DNA of 64,000 nucleotides, taken from positions 182,304-246,303 of the forward strand of contig JBBTWE010000001.1 of NCBI GenBank assembly GCA_038062955.1, written 5' to 3'. The notes beneath the pieces are model-generated. The model saw only the letters and a list, made by a program, of their open reading frames with translations, searched no databases and was not told where the DNA came from. The translations under genes were made by a program, and so were the position numbers. The DNA comes from Patescibacteria group bacterium. GTDB taxonomy: Bacteria; Patescibacteriota; Minisyncoccia; Phycocordibacterales; BOKC01. Within the stretch, counting starts at the first letter, position 1, and the number at the start of each line of letters is the position of its first letter. Below, in pieces: positions 1 through 64,000 of the stretch.

Positions 1-1795
1 CCCCAATTTTTTGGAGCTCTGTAGATAAGCTTTCGGTAGCTTTTTTTGCAGAAGCAATATCCGTTCCATCTTTTTCTTTTTTGAGGACGGTAATTTTTTC
101 TTCGATATTTTTCTTCAAATCTTCAGGGATTTTTCCTTCAGCGTCTTTAAGAGCTTTCTCGGCAGTGTATATAAGTTGTTCTGCGAGATTTCTGACCTCG
201 ATCATTTCTTTTTTCTTTTTATCTTCATCAGCGTGAAGCTCGGCCTCCTTTTTCATCTTCTCAATTTCTTCTGGAGAAAGTCCTGAACGAGCTTCAATTT
301 TTATCGATTGAACTTTGCCGGTTGTCTTTTCTTTGGCACTCACATTCAAAACCCCGTTTCGATCAATATCGAAAGTTACTTCCACTTGTGGCATTCCACG
401 TTGTGCTGGAGGAATTCCATCCAAAATAAATCTTCCCAAACTTTTATTATCAGAGGCCATCGGTCGTTCTCCTTGGACAATATGAATCTCTACTGATGTT
501 TGGTTATCAGCGGCAGTTGAGAACACTTGTGACTTCGAAGCCGGGATCGCCATATTTTTTTCAATAAGTTTTGTGGCAACACCACCCAAAGTTTCAATTC
601 CGAGCGAGAGCGGAATAACGTCGAGGAGCAGAACATCTTTGACGTCTCCAGAGAGCACTGCGCCTTGAATTGCCGCACCTAGTGCCACAACCTCATCAGG
701 ATTGATTGATTGATTTGGTACTTTACCAAAGAGCTCTTTCACTCTTTCAACAATTTTTGGCATTCTGGTTTGTCCTCCAACCAAAATCACTTCGTCAATC
801 TCTGACATTTTGAAAGGAGAAGCCTCAACAGCCCTTTTAGCAATCTCAATTGATTTGTCGATGAATTCTTTTGCCAAGTCTTCGAGAGAAGCTCGAGTCA
901 TTTTTATAAGAAGATGTCTTGGTCCGGAAGAATCCGAAGTGATGAAAGGAATGTTAACTTCCGTTTCAGTCGCGGTTGAAAGTTCGATTTTGGCTTTTTC
1001 TGCCGCCTCATCAAGTCTTTGAAGAGCAAGCTTGTCTTTTGTTATATCAATTCCCGATTCTTTCTTAAATTCACTTGCAAGCCACTTTATGATTTTCTGA
1101 TCGATGTCTTTTCCGCCCATGTGGCTATCTCCGTCAGTCGATTTAACTTCTATAGTTGATTCTGTCGCATCATCCCCTATCTCGAGTACTGAAATATCAA
1201 AAGTCCCACCTCCAAAATCGTAGACGGCGATTTTCTCGTTCTTTTTTTTGTCGAATCCGTAAGCGAGCGCAGCGGCTGTCGGTTCATTTATGATTCTCTT
1301 TACGTCGAGGCCTGCGATTTTTCCTGCCGCTTGAGTTGCTTTTCTTTGGTTATCATCAAAATATGCTGGAACAGTAATAACAGCTTCGGTAATTTTTTCT
1401 CCTAATTTTGCTTCAGCGTCAGCTTTGATTTTACTTAGAATCATGGCCGAAATTTCTTCAGCGCTATGATTTTTATTTCCCATCTTTACTTCTACTCCGC
1501 CGGTTTTGGATTCCACAATTTCATAAGGAACTGTTGCACGGTCTTTTTGCACCATTGGATCAGAAAAACTGTGACCAATAAATCTTTTTATGACAAAAAC
1601 AGTGTTAGTAGGATTCGTAACGGCCTGTCGTTTTGCAAGGAGTCCTACAAGTCTTTCTCCGGTTTTTGAGATTGCCACAATAGAAGGGGTGGTTCTCGCA
1701 CCTTCGCTGTTTTCCAGAATCTTTGGTGTGCCGGCTTCCATTATTGCCACCGCAGAGTTTGTTGTTCCTAGATCGATACCAATAATTTTAGACAT
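1..1795 (-). CDS. dnaK: molecular chaperone DnaK (Hsp70); N-terminal ~598 aa, C-terminus runs off the window start
   Basis: minus-strand ATG at 1793-1795 gives [22 protein letters not shown]..., with DLGGGTFD and Hsp70 ATPase and substrate-binding motifs; it follows grpE. Confidence 0.95.
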
Positions 1796-1835
1796 AGTGT
1801 TTATAAATTCCATATTTGGCGCATACCTTTGTTAC

Positions 1836-1925
1836 TTCGCTCCGAGCCTCCCTCACCGTATTAGTACATACGGCTCGGTACGGTTCTCGCTCGCGCCTCG
1901 GTCTGCATCCAAATCTGAAATTTCT
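1836..1925. other. GC-rich nested-hairpin element in the grpE-dnaK spacer
   Basis: ccgagcc-tccctca-ccgta-ttagtaca-tacgg-ctcgg nested stems; no CIRCE (TTAGCACTC-N9-GAGTGCTAA) present. Confidence 0.4.
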
Positions 1926-2004
1926 AAGTTTATTTTTTATAGTTATAAGGTTATTTTGTTATTTTATATTATTGCGTTCGGTTAAATCAAGTCCATTGTT
2001 TTAT

Positions 2005-2042
2005 TCTTGAATCCTGAATCCTGAATCTTGTTTCTTGAATCT
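2005..2042. repeat. short tandem heptamer repeat (GATTCAG/GATTCAA)n just downstream of grpE
   Basis: cttgaatcctgaatcctgaatcttgtttcttgaatct. Confidence 0.5.
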
Positions 2043-2043
2043 A

Positions 2044-2643
2044 TTAATCTTTGTACTCAAAGATCTTCACCTTTGCTGGTCGGATAGGTCGCTCATACAG
2101 AGTATATCCTTTTTGTGTTACGGAAATAATCTTGTGATCTTCCTCTTTTTTTGTTGTTGGAGTCGTTTCTAAGATTTCGTGCATTTCTGAATTAAACACT
2201 TGACCCTCGGGTGATAATTGTTTAACTCCAGCGCCCTCAAGTGTCCGGAGAAGCTGTGAATATATATGCTCTATGCCAAGACGCCAATTCTTTGAAACAC
2301 TCTCCCATGCTTCTTTGTTTGAAAAGGCCATATCGAAGCTATCTAAAACAGGAATGATATCGAGGATTAAATTTTGATTGGCGAATTTGATGATTTGTTT
2401 GGTGTCTTCTGAATTCTTTCTTGTTGTATTTACAAAATCTGCTTTTACTCGGTGTAAATCATCCAGATACTTATTTTTTACAGCCTCTGCTTCTTTTAAC
2501 TTTTCCCGAAGCTTAGCGATTGTTTTTTTGGGATCCGAAGCGAGAGAACCTTCTTCTGTTTCTTCAAACGAAACATCATCAACCTTTGTTTCTTCTTCGT
2601 TTAATTTATTTTCTTTGTTTTTTTCTTCCATAAGTAAAACCAT
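2044..2643 (-). CDS. grpE: nucleotide exchange factor GrpE
   Basis: 199 aa with acidic N-terminus, coiled coil and GrpE C-terminal motifs; sits immediately upstream of dnaK. Confidence 0.85.
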   Translation of the reverse strand: MVLLMEEKNKENKLNEEETKVDDVSFEETEEGSLASDPKKTIAKLREKLKEAEAVKNKYLDDLHRVKADFVNTTRKNSEDTKQIIKFANQNLILDIIPVLDSFDMAFSNKEAWESVSKNWRLGIEHIYSQLLRTLEGAGVKQLSPEGQVFNSEMHEILETTPTTKKEEDHKIISVTQKGYTLYERPIRPAKVKIFEYKD

Positions 2644-2790
2644 TATAGCACATAATTAAACTTAACAAAAGCAGAAATAGCAAATGCATAGTTTCTTTAT
2701 AAAATTAACGAAAATAAAAAAAGGCACCGTCGTGAGAACGGTGCCAGTTGTGACAACACTTGAGAGGTGGCTGTCTAACCTTCGAGCGAA

Positions 2791-3339
2791 CTATCGCTCG
2801 AGATCGAAGTACTTGGCGGGAGCAAGCGAGATGTACTCGAGACCGAAATCATCGGGATGCTTAACGCCCACCTCCATGTCGTAGCCGTGTCCGATGCTGA
2901 CCACAACGTGCGGCTCGCCTTCCCATTCCACGATGAGCGGGTAGCAGATTTCCTTACCTCGCAGTTGGTCCAAGATCTTCTCTGGTGGAGGAGGAGATCC
3001 GCAACTGGGATCGAATCTGATGACCGGAATCTTGAAGGTTGATTCCAGATCGAGAATGTTCCACCAGAACCGTGAATCGTATTCGGCAGCATCCTCATAC
3101 TCCTTTGCAGACTTCTCGCGAGCGAGCTTCTCGATGAGAGTCCTCGGCACACGCCACGGGCTATCCACAATCACCTGGGCGAGCTTCGTGACGATGTCCT
3201 TGCCCCGCTCGCTGGTGAGGAAGTGAAGCATCTCTTCGAAGCCTCCCAACCTCACGATCTCGTTCACGAGAGCCTGAATGAAGACCATCGCCATGCCGAG
3301 ACCCGACACGAGCGACGACGACGAATTCTTGCTTGCCAT
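2791..3339 (-). CDS. hypothetical protein (GC-rich island A ORFan)
   Basis: 182-aa ORF in a clearly GC-richer block; it has an upstream TTGACT-N16-TACACT promoter-like motif and a downstream hairpin plus T7 terminator at 2714-2746. Confidence 0.55.
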   Translation of the reverse strand: MASKNSSSSLVSGLGMAMVFIQALVNEIVRLGGFEEMLHFLTSERGKDIVTKLAQVIVDSPWRVPRTLIEKLAREKSAKEYEDAAEYDSRFWWNILDLESTFKIPVIRFDPSCGSPPPPEKILDQLRGKEICYPLIVEWEGEPHVVVSIGHGYDMEVGVKHPDDFGLEYISLAPAKYFDLER

Positions 3340-3475
3340 GACGGCTACTACTCCTCTTCAGATCCATGACTTATCCATCCTGTTCACAAAATGCGAACGC
3401 TCGGACTTGCCTAGAATCTTCTGGCTACTAGTGTAACATAAGACAGATAAAAGTCAAGACTAGTTAATCGGGATA

Positions 3476-3506
3476 CTAAAAAAGCCCTTGATAAGGGCTT
3501 TTTTGG
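3476..3506. terminator. bidirectional intrinsic terminator downstream of rpsI
   Basis: aaaaaagcccttgataagggctttttt. Confidence 0.7.
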
Positions 3507-3531
3507 GTTGAAATTTCCTTCCAAACACTCT

Positions 3532-3981
3532 TTATCGTTTAGACCATTGAGGGGCCTTGCGGGCCTTCTTGAGACCGAATTTTCTTCTTTCTTTTGCTCT
3601 AGGATCACGTTTGATAAATCCAGCTTGTTTAAGTTTCTTTCGTAGTTCAGAGTCAAATATCATTAATGCTCTTGAAATTCCGTGACGCATTGCGCCAGCT
3701 TGAGAACTGATACCACCTCCTTTTAAAAGTACTGTAACTTTAAATTTCTTAGTTACTTTTGATTTGACCATCGGTTCTTTGACGGTCATGCGCAAAGTTT
3801 CTGTTGGAAAATAAGCTTCGATATCTTTATCGTTTATTGTAAAAGAATTTTTTGGAGCTTCAAACATTCTGACTCTGGCGATAGAAGTCTTTCTTCGTCC
3901 GACAGCTTCAAAATAAGTCTCTTTGCTAGACTTTTTTTCTTCCGTTTTTTCTGTTTTTGCTTTAACTATCATATGTTTCAA
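3532..3981 (-). CDS. rpsI: 30S ribosomal protein S9
   Basis: C-terminus ...GGGISSQAGAMRHGISRAL...RKFGLKKARKAPQWSKR. Confidence 0.95.
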   Translation of the reverse strand: MKHMIVKAKTEKTEEKKSSKETYFEAVGRRKTSIARVRMFEAPKNSFTINDKDIEAYFPTETLRMTVKEPMVKSKVTKKFKVTVLLKGGGISSQAGAMRHGISRALMIFDSELRKKLKQAGFIKRDPRAKERRKFGLKKARKAPQWSKR

Positions 3982-3998
3982 TCTTATATTTTTTTATT

Positions 3999-4019
3999 CC
4001 CTGCCTGCCGGCAGGCAGG
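3999..4019. repeat. perfect GC palindrome cctgcctgccggcaggcagg (a family; other copies at 35143-35162, and degenerate at 7980-8000, 11003-11021, 44331-44351)
   Basis: identical 20-bp palindrome twice, each followed by ttgRatct; the copies at 35143 and 44331 sit 16-40 bp upstream of tRNA-Ala 5' ends. Confidence 0.7.
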
Positions 4020-4032
4020 TTGGATCTTGAAT

Positions 4033-4377
4033 CTACTCGCTCACTTCTAAATTTTTTATCATTTTTGCTCGAAGTTTATTTTTTGGAAGCATTCCGTAAA
4101 CAGCAGTTTTAAGAACATCTTTGTATCCTTTTCTGTTGACCACATTGTCCATTCCTTCAGTTCTGATACCGCCAGGGTAGCCAGTGTATCTCACATACTT
4201 TTTTGTGGTGAGCTTTTTCTCATCAATATCCATTTTTGAAGCATTGGTAACAGTAACTTCGGCATCGGCAATTCTTTCTCTCCTGAATTCTGGTGTATTT
4301 TTGCCCATCAAAATAACTGCGATTTCTGTCGCGAGTCTTCCGAGTTTTTTATTTTTTGCGTCAATTGTGTATTTCAT
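4033..4377 (-). CDS. rplM: 50S ribosomal protein L13
   Basis: MKYTIDAKNKKLGRLATEIAVILMGKNTPEF... L13 signature; sits upstream of rpsI as in the canonical operon. Confidence 0.9.
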   Translation of the reverse strand: MKYTIDAKNKKLGRLATEIAVILMGKNTPEFRRERIADAEVTVTNASKMDIDEKKLTTKKYVRYTGYPGGIRTEGMDNVVNRKGYKDVLKTAVYGMLPKNKLRAKMIKNLEVSE

Positions 4378-4450
4378 CTTCTTTGTTCGAGGTGTTATCT
4401 TACTTGTTCTTCCTCTTTACGTCAATTCTTTACCTAATTTCTAGCTCTAT

Positions 4451-4798
4451 CTACACCATTTCTATCACAGCTATCTTACTTCCATCACTTACTCTCCTTG
4501 GTACCTTGGTAATTCGGAGGTACCCGCCCTTCCTCTCTTTGTATTTTGGACCAATAACTTCCATAAGTTTCTTTGCTCCATCCATGCCGATCTTGCTAAT
4601 TAGAAGTTTTCTTGAAGAAAGTGTTCCAATCTTAGATTGAGTTATGAGTTTCTCTACATATGGTCGTAAGGACTTTGCTTTGGCTTCAGTGGTTTTTATT
4701 CTTTCTTTCAAAACCAAAGAACGAGCGAGTCCTGCAAGCAAGGCTCTTCGCTGGTTTCTTTCCCTATTAAATTTTCTAAGTTTATTTCCGTGTATCAT
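4451..4798 (-). CDS. rplQ: 50S ribosomal protein L17
   Basis: MIHGNKLRKFNRERNQRRALLAGLARSLV...GGYLRITK. Confidence 0.9.
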   Translation of the reverse strand: MIHGNKLRKFNRERNQRRALLAGLARSLVLKERIKTTEAKAKSLRPYVEKLITQSKIGTLSSRKLLISKIGMDGAKKLMEVIGPKYKERKGGYLRITKVPRRVSDGSKIAVIEMV

Positions 4799-4872
4799 AT
4801 TTTAGTTAATTAGGTGTTTAGAGGGATTAGAGGAATTAGGAAATCCTAATCACTCTAAATCTTCTAATTTCT

Positions 4873-5847
4873 CTATTCTACTAGGGTGATGCCGTACTTA
4901 CCCAATGCTTTTTTTATCTCTCCAATTCCCTTGTTTCCCAATCCGTTAATTTCTAGAAGATCGCTTTCTTTTTTAAGAGCTAATCCTCCCAAGGTTCTTA
5001 TGTTTTCTCCAGAAAGGGCATTCATTGTTCGGGTGGAAAGATTTAAAGATTCAATTCTGGTCTTCAAAGCATCATTATCAACTACAGTCTCCTTTTCTTC
5101 TTCCACTTTTTTGCTCTTTTTCTTGTCTTCCACAGCACTTTCTTCTTTTGCCTCCTTTTGGAAACCAACTATAGAATTAAGTTGGTTTATCATTATCTCG
5201 ATAGATTTCTCGAGAGATTCTTTAGGAGTTATTGTTCCATCAGTTTCGATAAAAATTCGAAGTCTGTTGAAGTCCGTTCTATCGCCGACTCGCATATTTT
5301 CAACCTCATAATTTACTCTTCGAATTGGAGCAAATATTGCGTCTAAGGCAATTGTGCCAATATCCACTTTATCTTTTTGAAGCACTTCTTTTGAAACGTA
5401 GCCCAATCCTCTTTCGATGCTCATTTCAATATCAAGGACGGTGTTTTTGCCGGTAACTGTAGCTATCGCTAGATCAGGATTTGTTATCTGTAATTGGCCT
5501 GGGAGCTTTATATCCGAAGCTTTTACTTCTTGAGGACCTTTTACTTTGAGTCTGATTGTTTGAGGTTCGTCAGTGAGTGCCTTTATTCTAATCTTTTTTA
5601 AGTTGAGAATAATTGTTATAACATCTTCTTTTACACCCTCCATTGTTGAAAACTCGTGGTTAACCCCCGCAATTTTGACTGAAGTTATAGCAACACCAGG
5701 CAAAGAAGACAAAATAATCCTTCTTAGTGAATTTCCCAAAGTGTGTCCATATCCAGGATATAGACCATCAATCTCGTAAGATGCTGAAAAACCATCTTCT
5801 GATATAACCTTTGGTTTTGTTGGTAAAACTATGTCGTGATAAATCAT
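4873..5847 (-). CDS. rpoA: DNA-directed RNA polymerase subunit alpha
   Basis: 324 aa with LYPGYGHTLGNSLRRILLSSLPG motif; the C-terminal domain has the helix-hairpin-helix. Confidence 0.95.
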   Translation of the reverse strand: MIYHDIVLPTKPKVISEDGFSASYEIDGLYPGYGHTLGNSLRRIILSSLPGVAITSVKIAGVNHEFSTMEGVKEDVITIILNLKKIRIKALTDEPQTIRLKVKGPQEVKASDIKLPGQLQITNPDLAIATVTGKNTVLDIEMSIERGLGYVSKEVLQKDKVDIGTIALDAIFAPIRRVNYEVENMRVGDRTDFNRLRIFIETDGTITPKESLEKSIEIMINQLNSIVGFQKEAKEESAVEDKKKSKKVEEEKETVVDNDALKTRIESLNLSTRTMNALSGENIRTLGGLALKKESDLLEINGLGNKGIGEIKKALGKYGITLVE

Positions 5848-5877
5848 ATCTATAAATTTATAAAATATTAAAATTTT

Positions 5878-6498
5878 TTATCTACTATAAAATTCTAGCA
5901 CCACGTCCAGATCATAAAGCACATTATTCATTTTTTCTAAAGTCGGCACACTCAAAAAAGCACCTTCTTTTTTCTCACTATTAAATTTTATCCAATGTGG
6001 CAGAGTTATGCCTTTAAGTCTTTCGTCTAGAGTTTTGAAAAGTCCTTTCTTTTGGCTTCCAATTCTTATACCAATCTTTTCTCCGATTTTCACACTATAT
6101 GAAGGGATGGTCATCTTTCGGCCATCTATTGTGATGTGTCCATGGGACACGAATTGTCTAGCGGCGGAACGAGTTCCCGCAAAACCAAGTCTAAAGATCG
6201 CGCTATCGAGACGGCTTTCAAGGAGGCTAAATAGAAAATCAGATTTGTTTTTGTTTTGAGATTCTAACGCTTTTTTTACATAATTTGAAAATTGCTTTTC
6301 GCTCAAAAGATAAGTGTATCTTGCTTTCTGCTTCTCTTTCATTTGAATACCATAGTCTGTGACTTGAGACATATGTTTCTTTGTCGAACGAGCGTTGGCT
6401 TTTCTGGCAAGGGATAGGGTATATTTTTGAGTTTGGGTTTTCTCAAAAACTGGAGCTCCTAATCTTCTTGCTATTTTGTATTTTGGACCTATCTTCAT
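5878..6498 (-). CDS. rpsD: 30S ribosomal protein S4
   Basis: MKIGPKYKIARRLGAPVFEKTQ... with S4 domain. Confidence 0.95.
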   Translation of the reverse strand: MKIGPKYKIARRLGAPVFEKTQTQKYTLSLARKANARSTKKHMSQVTDYGIQMKEKQKARYTYLLSEKQFSNYVKKALESQNKNKSDFLFSLLESRLDSAIFRLGFAGTRSAARQFVSHGHITIDGRKMTIPSYSVKIGEKIGIRIGSQKKGLFKTLDERLKGITLPHWIKFNSEKKEGAFLSVPTLEKMNNVLYDLDVVLEFYSR

Positions 6499-6598
6499 AG
6501 ATTTAAGATTTACGATTTAAGATGTATGATTTCAATTAATTTGATGATACAGGAAGTGATTTAAAATCTTAAATCTTACATCCTATATCTGAAATTGT

Positions 6599-7030
6599 TT
6601 AAACTCTTCTTGGTTTGGGAGCCTTTGGACCATTGTGCGGAATTGGTGTTTTATCTTTTATGAAACTCAAATTTATACCACGCGCAACAAATCCTCTTAT
6701 AGCAGACTCACGTCCTGAACCGACACCCTTTACGATTACTCCGACCTCTTTGATTCCCATTCCTTGAGCTTTTAAGGCCAAAGTTTCTCCAATTTTTGCT
6801 GCCGCAAACGGTGTACCTTTCTTGGCTCCTTTAAAACCTAATGCCCCGCTTGAAGATGCACAAAGAAGATTGCCTTTTCCGTCAGTTAAGGCCAATTTGG
6901 TGTTGTTGTATGTAGATTGAACATGAAGAATTCCGTAATCAACGTTTTTCTTTGAAACGCTAATTTCCTTGGTTGCTACACCGTTTTTTTCTTCAGTATC
7001 TGATTTTTTTACTATTCTTTTTTTACCCAT
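6599..7030 (-). CDS. rpsK: 30S ribosomal protein S11
   Basis: ...LALTDGKGNLLCASSSGALGFKGAKKGTPFAA... Confidence 0.95.
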   Translation of the reverse strand: MGKKRIVKKSDTEEKNGVATKEISVSKKNVDYGILHVQSTYNNTKLALTDGKGNLLCASSSGALGFKGAKKGTPFAAAKIGETLALKAQGMGIKEVGVIVKGVGSGRESAIRGFVARGINLSFIKDKTPIPHNGPKAPKPRRV

Positions 7031-7105
7031 AAAATAAATTTAAGATTTCTGATTTCAGATATGAGATTTAAAATCATAAATCATATATCTGAAATCTTAG
7101 ATTAC
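7031..7105. repeat. AT-rich imperfect palindrome of the TAAGATTTATGATTT / AAATCATATATCTGAAATCTTAGATTA family (other copies 6499-6598, 7487-7505, 7623-7692, 10955-10993, 53365-53420, 54440-54478)
   Basis: repeated motif in most intergenic spacers of the ribosomal-protein cluster and a few other spacers; forms long AU hairpins in the polycistronic transcript. Confidence 0.65.
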
Positions 7106-7486
7106 TTACTTCTTATCTACTGCTCTTTTTCCGCTACCCATGGTCTTTCTGACGTTTCCTCTTCTGGTTCTGGAATTGGTTTTTGTCCTCTGCCCTCTTA
7201 CTGGTAAACTTTTCATGTGTCGAAGTCCTCTGTAAGCCTTTATGTCTTTGAGTCTCTTTATGTTACCGGCCACCTCTCTTTTTAAGTCCCCTTCCAATTT
7301 GTAAATCTCAATAGATTTTCTTATTTTATTTTCTTCTTCTCCAGTCAGTTCTTTAGATTTTTTTCCGAAGTCCACTCCAGCTTCTTTTAAAACCTTTTGG
7401 GCGCGAGCGCGGCCAATACCATAAACAGCCGTCAAGCCGATTTCAAGTCTTTTTTCATCTGGGATGTTGATGCCTAGTATTCTCAT
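7106..7486 (-). CDS. rpsM: 30S ribosomal protein S13
   Basis: MRILGINIPDEKRLEIGLTAVYGIGRARAQKVL... Confidence 0.95.
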   Translation of the reverse strand: MRILGINIPDEKRLEIGLTAVYGIGRARAQKVLKEAGVDFGKKSKELTGEEENKIRKSIEIYKLEGDLKREVAGNIKRLKDIKAYRGLRHMKSLPVRGQRTKTNSRTRRGNVRKTMGSGKRAVDKK

Positions 7487-7505
7487 TGAATTTAAGATTT
7501 ATGAT

Positions 7506-7622
7506 TTATCCTTGTCTTTGTTTGTGTCTGGGATTACTTTTGCAAATCACATGAACACGCCCACGACGCCTTACCGTTTGGCATTTAGGACATATTTTTT
7601 TTACTGCGGCTCTGACCTTCAT
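7506..7622 (-). CDS. rpmJ: 50S ribosomal protein L36
   Basis: manual translation gives [38 protein letters not shown] (38 aa); it is below the 60-aa ORF-track cutoff; it lies between infA and rpsM as expected. Confidence 0.9.
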
Positions 7623-7692
7623 ATGATTTAAGATTTATGATTTACGATATAAGATTTAAATCTCAAATCATATATCTAAAATCTTAGATTAT

Positions 7693-7911
7693 TTAAACTC
7701 TTTTAATTATTCTTCCTTTACCACCATAAGGCTCAAGCTCAACGATAACCTTGTCTCCAACCAACACCTTTATTCGGTAAAGCCTCATTTTACCTGATAA
7801 ATAGGCCAGCAATTCTTCTTTCTGGTTATCAATTTTGAGTTTAAATAAAGTATTAGGCAAAGCCTCAACTACAATGCCGTTAACGCTTTCTTTTGCCTTT
7901 TGGGTGGTCAT
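7693..7911 (-). CDS. infA: translation initiation factor IF-1
   Basis: ...AKESVNGIVVEALPNTLFKLKIDNQKEELLAYLSGKMRLYRIKVLVGDKVIVELEPYGGKGRIIKRV; the start is probably the internal ATG at 7911, not the ORF-track start at 7947. Confidence 0.9.
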   Translation of the reverse strand: MTTQKAKESVNGIVVEALPNTLFKLKIDNQKEELLAYLSGKMRLYRIKVLVGDKVIVELEPYGGKGRIIKRV

Positions 7912-7968
7912 TAACTTTTTAAAAACAAGTGCTAGCCATACTAACAAAAAAAGCCCTAATTAGTCAAC

Positions 7969-8053
7969 CCCGTAGTACCTACCTACCGGCAAGGCAAGGA
8001 TTTTGGCATAGCAACTTCGTTGCGGGAGCAACAATGCCAAAATTCACTACGGG
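7969..8053. mobile_element. MITE-like element copy 1 (85 bp; CCCGTAGT / ACTACGGG terminal inverted repeats; 6-bp target-site duplication GTCAAC at 7963-7968 and 8054-8059)
   Basis: inverted termini plus exact flanking direct repeat; the target-site duplication overlaps the -35-like TTGAC of the infA promoter; internal ccTaccggcaaggcaagg palindrome. Confidence 0.7.
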
Positions 8054-8086
8054 GTCAACCCAAATCCTGCGGGATCAAATTATATT

Positions 8087-9373
8087 CTAATTTGCCCCTG
8101 AAGATTTTTCTATCTTTATATTTTCTGGTTTTTTTGGAAAATTTCTTTTCCAAAATGGTTTAATTGAAGAAACAGCTTCTTGTATTGCGCCAAAATTAGA
8201 AAGAATTAGGGTTAATTCAGATTTTGAATGACCAGCTATTGCCGTCTTTAATGCTTCCTCGTCCAGATTCCATATAAGTCTTGCTTTGCCTTTTAATTTA
8301 AAATCAAAAGATTTTAAATTTTGCATATCTTTTATTTCTTCAAACTCAAAAGTTAGAGTTTCAATATTGGAAACTGTTATATCTTCTTCTGGGGTTTCTG
8401 AAACTTTTCCGATGATTGCTTTTTCTATAGATTTTCGGCTTAGAATTATTCCTGAAGCTGTTATTTTTTCTCGAACCTCAACTAAGTTCCCTGTATTTTT
8501 TTGTGGTAAAGATTCAAAATTAGTTTTCAAACTTTGTGGAATTAAAATAAAGTTTTCTGGCACTTCAGTAATAACACTGTCTCTGATTGTTGAACTCAAA
8601 GAATTTTGAAGCTCGAGAGTGGCGCTTCCTAGTGCTTTTTCATCAACCACTTTAACTTTTCCGATCAGACCACCAGTCATTGGTGTAGATGATCTTGCAA
8701 AAATGGTACTAAATTGTGGTTTTCCTTTAAAGCCTGGAACTGTAAAATCAGTTAAGGCAACATTGTATTCTTCTCCAGGGAAATCGGCGTAAACCTTCAC
8801 TTTTAATTGTCCTGGGATCACCTCTCCTTCTTTTTTAGTAAAGCCCGGTACTGTGATTGATTCTCTAATTCTATAAATCAAGCCTAAAGGAGTTTCAAAT
8901 CGTGTATTTGTGATTAAAGTTTGTGGTTTTTCACTGTATTTATTGAATATAACAATCTCCCCGCTGGCTTTTCTTTCTACTTCTTCCTCTCCAGACGCAG
9001 TTAATTCTTTGCTCAATTCTTTTGAAACACTAATTATTTCAAAAGGAATACCAGTTTTGGTGCTAACCTTGCTTCCTGTAAAAGTTCCATCAAAATCATG
9101 CGTCGCTTCTTTTATTGTAACTTTGATAAGAGCGCTGTTTACAGTGAATGACCACAGGACAAAGAATAATAAAATAAATCCTATGATCCAAAGGACTGGC
9201 CGCATTTTTTTCTTTCGTGGCATTTCCGGCAAAATATCTTCTTCCGGAGTATCTTCTGTCACTTCTTCAATCTGTCGTATAGGAACTCGTTTTGAAGATA
9301 ACGGTATATTTCTTATGCTCCGATTTTCTGGCGGCAGAATATCTCTCACTACTTGTTTAGAGTTATTGTTCAT
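8087..9373 (-). CDS. hypothetical membrane-anchored protein (single N-terminal TM, large extracytoplasmic part)
   Basis: 428-aa ORF with the hydrophobic stretch VLWIIGFILLFFVLWSF; no recognisable catalytic motif. Confidence 0.6.
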   Translation of the reverse strand: MNNNSKQVVRDILPPENRSIRNIPLSSKRVPIRQIEEVTEDTPEEDILPEMPRKKKMRPVLWIIGFILLFFVLWSFTVNSALIKVTIKEATHDFDGTFTGSKVSTKTGIPFEIISVSKELSKELTASGEEEVERKASGEIVIFNKYSEKPQTLITNTRFETPLGLIYRIRESITVPGFTKKEGEVIPGQLKVKVYADFPGEEYNVALTDFTVPGFKGKPQFSTIFARSSTPMTGGLIGKVKVVDEKALGSATLELQNSLSSTIRDSVITEVPENFILIPQSLKTNFESLPQKNTGNLVEVREKITASGIILSRKSIEKAIIGKVSETPEEDITVSNIETLTFEFEEIKDMQNLKSFDFKLKGKARLIWNLDEEALKTAIAGHSKSELTLILSNFGAIQEAVSSIKPFWKRNFPKKPENIKIEKSSGAN

Positions 9374-9452
9374 TAGCCTTATTTTATAAGATTAAACACT
9401 TTTTGTGAAGCTCTTCTCCGGAGTGGATAACTATTTAAATAGTTAAATAGTT

Positions 9453-9671
9453 TTATAATTTTTCGATTTCTTTTAAATCTCCATCTGGTAGATATAAAAT
9501 AATTAACCCGATAAAGATTCCTCCAACAGCGGTCCAAATATGACTGCTGTTAAAAATCAATATATCGAACTCATCTAACACATACCAAATTCCGCGCCAA
9601 ATCAAAACCAAACCAATGACGATAGAGATATCTTTGGCGAGAGATCGAATAGTCACTTTATTTTCTGGCAT
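9453..9671 (-). CDS. small hypothetical membrane protein
   Basis: 72 aa with two predicted TM helices. Confidence 0.4.
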   Translation of the reverse strand: MPENKVTIRSLAKDISIVIGLVLIWRGIWYVLDEFDILIFNSSHIWTAVGGIFIGLIILYLPDGDLKEIEKL

Positions 9672-9731
9672 AATATTTGCGAATTAATTATTAATTATTT
9701 AATTGGCTTGTTGTGTGTTTCCTACACAATT

Positions 9732-10943
9732 TTAACGAATTATCTTATCAAGAAAAATTGTATCAATCGCAAGAAGCGTGTCTGGTTCATCAGTGCTAAA
9801 TTTACAAAACTGGCTAAGAGCCTTGGTATTTAAGGAAATAATCTCCGAGTTTTTTGATAAAGGCGATTCTATTAACTGACTTTTTAGGAATTCTGACCAA
9901 AATGGAACGAGAGGAGATTCCATTGCCAAAAAAATTCGGAGCGGCAACTTTTCTTTTAAGGTGTATAAAGTTTTTTTGAAATTATTCATCCACTCTGTTT
10001 CCGAGTGTTTTATAACCTCTTTTATTTTGTCGTTGAAGGTTTTTTCAGATCTTTGTTCATAAAATAATTTTATAAAAGACAACGCAATATCAGGATTGAC
10101 TGCGAACTCTTTAATCACATTTCTCAAGAAGAGATTTTTGCCAGATTCTAAATAGGACGAATCGGTAACCAAACCATCTTTTACAGAGGTCATCTCGGTT
10201 ATTTCTCCACCAACCTCTACTAGCAAATAGTCGTGCGCCTCTGGAAACATTTCTTCGATTATTGCAAAACCAGTGAGAGAAAAAGAATGGAAGATAATAT
10301 TGCTGGAAACTTGGGAATGAATTGTGCTTCCAATTTTATCCATCACTTTCTTTAAAATTTTCCCTTCAAACACAGAAAGCTCTATTTCTCGAGCCGTCTT
10401 GTTTATTGGATCTAGCACCACATAGCCATTCAGTTTGGTCTGTATTATCTTCTTCTCTATTGTTTTATATAGATCTTCTTTTTCTCCTATCTTGGTGAGA
10501 TTTTCGCCTTGTTTCCCAGTATTATTTGGGGTTTCAGAATCATACAGATTTATTTTTTTAGTGATGAGTTCTATTAGTTTTGGAGTGATTTCTGTCTGGT
10601 TTTTTTCTTTAATTCCGTAAGTTTTGATTTTTGATATGCACCACGGCGAAGAAACGATGCACAAGACATTTTTGATTTTCTTAGTTTCTAGTTTTCTTAA
10701 GCTTACATGGAGAGTTTTTGCTGATTCCTTAAGAACAATCTTTAAAAGTTTTTGGAGATTTTGGCAGATGTCGTCTATTGATTTTTCTTTGTTCCATTTT
10801 TCAGTTAAAGGCAGACTTAGTCGCCTATTTAAAATTATTTCAGGGATATGGTTTTCTTTGAGATAAACCAAAGCCACTCCAACACTGAAGTTTCCAATAT
10901 CAACAACGAGATGCACCCCTTCTTTTGTATCTTGCCCAAACAT
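9732..10943 (-). CDS. actin-like / Ppx-GppA-like ATPase-fold protein (FtsA/PilM- or exopolyphosphatase-like)
   Basis: N-terminal HLVVDIGNFSVGVALV (phosphate-1-like) and LLVEVGGEITEMTSV (phosphate-2-like, DIGGG-type) motifs. Confidence 0.35.
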   Translation of the reverse strand: MFGQDTKEGVHLVVDIGNFSVGVALVYLKENHIPEIILNRRLSLPLTEKWNKEKSIDDICQNLQKLLKIVLKESAKTLHVSLRKLETKKIKNVLCIVSSPWCISKIKTYGIKEKNQTEITPKLIELITKKINLYDSETPNNTGKQGENLTKIGEKEDLYKTIEKKIIQTKLNGYVVLDPINKTAREIELSVFEGKILKKVMDKIGSTIHSQVSSNIIFHSFSLTGFAIIEEMFPEAHDYLLVEVGGEITEMTSVKDGLVTDSSYLESGKNLFLRNVIKEFAVNPDIALSFIKLFYEQRSEKTFNDKIKEVIKHSETEWMNNFKKTLYTLKEKLPLRIFLAMESPLVPFWSEFLKSQLIESPLSKNSEIISLNTKALSQFCKFSTDEPDTLLAIDTIFLDKIIR

Positions 10944-11055
10944 TACCTAAATTATATCAGATTCTTTAAGATTTAAGATGTATCATTTAAGATTTATGAT
11001 TTCTGCCTTACGGCAGACAGGTAAAATTAATAAAAAAGCCCCACGACTAGTGAAA

Positions 11056-11253
11056 TTAGCGTGAAGCGGTGCCTCGGGCCTCTACATGTTTGCGGATGAC
11101 ATCAACAAGTTCTTTGGCTACTTGCTCAACTTGTGAGTTCATAACTTGCGATACTGGCTCATGCGGCAAACGAGATCTCATCAATTCAATCTGAAAATGC
11201 ATCAATATGTTGTGAATCTGATCCTCGCTGATAGTCTTGCTGGCAGTGTCCAT
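11056..11253 (-). CDS. hypothetical protein (GC-rich island B ORFan, 65 aa)
   Basis: GC-rich ORF with a perfect ribosome-binding site (AAAAGGAGGcgacaATG) and an upstream TTGGAC promoter-like box; compositionally foreign. Confidence 0.45.
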   Translation of the reverse strand: MDTASKTISEDQIHNILMHFQIELMRSRLPHEPVSQVMNSQVEQVAKELVDVIRKHVEARGTASR

Positions 11254-11354
11254 TGTCGCCTCCTTTTTTGTGGATGTTGAGAAAGAACTGCTCGAAAAAA
11301 CATACTCTTTTTAAGTAGTTTTGTCCAATTCCTTTTTATCCTGATGTCTAGTGC

Positions 11355-13133
11355 CTATTCCAACACTGCTTTGATCCTCCTTACTCCAGCAGAAACGGCT
11401 TCTTCTTTGAGGATTTTGAATTTTCCATTCAAATCACCGGTATTTTTAACATGAGGACCTCCACAGAATTCTTTGGAGTATGCAGTTTCCAGATTTTTGC
11501 CAGAGAAATAAACATCAACTTCATTGCCGTATTCTTCACCAAAAAAATGTAGAGCTCCAACTTTTTCCGCTTCAGCCTTTGGTAGAGTTATTTTATTCAT
11601 TGGCAGTTTTTCTTCAATTTTTTCATTCACAATCTCTTCAACTAGTTTTTTCTCTTCAGGCGTCATTTTCTTTGGATGTTCAAAGTCAAAACGCAGTCTT
11701 TCTGGGGTGATATTTGATCCTCTCTGTCTGACACTTGATCCTAAAACGTCTCGCAAAGCTTGGTGAAGAAGATGGGTGGCCGTATGGTACTTTACTGACA
11801 TCTCACTTGTATCTCCAAGTCCACCTTTAAATTTTTTCTCCGCTCCCGTACGAGAAAGTTCCTGATGCTTCTTAAAAAGTTCCTCAACTTCTTGCTTTTC
11901 TATTTTAATTCCCTTTTCAAGAGCTAACTCAATAGTTAGTTCGATTGGGAATCCGTATGATTGGTATAAATTAAAGATTTCTTCAGGTTTAAAATCAGTT
12001 ATTTTCTCAAATTCTTTCATGCCCTTAGAAAGAGTATTTCGAAATTTTTGCTCTTCTTTTTCAATTTCCTGTTTTATAGTCTCTTTTTTATTAAAGAGAT
12101 TTGGATATACATCTTTATATTTTTCTATAACTATTTCTGCGATTAAAAGAATCGATCCAGGTTTTATACCTAGTTTTTCAGCATGATTAATAGCTCGGCG
12201 CAAAAGTCTTCGCAAAATATATCCTCTGTCTGTGTTAGACGGTGTTACTCCCTCAGCAATCATGAATACAGAAGTTCGAATGTGGTCAGCAACTACGCGT
12301 TTGCTTTTTGTAAGCGGCTTATTACTTAATGAGTCAATTTTTTCAAAAATCCCGTCAAATAGATCAGTATCAAAGATATTAGTTTTTCCTTGAAGCACCG
12401 CGCATACCCGTTCAAATCCGGATCCGGTGTCAACGTTTTTATTTTCAAGCTTGCCGACAACTTTGTCGTCTTTTTTGATATATTCCATGAAGACGTTGTT
12501 CCAGATTTCAACCACTTTCTGCTCGTCATCAGCCTTGAGATATTCGTCTTTGGTCATTCCTTTGTCTAACTTTCCGGTGAGATCATAGAACATTTCAGTA
12601 TCAGGACCACATGGGCCATTCGGCCCCGGTTGCCACCAATTATTCTTTGCTGGCATGAAATAAATTCGTTCGCCCGTTACATTATTTTTTTTGAAAATTT
12701 CTCGCCAAATTTCTGCGGATTCTTCATCTCGGGGTGCATCATCATTTCCTTCAAAACAAGTTACATAAAGTCTTTGTGGATCGAGTCCAAATCCTTCAGA
12801 TTTTGAAGTTAAAAGCTCATAGCTCCAGGCAATTGATTCTTTTTTAAAATAATCTCCCAAAGACCAATTCCCCATCATTTCAAAAAAAGTGAGGTGAGTA
12901 TTGTCCCCAATCTCGTCTATATCGCCAGTTCTTACGCATTTCTGAATGTTTGCCAATCTTTTCCCAGCTGGGTGAGGAGTGCCTAAAAGATATGGAACAA
13001 GTGGTTGCATTCCGGCAGTATTAAAAAGCACCGACGGGTCATTTTCGGGTATCAAAGAAGCAGACGGAATAATCGCATGTCCGCGTTTTTCAAAAAATTT
13101 TAAGAATCTCTTTCTGATTTCTTGGCTATTCAT
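11355..13133 (-). CDS. alaS: alanine--tRNA ligase, short form (592 aa; catalytic, tRNA-binding and editing domains, no C-terminal extension)
   Basis: MNSQEIRKRFLKFFEKRGH...FNTAGMQP... plus editing-domain HTATHLLHQALRDVLG... Confidence 0.9.
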   Translation of the reverse strand: MNSQEIRKRFLKFFEKRGHAIIPSASLIPENDPSVLFNTAGMQPLVPYLLGTPHPAGKRLANIQKCVRTGDIDEIGDNTHLTFFEMMGNWSLGDYFKKESIAWSYELLTSKSEGFGLDPQRLYVTCFEGNDDAPRDEESAEIWREIFKKNNVTGERIYFMPAKNNWWQPGPNGPCGPDTEMFYDLTGKLDKGMTKDEYLKADDEQKVVEIWNNVFMEYIKKDDKVVGKLENKNVDTGSGFERVCAVLQGKTNIFDTDLFDGIFEKIDSLSNKPLTKSKRVVADHIRTSVFMIAEGVTPSNTDRGYILRRLLRRAINHAEKLGIKPGSILLIAEIVIEKYKDVYPNLFNKKETIKQEIEKEEQKFRNTLSKGMKEFEKITDFKPEEIFNLYQSYGFPIELTIELALEKGIKIEKQEVEELFKKHQELSRTGAEKKFKGGLGDTSEMSVKYHTATHLLHQALRDVLGSSVRQRGSNITPERLRFDFEHPKKMTPEEKKLVEEIVNEKIEEKLPMNKITLPKAEAEKVGALHFFGEEYGNEVDVYFSGKNLETAYSKEFCGGPHVKNTGDLNGKFKILKEEAVSAGVRRIKAVLE

Positions 13134-13155
13134 ACTGAATACTATATACCATATA

Positions 13156-13767
13156 CTAACTTTGCTTCAAAACTTTAAAATCTTCTTTCAAAGTGTCTTT
13201 GGTGTGAGAATTATAGATGGCAACGGCAGGGTGATAGAGAGGAATAATTTTCATTTTTCCGAAACTTGCGTCGGTTTCGAAAATTTTCCCGTGAATTTTG
13301 GAAATTGGTTCGATGTCAAAATCTAGGCCGAATTTTCGCATAATATAATCCATTGAAAAACGCCCGAGAGTCGCAATGATTTTTGGCTTAATTATTTCAA
13401 TCTGCCTGTCCAAAAAAGGGCCGTAAACTTCTATTTCTTCCGGAAGCGGATCTCGATTCCCCGTCGGCCGATCTTTTACAATATTTGTTATATAAATATC
13501 TTTTCGATCTAATTTCACACTCTCTAAAAGTTCATCCAAAACTCTACCGGACGCTCCACAAAAAGGCTTGCCGGTTAACGCTTCGTTTTTTCCTGGAGCT
13601 TCGCCGATGAATACAATTTCGGCAAAATGACTTCCCTCTCCAATCACCGGGAAAACTTTATTAGCGATTCTTTCTTTGTATAAAGGAGAATTTTTGAGAG
13701 CAACAACCTCGTCCTTGATCTGCCTCATGAGTTCCTTCCTTTTTTCTGTTTCTACTACATCTAACAT
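13156..13767 (-). CDS. udg: uracil-DNA glycosylase, family 4
   Basis: GEAPGKNEALTGKPFCGASGRVLDELL motif. Confidence 0.85.
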   Translation of the reverse strand: MLDVVETEKRKELMRQIKDEVVALKNSPLYKERIANKVFPVIGEGSHFAEIVFIGEAPGKNEALTGKPFCGASGRVLDELLESVKLDRKDIYITNIVKDRPTGNRDPLPEEIEVYGPFLDRQIEIIKPKIIATLGRFSMDYIMRKFGLDFDIEPISKIHGKIFETDASFGKMKIIPLYHPAVAIYNSHTKDTLKEDFKVLKQS

Positions 13768-13796
13768 TCAATAATAATAACCCCACAATCTATATA

Positions 13797-13845
13797 AAAA
13801 AAGCGCCTCGCGATTCGTTGTTCACGAATTTCGCAAGGCGCCGTT
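13797..13845 (-). terminator. intrinsic terminator of island C, homologous to 43016-43064
   Basis: ggcgccttgcgaaattcgtgaacaacgaatcgcgaggcgc plus T7 on the minus strand; about 80% identical to the terminator of island L gene 3. Confidence 0.65.
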
Positions 13846-13870
13846 GGGCGAGCTGTAGATTTGTTACTAC

Positions 13871-14380
13871 CTACTGCGGTTTGGTGGGAGGCGGAAGGGC
13901 GTGATAAACCGTGAACTGTCGAGGGATTGCTTTGACTTTTGCTTTTTGCCCCTCTATCTCACTCACGAGTTTCCAATTGGCATCGGTCATCTCTGCGTTG
14001 AATACGCTAGCAAGTACATCCTGTTCCTTTTTGATGGCTTCCATCTCATGGGACCAGGAGGAAAGCTGGTTGATCGCCCACTGTGTTTGTGGATTATCAC
14101 CGAAGGAATCCCGCATCGATTTCAGGAAACTCTCGTAGATGAGGATGTCTCTCTGCTTCTTGTAGATTTCTGCAGCGGTATCCTCGAACCACTGGCACCT
14201 CTCGATCATCGCGCGAGGACCAAGTTTCGATGATGTCTCAAACGTAAGTTGGCTAAAGACTATGCATGCAGCCGAGAGACCAAAGATTGCACCTGCCAAC
14301 ATGGCCACAGGTAGTCTCTGTGGCCATTTACCTCTACGATCATCAAGGATCTTTTCCCCATTCAGTTTCGTGGATTCCAT
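13871..14380 (-). CDS. hypothetical membrane-anchored protein (GC-rich island C ORFan)
   Basis: 169 aa with N-terminal TM (LPVAMLAGAIFGLSAACIVF); ribosome-binding site GGAGGAGAAATTGAG-ATG; a palindromic promoter upstream; its terminator is homologous to the one at 43016-43064. Confidence 0.5.
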   Translation of the reverse strand: MESTKLNGEKILDDRRGKWPQRLPVAMLAGAIFGLSAACIVFSQLTFETSSKLGPRAMIERCQWFEDTAAEIYKKQRDILIYESFLKSMRDSFGDNPQTQWAINQLSSWSHEMEAIKKEQDVLASVFNAEMTDANWKLVSEIEGQKAKVKAIPRQFTVYHALPPPTKPQ

Positions 14381-14444
14381 CTCAATTTCTCCTCCAAAAG
14401 AACTGGAACTCTGTAGCGGAGTGCCACAAAGTGTTTATCTGCTT

Positions 14445-14476
14445 TGAATATAAAATACTTGACTATACGAGTCAAG
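14445..14476 (-). promoter_or_regulatory. promoter of island C with a perfect 7-5-7 palindrome CTTGACTcgtatAGTCAAG overlapping the -35 (operator-like)
   Basis: minus strand TTGACT-N17-TATATT; the palindrome is seen directly. Confidence 0.5.
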
Positions 14477-14559
14477 AGTAGAAAAAATTAAATAAAAAAC
14501 ACCCCGATATTCATCCGTTTGTTGCAGATTTTATCAAGGTGGTTATTTGTGTTTTCAAA

Positions 14560-14718
14560 TCAGAGTAACACAACGACTACATACCATACTCCACAAAGAA
14601 AAGAACCAGAGATGACGGCACCCACCAGAAAGATTGCGATGGTGAGTAGTGTGTCTAACCCGGTACGAATGGGTTTCAATTGCGGAACCCATGAAGATGC
14701 GTCTTGTTTTGGAGTCAT
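14560..14718 (-). CDS. small hypothetical membrane protein (island D; start may instead be 14763)
   Basis: 52-67 aa GC-rich ORF with TM segment LLTIAIFLVGAVISGSFLCGVWYVVVVLL; lies upstream of island C on the same strand. Confidence 0.3.
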   Translation of the reverse strand: MTPKQDASSWVPQLKPIRTGLDTLLTIAIFLVGAVISGSFLCGVWYVVVVLL

Positions 14719-14778
14719 ACTTTCCCTTTTGTTGTGAGGAACTTGCCGTGTAAACCATAACAAAAAATCAACTTGCCG

Positions 14779-15027
14779 TCAATATAATTTTTCAGCTTCC
14801 AGAATTTCTTTCTTTTTCTCTGTCCCCCGATTATATCCACCAGTTTTTCCATCACTGCGAATTACCCTATGACACGGAATATCTGAATTAAAGTTTTTAT
14901 TTAAGATATTGCCGACAGCTCGAAACGCTTTAGGACTCTTGGCTTTCGTCGCCACTTCTTTATACGTCAAAACTTTTCCTTTCGGAATTTTGGAAACTAC
15001 ACTTAACACTTTTTCTTTAAACAACAT
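14779..15027 (-). CDS. methylated-DNA--protein-cysteine methyltransferase DNA-binding domain protein (MGMT/Ogt C-terminal domain only)
   Basis: active-site motif IPCHRVIRSDGKTGGY. Confidence 0.8.
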   Translation of the reverse strand: MLFKEKVLSVVSKIPKGKVLTYKEVATKAKSPKAFRAVGNILNKNFNSDIPCHRVIRSDGKTGGYNRGTEKKKEILEAEKLY

Positions 15028-15032
15028 AATTT

Positions 15033-15839
15033 CTAACCAAATAGAGTTGGAATCTCTTCTTCTGGACTATTATTTTTTATTTTAGCGATTTTTTTAGTTT
15101 TTGGTGCGGACGTTTTGGTTGAATTTTCTGGTAATTTATCTTTATAAAGTTCTTTGATTACTAAATTCGCGTTTTTTCTGTAAGAGCAATGTTCGCAGTC
15201 GTTGTTTGCATCCGGCAAAGTGTCTTGTTTTAGACATTCTGAAATCTCTAAAAGCACTCCAGGAATCCACGAACTGTCCCCTTCATAAGTAATAACATCA
15301 ACATCAAATTCTAATTTTCCATCAAAGGCTTTTTCGTCCTTTCGGCCATTCACATAAACAAAGTAGCCGGTATTTGAAACATTGTGGCCATTTTGTTTGA
15401 AAAGCCACTGATAAATTTCCATCTGCCTTTTGTAAGCCTGTTGCCAATGTCCGTCGAGATTTGGTTTTTCATTTTTGGAAGTGGCCTTGTAATCTACAAT
15501 GTGAAGTTCTCCATTATCATTCTTCCAAATATCGTCAATTGCGCCGTATACCAAAAAACCCGTTGCTTCATGTTTGTGTTGAATGCCGGTAAAGTTATGT
15601 CGCCATTTTTCTAATTCGGCATGGGCAAATGGAATTGCATTTATCCCATATTTCTTCATGAGAGGGTGAGCTTCTTTGTTCGCCCTATGAATATCAAATT
15701 CTTTTTTTAAGAGATGGTCGACGGCGCTGTTTAAGGTAAAAGCTGGCATCGAGGGACGCTTAACTTGCAATTTTTGATCCAAATAAAAACAGCGTTTACA
15801 TTGGATAAATAAGTCTATTTTAGATCTGCTAAGTTTCAT
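15033..15839 (-). CDS. PD-(D/E)xK nuclease with Cys cluster (Cas4/RecB-exonuclease-like)
   Basis: N-terminal CKRC; IVDYKATS (D...E/D-x-K core); C-terminal CEHC; start codon is part of the MITE target-site duplication. Confidence 0.55.
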   Translation of the reverse strand: MKLSRSKIDLFIQCKRCFYLDQKLQVKRPSMPAFTLNSAVDHLLKKEFDIHRANKEAHPLMKKYGINAIPFAHAELEKWRHNFTGIQHKHEATGFLVYGAIDDIWKNDNGELHIVDYKATSKNEKPNLDGHWQQAYKRQMEIYQWLFKQNGHNVSNTGYFVYVNGRKDEKAFDGKLEFDVDVITYEGDSSWIPGVLLEISECLKQDTLPDANNDCEHCSYRKNANLVIKELYKDKLPENSTKTSAPKTKKIAKIKNNSPEEEIPTLFG

Positions 15840-15970
15840 CCCGTAGTGAAATTTCAGGTAGTTTTGATACCAAAACTTACCGAGATTATATTTAAAATTG
15901 TAAATTAAGAAAAAACTAACCGGTAATATTATTTAGATCTAGTAGTATCAACCTGAAATTCTACTACGGG
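15840..15970. mobile_element. MITE-like element copy 2 (131 bp; target-site duplication tTTCAT/aTTCAT at 15834-15839 and 15971-15976)
   Basis: 21-bp terminal inverted repeat atcccgtagtgaaatttcagg / cctgaaattctactacgggat (19/21); the left target-site duplication is the ATG of the Cas4-like gene. Confidence 0.75.
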
Positions 15971-15975
15971 ATTCA

Positions 15976-16554
15976 TCAATTGTTCTCGGGAGTTTCTGAA
16001 ACAGATCTTGTTTCCGTTCTTCCAATCGATCTTTTGAGTTTGTCTTCGATGACCCAGACTATAGTGAAAGTAAAAAGTGTGAGAAATGAGGCAAATAAAG
16101 CTAAAGCAAATAATTTGAAACCGACAGCAATGCCAATCCCGCAAGCAACCCAAAGACCGGCGGCGGTTGTTAGCCCTTCAATTTTATTCTCTCTGAAGAT
16201 GATGAGACCAGAGCCAATAAAGCCAACCCCCATTACTATGCCGGCGGCTATTCTCATTGGATCGAAATTTGTTAGCCCAACAAACCCGCTATTCATGGTG
16301 GCGGAAGTGATAATAAGTAAGCATGACCCCATGGAAACTAGTCCATAAGTTCTCATTCCAGCGGTTTTTCCAGCAAATGTTCTTTCAGAGCCAAGCAAAG
16401 TACCTAAGATAATAGCGACTATTAGTTGGATGTAAGGCATATATTCCATGTTATTTTTATTGTAAAGAAATATTATCTCTCTCAAATTCATTATACCGCT
16501 AGCGTATACCAAATACCAATTAAATTGGACAAACCACGGAAACTTCTTTTCCAA
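15976..16554 (-). CDS. MgtC/SapB family membrane protein
   Basis: LGTLLGSERTFAGKTAGMRTYGLVSMGSCLLI; the true start is probably the internal MEYMPYIQL. Confidence 0.75.
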   Translation of the reverse strand: MEKKFPWFVQFNWYLVYASGIMNLREIIFLYNKNNMEYMPYIQLIVAIILGTLLGSERTFAGKTAGMRTYGLVSMGSCLLIITSATMNSGFVGLTNFDPMRIAAGIVMGVGFIGSGLIIFRENKIEGLTTAAGLWVACGIGIAVGFKLFALALFASFLTLFTFTIVWVIEDKLKRSIGRTETRSVSETPENN

Positions 16555-17347
16555 TTTCTTCCAATTTTTCTTTGTTAAGTCTTAAAGATTTTAGTACTTC
16601 CGAATCTGGCCTAAGACTTTTACACAAAACTGTGCCGGAACTTAAAATTGCCGTCTTTTGGGTGTTGCTCAAACTTTGTAAGCAAGTAATTGGGTGAAGT
16701 CCTGAGTCTTGGATTATATCCTGCAAATTTCCTTGATTTGGATAGTTCCAGCCAATCATGATCATTCCTGCGCACTTTCCGTAATTTATCGCGCTAGAGC
16801 TAAATTTTGTATTTGTAACTAGCCAATTCTCATCAAATTTTCTTTTTCCACCGTAATCAAATTCAATATTCGCCAAGTCCTCACTTCGTGCCTTTACATA
16901 GAGCGCGGTTTTTAAATCACTTTTTACTCCAAGTGAATTATGAAATTTGGCCTCTATCGCTATTAGTTTATTTTTATTATAGGCGATCACATCGATCTCA
17001 TGTTCGGCGCATTTTCCGCGAATTATTTGATCAGTTTTAACCGTGTAGCCCTTTTCTTTCAGTATCTCACCAAGATATTTTTCAAAAGGAAATCCTGATG
17101 GCCCCAGAGTGAGAATAGCCCTTCGCAGAGAATAGCTTAAGGCAACTGGTTTTGATTTCTTCTCCAACAGAAAAAAAGCGTGCTTATAAATTTGATCGGT
17201 GCCCATGCCTTCACGGAGTTCTTTTTCAACGTGAGCTATTATTTCTTCGGTTAATTCTTCCGATGCTTTTGATCGTAAAAGAGAATCTCTTAATTTATTA
17301 GGATCAAAATCCTCGAGTTCGCCGTTTTGTTTTGTTATTTTTATCAT
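16520..17347 (-). CDS. ATP-cone domain protein fused to a restriction-endonuclease-like (Mrr/PD-(D/E)xK) domain
   Basis: N-terminal MIKITKQNGELEDFDPNKLRDSL (ATP-cone); EIDVIAY...IEAKFH nuclease-like motifs. Confidence 0.55.
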   Translation of the reverse strand: MIKITKQNGELEDFDPNKLRDSLLRSKASEELTEEIIAHVEKELREGMGTDQIYKHAFFLLEKKSKPVALSYSLRRAILTLGPSGFPFEKYLGEILKEKGYTVKTDQIIRGKCAEHEIDVIAYNKNKLIAIEAKFHNSLGVKSDLKTALYVKARSEDLANIEFDYGGKRKFDENWLVTNTKFSSSAINYGKCAGMIMIGWNYPNQGNLQDIIQDSGLHPITCLQSLSNTQKTAILSSGTVLCKSLRPDSEVLKSLRLNKEKLEEIGKEVSVVCPI

Positions 17348-17350
17348 ATT

Positions 17351-18337
17351 TTAATAGAGATGTTCATTTTTATTTGCCACATGTTCTTCAAATGATTCGG
17401 CATAAAACATATTACCATTTTTGTCGGACAGAAAATATAAATAGTCATTTTCTTCTGGTTGAATTGTTGCCAGGATGGCGTTTAATCCTGGATTTGAAAT
17501 CGGGGTCGGTGTAAGTCCAGAATACAAATAAGTGTTATAAGGTGAATCGATTTTTAAATCTTTCTTGGAGAGTTGATACGTGTTCTTGCCGTTAATATAT
17601 TTAAACGTCACATCTACTTGAAGAGGCATCTTTATTTCCAATCTTTTCCAAAGAATTCCTGCAATCATTCTACGCGCTTCTGTTGTTGAAGCTTCTTTTT
17701 CCACAATTGATGCCATTGTTAATACTTTGTCGAGCGGTTTACCAAAGTTTTCCAATTCATCTTTAATTACTTTAATTTTTTCTTCAAAATTTCGTTCCAT
17801 TATCTCTATAAAATCTTTTGTTTTGGTGTTAGGCGCAAAAAAATAAGTGTCGGGGAATAAATAACCTTCTTTATCTTTTGCTAATTGTATAAACTCTTCT
17901 CGATCAAACTTAGTAAAGTTTTTTTGGAGGAGATCAGCAATTTCAAAAATATTTAATCCTTCTTGGATTGTAATACGAATAGATTGGAGTCCGAAATCCC
18001 CTCTCGTAATTCTTTTTGCCAAGTTAAAAGCGCCAATTGGTTTGTCGAAAAAATAATCACCGGCTGGAATATTATTTTCTTTTTTTAGGAAAATAACTGA
18101 ATTTTTTAGCCAAAATGTTGATTTTATTAAATTCTCTTTTTTTAAATTCTTCGCAATTTCTCCAAGAGTTTCACCTTTTTCAATAGTAAAAATGATTTTG
18201 TTTGGAAAGTTGGTTGGCGCCTGAAAACGCAAATTCAAAAAAAGGGTTATTGTCAAAAGAATTAAAATAAAAAAAATGCCCAAAATAAAATGATGGTTTT
18301 TATCTTCCAGATATTGTCTAAAATAAAATTTTTTCAC
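17351..18337 (-). CDS. mltG: endolytic murein transglycosylase MltG (YceG family)
   Basis: N-terminal TM; YceG-like domain with the FFAPNTKTKDF...SKKDLKIDSPYNTYLYSGLTPTPISNPG tail. Confidence 0.75.
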   Translation of the reverse strand: MKKFYFRQYLEDKNHHFILGIFFILILLTITLFLNLRFQAPTNFPNKIIFTIEKGETLGEIAKNLKKENLIKSTFWLKNSVIFLKKENNIPAGDYFFDKPIGAFNLAKRITRGDFGLQSIRITIQEGLNIFEIADLLQKNFTKFDREEFIQLAKDKEGYLFPDTYFFAPNTKTKDFIEIMERNFEEKIKVIKDELENFGKPLDKVLTMASIVEKEASTTEARRMIAGILWKRLEIKMPLQVDVTFKYINGKNTYQLSKKDLKIDSPYNTYLYSGLTPTPISNPGLNAILATIQPEENDYLYFLSDKNGNMFYAESFEEHVANKNEHLY

Positions 18338-18346
18338 TTGGATTTG

Positions 18347-19621
18347 TTAGATCGGTAAATTAGAAGGTGGTTTAGCTTTCTTAGCCTCGATTCTAGTTAA
18401 TGTTGGAGTTGTGGCAACTTGGCCAGGGAAATGATAAATCGTTGCAAGCTCTTCGGTGGTCAAAATAAAAGGTTCGGCATTATAGTCATGATAGGGCGGC
18501 CTGAAAAAAGATCTCATCTTATAAGCTTCAAGCATGTGTTTCTCGTAACTCGTTCGTAATTTTGCCATATAATTTTTGACTCCAGGAACCCAGCTAAAAA
18601 TATTTATCCAGTCTTTAGTATTATCACTATGATCGGTATACCATCCCAAACCGAATTTATTTAGGGAAAGTGAATTGTATTGCCTGATGCTTCCGATAAG
18701 AGCTGGAATGTTTGCGGCGTTAAAGGATTCATTTTTAGCTATGTAAAAACCTCGGATCATTGTGTCAAAAGGATATTTACCTAAACTTCTCTCAATTGCT
18801 GAAATTTTTTCCACTTGTCCTTTTGTTGGGTTTGGAAACCCCGGAAAATCGCTACCTTCAATTTCTGGTGTAGCTTCTTTTCGAATTTTTTCAATCTCTT
18901 CTTTGGCTTCGTTTTTCCAATTTTCTTCTTTGAAGAGTCGTCCTTCTCGCAAGCCTTCTTTTTTATGAACTTGAATTAAAATTTGAATCCAAACTTGCTC
19001 ACCAGCTTTTAAAGATCCTAAATATTCCGTTACCGCTGTAAAAGGATCAACTTTAAACTCCTCGTCTTCCCCTGCGCTTTTGTCGAGTCCATAATCAATG
19101 TAAGTTTTTATTGGATAAACATCTTTTTCGTCCAATTTCCAATATGTGCCCCATACTGTAAATTTACTTGGATCATATTGAACATCTTTTACATAATCTT
19201 CTGCTTCGTAAATTTCAACAGTTGGATACTGAGCATATATCTGAGTTTCTATTAAGCCTCTGAATTTCTCTTGTGCCCAGATGAAAAATCTGACATTGCC
19301 ACCAATAGATACAAGCTCTAAAGAAAACCACGGTCTGGTTTTTCCGATCCAGTAGGTGTCGGTATACGTCACTGCTCCGCTTTGCCAAATCGAAGTTAAA
19401 AATACTTCCATAGCAAGAGGGGTCTTTGTAATATCTTTGGAAATTTTTATTTCGAGCAGAATAAATTCTTGCTGATTGATATAGTCGGTTCGGATGTAGT
19501 GCTGCCAAATTTTGAAAAATATAATAGCCAGTATTATAGGAAGAGCGAAGGTCAACAGAAAAAGAAAAAGATTAAAGGCCGGTGCAAGGACAGAGTTAAA
19601 AAGATTTGATATAAAATCCAT
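18347..19621 (-). CDS. hypothetical membrane-anchored protein
   Basis: 424-aa ORF with N-terminal TM helices; no family recognised. Confidence 0.55.
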   Translation of the reverse strand: MDFISNLFNSVLAPAFNLFLFLLTFALPIILAIIFFKIWQHYIRTDYINQQEFILLEIKISKDITKTPLAMEVFLTSIWQSGAVTYTDTYWIGKTRPWFSLELVSIGGNVRFFIWAQEKFRGLIETQIYAQYPTVEIYEAEDYVKDVQYDPSKFTVWGTYWKLDEKDVYPIKTYIDYGLDKSAGEDEEFKVDPFTAVTEYLGSLKAGEQVWIQILIQVHKKEGLREGRLFKEENWKNEAKEEIEKIRKEATPEIEGSDFPGFPNPTKGQVEKISAIERSLGKYPFDTMIRGFYIAKNESFNAANIPALIGSIRQYNSLSLNKFGLGWYTDHSDNTKDWINIFSWVPGVKNYMAKLRTSYEKHMLEAYKMRSFFRPPYHDYNAEPFILTTEELATIYHFPGQVATTPTLTRIEAKKAKPPSNLPI

Positions 19622-19788
19622 GATTTCTATTTTAACGTAAAAATAAAATAGGCGCTAGGTATCCCTCCGGGATCATAAAAACATCAGTGAAATAATCTCT
19701 ATTACTTGACAAGACACTCCAATTCTGTAATTGTATATGAGGATAAACCTGCACTTCGTAGGAATCTGTTCTTTAACAAGGGTTCATT

Positions 19789-20256
19789 ATGCTACTCGCA
19801 ACCGATAGAAAGGCAAAGGTACGTCTGAGAAGGCTCGCAAGGCTCGACTTCACCCAAATCAAGGCCAAACTTTGTTCCGAGATGCCTGGGTGGAATGCGG
19901 AGAAGGCAGAACTCATCGAGAAGTGGTATCGCCGCTTCTTGCAGGTCATTCTCTTCCACCCGCAAGCAAAGATCGTTCCCAACACACTGGTGGATGACTT
20001 CTGGCACGCTCACATCCTCGACACCAAGAAGTACATGCTGGACTGCCAGAACGTCTTCGGGCACTTCGTCCACCACGAACCGTCCTACGGCGAAGAGAAG
20101 TTGGAGGGAGGCTACGATGAGACCAACGCCCTCTTCCGTGAGACGTTTGGTGAAGATCAGACAGTTCTCGAACCTAGTCGGGCTGGTAAAAAGTGCAGGA
20201 AGAAGTGCAGAAGGAAGTGTGGAAGCATAGACGGAAACTGTGCTAGCGGGTACTGA
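19789..20256 (+). CDS. hypothetical protein with DDFWHAHILDT...Y..DC...GHFVHHEP motif and a Cys/Lys-rich C-terminal tail (possibly GRDP/DUF1399-like)
   Basis: GC-rich 155-aa ORF (island E); a plus-strand hairpin plus T8 terminator lies at 20268-20302; the antisense ORF 19792-20274 was rejected. Confidence 0.55.
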   Translation: MLLATDRKAKVRLRRLARLDFTQIKAKLCSEMPGWNAEKAELIEKWYRRFLQVILFHPQAKIVPNTLVDDFWHAHILDTKKYMLDCQNVFGHFVHHEPSYGEEKLEGGYDETNALFRETFGEDQTVLEPSRAGKKCRKKCRRKCGSIDGNCASGY

Positions 20257-20313
20257 AGCGGGACAATTCCCCAAACCATAACAAGTTTGGGGGATTATTT
20301 TTTTTAAATTTTT

Positions 20314-20523
20314 ATGTTACTTCTAATTTGTTTTATCATTTTAATAATTCTGATTCTTTACCAGTATTTTCTATTTTACTTACTTCCGATGGCAGGATCA
20401 AAAGGTGCGCTTGGAGATGCACATGTACTCTTTACACTAGGAGGTTTGTTACTGATAGTTGTGGATATTCTTGTTCCAATTGTTTTCTACACATTTAAAT
20501 TCATAGAATTTTTAATTAATTAA
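20314..20523 (+). CDS. small hypothetical membrane protein (start may be the internal Met at about 20392)
   Basis: hydrophobic 44-69 aa ORF directly downstream of island E; it is followed by a bidirectional terminator. Confidence 0.3.
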   Translation: MLLLICFIILIILILYQYFLFYLLPMAGSKGALGDAHVLFTLGGLLLIVVDILVPIVFYTFKFIEFLIN

Positions 20524-20614
20524 ATAAATAGTCTGTAATGTAGAATAGAAAGGTTAAATGGTATTAAACCCTTTGATCGTCTACACGCTCGCTAACCGGA
20601 ATAAAGCAAAACCC

Positions 20615-20658
20615 CCGAACCGAAAGGAACGGGGGTTTTGCTTTTTATTTTGACTTTA
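20615..20658. terminator. bidirectional intrinsic terminator
   Basis: A-run, aaaacccccgaaccgaaaggaacgggggtttt, T-run. Confidence 0.75.
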
Positions 20659-20678
20659 TAACTTTTAACCTTATAACT

Positions 20679-21719
20679 TTAAACTAGTGTGTACTTTCCT
20701 TCTTTATTTTTCTTGAAGAATTTAGGATTCTGGAGATTCACCAAAACAGTATTTTCTTTAACGTATCTTTCTTTCAAAACCTTCTTAATGACTTCGTCTT
20801 TAGCAAGAGGACCTTCTTTTTTTAGGATGCTTGCAATAACGTCTTTTACCACTCCTTTTTCATATCCCCATTCAGATAAGGCGTATAGACCTCGGCCGAC
20901 AAGCACAAAACGAGCGTCTTTTATAAGTTCGTTATGGGTTGTTGCAAAATGAGCTCTTTTGTTGAAAGTTTTTTCGATTAAGTTGGCTACTTCTCTAAAG
21001 TGAATCGGAGAACCATGTTTTCGGATGATTAAATAAGCGTAATCTCGCACTCCCTTTACTTTCACATTTGTTGAATTAGCTTTACCCCATTCACCAAGCG
21101 GATTCTTTCCGATTTTTTTGGAAATATTCAACCATCTTTTTATAATTTCCTCGTTTTTGTATTCTTCAGAAATATCTTTCAAATGTTTGAGAAAAGCTTT
21201 GACCATTTCTGCTTCAGGGACAATTTCGTCGCTAGAAAGACTGTTGTAGAGATTCTTTAGAGCGTCGTGAATTTTTTCGGCTAGCTTCTCATCTATATGC
21301 CATCTATGATTGAAATCTTCATCCTCTTTTTCTCTATGAAAATCTTCGGAAACCGTCAACATAAAATTTATATGATTTTGTGCTGATTTATCATCTGAAA
21401 AATGTTCTAGAAGTTCACTTTCTTTTACTGTTCCACCAAGTTTCTTCAAGACAGCCTTTAGCTCATCATAAGCGGCTTTTTCTTTTCCATATACATCAGA
21501 CTTTTTGATAGTTTTAATAGAATAGTTCTCTATTTGTCTTATTCTTTCACGGGTAATACCATGCTTATCCCCGATAGATTCGAGGGTTTGTTTCTTGGTA
21601 TCTTCTCCAAGACCGTATCTTAAAGTTAAGATTTCTGCGGCTCTTTTAGGCAATACCTCAAGCAACTTTCGGTTAAGTTGTTTAGGGTTGAAACTCAATA
21701 TATTAGCTTTTTTATTCAT
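20679..21719 (-). CDS. sigma-70 region-4 (HTH) domain-containing protein with an uncharacterised C-terminal domain
   Basis: N-terminus LPKRAAEILTLRYGLG...TLESIGDKHGITRERIRQIE matches sigma region 4.2. Confidence 0.5.
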   Translation of the reverse strand: MNKKANILSFNPKQLNRKLLEVLPKRAAEILTLRYGLGEDTKKQTLESIGDKHGITRERIRQIENYSIKTIKKSDVYGKEKAAYDELKAVLKKLGGTVKESELLEHFSDDKSAQNHINFMLTVSEDFHREKEDEDFNHRWHIDEKLAEKIHDALKNLYNSLSSDEIVPEAEMVKAFLKHLKDISEEYKNEEIIKRWLNISKKIGKNPLGEWGKANSTNVKVKGVRDYAYLIIRKHGSPIHFREVANLIEKTFNKRAHFATTHNELIKDARFVLVGRGLYALSEWGYEKGVVKDVIASILKKEGPLAKDEVIKKVLKERYVKENTVLVNLQNPKFFKKNKEGKYTLV

Positions 21720-21965
21720 AAATATTCTTTAGAACTTCCACATTTGGCCAATTTTGTCGTAAAAACTTCCGCTCCTCACTTCATCGTATTATTAAATACG
21801 TCTCGTTTCGGTGCTCAATTTTTCCAACAAACTTGTCTCAAATCCGGAAGTTATAATTTGTTTGGTAAATTCTCTTTTTCTTGGTTTTTTGATTCTAACA
21901 CTGTTTATATAATAAAGTCAAACCCCATTGATATTAACACAAGTTTACTATCTAATATCCTTGAT

Positions 21966-24527
21966 CTATAACACAATATTCAAAATTTTGCCTTTAACGT
22001 AAATTATTCTTTTTACCTCCTTTCCTTCTATCCATTTTTTAACACTAGGAAGGTCAAGGATCTTCTCTTTTATATCTTTTTCTGACATCTCGCTTTCCAT
22101 CTCAAAAATATCTCTGGTTTTACCATTTATTTGAATAGCTAATTTAGAACTTTGTTTTATTTTTTGAGAATCAAACATTGGCCAAGGAGAAAGATAAATT
22201 GATTTCTTATTTCCTAAATTTGCCCACAATTCTTCTGTGATATGGGGCGCAAATGGCGAGATGAGTTGCAAAACTGTTTCGTATATTTCTTTTGAAATTT
22301 TTTCTTGATTTTCTAGAGCGCCCGCAAGAATCATGAGAGAAGAAATTGCGGTATTAAAATTAAAATTTTCTATATCTTCACCAACTTTTTTTATTGTCTG
22401 GTGAAGAAGGCTCTGTAAATCAGAATTTATGACCTCTAATTTTTTGTTTGTGACTTTTTCTTGGAGTCGCCAAATTTTTTCCAAGAATCTTCTGGAGCCA
22501 ATCATGTTTTGGGTATCCCAAGCAATCGCATTTTCAAATGGACCCATAAACATTTCATAAACGCGGAGCGTATCGGCTCCCCACGTCGCTACAATCTCAT
22601 CCGGATTTATAACATTTCCAAAACGCTTGCTCATTTTTCGGCCGTCAGGGGCCATGATGAGACCGACGTTCTTAAATCTCATAAACGGTTCTTTGGTTGC
22701 AAAAATCTTCATGTCGTACAAAAACTTATGCCAAAATCTAGCGTAAATTAAATGCCGTGTTGCATGTTCAGCTCCACCAATATACATATCAACTGGTAAC
22801 CACGATTCGAAAGCGCTTTTAAATTGCTCCAATCCTTTTTCTGTTTTTGCTTTTAGGCCGTTTACAGGTGTCGACAATAAACCTGTCGACCTAGTAGTTT
22901 TCGATTTCATTGCATACGCCGCGTAATACCAAGAAGACCCCGCCCATTGAGGCATGGTATTGGTTTCTCTTTGCGCTTTTCCACCGCATTTCGGACATTT
23001 TATGTTCACGAAGCTCGCAATATTCGCAAGCGGAGATTCTCCGGTTCCGGATGGTTCGTATGATTTTACTTTCGGCAATTTAACCGGTAAATCTTCGTCA
23101 GGAATCGCAATCCATCCTGGATTCAATAATTCTCCAGTATTAAAATTCTTGTGGTATTCAATCCTCCCCTCCTGCGTCTCGGCTCTTTTTTTACACTGTA
23201 CACAAAAAACAAGTGGGATTGGTTCCCCCCAATATCTTTGCCTTGAAAAAACCCAGTCTCGCAGTTTATAAGTGGTTTTGCGTTTTGCTAATTTATTTTT
23301 TTCTAAATATTTAATAATTTCATTCCGGATGTTACCAGCCACTTTCCCATCAAATTCTTTCGGGTTTTTAAGAACTCCACTCTTCATGTCGGTAAAACAA
23401 ATTTCCAGATTTCTGACTTTTTCTGCGAGCACAGAATCTGCTGGAAACAGAACAGGTTTAAGCGGAATTTTGTATTTCTTGGCAAATTTAAAATCTCTTT
23501 CATCATGAGCAGAGCACTTTACTATTCCGGTTCCATAATCAGCCAGGGCATAGCTTGCAACCCATATTGGTAGTTCCCCATTTTCCACTGGGTCGATTGT
23601 GTATCGTCCGGTAAATATTCCTTCCACTTCTTTTTGCTCTTTAAAACCTGCTTCACTTCTATTTTTTACAAGCCTGGCTGAAAAATCCAAAATTTCTTTT
23701 TTATTTGGAATTCCTTCTAAAAGTTTTGGCAAAAGTGGATGATCGGGCGCGATAACCACAAAAGTATCGGCCGCAAATGCTTCAAAGTGTGCTGAGAAAG
23801 TTTCAATTTTAATATCAGTTCCCTTAATCGGTGACGTAAAAATCATTCCCTCACTTTTTCCTATCCAGTTTCTTTGTGATTCTTTTATTGAATCTGACCA
23901 ATTTAAAAGATTTAAATCTTCGAGAAGTCTTTCAGCATAATCAGTAATTTTAAGCACCCACTGGCGCATGGGTTTTTTCTCGATAACGGATCCACATCGT
24001 TCACATTTTCCATCTTCTAAATCTTCGTTTGCAAGACCAGTTTTGCATGACGGACACCAATTGATTGGCTCAAATGATTCGTAAGCTAATCCCCTTTTAA
24101 ACATCTCAAGGAAGATGAGTTGTGTCCATTTGTAATATTCTGGATCAGTTGTATTTATTTCTCTGTTCCAATCATAATTAAAACCCAAAACCTCGAGCTG
24201 TTTTTTAAAAGTATTTACATTTTTCTTAACTGCAATTTCTGGGTGAATTTTATTTTTTATAGCAAAATTTTCGGCTGGAAGTCCAAAAGCATCCCAACCC
24301 ATGGGGTGAAGTATGGAAAATCCTTTAGCTTTTTTGTACCTGGAGTAAACGTCCGTTGCGATATAACCTTTTGGGTGTCCTACATGAAGCCCGTCGCCGG
24401 ATGGATAAGGGAACATATCAAGGACATAACATTTTTCTTTTGGAGAGGCGTCAGTTTTGAAAATCTTTTTCTTGTCCCAAACTTTCTTCCATTTCGATTC
24501 TATTTTTTTGTGGTTGTACTCTTTCAT
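21966..24527 (-). CDS. leuS: leucine--tRNA ligase
   Basis: MFPYPSGDGLHVGHPKGY (HIGH region) and KMSKRFGN (KMSKS); the start is the ATG at 24525-24527 (MKEYNHKKIESKWKK); the 14 extra codons in the ORF track come from the MITE. Confidence 0.95.
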   Translation of the reverse strand: MKEYNHKKIESKWKKVWDKKKIFKTDASPKEKCYVLDMFPYPSGDGLHVGHPKGYIATDVYSRYKKAKGFSILHPMGWDAFGLPAENFAIKNKIHPEIAVKKNVNTFKKQLEVLGFNYDWNREINTTDPEYYKWTQLIFLEMFKRGLAYESFEPINWCPSCKTGLANEDLEDGKCERCGSVIEKKPMRQWVLKITDYAERLLEDLNLLNWSDSIKESQRNWIGKSEGMIFTSPIKGTDIKIETFSAHFEAFAADTFVVIAPDHPLLPKLLEGIPNKKEILDFSARLVKNRSEAGFKEQKEVEGIFTGRYTIDPVENGELPIWVASYALADYGTGIVKCSAHDERDFKFAKKYKIPLKPVLFPADSVLAEKVRNLEICFTDMKSGVLKNPKEFDGKVAGNIRNEIIKYLEKNKLAKRKTTYKLRDWVFSRQRYWGEPIPLVFCVQCKKRAETQEGRIEYHKNFNTGELLNPGWIAIPDEDLPVKLPKVKSYEPSGTGESPLANIASFVNIKCPKCGGKAQRETNTMPQWAGSSWYYAAYAMKSKTTRSTGLLSTPVNGLKAKTEKGLEQFKSAFESWLPVDMYIGGAEHATRHLIYARFWHKFLYDMKIFATKEPFMRFKNVGLIMAPDGRKMSKRFGNVINPDEIVATWGADTLRVYEMFMGPFENAIAWDTQNMIGSRRFLEKIWRLQEKVTNKKLEVINSDLQSLLHQTIKKVGEDIENFNFNTAISSLMILAGALENQEKISKEIYETVLQLISPFAPHITEELWANLGNKKSIYLSPWPMFDSQKIKQSSKLAIQINGKTRDIFEMESEMSEKDIKEKILDLPSVKKWIEGKEVKRIIYVKGKILNIVL

Positions 24528-24653
24528 CCCGTAGTAGAAAATGGCATAGTTGCTTCGCAACTTGTTCATTTTTTTAAAATATATTTTATATAATTAATGA
24601 CCGTTTGTTATAATTTAAGTTCGTAATTTTACAATGCCATTTTTCACTACGGG
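24528..24653. mobile_element. MITE-like element copy 3 (126 bp; target-site duplication tTTCAT/aTTCAT at 24522-24527 and 24654-24659)
   Basis: terminal inverted repeat cccgtagtagaaaatggcat / atgccatttttcactacggg; the left target-site duplication is the ATG of leuS; internal TTGTAA-N16-TATAAC outward promoter-like motif facing leuS. Confidence 0.75.
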
Positions 24654-24786
24654 ATTCATACCCTCTCTCCATTCTCCCGTATTTTCTCCAATATTTCAAG
24701 AGATAATACAAAAATTGGCAAAAAGAAAGGGCGGCCATTGCTGGTCGCCCCTGGTGGAAGTTTGTTCTTGAGCCTTCCACTTTCGT

Positions 24787-25050
24787 TTACTCTTTTCGCT
24801 CGGCACCTTGTTCGACGAGCCAAGCCTCGATTCTCTTCGCATTTTCTGCTGAGAAGAATCCGCGGTAGTATCCAGGACCGCTACTCCCCGAAGTACCAGA
24901 GACTCTGAAGACGCCCTCCTTCAGTTGAAAACTGGTAAATCTGTTGACAAGTCCCCCATCTTCGTAGACGGGATAAGGAGGAGCTTCCTTTTGCTCTCCC
25001 CTTATGCTCACATAGACTCCGGGAATTGTTTCGAAAGTGACTTTTGGCAT
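24787..25050 (-). CDS. hypothetical protein (GC-rich island F ORFan, 87 aa from MPKVTF...)
   Basis: ribosome-binding site AAGGAGaacATG at the internal ATG; TTGACA-N17-TATACT promoter at about 25120-25150; gGGCGGCCATTGCTGGTCGCCC terminator. Confidence 0.5.
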   Translation of the reverse strand: MPKVTFETIPGVYVSIRGEQKEAPPYPVYEDGGLVNRFTSFQLKEGVFRVSGTSGSSGPGYYRGFFSAENAKRIEAWLVEQGAERKE

Positions 25051-25243
25051 GTTCTCCTTCTTTTCGGGTATGATTCGTGACAGCGATGTACTGGCCACGA
25101 TTCTCAAGAAAATAGTTTTTTCTATCGTCCTAAAAACCGCGGCCAGCTACAAAATCAGTGAGTTTTGAATGAACAATTTTCTGCGTCCAGTATACACCCA
25201 TTCGTGTATTTTGTCAAGGACAAATGCACGGCTAGAAATAAGC

Positions 25244-25768
25244 TTAGTTTGGCTTATTTGCGTGTTTTGTGTCGTCTACTTCTTTTACGTATTTTGCTAG
25301 GAGTTCGATTGTATAGTCCGGGTCAACTGTATTTTTTGGGACGAAACCGGAAGCGCCGGATTTTAAAAATTCTTCTTTTGTATGCAAGCTAGAAAAACCG
25401 AATATAAGTCCCTTAAAGCTTTTATTTTTTAATTCTTTACAGACAGCATCTCCCTTTAACACGGGCGATAAATTATAGTCGAGCAAGACTATTTCTGGAT
25501 TTTCTTTTAAGATTTTATCGACTAATTCTTCCAGAGTTTCCTTTTCAAAATAAACAAAAGAAACTTCCCCGCCCGTTGCCGCTATAAAATAAGGCGCAAA
25601 AAAGACCAGTAAACTTTTTACATCGTCCACCACCATTATTCTTTTTTCTTGTAGAACTCTAGTCTCTATTGCGAGTGCCGGAATTTCCTCTATTTTTTCT
25701 ATTTTTCGCGGACTTCCAAGCTTCATGAAACTTGCATTCATTATTTCAACCAGAGATTTTTTTGCCAT
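25244..25768 (-). CDS. response-regulator receiver (REC) domain protein, receiver-only
   Basis: KRIMVVDD...LLDYNL...K motifs of a CheY-like domain; the N-terminal extension is uncertain. Confidence 0.7.
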   Translation of the reverse strand: MAKKSLVEIMNASFMKLGSPRKIEKIEEIPALAIETRVLQEKRIMVVDDVKSLLVFFAPYFIAATGGEVSFVYFEKETLEELVDKILKENPEIVLLDYNLSPVLKGDAVCKELKNKSFKGLIFGFSSLHTKEEFLKSGASGFVPKNTVDPDYTIELLAKYVKEVDDTKHANKPN

Positions 25769-25838
25769 ACTTTTATTCTACCATTAAAATAGGCCACCAC
25801 TTTGGTAGCCTATTTTTATCTTAAACCTCCTAATAATT

Positions 25839-26789
25839 CTATCGTATTGGAACAGGAACAGCGTTTTTGAAAACAGGATAAAGATCAGAGTCTATTTTTC
25901 TCTCAAAACATTGATAACCGGACTCATGATTCCAAACATCACTTCCTGCTGGTTTGGATGGGTATGATGAGCTATAAACTGACACTTCTCCGCTAGTTAA
26001 ATTGTTGGTTTTGGTTAAATTAAATTCAGCGCAGAGTTTGAATGATTGTTCGCCAGATTTTTCATAGCCGTATGGTTTGTTGGTCTGAATGTCGAGAGGT
26101 ACGGTAAATCCGGAAATTGGATCTTGTAACTCGGTTAAAGTTTGTGGCACTACTCCTTTTTGTTGCCAATAATTTATTACTTGCCACTGAATGTTTTGCA
26201 AATCAGTAATTTTCTGATCGTCATATCGTGCTTTACGTTGACTTGCGGGAGAACCGACAACGCTAAATCCTAAAATAATTGAGCCCAAAACCAAAACGAC
26301 AGCAATAATTTTCCAGATATTTCTGCGACCACCTGCCAATCTTTCTTTGAGATCGTCCAACTGGTACATAAAGACACATCCAGCAATTACAAAGAATGCG
26401 ACAACTTTTAGGATGAAGCCTGTGGTCATTTCCCTGCCGTCTAAAAAGTAATAAATCAATGTAACCAAGTCCCCGGACAAAACAGCTCCAGCCACAAATA
26501 GAGTTATGTATATAAGCCATTTTCGAAGTGCATATTCTTTCTTTTCCGGTGTTGCGATATATCCTTTTTGAATGATATTGGATAAAACTAAAAATATCGG
26601 AAAGACAACGATAAGAGTGGCTACCTGGAGACTCATGGAAGATTGATCATATCCGTAGTAATACTGATTGATTTGTGGAAATGCGACGTTAATAATCCGA
26701 AATAAAAGATTGAGCAAAGCTACAACTCCGGTGTAAAGGAGAGCAACTTTGGCAATATGGAGAAAGAAATCTTTGGCAGACGTTTTCAT
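25839..26789 (-). CDS. hypothetical integral membrane protein
   Basis: multiple TM helices; the likely start is MKTSAKDF (the ORF track extends to 26930 through a GC-rich stretch). Confidence 0.5.
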   Translation of the reverse strand: MKTSAKDFFLHIAKVALLYTGVVALLNLLFRIINVAFPQINQYYYGYDQSSMSLQVATLIVVFPIFLVLSNIIQKGYIATPEKKEYALRKWLIYITLFVAGAVLSGDLVTLIYYFLDGREMTTGFILKVVAFFVIAGCVFMYQLDDLKERLAGGRRNIWKIIAVVLVLGSIILGFSVVGSPASQRKARYDDQKITDLQNIQWQVINYWQQKGVVPQTLTELQDPISGFTVPLDIQTNKPYGYEKSGEQSFKLCAEFNLTKTNNLTSGEVSVYSSSYPSKPAGSDVWNHESGYQCFERKIDSDLYPVFKNAVPVPIR

Positions 26790-26899
26790 ATTTTTAGAGC
26801 TTAAAATAATATTAATAGTGTAATTGTAACCCTTATATTTGTTTTGTCTATGAGAGTCTTGATTAAAAGATAACTTTTGATATATACTGTCGGCAGTGG

Positions 26900-27115
26900 T
26901 GTGGTGGAGTGCAAAGCGCAAACAGGCCATGAGTTAGCGCGTCCCCCAGAATTCCCTGCAGGGTTTCTGGCTTGGCGTGAATGTAGCGAGAAAACACATC
27001 AAGCAAAGTTCCCACGCTACGGGGAAACCCATGGATAAAATCCTTGGCGCGCGGTATCTTCATCACACCACCCTTCACACGTCCTCTTACGAGAGGCGTG
27101 TTTTTTTATACAATT
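26900..27115 (+). ncRNA. candidate small RNA or small-protein transcript (about 215 nt), GC-rich
   Basis: TTGATT-N16/17-TATATA promoter at about 26862-26895; structured GC-rich body (ccagaattccctgcagggtttctgg hairpin); hairpin plus T8 terminator at 27082-27115; only a 30-aa ORF that runs through the terminator. Confidence 0.35.
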
Positions 27116-27119
27116 TTTT

Positions 27120-28226
27120 TTAAATTTTAAACTCAATCACGTTGCCGTCTTTCACAATGTAGTCTTTCCCTTCCGTTCGGACCAATCCTTTTTCGCGGGC
27201 GTTTGCGTAACTGCCTGATTCTAGGAGTTTATCCCATTCAATAACTTCGGCTTTGATAAATTTTTCTTTGAAATCTGTGTGAATGGCCTGTCCTGCGACC
27301 GGGGCTGTTGAGTCGCGCAAAATTGTCCAAGCCCGAGTCTCATCTTCTCCGGTTGTAAAATATGTAATTAAATCTAAAAGTTTATATCCGCTTTTTATCA
27401 AATTATTCACTCCATCTTCTCCGGTCGCGCTCCCCGTTAGTTCTGTTCTAAATGTCTGTTTGTCAGCCGAATCAAGATCTTTTAATTCCTGCTCGATCCC
27501 CGCGTCTACAATTACGTAATTGGAGTTTGTGTCTTTCATGAAATTCATGAGTTTCTCCCATTTTTCGTCTTTAATTTCGTCCAAATTTTTTCCACCCGAT
27601 TTTTTATTCAAAACATACAGAAAAGGCTTCATGGTGAGAAGATGCAAGCTTTTTACTATATCTCTTTCTTCTTTTAAAATACTTGCGCTCGAAGCCAATT
27701 TTCCTTCTTTTAAGAACTTTTCAATTTTGAGGAGTAGAGCTTCCTCTAAAATTGCGTTTTTGTCCCCCCTTTTCACATCCCGAATAATATTATTCTTTCT
27801 TTTGGCAACTGTTTCAGAATCAGCAAGAATAAGTTCGAAATTGATAATCTCGATGTCTTTTATTGGATCAACTTTTCCATCAACATGAATGACTTTATCA
27901 TCCTCAAAAATACGAACGACTTCAGCGATCGCATCCACCTCCCTAATATTACTTAAAAATTTATTTCCCAATCCTTCCCCAGTCGAAGCACCCTTTACGA
28001 TTCCAGCAATATCCACAAATTCTACTGCCGCAGGAACAGTTTTTTTTGATTTGCTAAATTCTGACAATTTCCAAAGTCTCTCGTCTGGTACGGCCACAAC
28101 TCCCACCGATGGATCGATTGTGCAGAATGGGTAATTCTCGGCCGGAACCGATTTTTGGGTTAATGCATTAAAAAGCGTCGATTTACCAACATTCGGTAGT
28201 CCAACTATCCCAATACTTAAAGACAT
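27120..28226 (-). CDS. ychF: ribosome-binding ATPase YchF (Obg-like GTPase family)
   Basis: MSLSIGIVGLPNVGKSTLFNALT...; TGS domain at the C-terminus. Confidence 0.9.
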   Translation of the reverse strand: MSLSIGIVGLPNVGKSTLFNALTQKSVPAENYPFCTIDPSVGVVAVPDERLWKLSEFSKSKKTVPAAVEFVDIAGIVKGASTGEGLGNKFLSNIREVDAIAEVVRIFEDDKVIHVDGKVDPIKDIEIINFELILADSETVAKRKNNIIRDVKRGDKNAILEEALLLKIEKFLKEGKLASSASILKEERDIVKSLHLLTMKPFLYVLNKKSGGKNLDEIKDEKWEKLMNFMKDTNSNYVIVDAGIEQELKDLDSADKQTFRTELTGSATGEDGVNNLIKSGYKLLDLITYFTTGEDETRAWTILRDSTAPVAGQAIHTDFKEKFIKAEVIEWDKLLESGSYANAREKGLVRTEGKDYIVKDGNVIEFKI

Positions 28227-28412
28227 AGTAAATGCGATGATACTTAATAATAAATAACTACTCCTCGCTCCGTAGCAAGCTCTGCTTTGCTTCTGGGGCC
28301 GACGTTTGGCAATCCTACAATCCCAATAGATAAGCTCATATTTTAAATATAACGTGAAAGTTATGAAAAATAAATTACCGACGAAGACGAATCCTCGTCG
28401 GTAATCGAGAAA

Positions 28413-28688
28413 CTACTCCTGAAGTTTGTCCCTGATTGCATAGTGCCTCTCCCTCAAGAATACGTGGTGTTCGTTTTCGGTTTTGCCAGCCAAAAACGCA
28501 AGCTTTCGAAGTTCTGCCAGAGCAGCCTGTCGTCGTTCTTGCTGGCTTCTCGACCAGCTCGACACTCCTTGGTAGTTGCCCTCATTCACCCTCTTGCTTT
28601 CAGTCTCAATCTCGACAACTTGTCTGGCAAAATCATCAACAGCTGCGTTGTACCGGTCAAGCGGGCTTATGCTTTCTTCACTACACAT
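28413..28688 (-). CDS. hypothetical protein (GC-rich island G ORFan, 91 aa)
   Basis: GC-rich ORF; ribosome-binding site AAGGAccgctATG; downstream hairpin attaccgacgaag...cctcgtcggtaat plus T-rich tail. Confidence 0.45.
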   Translation of the reverse strand: MCSEESISPLDRYNAAVDDFARQVVEIETESKRVNEGNYQGVSSWSRSQQERRQAALAELRKLAFLAGKTENEHHVFLRERHYAIRDKLQE

Positions 28689-28777
28689 AGCGGTCCTTTT
28701 TGTTAGGGTGTCTAGAATGAACTAATCTAATCTCAAGATACACTTTTTTTGACTATTTCGCAATAATTGCCCACTAA

Positions 28778-29005
28778 TTATTTTCCTAACAGTTTCCCTA
28801 TCGTGTCCTTATTTTCCTGCGCAATTTCCATAATAGCTGTCATCTGATCTTTACCTGTCGCCATTTTTTGTTTGACACTTTCCGCCATTTTTGCGAAAAA
28901 TTCAGGATCTTTTTCCAAGATACCCATGACCTTTACTCGATCTGCTTCTGGTAAACTTTTGAGTTTAGATTTAATCAGCTGTTTCATTAAGAAATTTTTT
29001 ATCAT
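28778..29005 (-). CDS. hypothetical protein (75 aa, Lys/Glu-rich)
   Basis: ORF only, host-like composition. Confidence 0.35.
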   Translation of the reverse strand: MIKNFLMKQLIKSKLKSLPEADRVKVMGILEKDPEFFAKMAESVKQKMATGKDQMTAIMEIAQENKDTIGKLLGK

Positions 29006-29027
29006 GTTTGTTTTTTTTGATTTAATT

Positions 29028-29813
29028 TTAAAACTGATTACCAGTCTTTTGCTTTAAGTATGTGAGCGCTCCATAAATTCCATTCTCATCCCCCAATTCA
29101 GACATTTTGAGTTGAGGTAATGATGGCAGAATCGTATTTATCTCTCTTAAACGTTTTTCAATTTCCGATATTGGTATTGCGGGGCTCCCGGTTATCATTG
29201 ACCCTCCCAAGACCACAATGTCTGGCATCCAGTGAAGAATGGAATTATAAACTCCAACAGCTAAAATTGCGCCTAATTCTTTCCAAAGCTCTGGGTCATG
29301 AATTTCCTTCGGCGGTTTGTTATATTTTTTCTGCAGAGCCTCTCCAGAAGCTAGATTTTGTAAAGTTTCATTTTCTTTATAGGAAATAATTTGATGCCCT
29401 GGTTCAAATCCTTGCGTTTCTTCATCAATCTTGCTGTCTGCGATTCTTGCCCCTCCGATTCCAGTGCTTACTGTGATATACCCTACAATTTTTTCATTCT
29501 TCCCTGCACCATAGATCGCTTCGCCTAAAGCCCCCAAACTAGAGTCGTTTTGAATAAAAACTGGTCGATCAATTTTCTCTCTTATAATCAAAGAAGTCTC
29601 TTTTCCGCGGCTTTTGTCTAATGCGGCGGTGATTCCTCCAACAAATCCATCAATCTTGCTGCCAGAAATTTTTAATGCCGTTTCTACCAACAAATCTAGA
29701 GCAGATTTAAGGTTGTTTGGACTTTTTAAAATTTCCACCGGCGTAATATTTTTTTTATCCTCCGTTCCAGCCACTCGGAGCTTGGTTTTTCCTAGATCAA
29801 ATAAGATGTACAT
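29028..29813 (-). CDS. ROK-family sugar kinase (glucokinase-like)
   Basis: MYILFDLGKTKLRVA...ITVSTGIGGARI... ROK / actin-fold motifs. Confidence 0.75.
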   Translation of the reverse strand: MYILFDLGKTKLRVAGTEDKKNITPVEILKSPNNLKSALDLLVETALKISGSKIDGFVGGITAALDKSRGKETSLIIREKIDRPVFIQNDSSLGALGEAIYGAGKNEKIVGYITVSTGIGGARIADSKIDEETQGFEPGHQIISYKENETLQNLASGEALQKKYNKPPKEIHDPELWKELGAILAVGVYNSILHWMPDIVVLGGSMITGSPAIPISEIEKRLREINTILPSLPQLKMSELGDENGIYGALTYLKQKTGNQF

Positions 29814-29918
29814 TGTAGTAAATTCAAAATTTAAAAATCAAAAATCAAAATGACAATGCAAAGTTAAAAATTTCAACGCTCTTGTATTTAAAATTTTACA
29901 TTTTCATCTAAAAATACC

Positions 29919-30878
29919 CTATACTAATTTACGTTTGAATTCCTCAACTAATGGAACATCATTCGGCTCATGCCCGTAGGCCTTGGCAGTATAAAATGCG
30001 GTCCAATCGGCGAAGATGAGTGAATTGAAGATTTTTAACACTCGGGTTTCTCCCTCTAAATTTATTTTTTTCACAGCAACTCCCTTTTGACTTAAAACAT
30101 CCAATGTTACATTCATTCTTTTCTGAATTCTTTTATTATCTTCAGTGTCTAGAAACGCTATAACTAAAAATTTTTGGGACAAAGAGGCGCTTTTTTCATT
30201 ATGATCAAAACCTTCTAGTTCATTATGGTTAAGTTCTGGAAAGGTATTAAAAAAGGCTGGAATTTTCCCTGTCTCATTGAATTTAATTTTCCAATTATAA
30301 GCGATAATCTCATTTCTTTTGGAAGAATAAATAACAGGTATTTTGCCACTCAATTCTTTTTGAAGTTCTTTTCCCTTTTCTTCCAAAAGAACACTATTTA
30401 ACTTACCAGACAGAGACTGAAACTCTTGAGTTAACTTTTTTTGATTGAGTAGTCTAGATAAAGCTAAAATTGAATATCCCAAAGCGATTCTAGGTTGGAT
30501 TTTGACATCGGGCAATAAAACAAACGGCAATTTATTATCCTGGGCTAGTTTTAAAAGATTTCCTCCTTTGGTTACGACACCAAGCGGCCATTTTTTCTCT
30601 AAAACACACTTTGCAAAGTCTAAAGTTTCCTCTGTATTTCCAGAAAATGAACTTGCGATAAAAAGAGTGTCAGACGGATCAACCTCGTGTGGAAATCCAT
30701 AATCTTGGTGAACTATTATTGAGGTATTGGGCAGTAAATTTTTCAAAATATCCGCGGACAAGTGGGAACCACCCATTCCAGAAACCACATATCTTTTGTG
30801 ATTTCCAAGTTTTTCCAGATTCTCGATTTCTGGATTGAAATTAAACTGCGAAGCAATGTTTCTAATCGATTCTTCCAT
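29919..30878 (-). CDS. bifunctional phosphoglucose/phosphomannose isomerase (SIS-domain, archaeal-type PGI/PMI)
   Basis: RYVVSGMGGSHLSADIL motif. Confidence 0.75.
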   Translation of the reverse strand: MEESIRNIASQFNFNPEIENLEKLGNHKRYVVSGMGGSHLSADILKNLLPNTSIIVHQDYGFPHEVDPSDTLFIASSFSGNTEETLDFAKCVLEKKWPLGVVTKGGNLLKLAQDNKLPFVLLPDVKIQPRIALGYSILALSRLLNQKKLTQEFQSLSGKLNSVLLEEKGKELQKELSGKIPVIYSSKRNEIIAYNWKIKFNETGKIPAFFNTFPELNHNELEGFDHNEKSASLSQKFLVIAFLDTEDNKRIQKRMNVTLDVLSQKGVAVKKINLEGETRVLKIFNSLIFADWTAFYTAKAYGHEPNDVPLVEEFKRKLV

Positions 30879-31083
30879 ATATCAATAATAACATATTAGT
30901 GGATTCACGATGTAATATCTATGATTCAAGAAAAAGAAGCGTCACAAATTTTTCATGACTACGCCATGAAAAATCTTGCGACGTAATTTTTGTAGTGCAA
31001 AAATTAAAAGCGGGAACCCACGAATGTGGATTCCCGCTGGTTCTGACAGACGGATCTCTACTACTTCTCTCGAGGGCCTACGA

Positions 31084-31356
31084 TCAGGCCTGCTGGAGGA
31101 GTTCCAGCCGATCGAGTGGACGTTGGTTGAGCAACCCTTGGGCAACCTTCCTGATCGGTTGTCTCCTCTTCAGAGCATCCTTGATCCGACTCAACACTCT
31201 CGCGTCGAGGTGGTTCGCTCCACCGCTCTCGAGAATCATCTTCACGAGGCCCAACTCGGGATTGATTTCGCGAAGCTTCGGGGGCGGCTGTTCCTGCATC
31301 AGAGGGCGCATTGACCCTCTGCTTTCTCTGGGACGTGGACGATGACCGTGATTCAT
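31084..31356 (-). CDS. hypothetical protein (GC-rich island H, 90 aa)
   Basis: ribosome-binding site AGGAGAaacgcagg-ATG; strong intrinsic terminator gcgggaatccacattcgtgggttcccgc plus T-run on the minus strand (about 31005-31040). Confidence 0.55.
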   Translation of the reverse strand: MNHGHRPRPRESRGSMRPLMQEQPPPKLREINPELGLVKMILESGGANHLDARVLSRIKDALKRRQPIRKVAQGLLNQRPLDRLELLQQA

Positions 31357-31570
31357 CCTGCGTTTCTCCTACGAGGTTGAGAACTTTCTCTTGGCGTTGT
31401 TGCCTCGAGATCTGCGGTCAATCTTCTCATGGGGAGTTTTGTCTGTCAAAAAAGTTACGCACTTCTCCTTGACATAAAAATCCTAATATATTACACTGGT
31501 AGTCAGAAGAGTTGGCAAGGAGGCCAATTCTCGGTCATTTGTTTCCATGCGTTAGTTTGGAGAAACGGTC

Positions 31571-31795
31571 ATGAGAAAGCAACCGACAACAGAGGTGGAA
31601 ACCAGTCAGCGACCATTCGGGCGCGTACTGGGGGTTCGGATGGCGATGGATCGACTTCCTGAAGAGCCAGCTAGGCTGACTACCAGTTCCCCTGGTGGTC
31701 AGATCGCTCTGGTTCGCTCCACGAAGGTCAGGCGATGCGAAGAACAGGAGATCTCGCTCGCTCTTTGGCACGGAGGCATCACCTCTCGGTCGTGA
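31571..31795 (+). CDS. hypothetical protein (GC-rich island H, 74 aa)
   Basis: ribosome-binding site GGAGAaacggtc-ATG; TTGACA...TACACT promoter; terminator ccccagcatctacggatgctgggg plus T-run at about 31805-31845. Confidence 0.55.
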   Translation: MRKQPTTEVETSQRPFGRVLGVRMAMDRLPEEPARLTTSSPGGQIALVRSTKVRRCEEQEISLALWHGGITSRS

Positions 31796-31843
31796 CGTCT
31801 CGAACCCCAGCATCTACGGATGCTGGGGTTCTTATTTTATATA

Positions 31844-33196
31844 TTAATTTGGGAATTTACCTTTTTCGTATTTGATAAGTGGCAGTTTTGTCCAAATTTC
31901 GTGGATTTGATCAACAATGACCCATGAAGCCTCTACTTCTTCTTCCGAGACAAAAAGATCTTCATTTCCCTTAAAAACTTCCAGGAAAAGTTTTTCGTAC
32001 GATTCACTCGAGTGTCCTTGATACGTTTTTCCCTTGAGATTTATTACTTCCTTTTTATCGGTCTTATCAGTAAAAATTGCTTCTGGTTCCGGCTGGATTC
32101 TAAAGAGAATTTCTTTGATATCTGTTAAATGTTTTGATTCTAATTTGAAAGTTTCTGGTTTTTTAAAAATGACTTTCACTCCAACTTCATTTTTTGACAA
32201 TCCCTTCCCTCCAGCAACAGTGATTTTTACCCCTTCCCATTTTTTGTCTCCAAGTGCTACTGGAAATTTAAAAAAAGTTTCAGTTTCCGAATCGTTCTCT
32301 ACTCCTTTTTCTTTAAGATAACCGATATATTGGCCACGAACTATATCTTTAATGGCAACAGCCTCTAATTTGAGTGCGTTTTTTAAAATATCCGCTCGTC
32401 TTTTTTGAACATTTTTTTCCGCTCCGTTTTCTTGAAGCATATGAGAAAGGACAATCAGTGCGTGATTTTGTCCGACATCTCGTAGAGCGCCAAGTGAATC
32501 ATAAAATTCACCTCGACCCTCAATATCTTTCGTCTCAAAAAGAGTTATATCAATTGATTCAATATGTTCATTATTCCAAATTTTTCTTAAGTTTTCTTTT
32601 TCTGAAAGTGTTTTTGCCGCATGTAAAGTTTCTTTGGTGAGATAGTGGTCAATTTCGTAAATTTGATCCCTTGTTGCAATTTTATTTATCAAAGAATGAA
32701 TTTCTTTAGCTGTTTTGAGATCATGACCAATTGGTTTTTCGATAATAATTTTAGTTTTTCCCGTGCCGTCTGTGCATGAGAGGGTGAGTCCTGTTTTGTG
32801 CATATTTTGGAGAACTAATTCGTAAAATGCTGGCGAGACCGCAAGATGAAACAATTTATCAGAACAATTTCCAAATTTTTCGTCGATTTTTTGAAGCAAA
32901 TTTATTAGAGATTCGTAAGAGGTTGGATCATCAAACTTCCCTTCTGAATACTCAACTAAATTCAAAAAGTCTGTAATTTTTTCATCCCTGTCTTTAAAAT
33001 TTGGAACATTTTCAATGAGAAACTGTCTAAAATCAGAACTTTTAAAATTTCTTCGCGAAAAGCCCACTACTTTCATATTTTTAGGCAGTTTATCTTTTTT
33101 ATACAAACCAAAAAGTGCTGGGAAAAGTTTTTTTCGTGCAAGGTCTCCTGTCGCGCCTAAAATTATGATAGTAGTCGCCTTTTTTGAGTTATCCAT
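31844..33196 (-). CDS. zwf: glucose-6-phosphate 1-dehydrogenase
   Basis: IIILGATGDLARKKLFPALFGLY NAD(P)-binding motif; G6PD C-terminal domain. Confidence 0.9.
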   Translation of the reverse strand: MDNSKKATTIIILGATGDLARKKLFPALFGLYKKDKLPKNMKVVGFSRRNFKSSDFRQFLIENVPNFKDRDEKITDFLNLVEYSEGKFDDPTSYESLINLLQKIDEKFGNCSDKLFHLAVSPAFYELVLQNMHKTGLTLSCTDGTGKTKIIIEKPIGHDLKTAKEIHSLINKIATRDQIYEIDHYLTKETLHAAKTLSEKENLRKIWNNEHIESIDITLFETKDIEGRGEFYDSLGALRDVGQNHALIVLSHMLQENGAEKNVQKRRADILKNALKLEAVAIKDIVRGQYIGYLKEKGVENDSETETFFKFPVALGDKKWEGVKITVAGGKGLSKNEVGVKVIFKKPETFKLESKHLTDIKEILFRIQPEPEAIFTDKTDKKEVINLKGKTYQGHSSESYEKLFLEVFKGNEDLFVSEEEVEASWVIVDQIHEIWTKLPLIKYEKGKFPN

Positions 33197-33311
33197 GATG
33201 CTTCGATTTTACTACGCCCTCCTTAACTTTGCACGAAACATCCATCATTGCAAAAAATTATTTTTTGATTGATACTAATTCCAGAACTGCACAAACCAAA
33301 TAGGAGGAAAC

Positions 33312-33986
33312 TTGAAAAAGGCACGGCTTCTCGTGTTTGAGTCAGGTGGGGTAGCCCCAGAGATCGGCGGGTCAGAATTCGAAAACCTGGTTCATGCTTC
33401 ACGGAAAGGAGAATTGAACGCCGAGATCGTTGGAGTGGTATCGAACCATGCAAACGGCGGTGTGCGTGCGCGCGCTGGGAGATTGGAAGTTCCGTTCTTC
33501 CATTTTGCAAGTCCTTGGAATGCCACAAGATACCAAGAAGTTGCCATGCGAAGCGACGCGAATTTCTTCGCTCTTTCTGGATGGGACAAGTATGTGGTAG
33601 GTCTTGACCTCGACACTTGCTTCAGTTCGAAGACAGTGTTCAATATTCATCATGGCCCTCTACCGGATTCCGGTGGACAAGGAATGTATGGACATCGTGT
33701 TCACAGAAGAGTCATAGCAACATTTCGGCGAGGTGAGATAAGAGACACCGCTGTCACCATGCAATTCGTCACTGCCAATGGATACAATTGCGGTCCGGTT
33801 TTCTTTCGACACAGGATTCCGATCCTGGAGCGTGAGATGCCAGAAGCTTTGGCAAAACGTGTTGGTGAATGGGGGCATCGTCTCCAACCACAAGTTACCG
33901 ACTGGGTAGTGAACGGTCTCGTCAGATGGGACGGAGTGAATTGGGATTCTCTTCGGATTCCCGAAACCATTCGTTCTGGGTGCTGA
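33312..33986 (+). CDS. formyltransferase-domain protein (PurN/GAR-transformylase-like, divergent)
   Basis: AEIVGVVSNHAN..., FNIHHGPLP (matches NIHPSLLP with Asn/His), FVTANGYNCGPV region; GC-rich; plus-strand terminator gcgactcttaaacgggtcgc plus T7. Confidence 0.5.
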   Translation: MKKARLLVFESGGVAPEIGGSEFENLVHASRKGELNAEIVGVVSNHANGGVRARAGRLEVPFFHFASPWNATRYQEVAMRSDANFFALSGWDKYVVGLDLDTCFSSKTVFNIHHGPLPDSGGQGMYGHRVHRRVIATFRRGEIRDTAVTMQFVTANGYNCGPVFFRHRIPILEREMPEALAKRVGEWGHRLQPQVTDWVVNGLVRWDGVNWDSLRIPETIRSGC

Positions 33987-34040
33987 TCGGTCACAATTCG
34001 TACGAGCGACTCTTAAACGGGTCGCTTTTTTTATGTATAA

Positions 34041-34090
34041 AAAAATCGCGGGAAAATCTTGAAGATTCTCTACCGCGATTTGAACGAACT
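34041..34090. terminator. back-to-back terminators between the formyltransferase (+) and GNAT (-) genes; the minus-strand one is homologous to 34538-34590
   Basis: shared aaaaaa(t/c)cgcggga-N14-ctctaccgcgatttg framework with a variable loop. Confidence 0.55.
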
Positions 34091-34091
34091 C

Positions 34092-34439
34092 CTATGCTGA
34101 TTGTTTGAGGTTCATTCGGAACTCTTTACCGTATTCTTTGAAACCCAAATCGATATAGAGTCTGTGCACACTAACACGAATGCGTCGGCTTGTGGCGATC
34201 AGTTTGTAGCACCCCAAAGACCTCGCTTTTTCGATGAGTTTGACGACGAGAGAACTCCCAATGCTCTTTCCTCGCAAGTGCGGATCAACATACACATCTT
34301 CCATAAGTCCGAATGGTTCTTCGTGCAGATCGTTGCCCAAAACATAGAGAAATGCTCGAGCAACCTCTTTACCACCCCTTCTGACGCTAAACCTGAAACC
34401 TTGGCATCTGCGTTCGAGTGTGACTGCTACTTCGTCCAT
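34092..34439 (-). CDS. GNAT-family N-acetyltransferase
   Basis: VYVDPHLRGKSIGSSLVVKLIEKARSLGCYKLIA (acetyl-CoA binding motif A); convergent with the formyltransferase gene. Confidence 0.65.
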   Translation of the reverse strand: MDEVAVTLERRCQGFRFSVRRGGKEVARAFLYVLGNDLHEEPFGLMEDVYVDPHLRGKSIGSSLVVKLIEKARSLGCYKLIATSRRIRVSVHRLYIDLGFKEYGKEFRMNLKQSA

Positions 34440-34591
34440 TTTTGTTCTCCTTGTTAGTCCGGAACGAGTATATGCGGAAGAAAGTTAAAAATCAAACCCG
34501 CCAAAGTTTTTTCGAAGAAAAAATTTAGGCGGGTAAATAAAAAAACCGCGGGAGTGTCGTATGACCCTCTACCGCGATTTGCCATCCAACT

Positions 34592-34819
34592 TTAGCGCCA
34601 AGAGCTGATTACGATTGCCAATTGTGTAACTGCAAGAGCAGCCTCAAAGTTGTCTCGGTAATCTGCAAACCCTTCCAACATATCTCTAAGGAAATCCTGC
34701 TGTCCTTCGTAAAGAGACATATTGCCAGGAATACCAACCAGAAGGGCTTTGACAAGCCCAGCGGTTCTTGGTGTCGCTATTCTTTCTAGGTAGTCTCTCG
34801 CGTTTACTATATCTGCCAT
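34592..34819 (-). CDS. hypothetical protein (GC-rich island J, 75 aa)
   Basis: ribosome-binding site AAGGAcgacagATG; TTGACA promoter abutting a tRNA-derived repeat; terminator homologous to the one at 34041-34090. Confidence 0.45.
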   Translation of the reverse strand: MADIVNARDYLERIATPRTAGLVKALLVGIPGNMSLYEGQQDFLRDMLEGFADYRDNFEAALAVTQLAIVISSWR

Positions 34820-34920
34820 CTGTCGTCCTTGCGATGGTATGTCATCGTCATTGTTGCGTTTTCTAAGAAGATCAATCTACTTTTACGTTATCGTGGATTC
34901 TTTAGCTTGTCAAAATTTGG

Positions 34921-34937
34921 TGGACCATAGCGGGATC
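34921..34937. repeat. 17-bp exact direct repeat of the tRNA-Ala(GGC) 3' end (tggaccatagcgggatc; second copy inside the tRNA at 35055-35071); att-like
   Basis: exact 17/17 match 117 bp from the tRNA 3' end; a further inverted partial T-arm copy ttcgatcccgctacgg lies at 35002-35017. Confidence 0.7.
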
Positions 34938-35054
34938 TCCACCTACCGTGGCGGGTGGTTTTCGATTTCGTAAACTCAATAACGAAAACCCTTTCGATCC
35001 CGCTACGGAGTGAAGCAGTTCACTCCTCCGGTTCCTAACTCACTGCGTTCGTTG

Positions 35055-35127
35055 TGGACCATAGCGGGATCGAACCGCTCACCTCGCACATGCCATGCGC
35101 GCGCTCTACCAAATGAGCTAATGGCCC
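35055..35127 (-). tRNA. tRNA-Ala (anticodon GGC)
   Basis: revcomp is GGGCCATTAGCTCATTTGGTAGAGCGCGCGCATGGCATGTGCGAGGTGAGCGGTTCGATCCCGCTATGGTCCA: cloverleaf with G3:U70, anticodon loop AUGGCAU, T-loop GGTTCGATCC; CCA is not encoded. Confidence 0.9.
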
Positions 35128-35142
35128 TTTAAATTTATGATT

Positions 35143-35162
35143 CCTGCCTGCCGGCAGGCAGG
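35143..35162. repeat. perfect GC palindrome cctgcctgccggcaggcagg, second copy
   Basis: identical to 3999-4019. Confidence 0.7.
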
Positions 35163-35179
35163 TTGAATCTAATTCCTAA

Positions 35180-35629
35180 CTAAAGACCAATTTTTTCCAT
35201 CCTTCTCTCTTTCTTTTTTTGATCCTCTTTTAGCTTTTTGATACCGTCACGAATGTTGAGTCCAGTATTTATTCCTCGCAACAATCTTACTAGGCGAGTA
35301 AATCGTAGAATACGGAGCACTCGGAAAAAACCGTCGGAGAATGGAAGTGATCCGAGAAAATCGAGTAAATTTTCCGGAATGTATTTTAGTCCTCGACCAG
35401 AAAAAAACATACTCACTAAAAAATCAGTTAAGAAGATATAAGCGATAGCTAAATCCAGATTATATAATAAATCAATGGTGAGCGGGCTTAAATCTTTCCC
35501 AAAATAATCATAAAGAAACATAAATCCCGAGGCAAAAGCCAGGATCGCTATTACGATGATATACCAAAGCCTGTTTTGGATGGAAGTGCATATATCCCCC
35601 ATCCTGTCTTTAAAACTTTTAGATTTCAT
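35180..35629 (-). CDS. ion-transport-domain fragment protein (voltage-sensor S3/S4-like helices)
   Basis: FRVLRILRFTRLVRLLRGINTGLN (Arg at every third position, S4-like) preceded by TM helices; 149 aa. Confidence 0.45.
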   Translation of the reverse strand: MKSKSFKDRMGDICTSIQNRLWYIIVIAILAFASGFMFLYDYFGKDLSPLTIDLLYNLDLAIAYIFLTDFLVSMFFSGRGLKYIPENLLDFLGSLPFSDGFFRVLRILRFTRLVRLLRGINTGLNIRDGIKKLKEDQKKKERRMEKIGL

Positions 35630-35795
35630 TCATATATTCTAACTTAAAACCTAAGAAAATCTCAAATTTATAGTAGAATAGAAGAATACCTGTCCCGTTA
35701 GAAGCCGTGGTTACTGATCAAAAAGTAAAGACAAAGAATAAAATGAGTCGAACTATTTATAAATATTATTCTAGCAAGAGCGCCTTAACCGCGAC

Positions 35796-38456
35796 ATGCT
35801 TTCTAATGGGATGAATTCTAAAAATTGGCATTCTGGTTCGCTTAAAGATTTGACCAAAGAGTTAGGGGCAGATATTACCAGTGGTTTGTCGACAAAAGAG
35901 GTTTCAGACAGAAAACTTAATGTGGGACCAAACGTTTTGCCTCGTGGGAAAGTTGTGCATTGGTGGGAGATGCTTTTTGAGCAGTTTAAAAATCCGCTCA
36001 TCATAATTCTTTTAATCGCCGCTCTGATTACTTTTCTGCTTGATGAAAAATTAGACACTCTTGTCATCATGCTTGCGGTTACAGTAAACATCGCGATTAG
36101 TTTTTGGCAGGAATTTCGTTCTAATAATATTTTTGAAAAGCTCCAGAAACTCATAACAATAACTACGAGAGTTAAGAGAAATGGAAAGCTTTACGAAGTT
36201 AATTCGGAAGATTTGGTCCCGGGAGATATTATTCTGCTTTATTCTGGTGTCAAAATCCCAGCTGATGCCAGGCTTATTAGTGCGGATGATTTGGAGGTTA
36301 ACGAAGCGCTTCTCACAGGTGAATCGGTGCCAGTAAAAAAGAAAGTAGAAGATGGAATTTCCGCAAACACAGCTTTGGCTGATCGGGTCAATATGGTTTA
36401 CACCGGTACAACAGTAGAAAAAGGGACGGCAGAAGCCGTTGTGGTTGCCATAGGTTCTCACACAGAACTTGGACAAATTGCTTTGCTCACAACTAATGTG
36501 ACAGACCAAAAAACGCCGCTTCAGGAGCGTTTGGCTAATTTAGGTAAAAAAATCACAATTTTTGTTGTTATCCTGGCAATAATAATTTTCGCTGTCGGAA
36601 TTTTTGAACAAGGAAAACTCACGGGGGCAAAATTTGTAGAAATGTTTACTTTGGCTGTTGCCGTTGCCGTTGCCGCCATACCTGAAGGTTTGCCAGCCGC
36701 GCTTTCCATCGTGCTTGCAGTTGCTTCCCAAAAAATATTAAAGAAAAAAGGGTTGGTTAAAACCTTAATCGGAGCTGAAACTCTTGGTTCTACCACTGTT
36801 ATTTGCACAGACAAAACAGGAACACTCACAAAGGGTGTGATGACAGTAGAAAGTGTGCATCATGTAAAAGATGAGAAAAAGGCCGCGCTCATCATGGCTT
36901 TCTCAAATGAAGCAGAGATTATTGAGGGAGGAAAAGTGAGCGGAGAGACAACAGACAAAGCAAAACTTGAATATTATTTGGAACACGGTGGTAATTTGAA
37001 GGAAGATTTGGCGGCTACACCTAGACTTGCGATCTTGCCTTTTAATTCTGAAGACAAATTCATTGCCGCTTTTCATAAATTAGAAAACGGATATGCGGGA
37101 ATGTACGTGTCCGGCGCTCCGGAAAAGTTACTTCAAGTTTCAACTTGCGATGAGGCAGAGAAAAAAGAAATTTCAGAAGAAATATTGGAATTGGCAGGAA
37201 AAGGGTTTCGTCTCATTGGTTTATTCGAGCGAAAATTATCGCCACTTCTTGGTTTGAATTTTAAAAAACAGGAATCTCTGCGAAGCGCGGTTACCCAACT
37301 TGAATTTGTTGGCATTGCGGCTATCAGGGATCCAATTCGCGCGGACGTGAATGAGTCTATGGCTTTGGTTCGTGGCGCGGGAATAAGAGTAATTATGATT
37401 ACTGGAGATCATAAACTCACAGCTCGAGCTATTGGAGATGAATTGAAATTCCGAACAGGAGATAAAAATATTGTTGATGGAATTGAATTGGATAATTTAT
37501 CTAAAGAAGAACTCCGAAAAAGAATTGTTGATATTGATATTATTTCGCGTGCAAATCCAAGTCATAAGATGCTCATTATTGAAGCTCTGCGGGCCAATGG
37601 CGAAGTTGTGGCGATGACCGGGGACGGGGTAAACGACGCTCCAGCGCTTCGCAGTTCTGACATCGGGATTGCTTTGGGATCCGGAACAGATGTGACCAAG
37701 GAAGCATCTGACCTTGTTTTGGTTGATGACAGTTTTTCCACGATTGTTGCGGCAATTCGCCAAGGCAGAATCGCTTTTGATAATATTCGCAAGGTTACAA
37801 TTTTTGCTTTGACCGACAGCTTTACAGAGGTAATCATTATCCTCACGTCGCTCATCATGGGTTTGCCATATCTCGCAATAACCGCAGTCCAGATTCTTTG
37901 GGCCAATCTGATCGAGGATGGACTCCCCGCTTTGTCGCTTGCCTTTGATCCTGGAGAGAAAGACATTATGAGGCGGATGCCATTTAAACGTGTTGAACCA
38001 ATTATAAATAGGTTGGGACTTTATATAATCGGTCTTGTTGGGATTGTTAGTGATTTTGTTTTGGTTGGTTTGTTTATCTGGCTCGCAAAATTTTCAGGGT
38101 ACGATGTTCTCCATATTCAAACTATTATGTTTGCGGCTCTCGGAATGGATACACTCATCTTTATATTTTCTATTAAAACACTTCACAAATCGGCCTTTAG
38201 CAGAGAAGCCCTAAATAATAAATATCTTCTTATTGCAGTTGGGGTCGGTTTTGTCTTGATGTTTAGCGCTATCTACGTGCCATTTCTAAATACACTCCTT
38301 GGCACAATGCCACTTGGAATTTTTGCTCTCTCGCTTGCTTTGGGAACAGGGGTCTTTAGATTAATCTTTATTGAGGTTGTGAAAGCCTATATGCGAAAAA
38401 AAGAGTACTTTAAAATGCATCACACTACAGTTGTAAAATGGGATCACAGGGTCTAG
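35796..38456 (+). CDS. cation-transporting P-type ATPase (P2-type, Ca2+/Mg2+-like)
   Basis: ICTDKTGTLT (DKTGT phosphorylation site), MTGDGVNDAPAL, TGES, 10 TM. Confidence 0.9.
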   Translation: MLSNGMNSKNWHSGSLKDLTKELGADITSGLSTKEVSDRKLNVGPNVLPRGKVVHWWEMLFEQFKNPLIIILLIAALITFLLDEKLDTLVIMLAVTVNIAISFWQEFRSNNIFEKLQKLITITTRVKRNGKLYEVNSEDLVPGDIILLYSGVKIPADARLISADDLEVNEALLTGESVPVKKKVEDGISANTALADRVNMVYTGTTVEKGTAEAVVVAIGSHTELGQIALLTTNVTDQKTPLQERLANLGKKITIFVVILAIIIFAVGIFEQGKLTGAKFVEMFTLAVAVAVAAIPEGLPAALSIVLAVASQKILKKKGLVKTLIGAETLGSTTVICTDKTGTLTKGVMTVESVHHVKDEKKAALIMAFSNEAEIIEGGKVSGETTDKAKLEYYLEHGGNLKEDLAATPRLAILPFNSEDKFIAAFHKLENGYAGMYVSGAPEKLLQVSTCDEAEKKEISEEILELAGKGFRLIGLFERKLSPLLGLNFKKQESLRSAVTQLEFVGIAAIRDPIRADVNESMALVRGAGIRVIMITGDHKLTARAIGDELKFRTGDKNIVDGIELDNLSKEELRKRIVDIDIISRANPSHKMLIIEALRANGEVVAMTGDGVNDAPALRSSDIGIALGSGTDVTKEASDLVLVDDSFSTIVAAIRQGRIAFDNIRKVTIFALTDSFTEVIIILTSLIMGLPYLAITAVQILWANLIEDGLPALSLAFDPGEKDIMRRMPFKRVEPIINRLGLYIIGLVGIVSDFVLVGLFIWLAKFSGYDVLHIQTIMFAALGMDTLIFIFSIKTLHKSAFSREALNNKYLLIAVGVGFVLMFSAIYVPFLNTLLGTMPLGIFALSLALGTGVFRLIFIEVVKAYMRKKEYFKMHHTTVVKWDHRV

Positions 38457-38499
38457 TTGATAAAAAGATTCCACAAAGGAAATACTCGTTCTTTCAGGT

Positions 38500-39069
38500 C
38501 TACAATACTTTGAATCTCTGGATAAAGTAGTAGTAAATCTTATAAGTTATAAAACCAATAAGTGCTCCAAGAAGTATTCCTCCAAGAATGTCTGATGGAT
38601 AATGAACGCCTCCAGCAATACGACCTAAGCCCACGAGAAGCCCTGAAACAAAAATAAAATAAGCTAATTTTTTGTTGAAAAAATACGTAGCGGTGCCGAG
38701 AGCGAATAAAAATATTGTGTGGCCAGATGGGAATGAATAAGAGTCATTTATAAGTAAATGCTCGAGTGATAATGCCAGAAAGGGTCTTGGACGATGATAA
38801 AAATAGCGAAATAGGACGATTACTCCAAAGCGGGCGATAATTGCCGCGATAATTGCGGTAACGTAAGGATAAACATTTTTAATGACACTTTTTCCATTTT
38901 TGTATAAAAAATAACCAAAAACAATAACTACCAAATAGACCAGATATTCTCCAAAAAATACGATGATAAAATCACCGGCCTTCGAATTTCCAGCTAGATT
39001 ATGGAAAAAGCGAAAGATAGATTGATCAATGCCCCTCACGTAATTTGTAAAATTTATTAACATACTCAT
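38500..39069 (-). CDS. PAP2-family phosphatase (undecaprenyl-diphosphatase/phosphatidic acid phosphatase-like)
   Basis: YHRPRP..., FPSGHT, GRIAGGVHYPSDIL motifs. Confidence 0.75.
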   Translation of the reverse strand: MSMLINFTNYVRGIDQSIFRFFHNLAGNSKAGDFIIVFFGEYLVYLVVIVFGYFLYKNGKSVIKNVYPYVTAIIAAIIARFGVIVLFRYFYHRPRPFLALSLEHLLINDSYSFPSGHTIFLFALGTATYFFNKKLAYFIFVSGLLVGLGRIAGGVHYPSDILGGILLGALIGFITYKIYYYFIQRFKVL

Positions 39070-39272
39070 TATTCTTCTGTTCCAGTATCTCGTTTTATTT
39101 GTTCAAATTCATTTTCAATTTCAGACAATCGTTTCTTGCACAATTTTACCAGTTCTGCCCCATCTTTAATACGCAAGAGGCCTGCTTCCACATCCACTTC
39201 ATCCTGTTTTTCAAACCAATTCACAATATCATCTAATTTTTTGAGCGATTCTTTTAAATTTATTTTTGTCAT
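39069..39272 (-). CDS. xseB: exodeoxyribonuclease VII small subunit
   Basis: MTKINLKESLKKLDDIVNWFEKQD...; 67 aa; directly downstream of xseA. Confidence 0.8.
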   Translation of the reverse strand: MTKINLKESLKKLDDIVNWFEKQDEVDVEAGLLRIKDGAELVKLCKKRLSEIENEFEQIKRDTGTEE

Positions 39273-39275
39273 ATT

Positions 39276-40775
39276 TTAATCTATGTTTGTTACTTTAGAA
39301 TCAAAACTGCCATCTAACACTTTTATATTCACTAAATCATCTTTTTTTATTTGCGATACATTGCGCACAATTCTATTTCCTGCCTTCACAATACTATACC
39401 CTAAATTTAATTGCCTATCAGGATCGTGCGTTTGAAGCAATTTTTGTGAAGTTTCAAGCCTTAAAATGATTTTTTTAGTGCTTTCTTCAAAGAGTCGAAC
39501 CCCAGTGCTTAGAAATGAAGATAAGTTTTTGTTTATTTCCGTAAATCGAAGACGCATTGAAACAAAAGCTTGTTTTAAGGCACTTTGTGCCCGATCAAAC
39601 CTTTGGAAAATCGCATTAAAACTTTCTTTCATAATTTCCAGTGCTCGTGTTACGGCATCTTTATTGCTTAACAGACCGCTTTCAAAAATAGAGAAAATCT
39701 TTTTTTGCAACATTTCAATCTTAAAGACTATCTTTTCCCACGATTCGTTCAAGGCTTTGGCGGCCGCGGTTGGTGTTGAAACCATTCTATCAGAAACTAA
39801 TGCGAAAAGTGGTACATCTTTCTCATGACCAATACCCGCGAGAACCGGCACAGGAAAATCCACAATTTCTCGAATAAGAGTTTCGTTATTAAAAGGTAAA
39901 AGTGATTCCATAGATCCGCCTCCACGCATAATTACAAGCACGTCAATATCCTTTTTTTTGCGAAAAGTGCGGAGAGATCCTAGAAGCTGTTTGATTGCTA
40001 GTTGCCCCTCGACCCTCGAATCAATAAGAGAAATTTTGAAACCGAACTTTCCAATATTGGCTAGAAAATCACCTATGGCCGCTCCTTCTTTGGAAGTAAT
40101 TATGCCGATCCTTTGTGGAAAATTTGGTAAAGCTCTTTTTCGTTCAATTTTGAATAAACCCTCACTTTCCAATTTCTTTTTAAGCTCGTCGTACGCTTTT
40201 TTAAGTGCGCCTTCTCCCACAAGTTCAACAGTTTCAGTCCTAAAAGTAAATTTACCTGTTGGTTTATGCACTTCAGGGAATCCAGATACAACTATTTCCA
40301 TTCCCTCGAGTAAATTAACCCCAGACATTTGATAGGAATTCTGCCACATGAAACAGCTTAAAATACTCTTGTCGATTTTGTCTTTCAAGGAAAAAAATAA
40401 ATAAGTTCCTCGAATATCTAAACTACTAATTTCTCCCTGAATTCTGGCGTTTTGTTTTTCCAGACTTTTATTGATTAAAGTTAAATATGTGCCAACCGAA
40501 TACAGAATACTTTGATCGGTTTCATTTTTTATATTGGCTTCTTTCTCATCAAAATCTAAATTTCCATTTACCAAAGATAATATTGAGGCTCCATACTTTT
40601 CAAACTTTTTTTCTTTAATTCCTTTTATACCGATAAGTTCTTCTTTTGATTTTGGCCCAACTTCTAAAATCATCCTCATCGTTTCATTAGAAAAGACCCG
40701 ATAGGCTTCAACACCCTCTTTTTTGGCTGTTTGATTCCGCCAAGCCAGTAATTTTCGAAATAAAGTGTGATCCAT
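39276..40775 (-). CDS. xseA: exodeoxyribonuclease VII large subunit with an N-terminal HRDC-like domain
   Basis: LFRKLLAWRNQTAKKEGVEAYRVFSNETMRMILEVGPKSKEELIGIKGIKEKKFEKYG (HRDC-like), then OB-fold and XseA catalytic region (IGIITSKEGAAIGDF...MRGGGS...); the start is ATGGAT at 40773-40775, which is the MITE target-site duplication. Confidence 0.8.
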   Translation of the reverse strand: MDHTLFRKLLAWRNQTAKKEGVEAYRVFSNETMRMILEVGPKSKEELIGIKGIKEKKFEKYGASILSLVNGNLDFDEKEANIKNETDQSILYSVGTYLTLINKSLEKQNARIQGEISSLDIRGTYLFFSLKDKIDKSILSCFMWQNSYQMSGVNLLEGMEIVVSGFPEVHKPTGKFTFRTETVELVGEGALKKAYDELKKKLESEGLFKIERKRALPNFPQRIGIITSKEGAAIGDFLANIGKFGFKISLIDSRVEGQLAIKQLLGSLRTFRKKKDIDVLVIMRGGGSMESLLPFNNETLIREIVDFPVPVLAGIGHEKDVPLFALVSDRMVSTPTAAAKALNESWEKIVFKIEMLQKKIFSIFESGLLSNKDAVTRALEIMKESFNAIFQRFDRAQSALKQAFVSMRLRFTEINKNLSSFLSTGVRLFEESTKKIILRLETSQKLLQTHDPDRQLNLGYSIVKAGNRIVRNVSQIKKDDLVNIKVLDGSFDSKVTNID

Positions 40776-40917
40776 CCCGTTAGTGAAAAATGGCATTATT
40801 TGCTCGCCGTTTTTATTTTAATGAGTAATATCATCTATGATACAAAATTTAACACACCCCCAAAATTATTTCTCGCAAATAAGAGCTATGCCATTTTCTA
40901 CTACGGGATCCATGAAG
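40776..40917. mobile_element. MITE-like element copy 4 (142 bp; exact 6-bp target-site duplication ATCCAT at 40770-40775 and 40918-40923)
   Basis: terminal inverted repeat cccgttagtgaaaaatggcat / atgccattttctactacggg; the left target-site duplication is the ATG of xseA. Confidence 0.75.
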
Positions 40918-40956
40918 CTTTTGACTTTAGGGTCAAAAAGACAATCTTACAATTAT

Positions 40957-41012
40957 ATCATAAAGATAAAAACCCTTGTTTTTAGGCCTAGTTATGGAAT
41001 TAGGAGGATTTT
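40957..41012. repeat. about 55-bp direct repeat (second copy 41538-41596, about 85% identical), each followed by a TTGACA promoter
   Basis: acaattatatcataaagataaaaa(c/g)c(c/t)ttgtttttag... aligned by eye. Confidence 0.65.
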
Positions 41013-41026
41013 ATAGAAAATTCGCT

Positions 41027-41055
41027 TGACAATAAACTAGATGTGTGTATAATAT
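41027..41055 (+). promoter_or_regulatory. near-consensus sigma70-type promoter TTGACA-N16-TATAAT with TGn
   Basis: cgcTTGACAataaactagatgtgTGtgTATAATatac. Confidence 0.6.
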
Positions 41056-41064
41056 ACAAGGATA

Positions 41065-41478
41065 CGTTCGGCGCCAAATCCTTAAATGGCGAACACATGT
41101 CACTACGGGGTACAGCGATATGTGAGGCCAGCGTAGTATGTTTTCTCTCCCCATCCGACATACCACAAACGGTAACGGAAGAAGAAAGAGAAATAAGTTC
41201 CAGGCCGTGTCTCCATCCTGGAACGAAGCAAAAAAGAGACAACAAAAAAGACAAATTCTGCTATGATCCCGGGAAAGTTCCCGTGCGATCGAAGGTTCTA
41301 GACGGTGAGAATCTGTTCGCGATCCCGGGTTAAATCCTGGGCGAACATAAGGCCAAGATGCCACAACCGAGCACCCTGAGGATTGGTCTCCTCGCGTCCC
41401 ATAGGCCGCGTACTGGGTGATGATACTTTGACCACGGGCCGGAGCAACGATTCAGTCGTTTGCTTCGGCCCTTTTTTA
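41065..41478 (+). ncRNA. promoter/terminator-bounded GC-rich transcription unit (about 410 nt): structured ncRNA candidate, or a 79-aa Cys-containing small protein without a ribosome-binding site
   Basis: near-consensus TTGACA-N16(TGtG)-TATAAT at 41027-41055; multiple perfect hairpins (gttccagg...cctggaac, gttcgc...gcgaac); terminator gggccgg...cggccc plus T6 at 41436-41478; no RNase P / tmRNA / SRP signatures. Confidence 0.4.
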
Positions 41479-41665
41479 TTGCAAATTTTTAGGTATTTGT
41501 AGATGTGTGATGCGAATAAAAAGCAAAAAAGCGAATATAACAATTATATCATAAAGATAAAAAGCTTTGTTTTTAGACGTTTTTGTGGAATTATGCTAAT
41601 TTTACTTGACATTTTCCTGTATTATGATATTATCTAAATAGAACATCCAACCCACAGGAGGACTT

Positions 41666-41941
41666 ATGGAACCATACATGATGAAAAGGGCAGATGTAGA
41701 GGTCATGCTCATCTACATCAGAAGTGGCCTAATCCATCAGCATCAAGAAACAAACCGTAGTGACTTGATTGCAATTTTCGAAGCTGCACTTGCCGTTGCC
41801 GATCCGAAGCACTCGGGTAAGTACGTTTTTGTCAATTTCGGAGAGGGAGACCGTTACCATGACTTGTGGCATCAATACGGTGACCTGATCCGGGAGATCT
41901 GCTTCAGATACGAAACCATGCGGCAAGGTGGAAGACCCTAG
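41666..41941 (+). CDS. hypothetical protein (GC-rich island K2, 91 aa)
   Basis: TTGACA promoter (duplicated module) plus perfect ribosome-binding site AGGAGGacttATG. Confidence 0.5.
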   Translation: MEPYMMKRADVEVMLIYIRSGLIHQHQETNRSDLIAIFEAALAVADPKHSGKYVFVNFGEGDRYHDLWHQYGDLIREICFRYETMRQGGRP

Positions 41942-42026
41942 GCTGCTCTGTCACAACCGTCACCAACAAAGAGAACTGTCTCTGCGTTCGGGGCGGTTTT
42001 CTTTTATACAAAATTCTTCTAATTCC

Positions 42027-42590
42027 TTAGAAAAGATCTCGGAGAAGGTATCCGACACTAAAAGAAATTACTGCGGCGAGGCCACCAATAAGAAAGCTTT
42101 CGATAGCGGAATGAATCTTCCCCTTTTTTGTTATCACTGCTTTTATAAATCCAATCACTAAAAATGCAACACCTGTCAAAATGGCCGAGATAACAAATTT
42201 ATTTTGATCAATATAAAAATTAAGCGGAGCAATTACAAAAGAAAATAACGGAATGAATCCAACTATTACAAAAGAGAAGAATGTGGCGATAGCCGTTTTT
42301 ATCGGTCTTTTATGATTTATATTTCTACCCCCGTCTAAGTCTCTCTGTGATTTGGTTGAAAGATAGTTTGAGGAAGCCATCGAAAAACCGTCAGCCAATA
42401 AGTTAGCAAAACCTAAGATTAAAATTACTTTGGCGCTCAAAACAGCTCCGACTGCTCCAGCAATAATAGCGAATGTCGTTACTGCTCCGTCGGTTGCTCC
42501 ATAGACAAATTCAGCCAAATATTTCTTTGACGTTGGTTCCGAGCAATCTTTAGGGTTGTAGGATGTCTTCTGTTCGTCCATTGATTCCAA
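42027..42590 (-). CDS. VIT1/CCC1-family (DUF125) membrane protein
   Basis: FVYGATDGAVTTFAIIAG... motif, 5 TM. Confidence 0.7.
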   Translation of the reverse strand: MESMDEQKTSYNPKDCSEPTSKKYLAEFVYGATDGAVTTFAIIAGAVGAVLSAKVILILGFANLLADGFSMASSNYLSTKSQRDLDGGRNINHKRPIKTAIATFFSFVIVGFIPLFSFVIAPLNFYIDQNKFVISAILTGVAFLVIGFIKAVITKKGKIHSAIESFLIGGLAAVISFSVGYLLRDLF

Positions 42591-42990
42591 TTATTACTTC
42601 GCTAATACTATCAAATTGTTTTAAAGTCTTTTCGATTTGTTCTCGTATTACCAAAACCTGCATCGAACCCGCAATCCCCCTTTCAAGCTCCTCGCTAAAA
42701 TCAACTTCGGCCGTCTTGTTTTCTATTTTGAAACTTTGAATTTTTACGCCTTTTGGTATAACACTAAAATATTTTTCAGGTTCTGCCGGACCTTTTAAAA
42801 GCTCTACAAGAGTGTTTTTTTCGGCATTTTCCTTGTCTACTTGTATTTGAACAGCAACAACTTCTTCACTTCCCGCTTTTACAAAAAACAAAGAAACTTC
42901 TTCCGAATTATCTTTTAAAATAAAGTAAATCCCAAAAACTATTACTGCAATCAGAATTAAAATTACTAGTTTTTTCATATCTTGACCCAA
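42550..42990 (-). CDS. GerMN-domain lipoprotein-like protein
   Basis: N-terminal signal/TM, ELLKGP...VDFSEE GerMN-type motifs. Confidence 0.55.
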   Translation of the reverse strand: MGQDMKKLVILILIAVIVFGIYFILKDNSEEVSLFFVKAGSEEVVAVQIQVDKENAEKNTLVELLKGPAEPEKYFSVIPKGVKIQSFKIENKTAEVDFSEELERGIAGSMQVLVIREQIEKTLKQFDSISEVIIGINGRTEDILQP

Positions 42991-43015
42991 GTATTATATC
43001 AAAATTTTGTATAAA

Positions 43016-43064
43016 AAAAGCGCCTCGCGTTTAAATCGTTTTCACGAATTTCCGCAAGGCACTT
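43016..43064 (-). terminator. intrinsic terminator of island L, homologous to 13797-13845
   Basis: gtgccttgcggaaattcgtgaaaacgatttaaacgcgaggcgc plus T7 on the minus strand. Confidence 0.65.
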
Positions 43065-43083
43065 TGACGTACGACTACCGCAC

Positions 43084-43518
43084 TCAATCTGGGAGAATGG
43101 ATGCCGGAATCGGGATGGCCACGCAACGGATTTGGCGGTCTGGAATGGTTACCAGTTGCCAGTTCTCGCGCAGGCCGATCTGTTCTGTGTTGACAATCTC
43201 AGGGAATGTATGCCGCACACTGTGCCAGAAACAAGAGTGGGCAAGGTCGAATCGATTTCTGATCACCCCAAGTGCTCTTGTGGCATCGTTTGTCTGCCTC
43301 TCATCCAGATCGAGAAGACTCCCCAACTTCGAGATCCGGTGCTTGAGCTCACCGCGTTCGTTTTCCGCGATTCTCATGACCGTGTAGAGACGCTTGAGAT
43401 CGTCCGGCAACGTGCCGATGACTTTCTCGCCCTCCTCCACCTTCCCCGTCGGACATTGAATATCCGCGAGAGGAACGCCCTCTGCCCGACTCAAGATTTC
43501 CTTCAGTAGCACTGTCAT
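43084..43518 (-). CDS. hypothetical protein (GC-rich island L gene 3, 144 aa)
   Basis: own TTGACA-N17-TAATAT promoter and ribosome-binding site AAGGAGGGcaaaATG; its terminator is homologous to the island C terminator. Confidence 0.5.
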   Translation of the reverse strand: MTVLLKEILSRAEGVPLADIQCPTGKVEEGEKVIGTLPDDLKRLYTVMRIAENERGELKHRISKLGSLLDLDERQTNDATRALGVIRNRFDLAHSCFWHSVRHTFPEIVNTEQIGLRENWQLVTIPDRQIRCVAIPIPASILPD

Positions 43519-43615
43519 TTTGCCCTCCTTGTGGGCTTGGAACTATTTCCGAGGAAGATATTAGTATACCTTTAGAATAATGTCAAATAGTGAGAATTTT
43601 AATAAAAAAACGGCC

Positions 43616-43912
43616 TCAACGCGTTTGCGCCAAGACCGTGAAAACTGCCACAAGAACAAGCAAGAAGAGCAAATCGAGAATAGCACGAGTTCTGTGCCGA
43701 ATCATCATCGGTTTTTGCGGAAGACGTTCTAGGACATCAGCGGGAACCTTCATGATGCAACCTAGTTCATCTCTGTGCAAGATCGGCACACATCCAAAGG
43801 GAACTGCGTCGGCTGGAAATGCGACCACCCTTGCTAGGCGATCTCGATATCTTACGATATCTCCACACTTGAATCTTCCTGCCCACACGGTGTTGTATGT
43901 TCTGTGAGCCAT
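43616..43912 (-). CDS. hypothetical protein with C-terminal TM (island L gene 2, 98 aa)
   Basis: GC-rich ORF, translationally adjacent to gene 1 (3-nt spacer). Confidence 0.45.
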   Translation of the reverse strand: MAHRTYNTVWAGRFKCGDIVRYRDRLARVVAFPADAVPFGCVPILHRDELGCIMKVPADVLERLPQKPMMIRHRTRAILDLLFLLVLVAVFTVLAQTR

Positions 43913-43914
43913 TC

Positions 43915-44112
43915 TTACCCCTCCTGTTGTTCGTGATCTGATGCTGGTCTATTCCTTCTCAACCTGCCTTCAGCAAGCCTTCGTTCGTGTTCTTCTGTTG
44001 TAACACAGAGGCATTCGCCATCCTCGCATTGTTCACGATGCGTATCTTGAATGCATCTGGTTAGACCATCAAGCTGTGCCTTTGAGAGAAGGCCGTTATT
44101 GTTCATGACCAC
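43915..44112 (-). CDS. hypothetical Cys-rich small protein (island L gene 1, 65 aa)
   Basis: C-x(9)-C-x(5)-C-x-C; perfect ribosome-binding site AAGGAGGTGgtcATG. Confidence 0.45.
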   Translation of the reverse strand: MVMNNNGLLSKAQLDGLTRCIQDTHREQCEDGECLCVTTEEHERRLAEGRLRRNRPASDHEQQEG

Positions 44113-44216
44113 CTCCTTTTGTGACGTGTATGTTCTAGGACGATAACATTATGCCATCGTCTCATCCGTTTTGATAGTAGTATATGTAATATAAAAAGTC
44201 TAGAGAAAATTATTTT

Positions 44217-44290
44217 TGGTGGACCTAGCGAGAATCGAACTCGCGCCTCTACAATGCGAATGTAGCATTTTACCACTGAACTATAGGCCC
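44217..44290 (-). tRNA. tRNA-Ala (anticodon CGC), CCA encoded
   Basis: revcomp is GGGCCTATAGTTCAGTGGTAAAATGCTACATTCGCATTGTAGAGGCGCGAGTTCGATTCTCGCTAGGTCCACCA; G3:U70; anticodon loop UUCGCAU. Confidence 0.85.
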
Positions 44291-44369
44291 AAACTAAATT
44301 CAAAAGGCAAAAATCAAAACTCAAAATTTACCCGCCTACCGGCAAGGCAGGAATTCAAAATTTTTATAT

Positions 44370-44936
44370 CTAATTAGTTAATTGTTTATACCGAAAACAT
44401 TCTATAACATGATCATTAGCCATTCCAACCGCCTGCATGTGAGCGTAGACGACAGTTCCGCCCAAGAATTTAAATCCCCTGTTCTTCAAATCTTTTGCGA
44501 ATATTTCGGCTTCTTTGGTTACTGCCGGAATATCTTTCATTATTTTTCTTTTACCTAAAATTGTTTTATTTTTAACAAAGCCCCACATATAATCCGAAAA
44601 ACTCCCAAATTCCTTTTGGATTTTGATAAACTGCTTTGCATTATTTATTACCGCTTTGATTTTAAGAAGATTGCGAATGATGCCGGCATCCTGCATCAGT
44701 TTTTCAACATGAGAATCTCCGAACTTGGCAATTTTTTTGTAATCAAAATTTACAAACGCTTTCTTAAAATTCTCTCTCTTGTGAAGTATTGTTTTCCAGG
44801 AAAGTCCGGCTTGCATGCTCTCCAAAACTAGAAATTCAAAAATCACTCTGTCATCAAAAACTGGCACACCCCATTCTTTATCATGGTATTTCTGCATCAA
44901 CTTATCCTCTCCCGGCCATTCGCAAGTCTTTTTCAT
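44370..44936 (-). CDS. tag: DNA-3-methyladenine glycosylase I
   Basis: MKKTCEWPGEDKLMQKYHDKEWGVPVFDD... (Tag family, zinc-binding C..W motif). Confidence 0.85.
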   Translation of the reverse strand: MKKTCEWPGEDKLMQKYHDKEWGVPVFDDRVIFEFLVLESMQAGLSWKTILHKRENFKKAFVNFDYKKIAKFGDSHVEKLMQDAGIIRNLLKIKAVINNAKQFIKIQKEFGSFSDYMWGFVKNKTILGKRKIMKDIPAVTKEAEIFAKDLKNRGFKFLGGTVVYAHMQAVGMANDHVIECFRYKQLTN

Positions 44937-44978
44937 ACGTATTTTTTTATCAAATCTACTACTAAAAGCATAAATTTT

Positions 44979-45983
44979 TTACAAGACAATATTTTGAGGA
45001 TTGCCTTTTTCGAATTTTATTATATTTTCTATAGAAGTGTTTATTATTCTTTGGTTCGCTTCTTTGGTGTTAAAGGCTGTGTGCGGAGTGATAATTACTT
45101 TTGGACGATCAATCAAATAGTGGTTCATGAGGAGAGTTTTCAGATCGTCTTGGTTTGGATGAGGATTAGATAAGAGTTGCGTTTCGTCATTAATATATTT
45201 TTCTTCAGACAGAACATCTAATCCTGCGGCGGAGATTATTTTTTCTTCTAACCCAAAAACTAAGGCCGCGGTATCAATCAGAGAGCCACGAGCTGTATTT
45301 ATTATTACCACCCCTTTTTTCATTTTGAGGATTTTTTCTTTATTTATGATGTGGTGAGTGTCTTTATTTTCTGGCAAATGTAAAGAAATAATATCCGAAG
45401 TTTGGATTAGTTCATCAATTGTCACGTATTTGAAATTTTGCTCTTTGGCAAAGTTTGTATCCGGAAAGGCGTCGAAGGCAATTACATTCATACCGAAACC
45501 TTTAGCAATTTTTATAACATTTTTTCCAATTTTACCGGTTCCTAAAACCCCGATTGTTTTTTCAAATAAATCAAAACCAGTCAAACCATTAGGGCTAAAA
45601 GATCCTTCTTTTACGACTCTGCTGTTAGCAGCTAATATATTGCGAGAAAGATTGAGCAGTAAAGCGAAAGTAAATTCCGCAACCGTGTGTTCTCCGTATG
45701 TTGGCACATTTGAAACTATTACTCCCTTTTTTTTGGCTATTTTAAGATCTATATGGTCGAAACCTGTTGATCTGGTCGCTATAAATTTTAAATCGGGCAT
45801 TTTTTCAAATTCTTCTTTGCCTAATATTGAATCCACGAAAACAGATACAATCTCAATCCCCTTACCATCCCATTTTTCTCCTTTCTGGAGCGAACCGTCG
45901 TGAAAGACCATCTCAAAAGATGAAAGAGCTTTTGCTACATGATTTTTTTCTTCTTCTGTTCTGTGTGAGTAAAGAATTTTCAT
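44979..45983 (-). CDS. D-isomer-specific 2-hydroxyacid dehydrogenase (LdhA/PGDH-like)
   Basis: GVLGTGKIGKNVIKIAKGFGMNVIAFD NAD-binding motif; catalytic His/Glu region. Confidence 0.8.
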   Translation of the reverse strand: MKILYSHRTEEEKNHVAKALSSFEMVFHDGSLQKGEKWDGKGIEIVSVFVDSILGKEEFEKMPDLKFIATRSTGFDHIDLKIAKKKGVIVSNVPTYGEHTVAEFTFALLLNLSRNILAANSRVVKEGSFSPNGLTGFDLFEKTIGVLGTGKIGKNVIKIAKGFGMNVIAFDAFPDTNFAKEQNFKYVTIDELIQTSDIISLHLPENKDTHHIINKEKILKMKKGVVIINTARGSLIDTAALVFGLEEKIISAAGLDVLSEEKYINDETQLLSNPHPNQDDLKTLLMNHYLIDRPKVIITPHTAFNTKEANQRIINTSIENIIKFEKGNPQNIVL

Positions 45984-46008
45984 TTTTTTAATAGGCCTTA
46001 CGCACTAT

Positions 46009-47361
46009 TTAATTTATTTTTTGATCAATTTTCATTTCTTTTTCTATTTCTATTAATCTTTCGTATTTTGCTTTACGTTCCGGTGGATTGGGTGATCCTG
46101 CTTTGATACCGTATGTGCCGAGTCCGACTGCCAAATCAGCGATAAATGAGTCTGGAGTGTCTCCGGATCTGTGAGAGACGATTGTTTTCCATCCCGCTTT
46201 GTGTGCTAGACGGACCGCTTCAAAAACTTCTGAAACGGTGCCGATTTGGTTCGGTTTGATTATAACAGCGTTCGCGGCGTGTTCTTTTGACAGTTTGGAT
46301 ATTCTTTCTGGATTGGTTACTGTCAGATCATCTCCAACAATAATAGTGTCTTTTCCAATTTCACCCACTATTTTTTTAAAGTAAGTTTCGGAACTTTCTT
46401 CAAAAGGATCTTCAATGCTTTTGAGACGGAATTTTGAAGTAAGATATTTATATAAATTTAAAAGTTCATCGGGAGAATATGATTTCCCTAATATGTTATA
46501 GCTTCCGTTTTTGAAAAACTCCGAAGCGGCCGAATCAATGGCAAAGAAAACATTTTGTCTGCCTGACGCTTCTTCAAGAAGGCTGAATGGTTCTTCGATT
46601 TTTTCACAAATTGGAGAATATCCACCTTCATCGCCGAAAGGCACATTTCCAAACCGCGTTTTAATTATCTCTCCAAGATTTTTAAAAATTTCTTGTCCTA
46701 CTTGAAAAGACTGCTTGGCGCTTTTCTCTCTTATAACAATCATGTATTCCTGAAAAGGTAGTCGAAAGTTGGCGTGCACTCCTCCGTTTATGATATTCAT
46801 AAATAGACTGGGCATTTTCGGAGAAGTTTTATTTTCCTCGGCGATGTTTTTCCATAGAGGCAATCCATTTTCCTCGGCTCTAAGCATGGCTACAGCCATC
46901 GAAATTCCTATTGTCGTATTTCCTCCAAGAACGGACTTATTTTTTGTTCCGTCCAAAGAAATTAAGAGATCATCTATTTGCTTTTGATCTGGTTTTTTAC
47001 CTACAAGCGCCGGCGATATTTTGGTTGCTATGATCTCGATAGCTTTTTTCATTCCACCATCTTCATCGCGAAGTTCTGCGGCTTCCAATGATCCTGTTGA
47101 TTGACCGCGTGGCACAAAAGATGTAACGGTAAAATTATTTGATTCCAAAACAACCTTCAAAGTCGGTTTGCCCGTTGAATCTTTTATTTCATATCCCGAT
47201 ATTTTTTTTATTCCGGCTAGCGAGCGGCATCGCGAGAATTTATTCTCATGATGCGCGAGCGAAGACGGATCAAATGGTTTAATATCCCGCGGCTCTGCCG
47301 CGGACTTTGTGTCCAGGGCTTTGCCCTGGGGTTTAATACCATTTATTGAGCCGTCTTTCAT
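46009..47361 (-). CDS. eno: enolase (phosphopyruvate hydratase) with an unusual 55-60 aa GC-rich N-terminal extension
   Basis: YEIKDSTGKPTLKVVLE..., SHRSGDTPDSFIADLAVG motifs; no in-frame ATG close to the conserved N-terminus, so the ORF only starts at 47361. Confidence 0.9.
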   Translation of the reverse strand: MKDGSINGIKPQGKALDTKSAAEPRDIKPFDPSSLAHHENKFSRCRSLAGIKKISGYEIKDSTGKPTLKVVLESNNFTVTSFVPRGQSTGSLEAAELRDEDGGMKKAIEIIATKISPALVGKKPDQKQIDDLLISLDGTKNKSVLGGNTTIGISMAVAMLRAEENGLPLWKNIAEENKTSPKMPSLFMNIINGGVHANFRLPFQEYMIVIREKSAKQSFQVGQEIFKNLGEIIKTRFGNVPFGDEGGYSPICEKIEEPFSLLEEASGRQNVFFAIDSAASEFFKNGSYNILGKSYSPDELLNLYKYLTSKFRLKSIEDPFEESSETYFKKIVGEIGKDTIIVGDDLTVTNPERISKLSKEHAANAVIIKPNQIGTVSEVFEAVRLAHKAGWKTIVSHRSGDTPDSFIADLAVGLGTYGIKAGSPNPPERKAKYERLIEIEKEMKIDQKIN

Positions 47362-47372
47362 ATTTTGAAATG

Positions 47373-49799
47373 TTAGAGATTACCCAAAATCGTTCGCTCT
47401 TTTTCCGCAATGGAGCTCAAGGTTTTGATAACAGTGTCTGGATTCAGAGAAATGCTCACTATTCCCTCTTCCACAAGAAAATCGGCAAAATCCGGAAAAT
47501 CAGATGGAGCCTGCCCGCAGATGCCGATGTATTTATTTTTTGCTTTGGCGATTTTTATCACGTCTTTTATCATTTTTTTGACTGCTGGGTCGTTTTCGTT
47601 GGATATCTCGTCAACGATGGACGAATCTCTGTCCAAACCCAAGACTAATTGTGTCAGGTCGTTTGAGCCTATTGAGAATCCATCAAAGAGGTCAAGAAAT
47701 TCATTTGCCAGAATTACGTTCGAAGGGATTTCGCACATCAGATACACTTTCAATGTCTTATCGGCGTTTTTATCCAATCCGTAAGACGCCATGCTTTCTA
47801 AAACTTTTTTCCCTTCCTCAACTGTTCTGCAGAAAGGAATCAAAGCCACAACATTTTTAAGTCCTATCTCTTCGCGGACTTTTTTGAACGCAAGGCACTC
47901 CAATCCAAAAGCTTCTTTGAAGTCTGGATGATAGTATCTTGAAGCGCCACGCCAACCAATCATAGGGTTTTCTTCGCTTGGTTCGTACAATTCTCCGCCT
48001 AAAAGTTTGCGGTATTCATTTGTTTTAAAATCAGAGAATCTGATAATCACTTCATTCGGCCAAAAAGCGGCGGCTATTTTTGCTATACCTTCTGCCACTT
48101 CGTCTATATAAAACTTTTTTTTGTCTTCATAACCTGCCGTCAGAGAATCGATTTTTTTTGCCAGCAATCTCAAATCGGCATTCTCGCTGTTTTTATATTT
48201 TTCGTAATTTATGAGAGCGTTTGGATGCATTCGAATATGCGAAGCTATGATAAATTCGAGTCTCCCGAGACCCACACCACTAACTGGCAGAATATGATTC
48301 TTAAAAGCTTCATCTGGGGAGCCAATATTCACCATGATTTTTGTCTTTGTTTTTGGAATTTTGTCCAAATGATGTTCCAATACCTCAAAGGGCAGAGATC
48401 CTTCATAAATCAGGCCGCTCCCGCCAGATGAACAGTCGACAGTGATTATATCGCCGTCTTTAAAAGTCTTTGTTGCAATCTCTGTTCCAACTATGGCTGG
48501 GATTTCTAATTCGCGGGAAACTATGGCGGCGTGGCTTGTTCTACCTCCTTTGTCGGTAACGATGGCCGAAGCGATTTTCATTATCGGTTCCCAGTCTGGA
48601 TCTGTAATTTCAGTCACCAAAACTTCACCCTTTTTAAATTCCTCGATATTCTTTACATCTTTGATCATCCTGACTTTTCCGGTTGCTATTTTGGAACCGA
48701 CGGCGATTCCAGACAGAAGTATCTTTCCGGTTTTCTTTAATCGGTATTCTTTATAGATATTCTTATCTCGGGTTGAAATGACTGTCTCTGGTCTTGCCTG
48801 AATTATGAAAAGTTCTCCCGTCTTACCGTCTTTTGCCCATTCAATGTCCATTGGCTGGAGATGTCCATGCACTTTGGAGAAATGTTCTTCTATTTGCAAT
48901 ATCCATCCGGCGAGTTTCAAGATTTCATTGTCGGTCAAGCTGTATTTTCTTATACCAGCTTCAGGGACTTTCATGCTCTTTATACCCTTTCCGGAATATA
49001 CGAGTTTTTCGTTCTTTTTTCCCAAATTTTTGGAGATGATGGGGTTTGCGCTTTTGCCCAAAAGTGGCTTGAAGACAATAAATTCGTCAGGGATGACTTT
49101 GCCTTGCACGATAAGTTCACCCAAACCGTATATGCTGTTAATTATGATAGCGTTCTCAAAACCTGTTTCTGTGTCAATCGAAAAAGCGACCCCACTCGAA
49201 GCCAAATCGCTTCTTGCCATTTTTTGAATTCCGACCGAGAGTGAGATATCGAAGTGAGAAAATCCCTTGTCTTGCCTGTATGATATTGCTCTGTCTGTAA
49301 AAAGTGAAGCGAAGCATTTCCTGACTGCAAGGAGAATTTCATCAACGCCAAACACATTCAGATAAGTTTCTTGTTGTCCGGCAAAAGAAGCTCCTGGTAG
49401 ATCTTCGGCTGTGGCTGATGATCTTACGGCAGTATCAACATTTTTACCGTACAGTTTTTCTAAGTTTGTGTAGGCTTTCGATATTTCTTCCGCCAGATCG
49501 GGAGGAATCTTGCCTTTCAATATTAGTTTTCTTATCGCTTGGCCTTTCTTGGACAGATTTCTCATATTACTGGTATCCAGACCTTCTAAAACTTTAGCGA
49601 TTTTTTCTTTCAAACCTGATTTTTCCAGAAAATGGTTGTAGGCAAAAGAAGTGACGGCAAAACCATCCGGAACGTTTATTCCGAGCGGAACAAGATTTGC
49701 AATCATTTCTCCCAACGCTGCATTTTTACCACCAACAAGTGGCACGTCCTTGATGCCAATATCTTTAAACCAGAGAATGAAAGATTTTTCTTTATTCAT
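47373..49799 (-). CDS. ppsA: phosphoenolpyruvate synthase (pyruvate, water dikinase)
   Basis: GGRTSHAAIVSRELEIPAIVGT phospho-His domain; PEP-utilising C-terminal domain. Confidence 0.9.
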   Translation of the reverse strand: MNKEKSFILWFKDIGIKDVPLVGGKNAALGEMIANLVPLGINVPDGFAVTSFAYNHFLEKSGLKEKIAKVLEGLDTSNMRNLSKKGQAIRKLILKGKIPPDLAEEISKAYTNLEKLYGKNVDTAVRSSATAEDLPGASFAGQQETYLNVFGVDEILLAVRKCFASLFTDRAISYRQDKGFSHFDISLSVGIQKMARSDLASSGVAFSIDTETGFENAIIINSIYGLGELIVQGKVIPDEFIVFKPLLGKSANPIISKNLGKKNEKLVYSGKGIKSMKVPEAGIRKYSLTDNEILKLAGWILQIEEHFSKVHGHLQPMDIEWAKDGKTGELFIIQARPETVISTRDKNIYKEYRLKKTGKILLSGIAVGSKIATGKVRMIKDVKNIEEFKKGEVLVTEITDPDWEPIMKIASAIVTDKGGRTSHAAIVSRELEIPAIVGTEIATKTFKDGDIITVDCSSGGSGLIYEGSLPFEVLEHHLDKIPKTKTKIMVNIGSPDEAFKNHILPVSGVGLGRLEFIIASHIRMHPNALINYEKYKNSENADLRLLAKKIDSLTAGYEDKKKFYIDEVAEGIAKIAAAFWPNEVIIRFSDFKTNEYRKLLGGELYEPSEENPMIGWRGASRYYHPDFKEAFGLECLAFKKVREEIGLKNVVALIPFCRTVEEGKKVLESMASYGLDKNADKTLKVYLMCEIPSNVILANEFLDLFDGFSIGSNDLTQLVLGLDRDSSIVDEISNENDPAVKKMIKDVIKIAKAKNKYIGICGQAPSDFPDFADFLVEEGIVSISLNPDTVIKTLSSIAEKERTILGNL

Positions 49800-51132
49800 T
49801 TTTTTTGATGGCTAATATTAAATCTGCGACATTGGAACCGGTTAAACCAGTCCTAAAATAATCGCCAACTTTCTCGAAAAAATTGTAAGACGTGTTGCCC
49901 GCCAGAAATTCAGACGTATCCATATTAAGCTCGCGGATTCTTTTTATTGTTAGATTATCGCACAAAGCGCCGGCAAAGTCGGTGTTGTCCCAACCATCGC
50001 TATTTATGGCGGCCACCAAACAGTCATCATTTATGAAACGTGAAGCAGACAAAACCAACTCCTGATTTCTTCCACCTCTTCCAAGTTTTCTTGCAGTTAC
50101 AGTCGTCTCGCCGCCACAAATCAACACTTTGTTTATTTTAGCTTTATTTATTTCTTTAGCGATTTGCTCGCCAATTTCTCTCGCTTCTCCTTTTAGGTCA
50201 TTAGTTTTTATTTCTGAATCAAAACCAAGCTCGCTCGCTTTTTCTGCCATTTTGTTCAAAGCAGTAGTGTTAGAAAGGAAAAGAATATTTTTTACATTTT
50301 CAAAATATTTATCATCTTTGGGTGTTTCAATAAGATTATTTATGTCAAAACCGCAGGCCGTATTGGCGCTGTATTTTTCGATGACCAGTTTGGCATCCTC
50401 TATCGTGGAAGAATCTTTGATTGTTGGGCCGGAAGCCACGAACTCCATATCGCTACCGACATCGGAAAAAATCAAAGATATTGATTTAGCTGGAAAAGCA
50501 TACTTGGCCAAATACCCGCCCCTTGCCAAAGATAGATGTTTTCTGACAGTGTTTATTTCAATAATATTGGCTCCCGCGCCCATAAGACAGCTCACCATGT
50601 CTGATTCTTGAAAACAGGTAAAGTTATCTGGTTGGCAAAGCAGAGTTGAACCCCCGCCAGAAATTATAAAAATTATCAGATCGCTTTCTTCAGAATTTTC
50701 GAGTAGATCGATTATTTTTTTAGTTGAATCAACATTGTTTTCTGTTGGGAAGGGATGATCGCCTTGGCAAAATTTGATTTTCTTTGGCGTTTCATTGCAG
50801 ACTAAATCAATAACAATTCCGTCCGTCAGTTTGTCACCGAGAATATCTTCAAGAGCGAGTGCCGCTTCCAGAGAACATTTTCCCACTCCAACAACAAAAA
50901 TACGCTTGATTTTATCTAGCGCATAGGATGTTTCTTTGATAAAAAGATGGTTATTTTCGAGCTTTATTCCCTCCTTAATTGCATGCTTTGTATCTATAGC
51001 CTGGAGGCCGGCTTCCATTATTTCCACCGCCGCCTTGCGGAGTGGATTTTTAATGAGAGTATCGGAATTTTTAATCTTGGAGTCCTTATTTTTCACGCAT
51101 TGATTATAATCCCTCGTAGCTACGATTTCCAA
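49792..51132 (-). CDS. glycerate kinase (MOFRL/GckA family)
   Basis: VVGVGKCS...GGETTVTARKLGRGGRNQELVLSAS motifs. Confidence 0.75.
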   Translation of the reverse strand: MEIVATRDYNQCVKNKDSKIKNSDTLIKNPLRKAAVEIMEAGLQAIDTKHAIKEGIKLENNHLFIKETSYALDKIKRIFVVGVGKCSLEAALALEDILGDKLTDGIVIDLVCNETPKKIKFCQGDHPFPTENNVDSTKKIIDLLENSEESDLIIFIISGGGSTLLCQPDNFTCFQESDMVSCLMGAGANIIEINTVRKHLSLARGGYLAKYAFPAKSISLIFSDVGSDMEFVASGPTIKDSSTIEDAKLVIEKYSANTACGFDINNLIETPKDDKYFENVKNILFLSNTTALNKMAEKASELGFDSEIKTNDLKGEAREIGEQIAKEINKAKINKVLICGGETTVTARKLGRGGRNQELVLSASRFINDDCLVAAINSDGWDNTDFAGALCDNLTIKRIRELNMDTSEFLAGNTSYNFFEKVGDYFRTGLTGSNVADLILAIKKNE

Positions 51133-51154
51133 TCAAAGATACGCACAGGTAAAT

Positions 51155-51252
51155 CAAAATTTACAAACGCTTTCTTAAAAAACCAACATATCCCATTCTT
51201 CGTCGTGGTATGTCTGCATTAATTTATCTTCCCCTGACCATTCACAAGTCGT
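51155..51252 (-). pseudogene. fragment of a second tag (3-methyladenine glycosylase I) copy with an internal deletion
   Basis: minus strand encodes MQTTCEWSGEDKLMQTYHDEEWDML... (compare Tag MKKTCEWPGEDKLMQKYHDKEWGV) joined directly to ...KKAFVNFD...; strong nucleotide similarity to 44742-44770 and 44868-44940. Confidence 0.7.
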
Positions 51253-51370
51253 TTGCATATCCAACAAATATATAATTATTTTTGATAAAAGAAAACACCG
51301 CTTGCTGACCTAGACTAGCTAGATTTAAGCGAAGCGGTGTTGGAGGTGAGGGGTTGCCAACTTGGTTTTT

Positions 51371-51814
51371 TCAGTCCATCTTCTTTTGTTGCCAATCGAC
51401 AACTAAGAAAACACTGACTAACGTATGGTCGGAAACCAGAATCGGAACTTCCACGATGCGAATTGAATCTCCTACTTTCCACGGAATGAATGCCGGAGAG
51501 ATGCTGGCAGGCATAGCTACAAAATTGACAAAGGCCGTAAGAGTCCCACCGGTGTGAGTTTCAAACTCCACCTGCATGAGTCCAACAAAGTCTTGCCCTT
51601 TAGGGCCATCGAGGTCGATCACCTTCACCGGCATGTGAGCAACTTTCACCCACCTTCCCGGGCCAGTAAGTCCATCCGGATGCGTAGCAATAATTGACGG
51701 CCCGATCTCAGAACTTGCGATGGCTACAGGTATCACTCCGAATAGTATGTAATAAACACCAAAACAGATGATAATGGCCATCAATGCAGCCAGAGCTTTC
51801 ACTAGAGCTTTCAT
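51371..51814 (-). CDS. hypothetical exported/membrane-anchored protein (GC-rich island M, 147 aa)
   Basis: N-terminal signal-like hydrophobic region; ribosome-binding site AAGGGAGacaaacgATG; TTGACT...TATGTTAC promoter similar to island A. Confidence 0.5.
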   Translation of the reverse strand: MKALVKALAALMAIIICFGVYYILFGVIPVAIASSEIGPSIIATHPDGLTGPGRWVKVAHMPVKVIDLDGPKGQDFVGLMQVEFETHTGGTLTAFVNFVAMPASISPAFIPWKVGDSIRIVEVPILVSDHTLVSVFLVVDWQQKKMD

Positions 51815-51972
51815 CGTTTGTCTCCCTTCGATTTGAGTTTGCTTTAAACAAAGAACACTCGCTCTTTAAAACGTAACATACTTAATAGTTGAAAGTCAAG
51901 AGCAAGATAAATTATTTTATTTCTATACTTTTAACTATCTGATCTATAAGGTTATCAATACTAGTTGAATGT

Positions 51973-52236
51973 CTATCTTAACGATTTGTACAGGGTGCCT
52001 GTAAAAAATAGAGCTAAAATTCCGATTAGAATAAGGGAAGTTGGGTGTTCTCTAAAAAGACTTATTTGATCAGTAAAAATTTCGAATCCGTGCAAAATAG
52101 CAGCAACGCTAAAAACGGTAAGAAATAAAAACAAAAGAGGATAACGTCTCAAGACCGGTTTGGAATATTTACTAATATTGTCGTGAAGATTTTTCGTATT
52201 CTTCTCAATATTTTGAATCGGATCTTTTTCAAACAT
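51973..52236 (-). CDS. small hypothetical membrane protein
   Basis: 87 aa, two TM helices. Confidence 0.35.
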   Translation of the reverse strand: MFEKDPIQNIEKNTKNLHDNISKYSKPVLRRYPLLFLFLTVFSVAAILHGFEIFTDQISLFREHPTSLILIGILALFFTGTLYKSLR

Positions 52237-52285
52237 TGTTATTCTGAAATTATATCATTGTTAATGTCCTTTATTTATTTATTTT

Positions 52286-53224
52286 TTAAATTGTATTAGG
52301 TTTAATAAAATCATCTGGTCCCAATACATCGTAACCATCTGTGGAAATTTTTTTAGGTTCTCGTTTTATTTTTTTCTGGGTCAGGATTATTTCTTCGAGA
52401 GTTTTATAAGAATCAAGATTTCTTATTACTTCGTTGCCAGTTTCTGGATCAGTTGGTCTTAGTATTTTTTTATACATTATATGAAGTAACGGTGAAGGGA
52501 TGGCATATGTTAGAGAGGTACTATTAGTGTAGGTAATAAGTTTTCCATTTTCACCTTTTCCTAATATTTTAGTTTCAGGAAAACCAGCAAAAAGAATAGC
52601 CACAATTTTTCCGTTTGTTGGATTAAATATGGGTGAGCCACTAGATCCTCCGTGAGTTACCGCCTCTACAATTATTCCATGTGGGCTCTCACACACAAAA
52701 GGAAGTATTGCACTAACAATTCCTCTCTGTAGAATGGGAGAAAATTGATGAAGCCAACCAGCGGATTTTAATGTACTAGTTCCCATTGGAAATCCTGAAA
52801 TAAATACTTCATCTCCTTCCTCTACACTCAATGCTTTATCGATTTCTACAAATGGTAGGCCCTTCGCTTTTACATAAATTGCTCCAATATCAGGTATGTC
52901 CTCACCGTAGTGGACTCCATCAATTTCTTTTTCTCTAATTGTGTTACTAACTGCCTCAACATCAACATGAATCGTTAGCATTCCTAAGTCAGGCACATTA
53001 TGAAATAAAATTACTTGTATAGGTATTGATGTGGGGTCATTTTTTCGTCTTGGGAGCAAATTAATTGCATTAATAACATGATTATTTGTCAGGATAATTC
53101 CACTTTCATCAACTATGAACCCAGTACCAATGATGTCTGGAAAATCAGGACTTTTTGAATATTTAGAGACTATAGCTACAACTGCGGGTTTTATTTTCTT
53201 GTAGATCTCTGATGGAATAGACAT
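52286..53224 (-). CDS. trypsin-like serine peptidase (S1 family)
   Basis: catalytic triad context TNNHV (His), D, THGGSSGSP (Ser). Confidence 0.75.
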   Translation of the reverse strand: MSIPSEIYKKIKPAVVAIVSKYSKSPDFPDIIGTGFIVDESGIILTNNHVINAINLLPRRKNDPTSIPIQVILFHNVPDLGMLTIHVDVEAVSNTIREKEIDGVHYGEDIPDIGAIYVKAKGLPFVEIDKALSVEEGDEVFISGFPMGTSTLKSAGWLHQFSPILQRGIVSAILPFVCESPHGIIVEAVTHGGSSGSPIFNPTNGKIVAILFAGFPETKILGKGENGKLITYTNSTSLTYAIPSPLLHIMYKKILRPTDPETGNEVIRNLDSYKTLEEIILTQKKIKREPKKISTDGYDVLGPDDFIKPNTI

Positions 53225-53286
53225 TCTGTATGTTATTTATATACCAAAATATAACGAGAATTAATGACTACTTGTAAGTAAGTTTG

Positions 53287-53359
53287 TGGACCCTACCGGG
53301 ATCGAACCGGTCGCCTCCACATTGCAAATGTGGCGCTCTACCAGATGAGCTAAGGGCCC
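53287..53359 (-). tRNA. tRNA-Ala (anticodon UGC)
   Basis: revcomp is GGGCCCTTAGCTCATCTGGTAGAGCGCCACATTTGCAATGTGGAGGCGACCGGTTCGATCCCGGTAGGGTCCA; G3:U70; anticodon loop UUUGCAA. Confidence 0.9.
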
Positions 53360-53427
53360 GAAAATATAATGGAATTTAAGTCTGATATCTTAAATCTCAA
53401 ATCTATACTACCTTACAACAAACGGAA

Positions 53428-54432
53428 CTATTTGTTAAGCGCTAATATTATAACGTGATCAAGGAACTCTCCCAAACTTGTTCCAGCGGCTTTCAAAGAT
53501 TTTGGCAGAAGAGATTCAGTAGTAAGTCCGGGTAAAGTATTTACTTCAAGAATATATATCTCTCCGTTATCCGAGAGGATCATGTCTGTTCTAGAATAAT
53601 GTCGGAGGCCGAGTGCTTTGTGAGCCTGAAGAGCAATATCCTGTACGTTCTTCGTGATATTTGGAGGAAGCTGTGCGGGACAAATTTCCTGCGTCTTTCC
53701 ACCGTATTTTGCCTCGTAATCAAAAAATTCCGAACCGACAGGCTTTATTTCAACCGGAGGCAAAGGGAAAACAGAACCGTCATCCAAACTATCGACAACA
53801 CCGCAGGTTACTTCCCTACCCTTCACAAATTCCTCCACCAATACTTGCGAAGAATATTTAAAAGCGTATTCAATCGCTCCTTTGAATTCTTCAAAAGTGT
53901 TGGAAATCCGTACACCTAGAGACGATCCGGAAGTCGCAGGCTTTGTTACCAAAGGCTTGTTTAGGGTGTTAAATATTTCAAATATCTCCAGATAATTCGT
54001 TTTGTTTTTATTGAGTGTTGCGCCTCTTGCGGTTTTTATTCCCTCTCTTATAAAGACTTTCTTTGATAAATCCTTATTCATTGCAACCGATGAGGAAAAA
54101 GAATCGGAACCTGTGTATGGAACATTATGAGCTTCAAGAATTTTCTGCAGTTTTCCGTCTTCGCCATATTCGCCATGAAGGCCATTAAACACAACGTCTA
54201 AGTGTTTGAGAATATTTTCCGGCTCCTGAATCATTCCATCAAAGTGCCATTTTCCGTTCTCGTCAATATAAATATCGACTGGATGATATTTATTTCCCAA
54301 ATGTTCTAAAACAGTCGCACCAGTTTTTAGAGAGACATCGTGTTCTCCGGATGGCCCTCCACGCAAAACCCCCACTCTAATTTTAGAGGTTTTATTTTTT
54401 CTGTGTGCCAAATGATCTTTCATAACAAACAT
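53428..54432 (-). CDS. ddl: D-alanine--D-alanine ligase
   Basis: ATP-grasp; VGVLRGGPSGEHDVSLKTG N-terminal motif. Confidence 0.85.
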   Translation of the reverse strand: MFVMKDHLAHRKNKTSKIRVGVLRGGPSGEHDVSLKTGATVLEHLGNKYHPVDIYIDENGKWHFDGMIQEPENILKHLDVVFNGLHGEYGEDGKLQKILEAHNVPYTGSDSFSSSVAMNKDLSKKVFIREGIKTARGATLNKNKTNYLEIFEIFNTLNKPLVTKPATSGSSLGVRISNTFEEFKGAIEYAFKYSSQVLVEEFVKGREVTCGVVDSLDDGSVFPLPPVEIKPVGSEFFDYEAKYGGKTQEICPAQLPPNITKNVQDIALQAHKALGLRHYSRTDMILSDNGEIYILEVNTLPGLTTESLLPKSLKAAGTSLGEFLDHVIILALNK

Positions 54433-54512
54433 TATACCAAAGATAAATCATAAATCTTATATCTAAAATCTGAAATTATTGACGTGGTTGACTACACCAA
54501 AGTAATATATTA

Positions 54513-55460
54513 ATGTCTATATCAGATTCGGACACATCGTCCGAAAGTAATCCGCGAAATTCCGCGGGCAGTTCTTTCAAAAAAGAGGGTCTCGTGAATA
54601 CGGAAACAAGAAAGATTGGTCTTGCCTGCTTCATCGGTGGTTTCCTCGGTTGTATCGTGGCGCTCATCTGTACACCGGCCTTCTGGTGGCTCGGTCTCAT
54701 TGCTGGGTTTGCGGGTGGCTACGTGAGCTACGAGTTCCGTTCGGTGCTTCAGGCGATTCCCAAGGCGTTTTTGCAGGTGCAGAAGGAATTCAGTCTCGAT
54801 TTCGTGAGAGCTTGTTTTCAGGGAACAAAAAAATGGTTTGCCAAGCCTCATCCGATTGTTTACTTCGGGCTGTGTTCAGGACTCTTGTGGACCATCATTG
54901 AGGTACTGTTTGATGTTAGTCCTCCAAAGAGATTGGATGGCCAATTACCCCAAATAGACGATTTCGTTGCTCTCTATCTCATCACTTTCCTTGGGTCTGG
55001 ATTCTGTTCCGGGCTTATTGGTGTTACTGTCGTGTTGATAGGAGCTCGTGATGAGATTGGTTTCGTGCCAGACGATTTTTTTGGTGGGTATAGAGAAGCT
55101 CTCAACCACGCCACTGTCGGAGTCGGTCGAGTTCTGAAGTTCGTCTTCTGGACAGCCAGCGTGAAGATCGTTCTGTGGACCATACCGAAGTGGGTATTTC
55201 TAGTGATCTTTGTCTTGGGAGCATGGTGCTGGGAACTCTTCAAGATCATCCACTCGGACAAGCGTCTGCTCTGTGGAGTAGACAGCGCAATTGGTGTGGC
55301 AACAGGCTACATCTTGGCCTTGGGGCAATCCGCTTCATTGGTTGAGTCCTTGTTCTTCTCCACTTATGCCGGACTCATTGGAGCGGTACTCGGGATTCTC
55401 AACTGGGAGCTCGTTTCCAAGCGATGGCTCAAGGTACCCGTGAAGGTAAGAGCGGATTAG
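54513..55460 (+). CDS. hypothetical polytopic membrane protein (GC-rich island N, 315 aa)
   Basis: 8 or more predicted TM segments; TTGAC promoter-like boxes at 54465-54500; hairpin plus T6 terminator at 55468-55515. Confidence 0.5.
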   Translation: MSISDSDTSSESNPRNSAGSSFKKEGLVNTETRKIGLACFIGGFLGCIVALICTPAFWWLGLIAGFAGGYVSYEFRSVLQAIPKAFLQVQKEFSLDFVRACFQGTKKWFAKPHPIVYFGLCSGLLWTIIEVLFDVSPPKRLDGQLPQIDDFVALYLITFLGSGFCSGLIGVTVVLIGARDEIGFVPDDFFGGYREALNHATVGVGRVLKFVFWTASVKIVLWTIPKWVFLVIFVLGAWCWELFKIIHSDKRLLCGVDSAIGVATGYILALGQSASLVESLFFSTYAGLIGAVLGILNWELVSKRWLKVPVKVRAD

Positions 55461-55549
55461 TATCGTCACATCGGCGGTCTTGTAGACAGAAATGTCTCGA
55501 CCGCCGATTTTTTATTATACAGATATAGGAATAGGAGTTTTTAAACAAT

Positions 55550-55852
55550 TTATCTATATTCCAGTTTTTTGCAAAATACTAGAATATCTTGAGCAAGAGG
55601 AGTAAGTTTGTGTCGAACATTAACACCGTCACTTCTTTTTAAAATGAGATCCGCAATAAATAATTTTCGAATGTGGTCAGAAGTATTTGTATAACCGCAT
55701 TTAATTCTCTCTGAAATTTCGTCTACTGAAAGTTCTGGTTCTTCCTTAAGTAATTCTAGTATTTGAATCCTTCTTTTATTAGCAAATCCTTTTATGATTA
55801 TCTCTAATCTTTTGTATGATCTCGCATGAGTTTCTTTTTGTGCGACTTTCAT
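55550..55852 (-). CDS. ArsR/SmtB-family transcriptional regulator
   Basis: ANKRRIQILELL...LSVDEISERI...HIRKL winged-HTH motifs. Confidence 0.75.
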   Translation of the reverse strand: MKVAQKETHARSYKRLEIIIKGFANKRRIQILELLKEEPELSVDEISERIKCGYTNTSDHIRKLFIADLILKRSDGVNVRHKLTPLAQDILVFCKKLEYR

Positions 55853-55865
55853 AGAATATTAATTA

Positions 55866-55905
55866 TACTCTATTCCGATATTTTGCAAAATTACGGAATA
55901 GAGTA
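55866..55905. promoter_or_regulatory. 12-16-12 perfect inverted repeat TACTCTATTCCG-N16-CGGAATAGAGTA immediately upstream of the ArsR-family gene (putative autoregulatory operator)
   Basis: perfect 12-bp arms; the spacer itself is the near-palindrome atattttgcaaaatta; a related ttttgcaaaat motif lies at 55570-55585. Confidence 0.55.
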
Positions 55906-55947
55906 AATAAGATAGAAATTTATACTAGAACTCGATTCATACCGGTA

Positions 55948-57237
55948 TTACTCAATTTTGTCGCGGAGGTTGCGGTGGTAATTGATAGCAAACCTATGCG
56001 CTTCGAGGTTAGACAACAAGATTTCTTGTTCGTACTTTTCTATAAGAGCAGGGTCTCCTAGAATCATTTTTTGTTTGTGTCTTTCGTCCTTGGTAACTGC
56101 AACTACAGGAATAGTCAGCTTTTCTTCTTCGAGTACCGCTTCTATCGCATTTTTTTGGGCCACAGCTCCATCCACAACGATTAAATTCGGTAACAACCAT
56201 TCTTTATGTCCAAGCCTCCTTTTTAGGATTTCTTTTAATGCAGCCACATCATTAATCCCTGGATTTATTTTGATTTTGAATTTGCGGTAGTCAGATTTTT
56301 TGAGTCTTTTGCCTTCTACAACAACCATCGCTCCGACAACGTGGGTACCCATAATATGTGCAATGTCATAACTTTCGATTCGAAATTCTTTTTCCATGGT
56401 GCCGAGAGTTTCTATACTACTTGTCGTAAAATCTCTATTTATTAAAGAAACATCCTGAATATGCTTTAGGGCAAAAATCTTGTTCCTAATAATTTGTGCT
56501 TCTTCAAATTTCTCTTCTTTGGCAAGTTGCGACATCTGTTTCTCAAGATTCTTCAAAAGCTTCTTTTTCTGCCCAGAAAGAAATAATTTGATGTTTTTTA
56601 CCGTTTCTCCGTAGAATTTTTTATCGATTTCGCCACTACAAACCCCAGGACAAAGACCGAGTTGTCGCATAAAACATGGTTTAGAACTTTTTTTGCTTGC
56701 AGGAGTACATTTATCTCTAAAAGGAAAAATTTTTCTGATAATTTTTAAGGCTACTTTCAATAATTGACCTTGAGGAAAAGGACCGAAAATAGAGCTAATG
56801 AATAATGCTTCAGAATTAAGATTTAAGATATTTTTTGAAAAATTAATATCTTTTTGACGAACAATTAAAACTCGCGGAAATTCTTCTTTGGTAATGACAA
56901 CACAGTTAAAGCTTTTTCCATCTTTTTCAGCCGTATTGTATTTTGGCTGATGTCGTTTTATGAGAGCCGCTTCAAGAATCAAAGCTTCAAGACTTGAATC
57001 TGTAATTCTGTGGTTTATTTTTCTAATTTTTTGAACCATATCCAAAATCAAAGGATTCCTGGAATCTTCTAAATTTTTAGCAAAATAACTTCTGACTCGA
57101 TTCTTAAGGGAAGCCGCCTTTCCAATATAAAGAATCTCGTTGTTTTTTCCCAAGAAAAAATAGACACCGGGAGAAGCCGGGAGTTTACTTTTGGTTAGCA
57201 AGTTTGAAAAATTTATTTTTTCCATACCGTATATCAA
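55948..57237 (-). CDS. uvrC: excinuclease ABC subunit C (short form, 429 aa)
   Basis: GIY-YIG N-terminus (PASPGVYFFLGKNNEILYIGKAASLKNRV...), UvrBC and RNase H-like endonuclease region; the C-terminal HhH appears absent. Confidence 0.85.
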   Translation of the reverse strand: MIYGMEKINFSNLLTKSKLPASPGVYFFLGKNNEILYIGKAASLKNRVRSYFAKNLEDSRNPLILDMVQKIRKINHRITDSSLEALILEAALIKRHQPKYNTAEKDGKSFNCVVITKEEFPRVLIVRQKDINFSKNILNLNSEALFISSIFGPFPQGQLLKVALKIIRKIFPFRDKCTPASKKSSKPCFMRQLGLCPGVCSGEIDKKFYGETVKNIKLFLSGQKKKLLKNLEKQMSQLAKEEKFEEAQIIRNKIFALKHIQDVSLINRDFTTSSIETLGTMEKEFRIESYDIAHIMGTHVVGAMVVVEGKRLKKSDYRKFKIKINPGINDVAALKEILKRRLGHKEWLLPNLIVVDGAVAQKNAIEAVLEEEKLTIPVVAVTKDERHKQKMILGDPALIEKYEQEILLSNLEAHRFAINYHRNLRDKIE

Positions 57238-57248
57238 ATACTGTGTAT

Positions 57249-59843
57249 CTACTTTGATTTCTTAAGTACTTTCTTCAAATATTGTCCGGTATAAGAATTT
57301 GTATTTCCAGCAACTTCTTCAGGGGTGCCTCGAGCGATAATTTTTCCTCCTTTTTCTCCTCCTTCTGGGCCAATATCAATTAAGTAATCACAGCTTTTGA
57401 TAAAATCCATGTTGTGTTCAATGACAATTACAGTATTTCCTTTGTCTACCAATTTTTGCAGAATTTCTATGAGTTTCTTAACGTCTTCATAATGAAGCCC
57501 AATTGTCGGCTCATCTAAAAGGTAAATAGTCTTCTGTAAGTGTGGCTTATAAAGCTCAGAAGAGATTTTAATTCTTTGAGCTTCCCCACCAGAGAGAGTT
57601 GTAGCTGATTGGCCGAGCTCTAAATAATCCAAGCCCACTTCCTGCATGGTTTTTAATCTGTCGGAAATCGCTGGGATATCCTGAAAGAAATTTAAAGCCT
57701 CTTCAACGGTCATTTGGAGCACATCGTATATATTTTTCTTTTTATACTTTACTTCGAGAGTCTCTTTCATGAATCTTTTACCGTTGCAGACATCACAAGT
57801 AACATAAACTGTTGGTAAAAAGTGCATTTCAACTTCAATCATGCCATTTCCTCCACAAGCCTCACATCTACCACCTTTGACGTTGAAAGAAAATCGGCTA
57901 GCAGTCCATCCACGAGATCTTGCATCAACTGTTTCTGCAAAAATTTCTCGAATGAAAGTGAAAGCCCCCGTGTAAGTTGCAGGGTTTGATCTTGGAGTGC
58001 GTCCGATTGGCGACTGTTCAATCAATATTGCGCGGGTTAAGTATTCCGAACCAGAAAAAGACTCGCAGTTGAATGTTTCAGCGCTTCTATATCGTCTATC
58101 AAATCTAGCCTGTAAATTTTTATAAAGGATTTCATAAAGAAAAGATGATTTCCCAGAACCAGAAACTCCCGTGACACTGATAAGTTTCCCGAGAGGAATT
58201 TCAACATTCAAACCCTTTATATTAAAAATCTTTCCTCCTTTAATTGTGATTTTACCTTTCTGCGAATCTCTTCTTTCTGGTATGGCAATCATCTTGTCCC
58301 CTCTAAGATAGTCCAAAGTGACAGATCCGCTTTTATTTTTAGCGGCAGTAATAAGATCATCTAAATATCCAGCAACTACAATTTCTCCGCCGTGAACACC
58401 TGCTCCTGGACCAATGTCCACCAAAAAATCAGAAGAAAAAATAGTATCTTCATCGTGCTCCACGACAATTATAGTGTTACCTAAATCACGGAGGGTTTTA
58501 AGAGTAGCAATCAAACGATCGTTATCTCTCTGGTGTAAGCCAATTGTTGGCTCGTCCAGAACGTAGAGCGCTCCTACAAGGCCCGAGCCAAGTTGGGATG
58601 CAAGTCTAATTCTTTGCGCTTCTCCACCTGAAAGAGTGCCTGCTTTTCTGCTCAAAGTTAGATATTCGATGCCGACGTTTAGCATGAATTCAAGTCTTGC
58701 AGAGATTTCTTTTATGAGTGGCTCGGAAATACTTTTTTCTTTAGCGGTTAAATCAAGATTCTTAAAGAAATTAAAGCTGTCCGTGATGTTTAAATCCGTA
58801 ACGTCAATAATGTTTTTGTCATTGATTTTTACATTGAGCGCCTCTTCTCGAAGGCGGCGTCCGCGACACTTTGGACATTTTTCTTCACCCCAAAAATGTT
58901 TGGTTCCTAAACCATTACAATCTGGACACGCTCCATAAGGAGAGTTGAAAGAAAAGATTCTCGGTTCAATCTCTGGATAAGAATAGCCGTCGTTTGGACA
59001 AGAAAATTTTGAAGACCAAATATATTCTTGATTTTTCTCGTCGCTTTCGTTTACAAAAATAATTTTTACAAGCCCATTTGATTCTTCCAGCGCTTTTTCC
59101 AAGTCTTCCGCGAGACGCATCTCGGTATCCTTCACTTTTCCTTTGAAATCTTGAATATCGATCCGATCAACTAATACATCGATGTTGTGCTTAGTATTTT
59201 TCGACAAGAGTATTTGTTCCCGTAATTTTTTTCTCTCTCCATCAACTAAAACTTCGGAGTAACCCTTATTTAAAAAATCATATAGAAGCTGATAATATTC
59301 TCCCTTTCTACCTCTTACAACAGGAGAGAACATTTCGACGCTTTTGATATTTTCTTTATTTCGACTACTTGTTCTAACTTGTTTTAAAATCAATCCTTTG
59401 ATTTCTTCGTTCGAAACTTTTCTGATTATTTGTCCACAAGTAAGACAAAGTGGATGTCCAATTCTTGCGTAAAGAATCCTTAAATAATCATATATTTCTG
59501 TGATGGTTGCGACGGTTGAGCGTGGATTGCTTGAATGTGATTTTTGGTCAATCGAAATTGCGGGAGAAAGACCTGTTATCTCATCAACGTCTGGTTTCTG
59601 CATCTGTCTTAGAAATTGTCTTGCATAAGAAGACAAGGATTCAATGTAACGTCTTTGTCCTTCGGCAAAAATAGTATCAAACGCCAAAGAAGACTTTCCT
59701 GATCCAGAAAGTCCCGTGAAAGCGATAATTTTATTTCGAGGTAGCTCCAAACTGATATTTTTCAGATTGTGAGTTCTAGCCCCTTTTATAACGATTTTTT
59801 GAGCCCCATTTATATTTTCGTGTGGATTTGGCATAAAATACAA
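57249..59843 (-). CDS. uvrA: excinuclease ABC subunit A
   Basis: two ABC ATPase modules (GLSGSGKSSLAFDTI..., GVSGSGKSS...), zinc-finger Cys motifs. Confidence 0.95.
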   Translation of the reverse strand: MYFMPNPHENINGAQKIVIKGARTHNLKNISLELPRNKIIAFTGLSGSGKSSLAFDTIFAEGQRRYIESLSSYARQFLRQMQKPDVDEITGLSPAISIDQKSHSSNPRSTVATITEIYDYLRILYARIGHPLCLTCGQIIRKVSNEEIKGLILKQVRTSSRNKENIKSVEMFSPVVRGRKGEYYQLLYDFLNKGYSEVLVDGERKKLREQILLSKNTKHNIDVLVDRIDIQDFKGKVKDTEMRLAEDLEKALEESNGLVKIIFVNESDEKNQEYIWSSKFSCPNDGYSYPEIEPRIFSFNSPYGACPDCNGLGTKHFWGEEKCPKCRGRRLREEALNVKINDKNIIDVTDLNITDSFNFFKNLDLTAKEKSISEPLIKEISARLEFMLNVGIEYLTLSRKAGTLSGGEAQRIRLASQLGSGLVGALYVLDEPTIGLHQRDNDRLIATLKTLRDLGNTIIVVEHDEDTIFSSDFLVDIGPGAGVHGGEIVVAGYLDDLITAAKNKSGSVTLDYLRGDKMIAIPERRDSQKGKITIKGGKIFNIKGLNVEIPLGKLISVTGVSGSGKSSFLYEILYKNLQARFDRRYRSAETFNCESFSGSEYLTRAILIEQSPIGRTPRSNPATYTGAFTFIREIFAETVDARSRGWTASRFSFNVKGGRCEACGGNGMIEVEMHFLPTVYVTCDVCNGKRFMKETLEVKYKKKNIYDVLQMTVEEALNFFQDIPAISDRLKTMQEVGLDYLELGQSATTLSGGEAQRIKISSELYKPHLQKTIYLLDEPTIGLHYEDVKKLIEILQKLVDKGNTVIVIEHNMDFIKSCDYLIDIGPEGGEKGGKIIARGTPEEVAGNTNSYTGQYLKKVLKKSK

Positions 59844-59939
59844 AATAACCCCTTGGTTCGAGGTATATAGATGATATAGAGTATCACAGGATAAACTTAG
59901 GGCAAAGACTCAATTCCAAACATTGAATCGCACGTTCAT

Positions 59940-60350
59940 TTACATTTTCCTTCTTAGAATATTTTCAATTTCCGTAATAATATCCTGAAAACTTATTGCG
60001 GTTTTTATAAAATACTTTTCAACTCCAAGGGCAAAAGCTTTATCAATATTTTCTTGTCCGCCGACATTTGAAAGAATCATGACAGGTGTACTTTTTAGTC
60101 TCTCATCTTCTCTTATTTTCTCTAAAACTTTAAAACCACCCATTCCAGGAAGTAAGATATCTAAGATAATCAAATCAGGATTTTCCTCACCAACTACTTT
60201 CACAGCTTCTTCGCCTGTTGAAATAAATACTAAAGTGCAACCAGTTTCGCTCAAACGCTTGGTCATGAGGGCGCTAAAAAACTCGTCGTCCTCAATCCAC
60301 ATTATTTTCTTATGTAGAAAAAATTTATTTTGTTTTTTGGTATTTTCCAT
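59940..60350 (-). CDS. single-domain response regulator (receiver only)
   Basis: KKIMWIEDDEF...LIILDILLPGMGGF...K CheY-like motifs. Confidence 0.8.
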   Translation of the reverse strand: MENTKKQNKFFLHKKIMWIEDDEFFSALMTKRLSETGCTLVFISTGEEAVKVVGEENPDLIILDILLPGMGGFKVLEKIREDERLKSTPVMILSNVGGQENIDKAFALGVEKYFIKTAISFQDIITEIENILRRKM

Positions 60351-60380
60351 ATGGCTTACATTCTGAATTGTCTGGTTGTT

Positions 60381-61175
60381 CTAGGCTCTGGAAGCGGCTT
60401 GTTTATTAAGTAAAATCATCTGAATTTCTCGAACGATATCATCAAGTACAACGGTTGCTTTGGTTAAGAACCGATCGGCTCCCAAGATTTTAGTTTTTTC
60501 CATCTCATTATTTTGAGTGAAATTTGATAGAACAATGACAGGAATATCCTTTAACCCTGGATCTTTTTTGATATATTCCAAGACCTCAAAACCGCTTATC
60601 CCAGGCAAAAGCAAGTCTAAAAGTATCAAATCAGGTTTTTCTTTTTTCAAAAGTTCAAGGGCTTCTTCGCCTGTCCTACTAAAAAGCAATTTGCATTTTT
60701 GTTGAGTTAATTTTCGAGCAATTAAGTCACTTAAGAACTTATCGTCTTCCACCCACATTATTTTTTTGTCGACAAGCAGATTATTTTCTCTTGTTTTCCT
60801 TTCGGATATTGAAAGGACGCTCTTTATTTTAGTTATAACTTCTTCAGCATTGAATTGTGATTTTACTATGTAATCACGAACGCCCAAATCTAATACGTTT
60901 CTGATTTCTTCGGCGTCACCAGATGGAGAAATAATTATAATTGGGATTCCGGAAATTTCAGGATTCTCTTTCTTTTCTCGGAGAACTTTTAATGCGTTTA
61001 CTGACAAAAGCTCCATATCCAAAATGACCACTTCCGGTTTAAAAAGTTTCATCTGATCAATGGCCACTGCTCCATTATTGATATAAAGAGTTTCGTATCC
61101 TTCTTTTTTTACCTTTTCATTTATTATGTTCCCCAAAAAAAGGTCTTCTTCTATTACAATTAATATTTTAGACAT
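60381..61175 (-). CDS. tandem-receiver response regulator (REC-REC, no output domain)
   Basis: two CheY-like modules (VVILDMELL... and LILLDLLLPGISGF...). Confidence 0.8.
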   Translation of the reverse strand: MSKILIVIEEDLFLGNIINEKVKKEGYETLYINNGAVAIDQMKLFKPEVVILDMELLSVNALKVLREKKENPEISGIPIIIISPSGDAEEIRNVLDLGVRDYIVKSQFNAEEVITKIKSVLSISERKTRENNLLVDKKIMWVEDDKFLSDLIARKLTQQKCKLLFSRTGEEALELLKKEKPDLILLDLLLPGISGFEVLEYIKKDPGLKDIPVIVLSNFTQNNEMEKTKILGADRFLTKATVVLDDIVREIQMILLNKQAASRA

Positions 61176-61246
61176 AAAATTAGGTTCTAGTAAATTAGGT
61201 GTCAGGTTTTTTGAGTTTCTATTTTCTCTTTATTTTATCGTGAAAA

Positions 61247-62680
61247 TCATGCGTTAGCAATTGGTAGTGTGAACATGAATTTTGTACCATGATTTTCTTG
61301 ACTTTCAAAGCTTATGTTTCCACCATGCTTTTCAATGATACTTTTTATTATAAACAATCCTAGACCGGTACCATTCGTCTCCAATTTGATCGCATTTTGA
61401 GCTCGAAAGAACTTTTTGAAAAGATTAGGCTGTTCACTTGTTGGAATGCCTATTCCATTATCTTCCACTGATACTTTTAATTTGTTGCCTTCTCGTAAAA
61501 TGATTATTTTAATCCAGCCATTCCTTTTTGAATATTTAACTGCGTTTTCTATCAAATTTTGAAAGACCGCTCTCATTTTTTGCGGATCGACGAAAGCTCT
61601 TGGTATATCTTTTTCTGATTGAACTTCAATCTTTATATTTTTTTTCTCAACAGGTGATCTGAAATCAGGAAGAATATTGGAAATCAAATCTAGCAAATTA
61701 ATTTCAACTGGAGAAAAATCTGCTGTCTTAAACTCCGCTTTGTCGGCGCCCAACATATCTTGGATTAAATTGATTATTCTTTCATTACTTTCGTATGTCT
61801 TTAAAAGAAGCATCCTTTGGTCAGTGTTTAGCTTGCCGCTTGATTCTTCAAGTAAAATGTTAAGTGTCCACTTTATGGCTGAAAGAGGTGTTCGGAGTTG
61901 GTGAGCAACAGTGGAGACGAAATCCCTTCTGTCCATATCCAGTTTGCTTATCTCGGCATTTTCTTTTTTGAGCTCTAAATCTTTTCTGACCAACCTTCTG
62001 GCAAATGAGTTATATTCTTCATTTAATAATTTCAATTTCTCGGATTGCAGCTGGGTCTGTCTCTTACTTTCTGAAAGCTGCATCTCTCTTTTTTTGAGTG
62101 CAGATGAAAGATATCCGGACAATGATCCGACAATGAAATAAACGGCCGTAATGACGACGGTTGTGGAGAGTTTAGATAAAAATTCTGCGTATTCCAACTT
62201 ACCTTGTCCGGAATAGCCAAAAATGTTCTGGACCATGCCATAATTTTCGAGTAGAAGGTAGCCGTTTATAAGTGATCCAGATACCAGGGCTATAAATAAA
62301 GACCCAAGCGGACTAAAAAGAATAATCGAGGAAACTATTGGAATAAAGAAGAAAATTGGAGCCACATTTTCGACACCGCCTGAAAAATGCAAAACTATCA
62401 TAAAGAAAGCTAGTTCCGCGAGTATCTGACAAGTTCCGAACAAATTGACCCACTTAACATTGTTTGCAAATTCTAATTTTTTTATAATAACCAGAAATAT
62501 GACGTTGATTAAAATAAATATTGAGAAGAGTAAAAGCATCATCGGTAAAGGGAAAACATTTTCTCCCAAAGGATCAAGTTTTGAAAGAAGGCCCATAGCA
62601 AAAATGGCCGGAGCATAAAACCACCGTGCCACAATGAGCCATTTATTGGCTTCGAACTTATTACTGTGAACCAATTTCAT
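61247..62680 (-). CDS. membrane sensor histidine kinase
   Basis: multiple N-terminal TM, H-box VSTVAHQLRTPLSAI, N/G1/G2 boxes (GTGLGLFI...). Confidence 0.85.
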   Translation of the reverse strand: MKLVHSNKFEANKWLIVARWFYAPAIFAMGLLSKLDPLGENVFPLPMMLLLFSIFILINVIFLVIIKKLEFANNVKWVNLFGTCQILAELAFFMIVLHFSGGVENVAPIFFFIPIVSSIILFSPLGSLFIALVSGSLINGYLLLENYGMVQNIFGYSGQGKLEYAEFLSKLSTTVVITAVYFIVGSLSGYLSSALKKREMQLSESKRQTQLQSEKLKLLNEEYNSFARRLVRKDLELKKENAEISKLDMDRRDFVSTVAHQLRTPLSAIKWTLNILLEESSGKLNTDQRMLLLKTYESNERIINLIQDMLGADKAEFKTADFSPVEINLLDLISNILPDFRSPVEKKNIKIEVQSEKDIPRAFVDPQKMRAVFQNLIENAVKYSKRNGWIKIIILREGNKLKVSVEDNGIGIPTSEQPNLFKKFFRAQNAIKLETNGTGLGLFIIKSIIEKHGGNISFESQENHGTKFMFTLPIANA

Positions 62681-62730
62681 ATTACGATTATATCAGAAGA
62701 CGATAAACTTTTATTTTATTGTTGTGGATA

Positions 62731-64000
62731 CTAATTTGTGGTTTTTTTCTTTTTCTTTAGTAAAAACTTTATCTCATCTCTAAGTATTGCGGCTGTTTCA
62801 AAATCTAGAGATTTAACAGCCTCGTTCATTTGTTTTTCTTTCTCTCTGATTAGTTTTTTGCTATTACCTTTATAGATGCCTCCGTCCATATTAGCCAATG
62901 ATTCAACAGCCTTTTGACGTTCCCTTTCGGCTTGTCCGATAGATTCTCCAACTTTTTTTATAATAGTTTGCGGAGTTATATTGTTTTTTAAATTGTGAGC
63001 AGTTTGAATTTGTCGCCTTCTTTCTGTTTCGTGGATGGCGTGTTTTAGTGAGTCTGTAATTTTATCAGCGTACAAAATAACTTTTCCATCAATGTTCCTA
63101 GCCGCTCTTCCGATAGTTTGAATAAGCGAGGTTTCACTTCGCAGGAATCCTTCCTTGTCCGCGTCTAAAATTCCGATTAAAGTTACTTCCGGCAAATCCA
63201 AACCCTCTCTTAAAAGATTCACCCCAACCAAACAGTCAAACTTCCCTCTTCTAAAATCATTCAGAATTTCTATTCGTTCCATTGTTTTAATATCGCTATG
63301 CAAAAATTCTGCTTTTACTCCTCGTTCCTTGAGAAATTCGCTTAATTCCTCGGCCATTTTTTTTGTAAGAGTTGTTGTGAGCACTCTCCCGCCTTTTTTT
63401 ATCGCTTTTAGAGCTTCCTCGATAAAATCAAAAACCTGACCGCCTCTTTTTGCATTTTTCTTGCCAGGAACTTCTATTTTTTCGGATATTGGTCGCACTT
63501 CCAAGAGTGGATCAATCAGTCCTGTTGGTCGAATAATCTGCTCAACTATTTTCTGGCTTTTTTCCCTTTCAAAATTTCCCGGGGTTGCTGAAGTAAAAAT
63601 AGCCTGACCAATCCTTTCTTCAAATTCCTTAAAATTAAGAGGTCTATTGTCACGAGCCGACGGTAAACGGAAACCATGATCTATAAGATTTTTCTTACGA
63701 GAAGCATCTCCTGCGTACATCCCGCCTATTTGGGGTATTGTTACGTGAGATTCATCTATAACAGTTAGAAAGCCTGGTTTTCCGTCTTTATCACGAGGAA
63801 AATAAGACAAGAGAGTATCCGGCGCATCCCCTGCGTTGCGCAAAGAAAGATGTCTTGAATAATTTTCAATGCCGTTACAGTAACCGACTTCTTTGAGTAA
63901 TGCCAAATCATAACCAGTTCTTCTCTTCAATCTGTCCGCCTCAAGCAATTTTCCCTCTTTGGTAAAATACTTCAGCTGTTCTTTAAGCTCGGCTTTTATG
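62731..64000 (-). CDS. uvrB: excinuclease ABC subunit B, C-terminal about two-thirds (N-terminus beyond window end)
   Basis: helicase motifs, ...GRAARN..., C-terminal UVR domain ([13 protein letters not shown]). Confidence 0.9.

Follow-up and report, generated by a model that had tools for sequence, protein, structure and literature searches.

A candidate structured non-coding RNA gene beside an accessory orphan protein gene in a groundwater Patescibacteria genome

Closest described systems and the locus

Patescibacteria (CPR) have tiny genomes, and we know of almost no experimentally studied non-coding RNAs from them. Several described systems come close to the locus considered here. RNase P RNA and tmRNA are universal bacterial RNAs of 350–400 nt, and the 6S/Ms1-type RNAs are RNA polymerase binders. 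In type III toxin–antitoxin loci (ToxIN-like), an RNA gene, a terminator and a small protein gene follow each other in order, and their distribution is accessory and patchy. Promoter regions propagated or duplicated inside a genome are known as mobile promoters. Finally, GC-IGR/DIMPL surveys have yielded orphan structured non-coding RNA candidates as long GC-rich intergenic regions of AT-rich bacterial genomes (PMC6429828, PMC8723152, PMC11109978).

The locus lies in the gap between xseA and VIT1 of a groundwater Patescibacteria genome, within a stretch of 64 kb that was analysed as a whole (the window). It holds two units on the plus strand. Unit 1 (41060–41478, ~419 nt) has 50.8% GC against 38.5% for the window, with 56% in its core, in agreement with the GC-rich transcription unit read earlier from the sequence at about 41065–41478. 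It is preceded by promoter P1 (41026–41053, TTGACA-16-TATAAT, score 12/12), the sole perfect TTGACA-N16-18-TATAAT in the 64 kb (0.04 expected), which would start transcription near 41060. At its other end stands an intrinsic terminator (41436–41478) consisting of a 16-bp stem with one bulge (41436–41471) and a U6 run (41472–41477); its dG of −27.1 kcal/mol bears out the description of this terminator as excellent. The second promoter, P2 (41606–41633, TTGACA-16-TATTAT with an upstream TG as in an extended −10, score 11/12), precedes a gene for a 91-aa ORFan, so that a TTGACA promoter does follow each copy of an AT-rich repeat, as had been claimed.

Relatives were surveyed by looking up xseA and VIT1. 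In L008 (92% xseA identity) a homologue of unit 1, ~283 nt long, occupies the same xseA/VIT1 site in the same orientation. L022 has a partial homologue, L021 a different unit, and the site is empty in L023 and L027; L030 has other content there, while L032, L033, L039 and L040 have unrelated flanks. Unit 1 counts two full homologues and one partial one, and the family appears to be very narrow, being found in three close lineages and missing in a fourth. P1 is identical in L008, and L022 has TTGACA-17-TATACT at the same place; P2 is conserved in L008 upstream of a 90-aa orthologue of the ORFan.

Taken together, unit 1 is probably a stand-alone structured non-coding RNA gene that sits beside an accessory ORFan unit and shares a conserved upstream element with it. 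It resembles the GC-IGR/DIMPL candidates in several ways: it is a GC-rich intergenic island of an AT-rich genome, is equipped with a promoter and a terminator, has multiple predicted hairpins, lacks a conserved ORF, is narrowly distributed and has no assigned function. It differs from them in that no curated family matches it, the survey-derived ones now in Rfam 15 included, and in that its sequences are too few for a covariation-supported model. The literature searched gave no description of such an RNA. A lineage-specific RNA of 300–420 nt that has a consensus promoter and a core under strong constraint would be among few such candidates in Patescibacteria, and its link in evolution and regulation with an orphan protein would make a concrete, testable two-gene system. 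The reach is limited: this is a well-documented candidate, not a field-changing discovery.

The shared upstream element and the 91-aa gene

The AT-rich segment upstream of both promoters had been described as about 55 bp long and present twice. The two copies are there; the length is 79 nt (40935–41013 and 41526–41604, plus strand), and the copies are 81% identical and form a two-copy family in a repeat search of the window. Copy 1 has 27% GC, and copy 2 lies 11 nt nearer its −35 hexamer than copy 1. They have in common an exact block of 24 nt (40949–40972 and 41540–41563; 0 expected by chance), of which the window has no further occurrence. About 40 nt of the element, CAATTATATCATAAAGRTAAAAASCYTTGTTTTTAGRC, are nearly invariant across four copies in two species (window and L008); this block includes the palindrome TAAAAAC-N4-GTTTTTA. 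The sequence CAATTATATCATAAAGRTAAAAA belongs to the element as well. The 15-mer CAATTATATCATAAA occurs exactly twice in each of the two genome regions. On the minus strand the block reads TGATATAAT, an extended −10 pointing at xseA, and the element may also carry a divergent xseA promoter.

The sequence-only reading had also called the block direct-repeat-flanked, and this part has to be given up. In L008 the RNA unit and the ORFan stand 3.5 kb apart, each with one element copy on its upstream side only. The repeat is therefore a promoter-upstream module common to both units and not the flank of a mobile element; the alternative of a mobile element or target duplication, with direct repeats at both ends of the insert, was rejected on the same grounds. 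Similar to mobile promoters, an upstream-plus-−35 module of ~80–120 bp stands before two unrelated genes. Three differences set it apart: the copies number only two in the 64 kb of the window and another two in the ~12 kb read from L008; terminal repeats and target duplications are lacking; and it is the stretch ahead of the −35 that is conserved, the spacer and the −10 differing between the paralogues. The locus would thus consist of two independent accessory transcription units with a paralogous conserved element ahead of their promoters, and the ~40-nt palindromic element is most likely a putative binding site for one DNA-binding factor that would co-regulate both.

In unit 2 an AGGAGG (41656–41661) is placed 4 nt before the ATG of the ORF (41666–41941; ribosome-binding site and ORF together 41656–41941, plus strand). 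The predicted protein has 91 aa, 10.7 kDa and a pI of 6.2. The L008 orthologue, P0002 (90 aa), shares 80% of its amino acids with a dN/dS of 0.20, so the ORFan with its AGGAGG site, proposed earlier, is by its substitution pattern a real gene under purifying selection. It is found in two lineages only (window and L008). Searches of the protein against Pfam, NCBIfam, PHROG and PADLOC and a fold search gave no match. The 3′ UTR with its branched terminator (41942–42005; stem 41955–41998, then UUUUCUUUU; dG −19.5 kcal/mol) is 91–93% identical to that of L008 compared with 82–85% for the coding sequence. A motif CACAACCG-N-CACC, seen in both this 3′ UTR and the core of unit 1, was dropped as its spacing differs. 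The dS of the ORFan cassette (0.58) is below that of housekeeping genes, and part of the conservation of the accessory units could reflect more recent shared ancestry instead of selection.

The proximity of the two units raises the question of whether the RNA and the 91-aa protein form one accessory module, as an RNA–protein complex or an RNA-antitoxin/protein-toxin pair co-regulated via the shared element. We regard this as unlikely. The units are neighbours in the window, and the L008 ORFan cassette retains a fragment of the VIT1 C-terminus (ISFTVGFLL), from which it follows that the neighbouring arrangement is the older one; yet they are 3.5 kb apart in L008. Both have the nearly invariant upstream element. 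The protein gene, however, is driven from a separate promoter, and its product resembles no toxin, defence or RNA-binding protein in family or fold. The window and L008 carry both units and L023 and L027 neither, a co-occurrence based on three lineages only. The order of RNA gene, terminator and protein gene recalls type III toxin–antitoxin loci, whereas the RNA lacks the tandem-repeat array of their antitoxins, which the toxin processes: in unit 1, TRF found only a trivial A-rich 12-mer in 1.9 copies and the repeat search a single 24-nt pair of 75% identity. No paralogue of the unit was found in the window. The toxin side fares no better, as type III toxins are endoribonucleases of known families (ToxN/AbiQ/CptN/TenpN) co-transcribed downstream of their RNA, and here the protein is separately promoted, unlinked to the RNA in L008 and neither ToxN-like nor matched by Pfam, NCBIfam, any PADLOC model or the fold search.

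Base pairing between the two genes was considered as well. The sole notable complementarity, 12 of 13 nt between 41096–41108 in unit 1 and 41755–41767 in the ORFan, is lost in L008, and RNA–mRNA pairing with the ORFan was rejected for that reason. Duplex energies of the whole RNA and ORFan molecules are no better than those of shuffles, in a test that is uninformative.

A more specific version, in which RNA and protein would be an undescribed two-gene Patescibacteria module under one regulator acting through a 40-nt operator and the xseA/VIT1 gap would be a hotspot for RNAs, seems to us quite improbable. If true, this gap would host different strongly promoted, GC-rich structured RNAs, one type in the window, L008 and L022 and another in L021. 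At that site and in the same orientation, L021 has a GC-rich, promoter-driven, rod-like structured unit (z −4.1) that shows no similarity to unit 1 by alignment or covariance model.

Conservation and predicted fold of unit 1

The pattern of conservation supports the reading of unit 1 as a stand-alone RNA gene. The 3′ core (41292–41437, plus strand, 146 nt) is conserved in L008 with 87% (MAFFT) to 90% identity and exact runs of 28–29 and 22 nt. For comparison, four-fold sites of the neighbouring genes are 54–61% identical (about 57%) between the same two genomes, with dS of 0.8–1.2. The 5′ domain (41060–41291, plus strand), with multiple hairpins and among them a polypyrimidine/polypurine hairpin around 41143–41195, behaves differently. 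In L008 an unrelated segment of ~100 nt stands in its place (local alignment z = 0.6), whereas the L022 RNA has a homologous 5′ part (z = 7.2; 0 of 500 shuffles reach it). In L023 only a relic of the terminator of unit 1 is left between VIT1 and xseA; its U-tail is oriented as that of the RNA, and the gene is therefore taken to be ancestral and lost in L023. The RNA is dispensable, being absent from L023 and L027; no second copy was found in the 8–9 kb read around the site in each of them.

Attempts to find further homologues brought up little. A strict exact pattern, AGACGGTGAGAA-N35-65-GCCACAACCGAG, scanned in genome and metagenome contig collections, returned only chance hits (L018, L019) and the relative already known (L020). 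The core covariance model R1 found just its two source sequences, also when L021 and L022 were searched with the filters off. Blastn of 40930–42010 against phage and plasmid collections gave no match and three motifs of 17–23 nt had chance matches only in viral contigs; a phage or plasmid origin of the block was rejected accordingly.

Structure was assessed from folding energies and from the comparison of homologues. The MFE z-score of unit 1 is −3.5 on the plus strand and −3.3 for the L008 homologue; since the minus strand folds just as well (−3.9), the z-score alone does not give the strand. The proposed core comprises a hairpin GGUUCU-AGACGGUG-AGAAUC, a hairpin GUUCGY...GCGAAC with a variable tip, a 3-bp hairpin GGC/GCC followed by a single-stranded stretch ACAACCGAGCA, and a three-way junction closed by CACCC/GGGUG that holds GAGGA/UCCUC and a variable hairpin; AUGRUAYUUUGACC ends it on the 3′ side. 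In this structure 97% of the cells pair, compared with 40–57% when the partners are slid. Most core pairs are invariant among the homologues. Covariation in the core, with 2–3 sequences and hence no statistical power, amounts to one pair changed on both sides, a value reached by 252 of 500 shuffles; for the 5′ domains of the window and L022, RNAalifold gives 31 pairs, 6 of them with both sides changed. Hairpin tips and terminator change in sequence between the window and L008 and keep their helices, the L008 terminator having a different sequence with the same folding (−23.3 kcal/mol). The earlier proposal of a novel structured non-coding RNA is thus supported as to novelty (no Rfam family), absence of a conserved ORF and a homologue with a conserved core; the word structured is a prediction from two or three sequences.

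This pattern also bears on whether unit 1 could be what is left of a GC-rich ORFan cassette, acquired by horizontal transfer and now decaying, transcribed yet without a function of its own, which we judge improbable. Several GC-rich ORFan islands with their own promoter and terminator and no Pfam match exist in the window (e.g., 30952–31876 and 43000–44127), L023 does without the unit, whose 5′ half changes rapidly, and one gene caller calls a 96-aa gene in it (L006). A pseudogene, however, is expected near the neutral ~57% identity, far from the 87–90% and the 28–29-nt exact runs of the core; adjacent hairpin tips and the terminator diverge and still keep pairing, the promoter is a perfect consensus in two species, and no frame has even a partially conserved ORF.

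As for coding potential, a 79-aa ORF with four cysteines had been pointed out in unit 1. The four cysteines are correct; the ORF (41097–41333) has 78 aa from its ATG and becomes 96 aa long if started at a GTG, which lies ahead of the predicted transcription start. Conservation of this ORF as a protein would have spoken against an RNA gene, and none is seen: L008 has a different segment in its place, and the L022 frame is another one, with a different stop and no start inside the transcript. The core, in turn, has indels of 1, 1, 2 and 6 nt between the window and L008. The 78/96-aa ORF was rejected as a protein-coding gene on these grounds, and no ORF on either strand of unit 1 is conserved among the homologues. 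Since no ORF is conserved and the core indels are not all multiples of three, a non-coding RNA is the best reading.

That unit 1 is an mRNA encoding very short peptides, one or several, with MPQPST at 41352 and MFSLPIR at 41138 as candidates, is very improbable. The start of MPQPST is preceded by AAGG, the window and L008 have the AAGGC(C/G)AAGAUG context and first six codons of this ORF in identical form, and MFSLPIR is also present in L022. Against this, an indel of 1 nt (core) or 10 nt (5′ hairpin) changes the reading frame once six or seven codons have passed, whereupon the peptides become wholly different (20 vs. 16 aa and 42 vs. 19 aa); the shared codons lie in nucleotide blocks that are equally conserved outside any ORF, and neither start has a good Shine–Dalgarno sequence.

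Known RNA classes, mode of action and the xseA side

Unit 1, read as a non-coding RNA gene, was compared with known classes. The Rfam scan, a check named beforehand, gave nothing for unit 1 that reached the gathering threshold; with the limit at E ≤ 10, the window yields only sub-threshold, chance-level matches far below gathering. At E ≤ 10 there is nothing for the L008 homologue, and likewise nothing for the unit in L021, L022 and L023. ARAGORN found three tRNA-Ala genes in the window and no tmRNA. The sequence-only reading, made by eye, that RNase P P4/CR-I, tmRNA ends and the SRP motif are missing agrees with these searches. Unit 1 resembles RNase P RNA and tmRNA in size, GC-richness, strong promoter and stand-alone gene; it differs in lacking the P4 helix, CR-I (GAGGAAAGUCC) and CR-V (ACAGAAnnCGGCUUA) of RNase P as well as a tRNA-like domain and a tag ORF, and in being dispensable in L023. 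RNase P RNA (RF00010/RF00011) was rejected for want of a match at the gathering threshold or at E ≤ 10. For tmRNA, ARAGORN and Rfam are both negative, and L008 does not conserve the candidate T-arm at 41324–41341, whose loop measures 6 nt. Bacterial SRP RNA of either the small or the large type, a class marked by the domain IV symmetric/asymmetric loop motif and a GNRA-capped helix 8, gave no Rfam match at E ≤ 10. At places other than the unit site, L021 carries an RNase P class A RNA of the ordinary kind (118 bits) as well as the 3′ end of a tmRNA, and the clade therefore has standard versions of both. A riboswitch or cis-regulatory leader was rejected since a strong terminator and then a separate promoter come before the next gene; in L008 nothing but the convergent 3′ end of VIT1 comes after the unit.

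With the 6S/Ms1-type RNAs, unit 1 shares a stand-alone structured RNA, here with a strong promoter, and little sequence conservation between lineages; it has no Rfam 6S match, is twice the length of 6S RNA and is absent in a close relative. That it could be a very divergent member of a housekeeping class missed by Rfam in this phylum, e.g., a 6S-like polymerase binder, has a constitutive-type strong promoter, a GC-rich, abundant-looking product and the rod-like L021 unit as a possible positional analogue in its favor, but is very improbable given MFE and centroid folds that are predicted to be multi-hairpin and not a rod with a central bubble in two species, the absence in L023 and L027, the blank L008 result at the laxest Rfam filter and the dissimilarity of the L021 unit.

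For the stand-alone RNA gene, the following mode of action is proposed. An RNA of ~419 nt here and ~283 nt in the nearest other species would be transcribed from the consensus sigma-70 promoter and end at the strong intrinsic terminator. Its functional part would be the 146-nt 3′ core with stacked hairpins, a three-way junction and invariant loops and linkers, and the 5′ hairpin domain would be a module that can be exchanged. The most likely role is an action in trans in which this core is a putative protein-binding scaffold or decoy, and not base pairing with mRNAs. Targets of the conserved single-stranded core segments are no more frequent in the window than by chance. Unit 2 encodes the 91-aa protein.

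On the xseA side the block adjoins a MITE, as had been observed before. This MITE-like element (40776–40908, unstranded) has inverted termini ATCCCGT(T)AGTGAAAAATGGCAT of 22–24 nt, with the inverted repeat at 40781–40796/40888–40903, and a second copy at 24520–24662 of the window. It lies outside both units, with the true start of xseA (ATG at 40775, minus strand) on one side and the first upstream element on the other, and is missing from the same place in L008. It adds a false 7-aa extension to the xseA ORF, which has 506 aa here compared with 499 aa in the NCBI annotation.

Anatomy of the GC-rich unit and searches for known families

The window genome was assembled from Hainich groundwater and belongs to a Parcubacteria-like member of the Patescibacteria. 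Its two units occupy the gap that separates two minus-strand genes: xseA, for the large subunit of exodeoxyribonuclease VII (true start 40775), and a transporter gene of the VIT1 family (stop 42027). The anatomy given in the sequence-only reading was correct overall. Unit 1 (41060-41478) is GC-rich as described, with 50.8% GC vs 38.5% for the window, and its excellent terminator is a 16-bp hairpin followed by U6 (-27.1 kcal/mol). The reported 79-aa ORF with four Cys is present at 41097-41333, though it is 78 aa by count; a 96-aa version has its GTG start 5' of the predicted transcription start. Folding of the unit was better than that of shuffled sequences (z = -3.5), and likewise for the opposite strand (z = -3.9).

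Rfam 15 at gathering threshold gave no match in unit 1. At E ≤ 10, the isolated region returned chance-level fragments only, and its homologue in the related contig L008 returned none; the Rfam scan proposed in the sequence-only reading thus matched no known RNA class. ARAGORN found no tmRNA. In the relative L021 (xseA 58% identical), the same Rfam scan detected a normal RNase P RNA of class A (118 bits), as well as the 3' end of a tmRNA. The clade therefore has recognisable standard versions of both, and unit 1 was rejected as either. Phage and plasmid collections held nothing similar to the locus, and its matches in viral contigs were no better than chance.

Evidence for a probable structured non-coding RNA

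All seven retrieved copies of the locus (7/7) are 100% identical over 40700-42200 and therefore provide no comparative information. In L008 (xseA 92% identical), the VIT1-xseA gap contains, all in the same orientation, the upstream element with promoter (84% identical to the window), an RNA unit of only ~283 nt, and a terminator. Housekeeping genes of the two genomes differ by dS of 0.8-1.2, with 54-61% identity at four-fold sites. Over the 146 nt of the 3' core (41292-41437), identity rises to 87-90%, including perfect stretches of 28-29 and 22 nt. Hairpin tips and terminator have diverged in sequence with their helices kept, and the 5' domains are unrelated.

The indels in the core are 1, 1, 2 and 6 nt long, and comparison of both strands revealed no conserved ORF in unit 1. 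Conservation of the 79-aa ORF as a protein, which the earlier reading had named as counter-evidence, was not found, the region being replaced in L008; in the more distant contig L022 the frame of the 78/96-aa ORF has another stop and no start inside the transcript. Antisense ORFs have just 12 codons in common, between two compensating 1-nt indels. In two short peptide ORFs (MPQPST... and MFSLPIR...) the frame shifts after six or seven codons. The conserved core, the non-triplet indels and the lack of a conserved ORF make a non-coding RNA the best reading. From these comparisons we consider it rather probable that unit 1 is a stand-alone, strongly promoted gene for a structured candidate ncRNA of no known family, whose 3' core is under constraint and whose 5' domain can be exchanged; the gene would be accessory and limited to a small set of close relatives within the Patescibacteria.

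A shared predicted layout of the core is supported by both full sequences. Its first hairpin, GGUUCU/AGAAUC, has an invariant loop (AGACGGUG), and on it would stack a second, GUUCGY/GCGAAC, whose tip varies by species; these are accompanied by a 3-bp hairpin (GGC/GCC) and a linker that is invariant (ACAACCGAGCA). CACCC/GGGUG would close a three-way junction holding GAGGR/UCCUC and a variable hairpin, which reads CGCG...CGCG in one of the species and UGC-GUAA-GCA in its relative. The core ends in AUGRUAYUUUGACC, after which comes the terminator. Of all cells, 97% pair in this structure, vs 40-57% with partners slid; 26 of the 33 core pairs never vary, both sides change in one, and two sequences give this comparison no statistical power. 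RNAalifold, applied to the window and L022 together, predicted 31 pairs in the 5' domain, with both sides changed in six. The modelled fold of unit 1 is plausible.

Upstream of xseA, L022 (xseA 60% identical) carries TTGACA-17-TATACT together with a transcript rich in GC, whose 5' part significantly resembles the window 5' domain (z = 7.2, a score reached by 0 of 500 shuffles); this 1957-nt contig stops where the core would start, and the comparison covers the 5' part only. In L023 and L027 (xseA 83% identical) the VIT1-xseA gap is just 58 nt, and the gap between their PMSR and ATPase genes is also empty. A relic of the RNA's terminator persists at L023 1215-1262 and in L027, with a U-tail that points the way the absent RNA would have been read. 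The RNA gene was therefore present in the ancestor of these lineages and has disappeared from one, and the relic is evidence for its deletion in the L023/L027 lineage.

A shared upstream element and the 91-aa ORFan

The AT-rich segment reported as two copies of ~55 bp is a real repeat of greater length, 79 nt (40935-41013 and 41526-41604, 81% identical), within which 24 nt match exactly, a block that the rest of the window lacks. Each copy precedes a TTGACA promoter, as had been stated. P1 (41026-41053, TTGACA-16-TATAAT) is the sole perfect promoter match within 64 kb, with 0.04 expected; P2 (41606-41633) is TTGACA-16-TATTAT with TG upstream. When the four copies, one from each unit in each of the two species, are aligned, ~40 nt are nearly invariant (CAATTATATCATAAAGRTAAAAASCYTTGTTTTTAGRC), and additional conserved blocks lie between this stretch and the -35 hexamer. 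Both spacer and -10 differ by unit and are kept between species. We take the upstream element to be functional because its conservation is far above that of neutral DNA. It contains the palindrome TAAAAAC-N4-GTTTTTA, and copy 2 lies 11 bp, about one helical turn, nearer its -35. The opposite strand reads TGATATAAT, an extended -10, which in copy 1 faces xseA. We infer a putative site at which one regulator would bind for both units, perhaps along with a divergent promoter. The block had been called direct-repeat-flanked; the repeats bound no insertion, and in L008 the two units lie 3.5 kb apart with their own copies. The repeat is a shared regulatory module rather than a flank.

Unit 2 has the AGGAGG ribosome-binding site (41656-41661) and 91-aa ORFan (41666-41941) described earlier. 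Among 5.8 billion proteins the product has one other cluster only, its L008-lineage orthologue P0002, which is 80% identical and comes from groundwater samples, those of the Rifle aquifer among them. A dN/dS of 0.20 indicates a real gene, and unit 2 is, judged by this constraint, a genuine orphan protein gene. Its 3' UTR and terminator (41942-42026) form a predicted branched hairpin fold and are 91-93% identical to L008, the CDS being 82-85% identical. The L008 gene (90 aa) lies 3.5 kb away between PMSR and cation ATPase genes, with its own upstream element, promoter and 3' UTR. This cassette carries, at its 3' end (L008 6357-6415), a remnant of the C-terminal VIT1 coding sequence (ISFTVGFLL), which means that the cassette was formerly beside VIT1, as in the window; it was subsequently moved or copied. 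The RNA and the 91-aa protein would share control, were ancestrally adjacent and co-occur across three lineages, which might suggest that they work together; family and fold offer no evidence in support, and we regard such a partnership as unlikely.

Accessory cassettes and minor observations

Judged by its content in relatives, the VIT1/xseA site is a variable hotspot for accessory units. In L021 it holds a different unit of ~220 nt (5636-5868, minus strand, 52% GC) that has a TTGACA promoter, ends in a strong terminator and is predicted to fold into a long rod-like shape (z = -4.1); this unit gave no Rfam match and no detectable similarity to the window RNA. Further evidence comes from L030 (VIT1 70% identical), where the site (4560-5240) carries a 117-aa ORFan on the plus strand and, on the minus strand, a short unit driven by TTGACA and ending in a terminator of its own.

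GC-rich accessory cassettes seem to be scattered over the genome. An island at 30952-31876 (51% GC) has two divergent small ORFans with no Pfam match: one of 90 aa (31084-31356, minus; terminator 31038-31009) and one of 74 aa (31571-31795, plus; TTGACA-17-TACACT at 31469-31497, 13-bp terminator at 31802-31831). Five others (2701-3450, 13769-14428, 19744-20300, 43000-44127 and 54520-55533) have 48-53% GC vs 38.5%, and their ORFs gave no Pfam match. The island at 43000-44127, whose content varies among relatives, has three minus-strand ORFans (144, 98 and 65 aa) and adjoins tRNA-Ala(CGC) at 44217-44290. This is one of three minus-strand tRNA-Ala genes within 18 kb, the others being GGC (35054-35127) and UGC (53286-53359); the Rfam tRNA model at gathering threshold reported two of the three.

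An Rfam match to ohsC_RNA, an enterobacterial type I antitoxin sRNA, was obtained at 20603-20669 on the minus strand (55 bits, gathering score 50). It is probably a false positive in a Patescibacteria genome because a G+C-rich terminator hairpin gives most of the score.

The MITE noted beside the block was found as a MITE-like element at 40776-40908, with another copy at 24520-24662; they share 22-24-nt inverted termini (ATCCCGTAGTGAAAAATGGCAT) and have divergent interiors. The former abuts the xseA start and contributes an in-frame ATG, which accounts for a mechanical xseA ORF of 506 aa vs the 499 aa annotated by NCBI.

Follow-up and report, generated by a model that had tools for sequence, protein, structure and literature searches.

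Two Probably Autonomous, Moron-Like Accessory Gene Cassettes behind a tRNA-Ala Gene of an AT-Rich Patescibacteria Chromosome

Organization of the Locus

The window, a stretch of 64,000 nucleotides from the genome of a Patescibacteria group bacterium, contains three small open reading frames which all lie on the minus strand at the 3' side of tRNA-Ala(CGC) (Table 1). The host backdrop is that of AT-rich Patescibacteria (CPR) from groundwater, and the neighbours of the three reading frames are the genes for a Tag glycosylase, a GerMN protein (Pfam Germane), and VIT1. An earlier note on this DNA had called the three reading frames genes of 65, 98, and 144 amino acids, and real genes they proved to be. 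Its description of a single three-gene operon had to be abandoned, as a strong terminator and a promoter are located between ORF2 and ORF3. The region consists of two units, here called cassette A (ORF1-ORF2) and cassette B (ORF3), and is neither one operon nor one island. In an Rfam scan of the region the tRNA was the sole match. Eight nucleotides separate its 3' end from the onset of homology to an ORF1-ORF2 cassette of the Rifle aquifer.

Table 1: Features of the tRNA-Ala(CGC) locus (positions in the window).
Feature	Position	Strand	Details
Degenerate copy (CCTGCCTTGCCGGTAGGCGGG) of 20-nt palindrome	44331-44351	minus	Between Tag glycosylase stop and tRNA 5' end
tRNA-Ala(CGC)	44217-44290	minus	ARAGORN; Rfam 65.5 bits; CCA end encoded
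ORF1-ORF2 promoter, TAGACT-N17-TACTAT	44174-44202	minus	Sequence prediction
ORF1	43915-44112	minus	65 aa from GTG; MEK7552009.1
ORF2	43616-43912	minus	98 aa; MEK7552008.1
ORF1-ORF2 intrinsic terminator	43603-43639	minus	13-bp stem, then seven U
ORF3 promoter, TTGACA-N17-TAATAT	43558-43586	minus	Sequence prediction
ORF3	43084-43518	minus	144 aa; MEK7552007.1; ORFan; Shine-Dalgarno AAGGAGGG
ORF3 intrinsic terminator	43013-43062	minus	Hairpin ~43062-43020
21-nt imperfect direct repeat (terminator end and T-run)	43006-43026	plus	Second copy 43597-43617

The palindrome next to the tRNA is a degenerate version of CCTGCCTGCCGGCAGGCAGG, which occurs in perfect copies at positions 4000-4019 and 35143-35162, and another copy was found in a Staskawiczbacteria locus (L010). 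The palindrome, noted earlier beside two tRNA-Ala genes, is not specific to tRNA-Ala, as the copy at 4000-4019 is far from any tRNA. Probably the palindrome is a terminator or a REP-like element of the host backbone and lies outside the island.

ORF1, ORF2, and Their Shared Signals

Translation of ORF1 more likely starts at the ATG at 44106, preceded by AAGGAGGTG, than at the GTG, so that the protein has 63 amino acids (43915-44106); the Shine-Dalgarno sequence is AAGGAGG. The protein, small and charged, has a conserved C-x4-C-x-C-x5-H motif and, after it, EEHERxLA. It had been described as a putative zinc-ribbon-like protein with the spacing C-x9-C-x5-C-x-C. The actual spacing is C-x8-C-x4-C-x-C, and the first of these cysteines is variable, being replaced by serine in the Rifle homologue (L090) and having no aligned cysteine in P0025, a fusion protein of a close relative. 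With the conserved part thus reduced to the C-x4-C-x-C-x5-H motif the zinc ribbon assignment was dropped; the spacing does not provide the two CxxC/CxxH knuckles of such a fold.

The structural model of ORF2 (pLDDT 92) yielded an SH3/Tudor-like beta-barrel at residues ~7-68, followed by a basic linker and a transmembrane helix at residues 73-97, in agreement with the C-terminal helix recognized earlier in this 98 amino acid protein. According to the model ORF2 is a tail-anchored protein with a C-terminal transmembrane helix, and its barrel would be cytoplasmic and tethered by the helix to the membrane. The barrel has the about five strands of SH3-like small beta-barrels and superposes on known members. 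The family to which ORF2 belongs had not been described before; it comprises about 30 small proteins, found in Patescibacteria and in groundwater, with an SH3-like barrel and, in some members only, a membrane anchor. ORF2 has its own motifs, WxGGF, GDxV, VPIMYDDE, and VPADDL. The family profile had no significant match to PDB sequences, and tblastn searches of phages and plasmids as well as IMG/VR scans gave no match to the family. Nothing significant was obtained for ORF1 against PDB sequences or for ORF1, ORF2, and ORF3 in scans with Pfam, PADLOC, PHROGs, and NCBIfam. To other SH3-like barrels (Tudor, PWWP, KOW, R67 type II DHFR, and KorB-C) ORF2 has no sequence relationship; it differs from them by its own motifs and, in this copy, by the C-terminal membrane anchor. 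A kinship to R67 DHFR was considered and, at the level of sequence, rejected (hhalign probability 1.1%, no Pfam match): the R67 pore motif VQIY is absent, and the ORF2 family has FVxVPADDL at that position.

The Shine-Dalgarno sequence of ORF2, AGGAGGGG, falls within the 3' end of ORF1. The translational coupling of the two genes is upheld, with a spacer of two nucleotides instead of the three noted earlier. The hairpin of the common terminator (43639-43610) folds well (z = -3.4). An orthologous cassette is present in two contigs of the Rifle aquifer (L090 and L091), with 68.9% nucleotide identity from 8 nucleotides past the tRNA end through the ORF2 terminator, and its terminator is closely similar. 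When the printed sequences were read by eye, 38 of 39 nucleotides of the promoter region were the same as in L090, while the coding sequence is just 69% identical. A repeat search also found the -10 region to be common to this promoter and that of ORF3. The Rifle orthologues share 57-58% amino acid identity at a dS above 1, and the dN/dS ratios of 0.13 for ORF1 (against L090) and 0.22 for ORF2 (against the Rifle orthologue) show purifying selection on the pair.

Another finding was that P0025, encoded at locus L094, unites an ORF2 domain and an ORF1-like domain in one fusion protein, whose C-terminal half shows homology to ORF1 (tblastn E = 1e-5). As the two domains are fused in a close relative, ORF1 and ORF2 probably act together. 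Translational coupling and this one fusion would be in line with ORF1 binding the barrel, giving a membrane-anchored two-protein complex. Most family members, however, are either solitary or accompanied by other small partners. The layout of two translationally coupled genes is also typical of type II toxin-antitoxin pairs, in which ORF1 would be the upstream antitoxin and ORF2 a downstream toxin with an SH3-like barrel, the fold of the CcdB/MazF toxins. Such a pair is very unlikely here. Neither Pfam nor NCBIfam nor PADLOC gave a match, ORF2 is membrane-anchored according to its model, and P0025 carries both domains in one polypeptide. Pairing is moreover not obligatory, many family members being solitary single-gene units.

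The ORF3 Unit

ORF3 has its own TTGACA-N17-TAATAT promoter, as the earlier note had stated, and shows a codon-position signature of the coding type. Its terminator hairpin folds well (z = -5.1). The likeness of this terminator to one at 13797-13845 was borne out: 17 nucleotides are identical and the remainder of the hairpin is common to both. The terminator at 13797-13845 belongs to an unrelated GC-rich gene (13871-14380), and IMG/VR scans with the terminator motif gave no match. No relatives of ORF3 were found in 5.8 billion protein clusters, phages, plasmids, and IMG/VR, and nothing significant among PDB sequences. A single-sequence AF2 model reached a pLDDT of 51 and was not usable for a fold search.

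The two copies of the 21-nucleotide imperfect direct repeat bracket the 591-bp ORF3 unit. A search with the neighbouring GerMN gene returned one untraceable match of 75%, one non-syntenic locus, and two informative short contigs (L118 and L119), also of the Rifle aquifer, which may be continuous with L090 and L091. In L118 and L119 an ORF2-family gene with a transmembrane tail is found directly before the GerMN orthologue, homology to the window restarts at 43022, and ORF3 is missing. On the GerMN side even the nearest comparator is distant (64% amino acid identity), and ORF3 could conceivably have been lost in these contigs instead of gained here. The expectation that the three reading frames are not conserved core genes in relatives is thus true for ORF3, which has no relatives, and not for the ORF1-ORF2 pair, which is conserved in the Rifle contigs. 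The look of a lineage-specific insertion is confined to ORF3.

Composition and Shine-Dalgarno Sequences

The compositionally foreign look attributed to the region stands up to quantification. The GC content is 0.474 for ORF1, 0.495 for ORF2, and 0.545 for ORF3, compared to 0.367 +/- 0.022 for 37 core genes, corresponding to z-scores of 4.8, 5.8, and 8.0. Most deviant of the three is ORF3, with a GC3 of 0.634 against 0.318 +/- 0.040 in the core, that is 7.8 standard deviations above. The GC3 of ORF1 (0.39) is inside the core range, and its GC excess sits at codon positions 1 and 2. A strong Shine-Dalgarno sequence was found in none of the 37 core genes, many of which look leaderless, compared to nine of twelve GC-rich cassette genes, and the same trend was seen in other CPR loci. 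At least ten other GC-rich cassettes are distributed throughout the window, mostly not beside a tRNA, and no paralogy was found among the GC-rich reading frames of the window.

As the GC content changes sharply at the cassette borders, GC-rich foreign reads might have been joined into an AT-rich contig by contamination or chimeric assembly. This is extremely improbable. Identical junctions occur in at least five independent assemblies and samples, including a 277-kb contig, and independent Hainich assemblies have the same arrangement with 100% identity. An NCBI contig of about 702 kb carries these proteins, and the borders coincide with promoters and terminators. Breaks of Logan contigs inside the tRNA are repeat-induced and do not point to strain variants. 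Variation within the population was considered and rejected, all Hainich contigs being 100% identical, which leaves nothing from which a within-population dN/dS could be calculated.

GC-richness does not mean recent acquisition, since at the tRNA-Ala(GGC) locus of the window a 75 amino acid gene and a formyltransferase gene are GC-rich and led by Shine-Dalgarno sequences, yet syntenic with the relative L094. Together with the GC3 of ORF1 in the core range this suggests that GC-richness may be a stable property of a gene class and not a sign of recent transfer. Taken further, all three genes would be native, vertically inherited, and lineage specific, with GC content and Shine-Dalgarno sequences reflecting an expression class or the amino acid composition. 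The syntenic GC-rich neighbours, the position of the GC excess in ORF1, the conservation of ORF1-ORF2 at a dS above 1, and the ORF2-family gene at the same GerMN-adjacent position in relatives all fit this explanation. It is nevertheless unlikely, because it leaves the high GC3 of ORF3, an ORFan missing from relatives, unaccounted for. The GC3 of ORF2-family genes is 0.45-0.57 irrespective of that of the host (0.25-0.6), and in different genomes these genes are found at unrelated loci. In addition, a cassette slot differs between close relatives, containing a GNAT gene in the window and the gene for P0025 in L094.

The Question of Insertion at tRNA-Ala

The earlier note had suggested tRNA-Ala loci as insertion hot-spots, and the region could be the remnant of one integrative element whose att site was the 3' end of tRNA-Ala(CGC). 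Three observations are in favour of such an element. Cassette A begins only a few nucleotides past the tRNA. In three of seven independent loci, namely the window, L094 (behind tRNA-Ala(GGC)), and L123 (behind tRNA-Thr), genes of the SH3-like family are no farther than about 0.5 kb from the 3' end of a tRNA. The tRNA-Ala(GGC) gene of this genome has a 135-bp insertion flanked by an 18-nucleotide repeat of its own 3' end, and therefore site-specific recombination at tRNA-Ala probably occurred in the past of this genome. Against the element, the att-like repeat that had been expected did not turn up: a 21-nucleotide query of the tRNA-Ala(CGC) 3' end matched nowhere else in the window when up to 3 mismatches were allowed, and a repeat search was likewise negative. 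An integrase or recombinase gene was found neither in nor beside the island (flanking genes; Pfam, NCBIfam, and PHROG). The 50 nucleotides upstream of the Rifle orthologue contain no tRNA, the two cassettes are of different ages, and most GC-rich cassettes of the window are away from tRNAs. The integrative element is hence doubtful and the hot-spot proposal gains little from these data; two GC-rich cassettes beside tRNA-Ala genes are about as many as chance would give.

Searches for the same locus in other genomes reached distant relatives. With Tag as query GTDB genomes yielded identities of 69% at most, and in some of these relatives Tag is followed by tRNA-Ala(TGC) and unrelated downstream genes. 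In a metagenome scan with the 3' half of the tRNA all matches were to distant CPR that differ in the D-arm. As neither a donor nor a mobile-element gene, an integrase, or an att site was found, it is from composition and signals that we infer a horizontal origin of the cassettes.

Two Autonomous Cassettes

The explanation we prefer, and regard as probable though by no means certain, is that of two autonomous, moron-like accessory cassettes in an AT-rich CPR chromosome, with cassette A old and conserved and cassette B later and lineage specific. In each, a sigma-70-type promoter would be followed by a leader that contains a canonical Shine-Dalgarno sequence, then by one small GC-rich gene or two, and finally by a strong intrinsic terminator. 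Because each has a promoter, a Shine-Dalgarno sequence, and a terminator of its own, the cassettes are predicted to be expressed independently of their neighbours, by Shine-Dalgarno-dependent initiation, which the core genes of the host apparently do not use. Cassette A would be an old resident, conserved in relatives, in which ORF1, a small CCCH-motif protein, would be made at a fixed ratio to ORF2 through translational coupling. Cassette B may be a later, lineage-specific insertion or replacement between the ORF2 terminator and the GerMN gene.

A more far-reaching proposal, to which we assign a low probability, is that GC-rich minigene cassettes constitute a distinct, horizontally exchanged pool in AT-rich Patescibacteria whose core genes are devoid of Shine-Dalgarno sequences. 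Every cassette would combine a consensus -35/-10 promoter and a leader with a Shine-Dalgarno sequence and a terminator that are both strong. Terminator hairpins and tRNA 3' flanks would be the places where cassettes are acquired and exchanged, through recombination provided in trans. The pair of SH3-like barrel and CCCH protein would be one recurrent cargo, and the cassettes, taking up ~15% of the window sequence, would amount to a separately translated second genome compartment.

Considered by itself, the locus amounts to two small accessory units and is of interest mainly as an example of a distinct gene class. What is new is a family of small proteins with an SH3-like barrel, sometimes membrane-anchored, together with a partner domain found through gene fusion, which offers a concrete and testable protein pair in organisms with mostly unannotated small reading frames. 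In an ultra-small bacterium two classes of genes stand side by side, an AT-rich core without Shine-Dalgarno sequences and GC-rich cassettes with consensus promoters and with strong Shine-Dalgarno sequences and terminators. If this split were general it would provide a simple sequence rule for locating accessory or mobile genes in CPR, and it raises the question how cells so reduced accommodate two modes of translation initiation.

Comparison with Known Systems

Integron cassettes resemble the present ones in that the small genes found in a variable slot differ among related genomes and that structured palindromes at the 3' end are common to unrelated cassettes. In contrast to them, the cassettes described here have their own promoters, and their hairpins, which are followed by T-runs, are intrinsic terminators of the usual kind. 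An integron array was therefore rejected; the scanned or annotated genes around the island include no IntI, and no attI was seen. With tRNA-associated islands the locus shares the position at the 3' side of a tRNA, the deviant GC content, and the accessory reading frames. It differs from them by a size of just 1.2 kb, by the lack of an integrase and an att repeat, and by consisting of two units that differ in age, with part of the locus conserved in relatives.

The cassettes are built like the morons of phages, reportedly recognized by Hendrix and colleagues as autonomous promoter-gene-terminator units between genes. Morons reside in phages, whereas the present units reside in a CPR chromosome among housekeeping genes, with no phage genes nearby and no match in phage or IMG/VR collections that would point to a phage or prophage. 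Like morons, as predicted from the sequence, they are small accessory genes with their own promoter and terminator, located between unrelated genes and unlike these neighbours in composition.

Anatomy and authenticity of the locus

All three GC-rich ORFs that had been proposed on the 3' side of tRNA-Ala(CGC) were recovered on the minus strand together with the tRNA gene, as was the separate promoter proposed for ORF3. The earlier note had read them as a three-gene operon; since a terminator and a promoter lie between ORF2 and ORF3, they form two transcription units instead, ORF1-ORF2 (cassette A) and ORF3 (cassette B). ORF1 and ORF2 are indeed adjacent, with a spacer of 2 nt and not the 3 nt claimed. 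The tRNA-Ala(CGC) gene includes its CCA end (44217-44219), which is lacking in the tRNA-Ala genes GGC (35054) and TGC (53286). Its 3' half is identical to that of tRNA-Ala(CGC) from distant CPR, with a different D-arm.

Features of the locus next to tRNA-Ala(CGC) and further GC-rich cassettes (window positions)
Feature	Position	Strand	Remarks
tRNA-Ala(CGC)	44217-44290	minus	
ORF1 promoter	44202-44174		TAGACT-N17-TACTAT, read from sequence
ORF1	43915-44106	minus	63 aa from ATG after AAGGAGGTG; 65 aa from GTG upstream
ORF2	43616-43912	minus	98 aa
Terminator after ORF2	43639-43610		13-bp stem, then seven U
ORF3 promoter	43586-43558		TTGACA-N17-TAATAT, 5' of ORF3
ORF3	43084-43518	minus	144 aa
ORF3 terminator	~43062-43020; T-run 43019-43013		long hairpin, 3' of ORF3
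GC-rich cassettes (examples)	2791-3339, 11056-11253, 13871-14380, 24787-25107, 28413-28688, 33312-34819, 41666-41941, 51371-51814, 54513-55460		

The foreign composition claimed for the region was borne out. Against 37 AT-rich core genes (GC 0.367 +/- 0.022, GC3 0.318 +/- 0.040; whole window 38.5% GC), ORF1 (GC 0.474, GC3 0.39), ORF2 (0.495, 0.465) and ORF3 (0.545, 0.634) are strongly raised in GC. Independently assembled contigs from several samples of Hainich (Germany) groundwater, well H43, are identical to the window (for example ERZ1292632 Hain_H43_01um_R2_8, 277 kb), and as the cassette junctions are found again in several assemblies, a chimera at these junctions is very unlikely. NCBI lists the three proteins as MEK7552007-MEK7552009, all annotated as hypothetical, from a MAG labelled 'Patescibacteria group bacterium' (contig of ~702 kb).

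About 30 relatives of ORF2 were found across two large protein collections, and orthologues of both ORF1 and ORF2 are present on two Rifle-aquifer contigs, L090 and L091, which match the window at 68.9% nucleotide identity between 44209, 8 nt beyond the tRNA end, and the ORF2 terminator at 43603. Comparison with these orthologues, at dS >1, gave dN/dS values of 0.22 (ORF2) and 0.13 (ORF1, its C-terminal 46 codons), so both genes are protein-coding and under purifying selection. The ORF1 promoter, compared by eye, is the same in 38 of 39 nt in window and Rifle genome, far above the coding identity. The Rifle ORF1 homologue (L090 153-341) is shifted by 1 nt in frame relative to the window gene; the shift may be an assembly error at low coverage, or the homologue may be a pseudogene or may yield a shorter product of 44 aa that begins at an internal GTG. 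For ORF3 no relatives were detected among 5.8 billion protein clusters apart from its own cluster, nor in phages, plasmids or IMG/VR. Its frame has a coding signature with a purine-rich first position and lowest GC2, a stop-free run of this length is improbable in shuffles (P = 0.016), and promoter, strong Shine-Dalgarno (SD) sequence and terminator are all correctly oriented.

The ORF1 and ORF2 proteins

The consensus of the ORF2 family is W-P/A-G-G-F-x-x-G-D-A-V-x-H-x-G-R-x-A-H-V-V...V-P-I-M-Y-D-D-E...V-P-A-D-D-L, and Pfam, NCBIfam, PHROGs and PADLOC have no entry for it. Structure prediction, which the earlier note had proposed for the three ORFs, succeeded for ORF2: an AlphaFold2 model from a 31-sequence alignment was confident (pLDDT 91.7) and yielded a small SH3-like beta-barrel (strands 19-22, 25-29, 41-46 and 53-57), a linker and a C-terminal helix (73-97). 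As Foldseek returned the same fold class with no match at E <= 0.001 and hhalign no sequence relationship to R67 DHFR, the modelled fold appears to be a generic SH3-like barrel without a pointer to function; the hhalign result also led to rejection of ORF2 as a DfrB reductase. The residues R/H/R/R directly before the hydrophobic C-terminal helix suggest, by the positive-inside rule, that ORF2 is tail-anchored with its barrel in the cytoplasm. Elsewhere in the family there are soluble proteins (61-68 aa), proteins built of tandem repeats, and fusions with membrane segments of other kinds.

P0025 (132 aa), encoded on the JGI contig Ga0163150_10001608 (L094), consists of an ORF2-type barrel followed by a C-terminal segment in which tblastn with ORF1 detects homology (E = 1e-5). 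This fusion and the tight translational coupling of ORF1 and ORF2 in both genomes suggest a joint role of the two proteins, for which a complex is the simplest form. The zinc-ribbon-like character formerly suggested for ORF1 did not survive its defining test: the cysteines are spaced C-x8-C-x4-C-x-C and not C-x9-C-x5-C-x-C, and the first is a serine in L090. Common to the three ORF1-type sequences is E-x-C-x4-C-x-C-(V/I)-T-x-E-E-H-(E/K)-R-x-L-A. A type II toxin-antitoxin pair was rejected for ORF1-ORF2, as its defining tests failed.

Variable slots and the tRNA-Ala genes

Two short contigs of relatives, L118 and L119, carry the GerMN orthologue (64% amino acid identity), and directly upstream of it lies the C-terminal transmembrane tail of an ORF2-family protein (...RDLFLLFISVVVFSVLSSR*) with a terminator; nucleotide homology to the window restarts at 43022, within the T-run behind the ORF3 terminator. 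In L091 an ORF2 paralogue, not ORF3, follows the terminator of the ORF2 orthologue. By these neighbourhoods, relatives have both the ORF1-ORF2 unit and, beside GerMN, a gene of the ORF2 family; the third slot is variable, holding the ORFan ORF3 in the window. The 591-bp ORF3 unit is flanked by a 21-nt imperfect direct repeat of terminator end and T-run (43006-43026 and 43597-43617, 17 of 21 nt identical), which would fit an insertion at a terminator but, being of low complexity, is weak evidence.

A second slot was seen at tRNA-Ala(GGC), where L094 is close to the window (ATPase 89.5% amino acid identity, tRNA 74/74 nt identical) and a GC-rich 75-aa gene (51% amino acid identity) and a formyltransferase (70%) are syntenic. 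Between these two genes the window has a GNAT acetyltransferase cassette (34092-34439, minus strand), with mutually homologous terminators on both sides (T-runs 34545 and 34045), and L094 has P0025 (5001-5399). The purM (AIRS) gene is present in L094 and missing from the window.

According to the earlier note, two islands at tRNA-Ala genes suggested that these are insertion hot-spots. Exactly at the 3' end of tRNA-Ala(GGC) there is a 135-bp insertion (34920-35071), not found in L094. On either side of it stands an 18-nt direct repeat of the tRNA end (GTGGACCATAGCGGGATC, plus strand; 34920-34937 and 35054-35071), and within it part of the T-arm recurs in inverted orientation. The insertion resembles an att-type scar or a tRNA-targeting element of very small size. 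In three of seven independent loci (window, L094 and L123) the family genes are no more than about 0.5 kb from the 3' end of a tRNA, which is suggestive, although the loci were counted post hoc and are few. The L123 pair sits within a tRNA cluster (Trp, Thr, Tyr). There and in L120 the SH3-like gene belongs to small GC-rich clusters (L123 4001-4404, L120 3473-4822) whose other tiny ORFs, 59-aa, 54-aa and 69-aa two-transmembrane proteins, are unrelated to ORF1. At least ten further GC-rich units of the window lie away from tRNAs, so that two at tRNA-Ala genes are not clearly above chance. A tRNA-integrated island was rejected for ORF1-ORF3, as no integrase was found in or adjoining the island and the 3' end of tRNA-Ala(CGC) has no second copy within the window. 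The 50 nt that precede the ORF1-ORF2 cassette in L090 are not a tRNA.

Two classes of genes

More notable than the locus itself is a by-product of its analysis, a genome-wide split between an SD-less core and SD-led GC-rich cassettes. When the region upstream of every candidate start in the first 30 codons was scanned, AGGAGG, GGAGG or AGGAG occurred in none of the 37 core genes; 16 of them have a -10-like box no more than 20 nt from the start, which suggests leaderless mRNAs. An AGGAGG-type SD precedes 9 of 12 GC-rich cassette genes, including ORF1-ORF3 (one-sided Fisher ~1e-7, calculated by hand). In most cassettes, moreover, the -35 box, TTGAC(A/T), is close to consensus and the leader is long; the terminators consist of a strong hairpin and TTTTTTTAT. 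The same contrast is found in five other CPR loci with family genes (L092, L094, L096, L120, L123), and the family keeps a GC3 of 0.45-0.57 both in hosts with a GC3 of 0.25 and in hosts with one of 0.6. Taken together, these signals and the stable GC3 favour a horizontally exchanged gene pool with its own expression signals. Some GC-rich, SD-led genes have nevertheless been kept across dS ~1, so the class is not simply 'recent'.

The proposed homology of the ORF3 terminator to one at 13797-13845 holds, with 17 nt identical and the rest of the hairpin common. These near-identical long hairpins (13797-13845, 43014-43062), which share GCGCCTTGCG, AATTCGTGAA, CGCGAGGCGC and then TTTTTTTATA, end unrelated GC-rich genes (169 aa, 13871-14380; ORF3, 144 aa); the window has the motif only at these two sites, and IMG/VR has no copy of it. 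A perfect palindrome of 20 nt, CCTGCCTGCCGGCAGGCAGG, is present at 4000-4019 and 35143-35162, with a degenerate third copy at 44331-44351, and also in Staskawiczbacteria 80 nt 3' of tRNA-Arg (L010 1615-1634); it is not at the orthologous site of L094 upstream of tRNA-Ala(GGC). Possibly the palindrome is an element common to CPR genera, REP-like or a terminator.

An Rfam ohsC_RNA match at 20603-20669 (minus strand; 55 bits, gathering score 50) is probably spurious in this phylum, because it coincides in part with a terminator-like hairpin of very high stability (GCAAAACCCCCG...CGGGGGTTTTGC). The GC-rich stretches 30919-31917 and 41011-41600 have ORFs on both strands that do not appear protein-like, and neither stretch matches Rfam; decayed cassettes or structured RNAs of a new kind may lie there. 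The former shows patchy nucleotide conservation with L094 (31574-31469, 31425-31319).

Comparison with known systems

What the earlier note had observed was confirmed, and its interpretation was supported in part. The best description of the locus is a pair of moron-like accessory cassettes that differ in age, cassette A encoding a conserved CCCH protein and a tail-anchored SH3-like barrel which probably interact, and cassette B encoding the ORFan ORF3. ORF2 belongs to the SH3-like barrel fold class by structure only. Like phage morons, the window units are autonomous promoter-gene-terminator insertions of deviant composition; unlike them, they lie outside any prophage. They differ from integrons in that no IntI turned up among the genes scanned around them and the cassettes carry their own promoters.

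Follow-up and report, generated by a model that had tools for sequence, protein, structure and literature searches.

The window, by which we mean the whole stretch of DNA analysed (64 kb), comes from a member of the Patescibacteria (Candidate Phyla Radiation), a group with tiny, streamlined genomes that is also known for intervening sequences in its rRNA genes. On the minus strand it carries the enolase gene (eno) behind ppsA (Table 1). The homologue search showed the protein encoded by the eno ORF to be 100% identical to P0001, which is named phosphopyruvate hydratase and belongs to a Patescibacteria MAG. In comparison with the two closest syntenic relatives, where ppsA is followed by the eno ATG after 4 nt (L001) or 9 nt (L004), the ORF contains an insertion of 45 codons, placed after codon 6. 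When these 135 bp are removed, the gene begins with ATG AAA GAC GGC TCA ATA AAA AAA ATA TCG and its product with MKDGSIKKISGYE, which is normal for the clade (N-termini of the enolases of relatives: MSGTIKKIIGSE and MGIGKIKKVSGVE). The extension is absent in all other homologues among the 119 matches listed (384–428 aa, 81–90% query coverage), in agreement with an earlier, sequence-only reading of this DNA, which had proposed an insertion tolerated within eno. That reading was also right that the frame is kept, as the 450-aa ORF reads through all the hairpins across the 135 bp; its estimate of 54 bp for the inserted unit was too small, the 54 bp being only part of the insertion. Over the 271 bp of 47150–47420, four independent assemblies (L007–L010), each from a different sample, show 100% identity, and an assembly artefact was therefore ruled out.

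Table 1. Coordinates of the features of the eno locus and of the second repeat copy within the window.
Feature	Position	Strand	Remarks
Enolase (eno) ORF, present form	46009–47361	−	450 aa including the 45-codon insertion
ppsA (PEP synthase), upstream partner of eno	47373–49799	−	Pfam PPDK_N, PEP-utilizers, PEP-utilizers_C; gene order conserved
ppsA stop codon	47373–47375	−	11 nt ahead of the eno ATG
Ancestral eno ATG	47359–47361	−	11 nt past the ppsA stop; surroundings AU-rich like other starts
Outer stem: eno codons 2–6 (AAGACGGCTCAA)	47346–47357	−	11/12 complementary to element-internal TTGATCCGTCTT (47262–47273)
AATAAA, 5' copy	47342–47347	−	3' copy at 47207–47212
Insertion in eno	47207–47341	−	135 bp: one repeat-family copy plus one AATAAA
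Helix H1	47272–47344	−	AAAUGG (47339–47344) pairs with CCAUUU (47272–47277); closes the module
Direct repeat 1 (TATTAAACC, coding strand)	47330–47338	−	Inside family motif GGTATTAAACC
Two-hairpin module, 45 bp	47285–47329	−	HP1, 9-nt linker, HP2, then GA
HP1, CCAGGGC-AAA-GCCCTGG	47313–47329	−	Perfect 7-bp stem, 3-nt loop
HP2, CCGCGGC-AGA-GCCGCGG	47287–47303	−	Perfect 7-bp stem, 3-nt loop
Direct repeat 2 (TATTAAACC)	47276–47284	−	Second copy of the 9-bp repeat
7-bp direct repeat (CGCTCGC on the coding strand; GCGAGCG forward)	47220–47226 and 47255–47261		Around H2
Core hairpin H2 (GCAUCAUGAGAAU / AUUCUCGCGAUGC)	47227–47254	−	Imperfect; flanked by the CGCTCGC repeats
Degenerate short copy of the family	20554–20605	+	Without module and without H2; nhmmer E = 1.6e-13
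Terminator hairpin	20606–20641		Directly after the 20554–20605 copy

The hairpins and direct repeats that had been described inside the 5' end of eno are all present. The two perfect hairpins HP1 and HP2 lie between the 9-bp repeats (GGTTTAATA at 47276–47284 and 47330–47338, spacing 54 bp start to start), just as the sequence-only reading had it. The "second hairpin" that it placed downstream is also present and represents the conserved core hairpin H2 of the repeat family described below. Both the 12-bp outer stem and the 7-bp GCGAGCG repeat had been missed. The outer stem is present in the eno copy only, the four other copies tested being without such a match; a match to the element as good as that of the region of eno codons 2–6 was reached by only 0.28% of random genomic 30-mers. 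(A)ATAAA stands at both ends of the element, is shared across the copies, and one copy of it is needed to restore the residues IKK of eno. The AATAAA pair could have arisen by duplication of the target site or could be a terminal motif of the element itself; because it is the same in every copy and takes part in the H1 and P1 pairing, it may be intrinsic and not a duplication.

The repeat and hairpin features of the eno insert exceed chance. With at most one mismatch, CCNNGGCNNNGCCNNGG occurs in the 64 kb at just the two repeat sites, against 0.4 expected, and no other GC hairpins with a 3-nt loop like HP1 and HP2 were found elsewhere in the window. One match to GGTTTAATA at 52299 was dismissed as a chance match. 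The minus-strand RNA of 47190–47380 folds at −64.6 kcal/mol (z = −5.6), none of 200 shuffled sequences being as stable, and the z-scores of the folds ranged from −5.6 to −6.4. The 12-bp stem of this very stable structure begins 4 nt past the AUG; a stem in that position would hinder initiation, which counts against translation through the element.

Seven copies of the repeat family were found: the eno copy and the degenerate copy at 20554–20605 in the window, and five in metagenome contigs, of which L016, L017 and L018 came from a pattern scan of these contigs and L023 and L024 from an exhaustive peptide search followed by contig look-up. The cores of the copies agree at 42/43 nt and their flanks are unrelated, with lengths from ~52 bp (the degenerate copy in the window) to ~210 bp. 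In six copies AATAAA, ATAAA or TTAAA precedes GGTATTAAACC at the 5' end and GGAATAA(A) forms the 3' end; in L023 the 5' motif is present and the 3' end is missing at the contig end. No ORF was found in the copies beyond read-through from neighbouring genes. The neighbours of L016–L018 are unrelated (a histidine kinase plus a small ORF; a protein whose C-terminal part has a four-cysteine motif, which we read as DksA/TraR-like; small membrane proteins). Four copies (L016, L017, L018, L023) have the same orientation as the gene upstream of each and L024 is antisense to both of its neighbours; there is no consistent tie of the copies to one gene class and strand, one being intragenic and one lying before a terminator. 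In L016 the element end GGAATAAA is located 3 nt ahead of the ATG of the next ORF, and in L017 two GTCGATC hairpins form an inverted pair, arranged much as in a REPIN.

Within the source genome the copy number is two in ~79 kb (the 64-kb window plus an extension of ~15 kb, L019 and L020); searches with the family HMM, and a covariance-model search of the window run without filters, revealed no further copies in the window or in the extension. The search of the genome for other copies of the double hairpin, which the sequence-only reading had suggested, yielded the degenerate family copy, but no two-hairpin module outside the family in these ~79 kb. The notion of a repeated, apparently mobile hairpin element gained support from the six further copies with their unrelated flanks. 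Judged by sequence comparison, the eno insert belongs, as one of its copies, to a modular, hairpin-rich family of small non-coding repeats of Patescibacteria, and the occurrence of copies in unrelated contexts suggests that the family is mobile.

The two-hairpin module is present in three copies (eno, L023, L024) and absent in four (20554–20605, L016, L017, L018), and the boundary between presence and absence falls exactly at the GGTATTAAACC repeat, of which the short forms have a single copy. In the short forms H1 is a simple hairpin with the loop UAUUAAA. Both L023 and L024, the latter being the most diverged copy, have the same module between the same repeats as eno. The 9-bp repeat could therefore be a target-site duplication or, with equal likelihood, an intrinsic motif at which the short forms lost the module by deletion, and the module is probably ancestral in the family since the most diverged copy has it between the same repeats. 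As a separate mobile element the 54-bp "insert plus repeat" could not be demonstrated; it is an optional module, bounded in L023 and L024 by the same repeats. The core hairpin H2 is conserved in L016–L018, replaced by another perfect hairpin in L024 and deleted between the CGCTCGC repeats in the 20554–20605 copy. All four combinations of presence and absence of the module and of an expansion of the H2 loop occur among near-identical cores, so that at least one of the two has been gained or lost repeatedly.

HP1 and HP2 resemble each other: both have the form CCNNGGC-A(G/A)A-GCCNNGG, both are oriented alike, and the purine loop of each is on the same strand. Their apical GGCAGAGCC is conserved and their lower stems covary, as expected for hairpins that are recognised as structures. 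In the modules of L023 and L024, HP2 has undergone a compensatory change from C-G to A-U, the H1 pair at alignment columns 9/99 is U-A in eno, G-C in L023 and A-U in L024, and H2 has three compensatory double changes in L023. These compensatory changes show the structure to be under selection and could also mean an RNA function.

Rfam gave no relevant match to the eno copy or to L016–L018, either at the gathering thresholds or at E-values up to 10. A scan for the core in the genome contig collection, which does not include the source MAG, returned two chance matches (a Deltaproteobacteria MAG and a Chryseobacterium MAG). In viral contigs, scans with the core, with the module and with the junctions gave nothing relevant, the matches there to a degenerate two-hairpin pattern being GC-rich tandem repeats only, and no match was obtained by blastn against plasmids and phages. 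A word-indexed protein search with the 53-aa N-terminus found nothing, a result of little weight since P0001 was missed as well. The exhaustive peptide search matched more than 100 long proteins and also gave P0124 as the useful match; the long-protein matches were taken as chance, because they sum up weak stretches and Pfam found nothing on the peptide. A closer look at two of the long matches showed 26-residue FDTSS-type repeats in both, and P0130, one of the two, scores with DUF285 (Pfam). Transposase-type Pfam domains were not found among the called genes of the ~79 kb, where RAYT and TnpA were not seen either.

Between the ancestral ATG and the conserved DSTGKPT motif there is no downstream in-frame ATG, GTG or TTG; the earlier observation that no in-frame ATG exists near the conserved enolase N-terminus accordingly extends to every canonical start codon. 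Among the 58 called genes 55 start at ATG and none at ATA or ATT, and 12 have a Shine-Dalgarno-like motif. No promoter-like or terminator-like site was detected within the insert on the coding strand. In six-frame reading the eno frame is the sole open frame of the insert, and this frame of the element is open in two further copies (P0124, P0228) as well; a reading of the copies by eye found two of three frames open in each half of the core, from which we estimate a chance expectation of ~0.1 for an insert that is open and in frame. This feature is therefore only modest evidence. With the ATG in place and 135 bp open and in frame the enolase is most likely translated straight through the element. 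The AlphaFold2 model gives pLDDT values below 50 for residues 1–29 and 32–41, whereas those of the enolase fold, from about residue 51 onwards, exceed 90. All 79 alignment columns that are invariant in the comparison with 38 homologues are retained. According to this model the enolase probably carries a disordered N-terminal insert of 45 residues with an intact fold behind it.

We consider it probable that the eno insert is a selfish or neutral insertion of the kind of the Rickettsia palindromic elements (RPEs), a long-form copy that is translated through from the ancestral ATG. The canonical short form of the family consists of the 5' hairpin H1 and the core hairpin H2, to which the long form adds the two-hairpin module in the H1 loop, bounded by the GGTATTAAACC repeats. 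A long-form copy would have entered eno at an AATAAA site, between codon 6 and codon 7, once this lineage had separated from the nearest relatives sampled, whose enolases show 74% identity. Being a multiple of three and free of stops, the 135 bp would have kept a reading frame through the element, and translation would run from the ancestral ATG, retained 11 nt past the ppsA stop, through the element to give a functional enzyme with a disordered 45-residue peptide near the N-terminus. The element would survive as selfish or neutral DNA because it is in frame by luck and in a tolerant position, and its stable mRNA structure may make eno translation depend more on ribosomes that come from ppsA. 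What we infer here is that the element is translated and its peptide tolerated, as well as the mode of movement and any effect on coupling.

It is possible, though doubtful, that the 54-bp unit is, as in the sequence-only reading, a tiny mobile element of its own that was inserted secondarily in the H1 loop and duplicated TATTAAACC, either in the style of IS200/IS605 or as a 9-bp-duplicating MITE. The four copies with a single GGTATTAAACC would then be its exact "empty sites", both 81 bp and 54 bp are multiples of three, HP1 and HP2 are similar and like-oriented, and the combinations of module and H2 expansion all occur, with repeated gain or loss of at least one of them. However, the module was never seen outside its family context in any scan, the ~79 kb showed neither a Y1 nor a DDE transposase domain, and the most diverged copy (L024) has the module between the same repeats; moreover, deletion between short hairpin-flanking repeats is demonstrated here by the loss of H2 from the 20554–20605 copy. 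Another reading, which concerns the start of the protein, takes the element as a 5' leader, the enolase starting downstream at an in-frame ATA (47211 or 47202) with normal length and the upstream ORF being untranslated or encoding a coupling or leader peptide. We regard this as unlikely. Although (M)KKISGYEIKDS, read from the ATA at 47211, is a typical enolase N-terminus, the A-rich, unstructured GGAAUAAAAAAAAUA resembles the other start regions here, mostly without Shine-Dalgarno motif, and the element end of L016 is likewise found 3 nt ahead of an ATG, the called genes offer no example of an ATA or ATT start and nearly all use ATG. The insert is open and in frame from the ancestral ATG, the position of this ATG relative to the ppsA stop is retained, and ribosomes starting there would read to the end of eno anyway.

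An mRNA regulatory structure, the second possibility raised by the sequence-only reading, received little support, with no Rfam match, unrelated neighbours and one antisense copy. In this version the element would be a functional cis-acting mRNA element (an attenuator, coupling device or sensor) acquired to set eno relative to ppsA, which seems improbable to us, although the fold from 4 nt past the AUG is very stable (z = −5.6 to −6.4), the stems are maintained by compensatory changes, the outer stem uses eno codons 2–6 (~0.3% by chance) and four copies are co-oriented with the gene upstream. Besides the points just given, one copy lies before a terminator, close relatives do with a spacer of 4–9 nt, and the copies are too alike in sequence for a regulator that has been conserved since long ago. 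Rather speculative, and in our view very unlikely, is the proposal that the pairing of the internal segment TTGATCCGTCTT with the 5' flank of the target directs integration or later excision, as the pairing at eno suggests. The element would then be a structured, mobile single strand (RNA or ssDNA), its hairpins maintained through compensatory substitution, and not just passive junk; if true, this would mean a non-autonomous element directed by a guide, or a small intervening sequence that can be excised from a protein-coding gene in an ultra-small bacterium. A further reading has the mRNA freed of the element by removal of a small intervening sequence, with the 5' flank pairing an internal guide in the manner of P1 or IBS-EBS, and the protein normal; this we hold to be extremely improbable. 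The 12 nt just upstream of the insertion are 11/12 complementary to an internal segment and rRNA intervening sequences occur in Patescibacteria, but 135 nt is far under the known sizes of self-splicing introns, Rfam gave no group I or group II intron or ribozyme match, the flank pairing is lacking in the four other copies tested, and a kept frame without stops would be needless if the element were spliced out.

The case shows that the Patescibacteria have a dispersed family of hairpin repeats, with one copy inside a central glycolytic gene that it does not destroy, and gives a candidate parallel to the RPEs in another group with reduced genomes. A full-text literature search found no description of small repeat elements in Patescibacteria. 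For annotation, it means that a conserved protein with an N-terminal "extension" in a MAG of this kind need not owe it to a wrongly called start, since a repeat may really have been inserted in frame. Hairpins that come and go as modules at short direct repeats, and the compensatory changes in their stems, also offer a small natural system for the creation, upkeep and deletion of hairpins.

Among the known systems, deletion between direct repeats and template switching resemble the present case in that the short forms lack exactly the segment between repeats (GGTATTAAACC; CGCTCGC), and the outer stem of the eno copy could be a "corrected" quasi-palindrome (PMC7202029, PMC5453318); they differ in being mutational processes, which account for the variation between copies but not for their dispersal. 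With REP/REPIN (BIME) sequences and elements of IS200/IS605 type the family shares short, perfect, GC-rich hairpins in pairs, whereas HP1 and HP2 are not abundant (unique in 64 kb), the eno copy is intragenic, and no conserved GTAG-type head was seen by eye. The likeness to IS200/IS605-derived elements concerns only the module, with its two similar, like-oriented hairpins, yet the module was seen only in the H1 loop of the family.

MITEs (Correia/NEMIS, ERIC, BOX, RUP, Nezha) are small, non-coding, structured and dispersed, and are sometimes intragenic and in frame (PMC10969869). The Patescibacteria family is likewise below 500 bp and without coding capacity of its own, its near-identical copies lie in unrelated contexts, and it has a short AT-rich direct repeat (AATAAA) at both element ends. 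It differs from the MITEs by having no terminal inverted repeats, the ends reading GGTATTAAACC... and ...GCTAGCCGGAATAAA (by eye, from the alignment); the only inverted match is an internal, imperfect pairing (7/9) of TTTGATCCG with CGGAATAAA in the folds. To our knowledge no parent insertion sequence of the family has been described.

For the RPEs and other intragenic MITEs in-frame fusions are frequent (PMC10969869). The RPEs are non-autonomous, hairpin-forming elements of ~100–150 bp that lie in frame in unrelated housekeeping genes, with a peptide that fits the host fold (PMC10969869); similarly, the eno element is 135 bp (45 aa) in frame without a stop, and its peptide is predicted to be disordered. 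The RPEs belong to another phylum and were likened to the family by description, as an analogue and not as a relative within one family. Further differences are that the Patescibacteria family has so far one known intragenic copy, against dozens for the RPEs, that its copy number is low (two in ~79 kb), that it is modular with optional hairpin modules, and that its insertion is at the extreme N-terminus and not in an internal surface loop.

Comparison with related genes identifies the feature near the 5' end of eno (enolase, minus strand) as an insertion, larger than 54 bp. The window enolase is 100% identical to that of a Patescibacteria MAG, and the N-terminal extension is missing from the other 119 homologues among the matches listed (384-428 aa, query coverage only 81-90%), which in the alignment start 1-5 residues ahead of the conserved I-K-K-I-x-G-x-E-I-K-D-S motif. 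The order glycerate kinase (DUF4147/MOFRL), ppsA, eno and 2-hydroxyacid dehydrogenase is common to the window (44979-51132, minus strand) and the two nearest relatives (enolase identity 74% and 68%), in which 4 and 9 nt separate ppsA from the eno ATG; the two genes nearly abut in this conserved order. Since the window ATG lies 11 nt past the ppsA stop, the ancestral start position has been kept, and conserved enolase sequence begins again 150 nt on. Taking out the inserted sequence leaves ATG AAA GAC GGC TCA ATA AAA AAA ATA TCG, i.e., MKDGSIKKISGYE, in agreement with the relatives' MSGTIKKIIGSE and MGIGKIKKVSGVE. The sequence-only reading had described a 45-bp double-hairpin segment between 9-bp direct repeats (54 bp with one repeat); on re-examination its repeats, hairpins and in-frame position were all borne out, and its insertion is indeed absent from relatives and frame-preserving, but the inserted unit is 135 bp long.

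Of the six frames, the enolase frame is the sole one free of stops through the hairpins. The generic pattern CCNNGGCNNNGCCNNGG (at most one mismatch) has only two sites in the 64-kb window, both here, vs. 0.4 expected, and a whole-window scan for GC-rich perfect hairpins found none of the same type besides HP1 and HP2, which have the apical sequence GGCAGAGCC in common and are distinguished by two compensated stem pairs. Folding of the coding-strand RNA (47190-47380) gave -64.6 kcal/mol (z = -5.6). Four independent assemblies, from 4 groundwater samples, agree at every position of a 271-bp stretch that contains the feature.

Positions (window-based unless a contig is named) and surroundings of the element, its relatives and a second repeat
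Feature	Position	Strand	Remarks
Insertion in eno	47207-47341		135 bp, between two AATAAA copies
Direct repeat GGTTTAATA	47276-47284 and 47330-47338	+	copies 54 bp apart
HP2, CCGCGGC/GCCGCGG	47287-47303		perfect 7-bp stem, 3-nt loop; between the direct repeats
HP1, CCAGGGC/GCCCTGG	47313-47329		perfect 7-bp stem, 3-nt loop; between the direct repeats
Imperfect 13-bp hairpin	47227-47254		beyond the repeat pair
Enolase ORF	46009-47361	-	450 aa; spans all three hairpins
Window family copy	20554-20605	+	terminator directly after
L016 copy			neighbours: histidine kinase, small ORF
L017 copy			neighbour: protein with C-terminal four-cysteine motif
L018 copy			neighbours: small membrane proteins
L024 copy			antisense to both neighbours
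ATTCCTGCCTGCCGGCAGGCAGGTTGRATCT copies	3997-4027; 35140-35170; L020 4213-4232 (outside window)		

On sequence grounds the eno insert belongs to a repeat family. When the window was searched sensitively against itself, a second copy was recovered at 20554-20605; its sequence is the same, but with a single TATTAAACC and a single CGCTCGC, so that the two-hairpin 54-bp unit is missing there, as is the core hairpin (H2). Three further copies came from a pattern scan of JGI metagenomes (contigs L016, L017 and L018), and an exhaustive peptide search yielded a 93-aa ORF (P0124; 77% identical to the insert peptide), which together with a weak relative (P0228) led to two more DNA copies, on contigs L023 and L024. 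The family core reads (A)ATAAAGGGTATTAAACC-CTTTGATCCGTCTTCGCTCGC-(H2: GCATCATGAGAATG..CATTCTCGCGATGC)-CGCTCGCTAGCCGGAATAAA; in its 5' part, 42/43 nt of the eno copy agree with L017 and L018, while the flanks are all unrelated and the neighbouring genes vary (the L017 neighbour is read as DksA/TraR-like). No Rfam family matched any copy tested, and the element had no match in phage, plasmid and viral collections. Different nested hairpins (GTCGATC..GATCGAC plus GTAGAC/GTCTAC) lie in the H2 loop at L017 390-505, L018 ~600-660 (minus strand) and L023 560-625, and an inverted second nested-hairpin copy 3' of H2 gives L017 a REPIN-like arrangement.

In eno, L023 and L024 a module of two hairpins sits between GGTATTAAACC and GGTATTAA(A/C)CC, whereas four copies carry a single GGTATTAAACC precisely at that place, and the predicted "empty sites" thus exist. 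Secondary insertion of the 54-bp unit with a 9-bp duplication is nevertheless ranked somewhat below an ancestral long form from which short forms arose via deletion or excision at the repeats, because L024, by far the most diverged copy (different H2 hairpin, additional 25-nt linker hairpin), retains the module between the same repeats, because the module was never seen outside the family context in scans of ~79 kb of the genome, the window included, and because a deletion between the CGCTCGC direct repeats flanking a hairpin has already occurred in this genome, at 20554-20605. Among near-identical cores all 4/4 combinations of module and H2-loop expansion are present, so at least one of the two features changed repeatedly, or copies recombined.

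The family's 5' helix H1 (AAA-N-GG / CC-N'-UUU) holds the module in its loop, with the variable pair U-A in eno, G-C in L023 and A-U in L024. HP2 shows a C-G to A-U double change between eno and L024, and H2 three compensatory double changes in L023; an unrelated perfect hairpin takes the H2 position in L024. These changes, from few sequences and short of statistical proof, are suggestive of selection on structure and fit a mobilisation structure or an RNA function alike. Codons 2-6 of eno (AAGACGGCTCAA) pair with TTGATCCGTCTT inside the element to form an outer stem, with 11/12 positions complementary; in a post hoc test an equally good match to the element was obtained for only 0.28% of random genomic 30-mers, and such flank pairing was absent from the four other copies tested. 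It could reflect chance, template-switching correction of a quasi-palindrome, or target pairing.

The peptide FDPSSLAHHENKFSRCRSLAG, translated from 47203-47346 (minus strand), resembles the 26-residue repeat FDTSSVTDMSNMFSYCRSLAS of long proteins, more than 100 of which were matched at E<1e-3 (P0130 among them is DUF285 by Pfam). The resemblance is treated as chance, since the matches arose through summed stretches and a Pfam scan of the insert peptide itself found nothing; the repeat unit (78 nt) is near the short element (81 bp) in length. Another small repeat, ATTCCTGCCTGCCGGCAGGCAGGTTGRATCT, contains a perfect 20-nt palindrome at its core and has 3 copies in ~79 kb vs. 0 expected by chance, one of them between rpsI and rplM. 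An Rfam ohsC_RNA match (20603-20669, minus strand; 55 bits vs. a gathering threshold of 50) falls on the bidirectional terminator hairpin that directly follows the short copy of the element; since the ohsC family belongs to E. coli, the match is probably a false positive caused by the hairpin.

In this genome ATG starts 55/58 called genes, a Shine-Dalgarno-like motif precedes only 12/58 (contigs L019, L020 and L021, which overlap the window), and TATAAT stands shortly upstream of many starts, in several cases 6-12 nt before the ATG, a pattern suggesting that leaderless or short-leader initiation, independent of Shine-Dalgarno motifs, is widespread. In-frame near-cognate codons downstream of the ATG at 47361 are limited to ATA, ATT and CTG as far as the conserved motif, and no promoter-like or terminator-like site was found on the insert's coding strand. 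On the simplest reading, ribosomes would start at the ancestral ATG and translate on through the element, and the predicted product is an active enolase in which 45 disordered residues follow residue 6 as an insertion. In the AlphaFold2 model (run with 38 homologues) pLDDT is <50 at residues 1-29 and 32-41 and exceeds 90 across the enolase fold, from ~residue 51 on, and 79/79 invariant alignment columns are kept. Because a 12-bp stem begins 4 nt past the AUG in the fold, initiation may rely on a supply of ribosomes from termination at the ppsA stop, 11 nt upstream.

As a small palindromic repeat that a housekeeping gene probably tolerates in-frame, the element belongs to a known kind, of which it forms a new family. 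Rickettsia palindromic elements, like some intragenic MITEs, have been reported to behave in the same way (PMC10969869), the likeness being a translated in-frame insert, which for eno is predicted.
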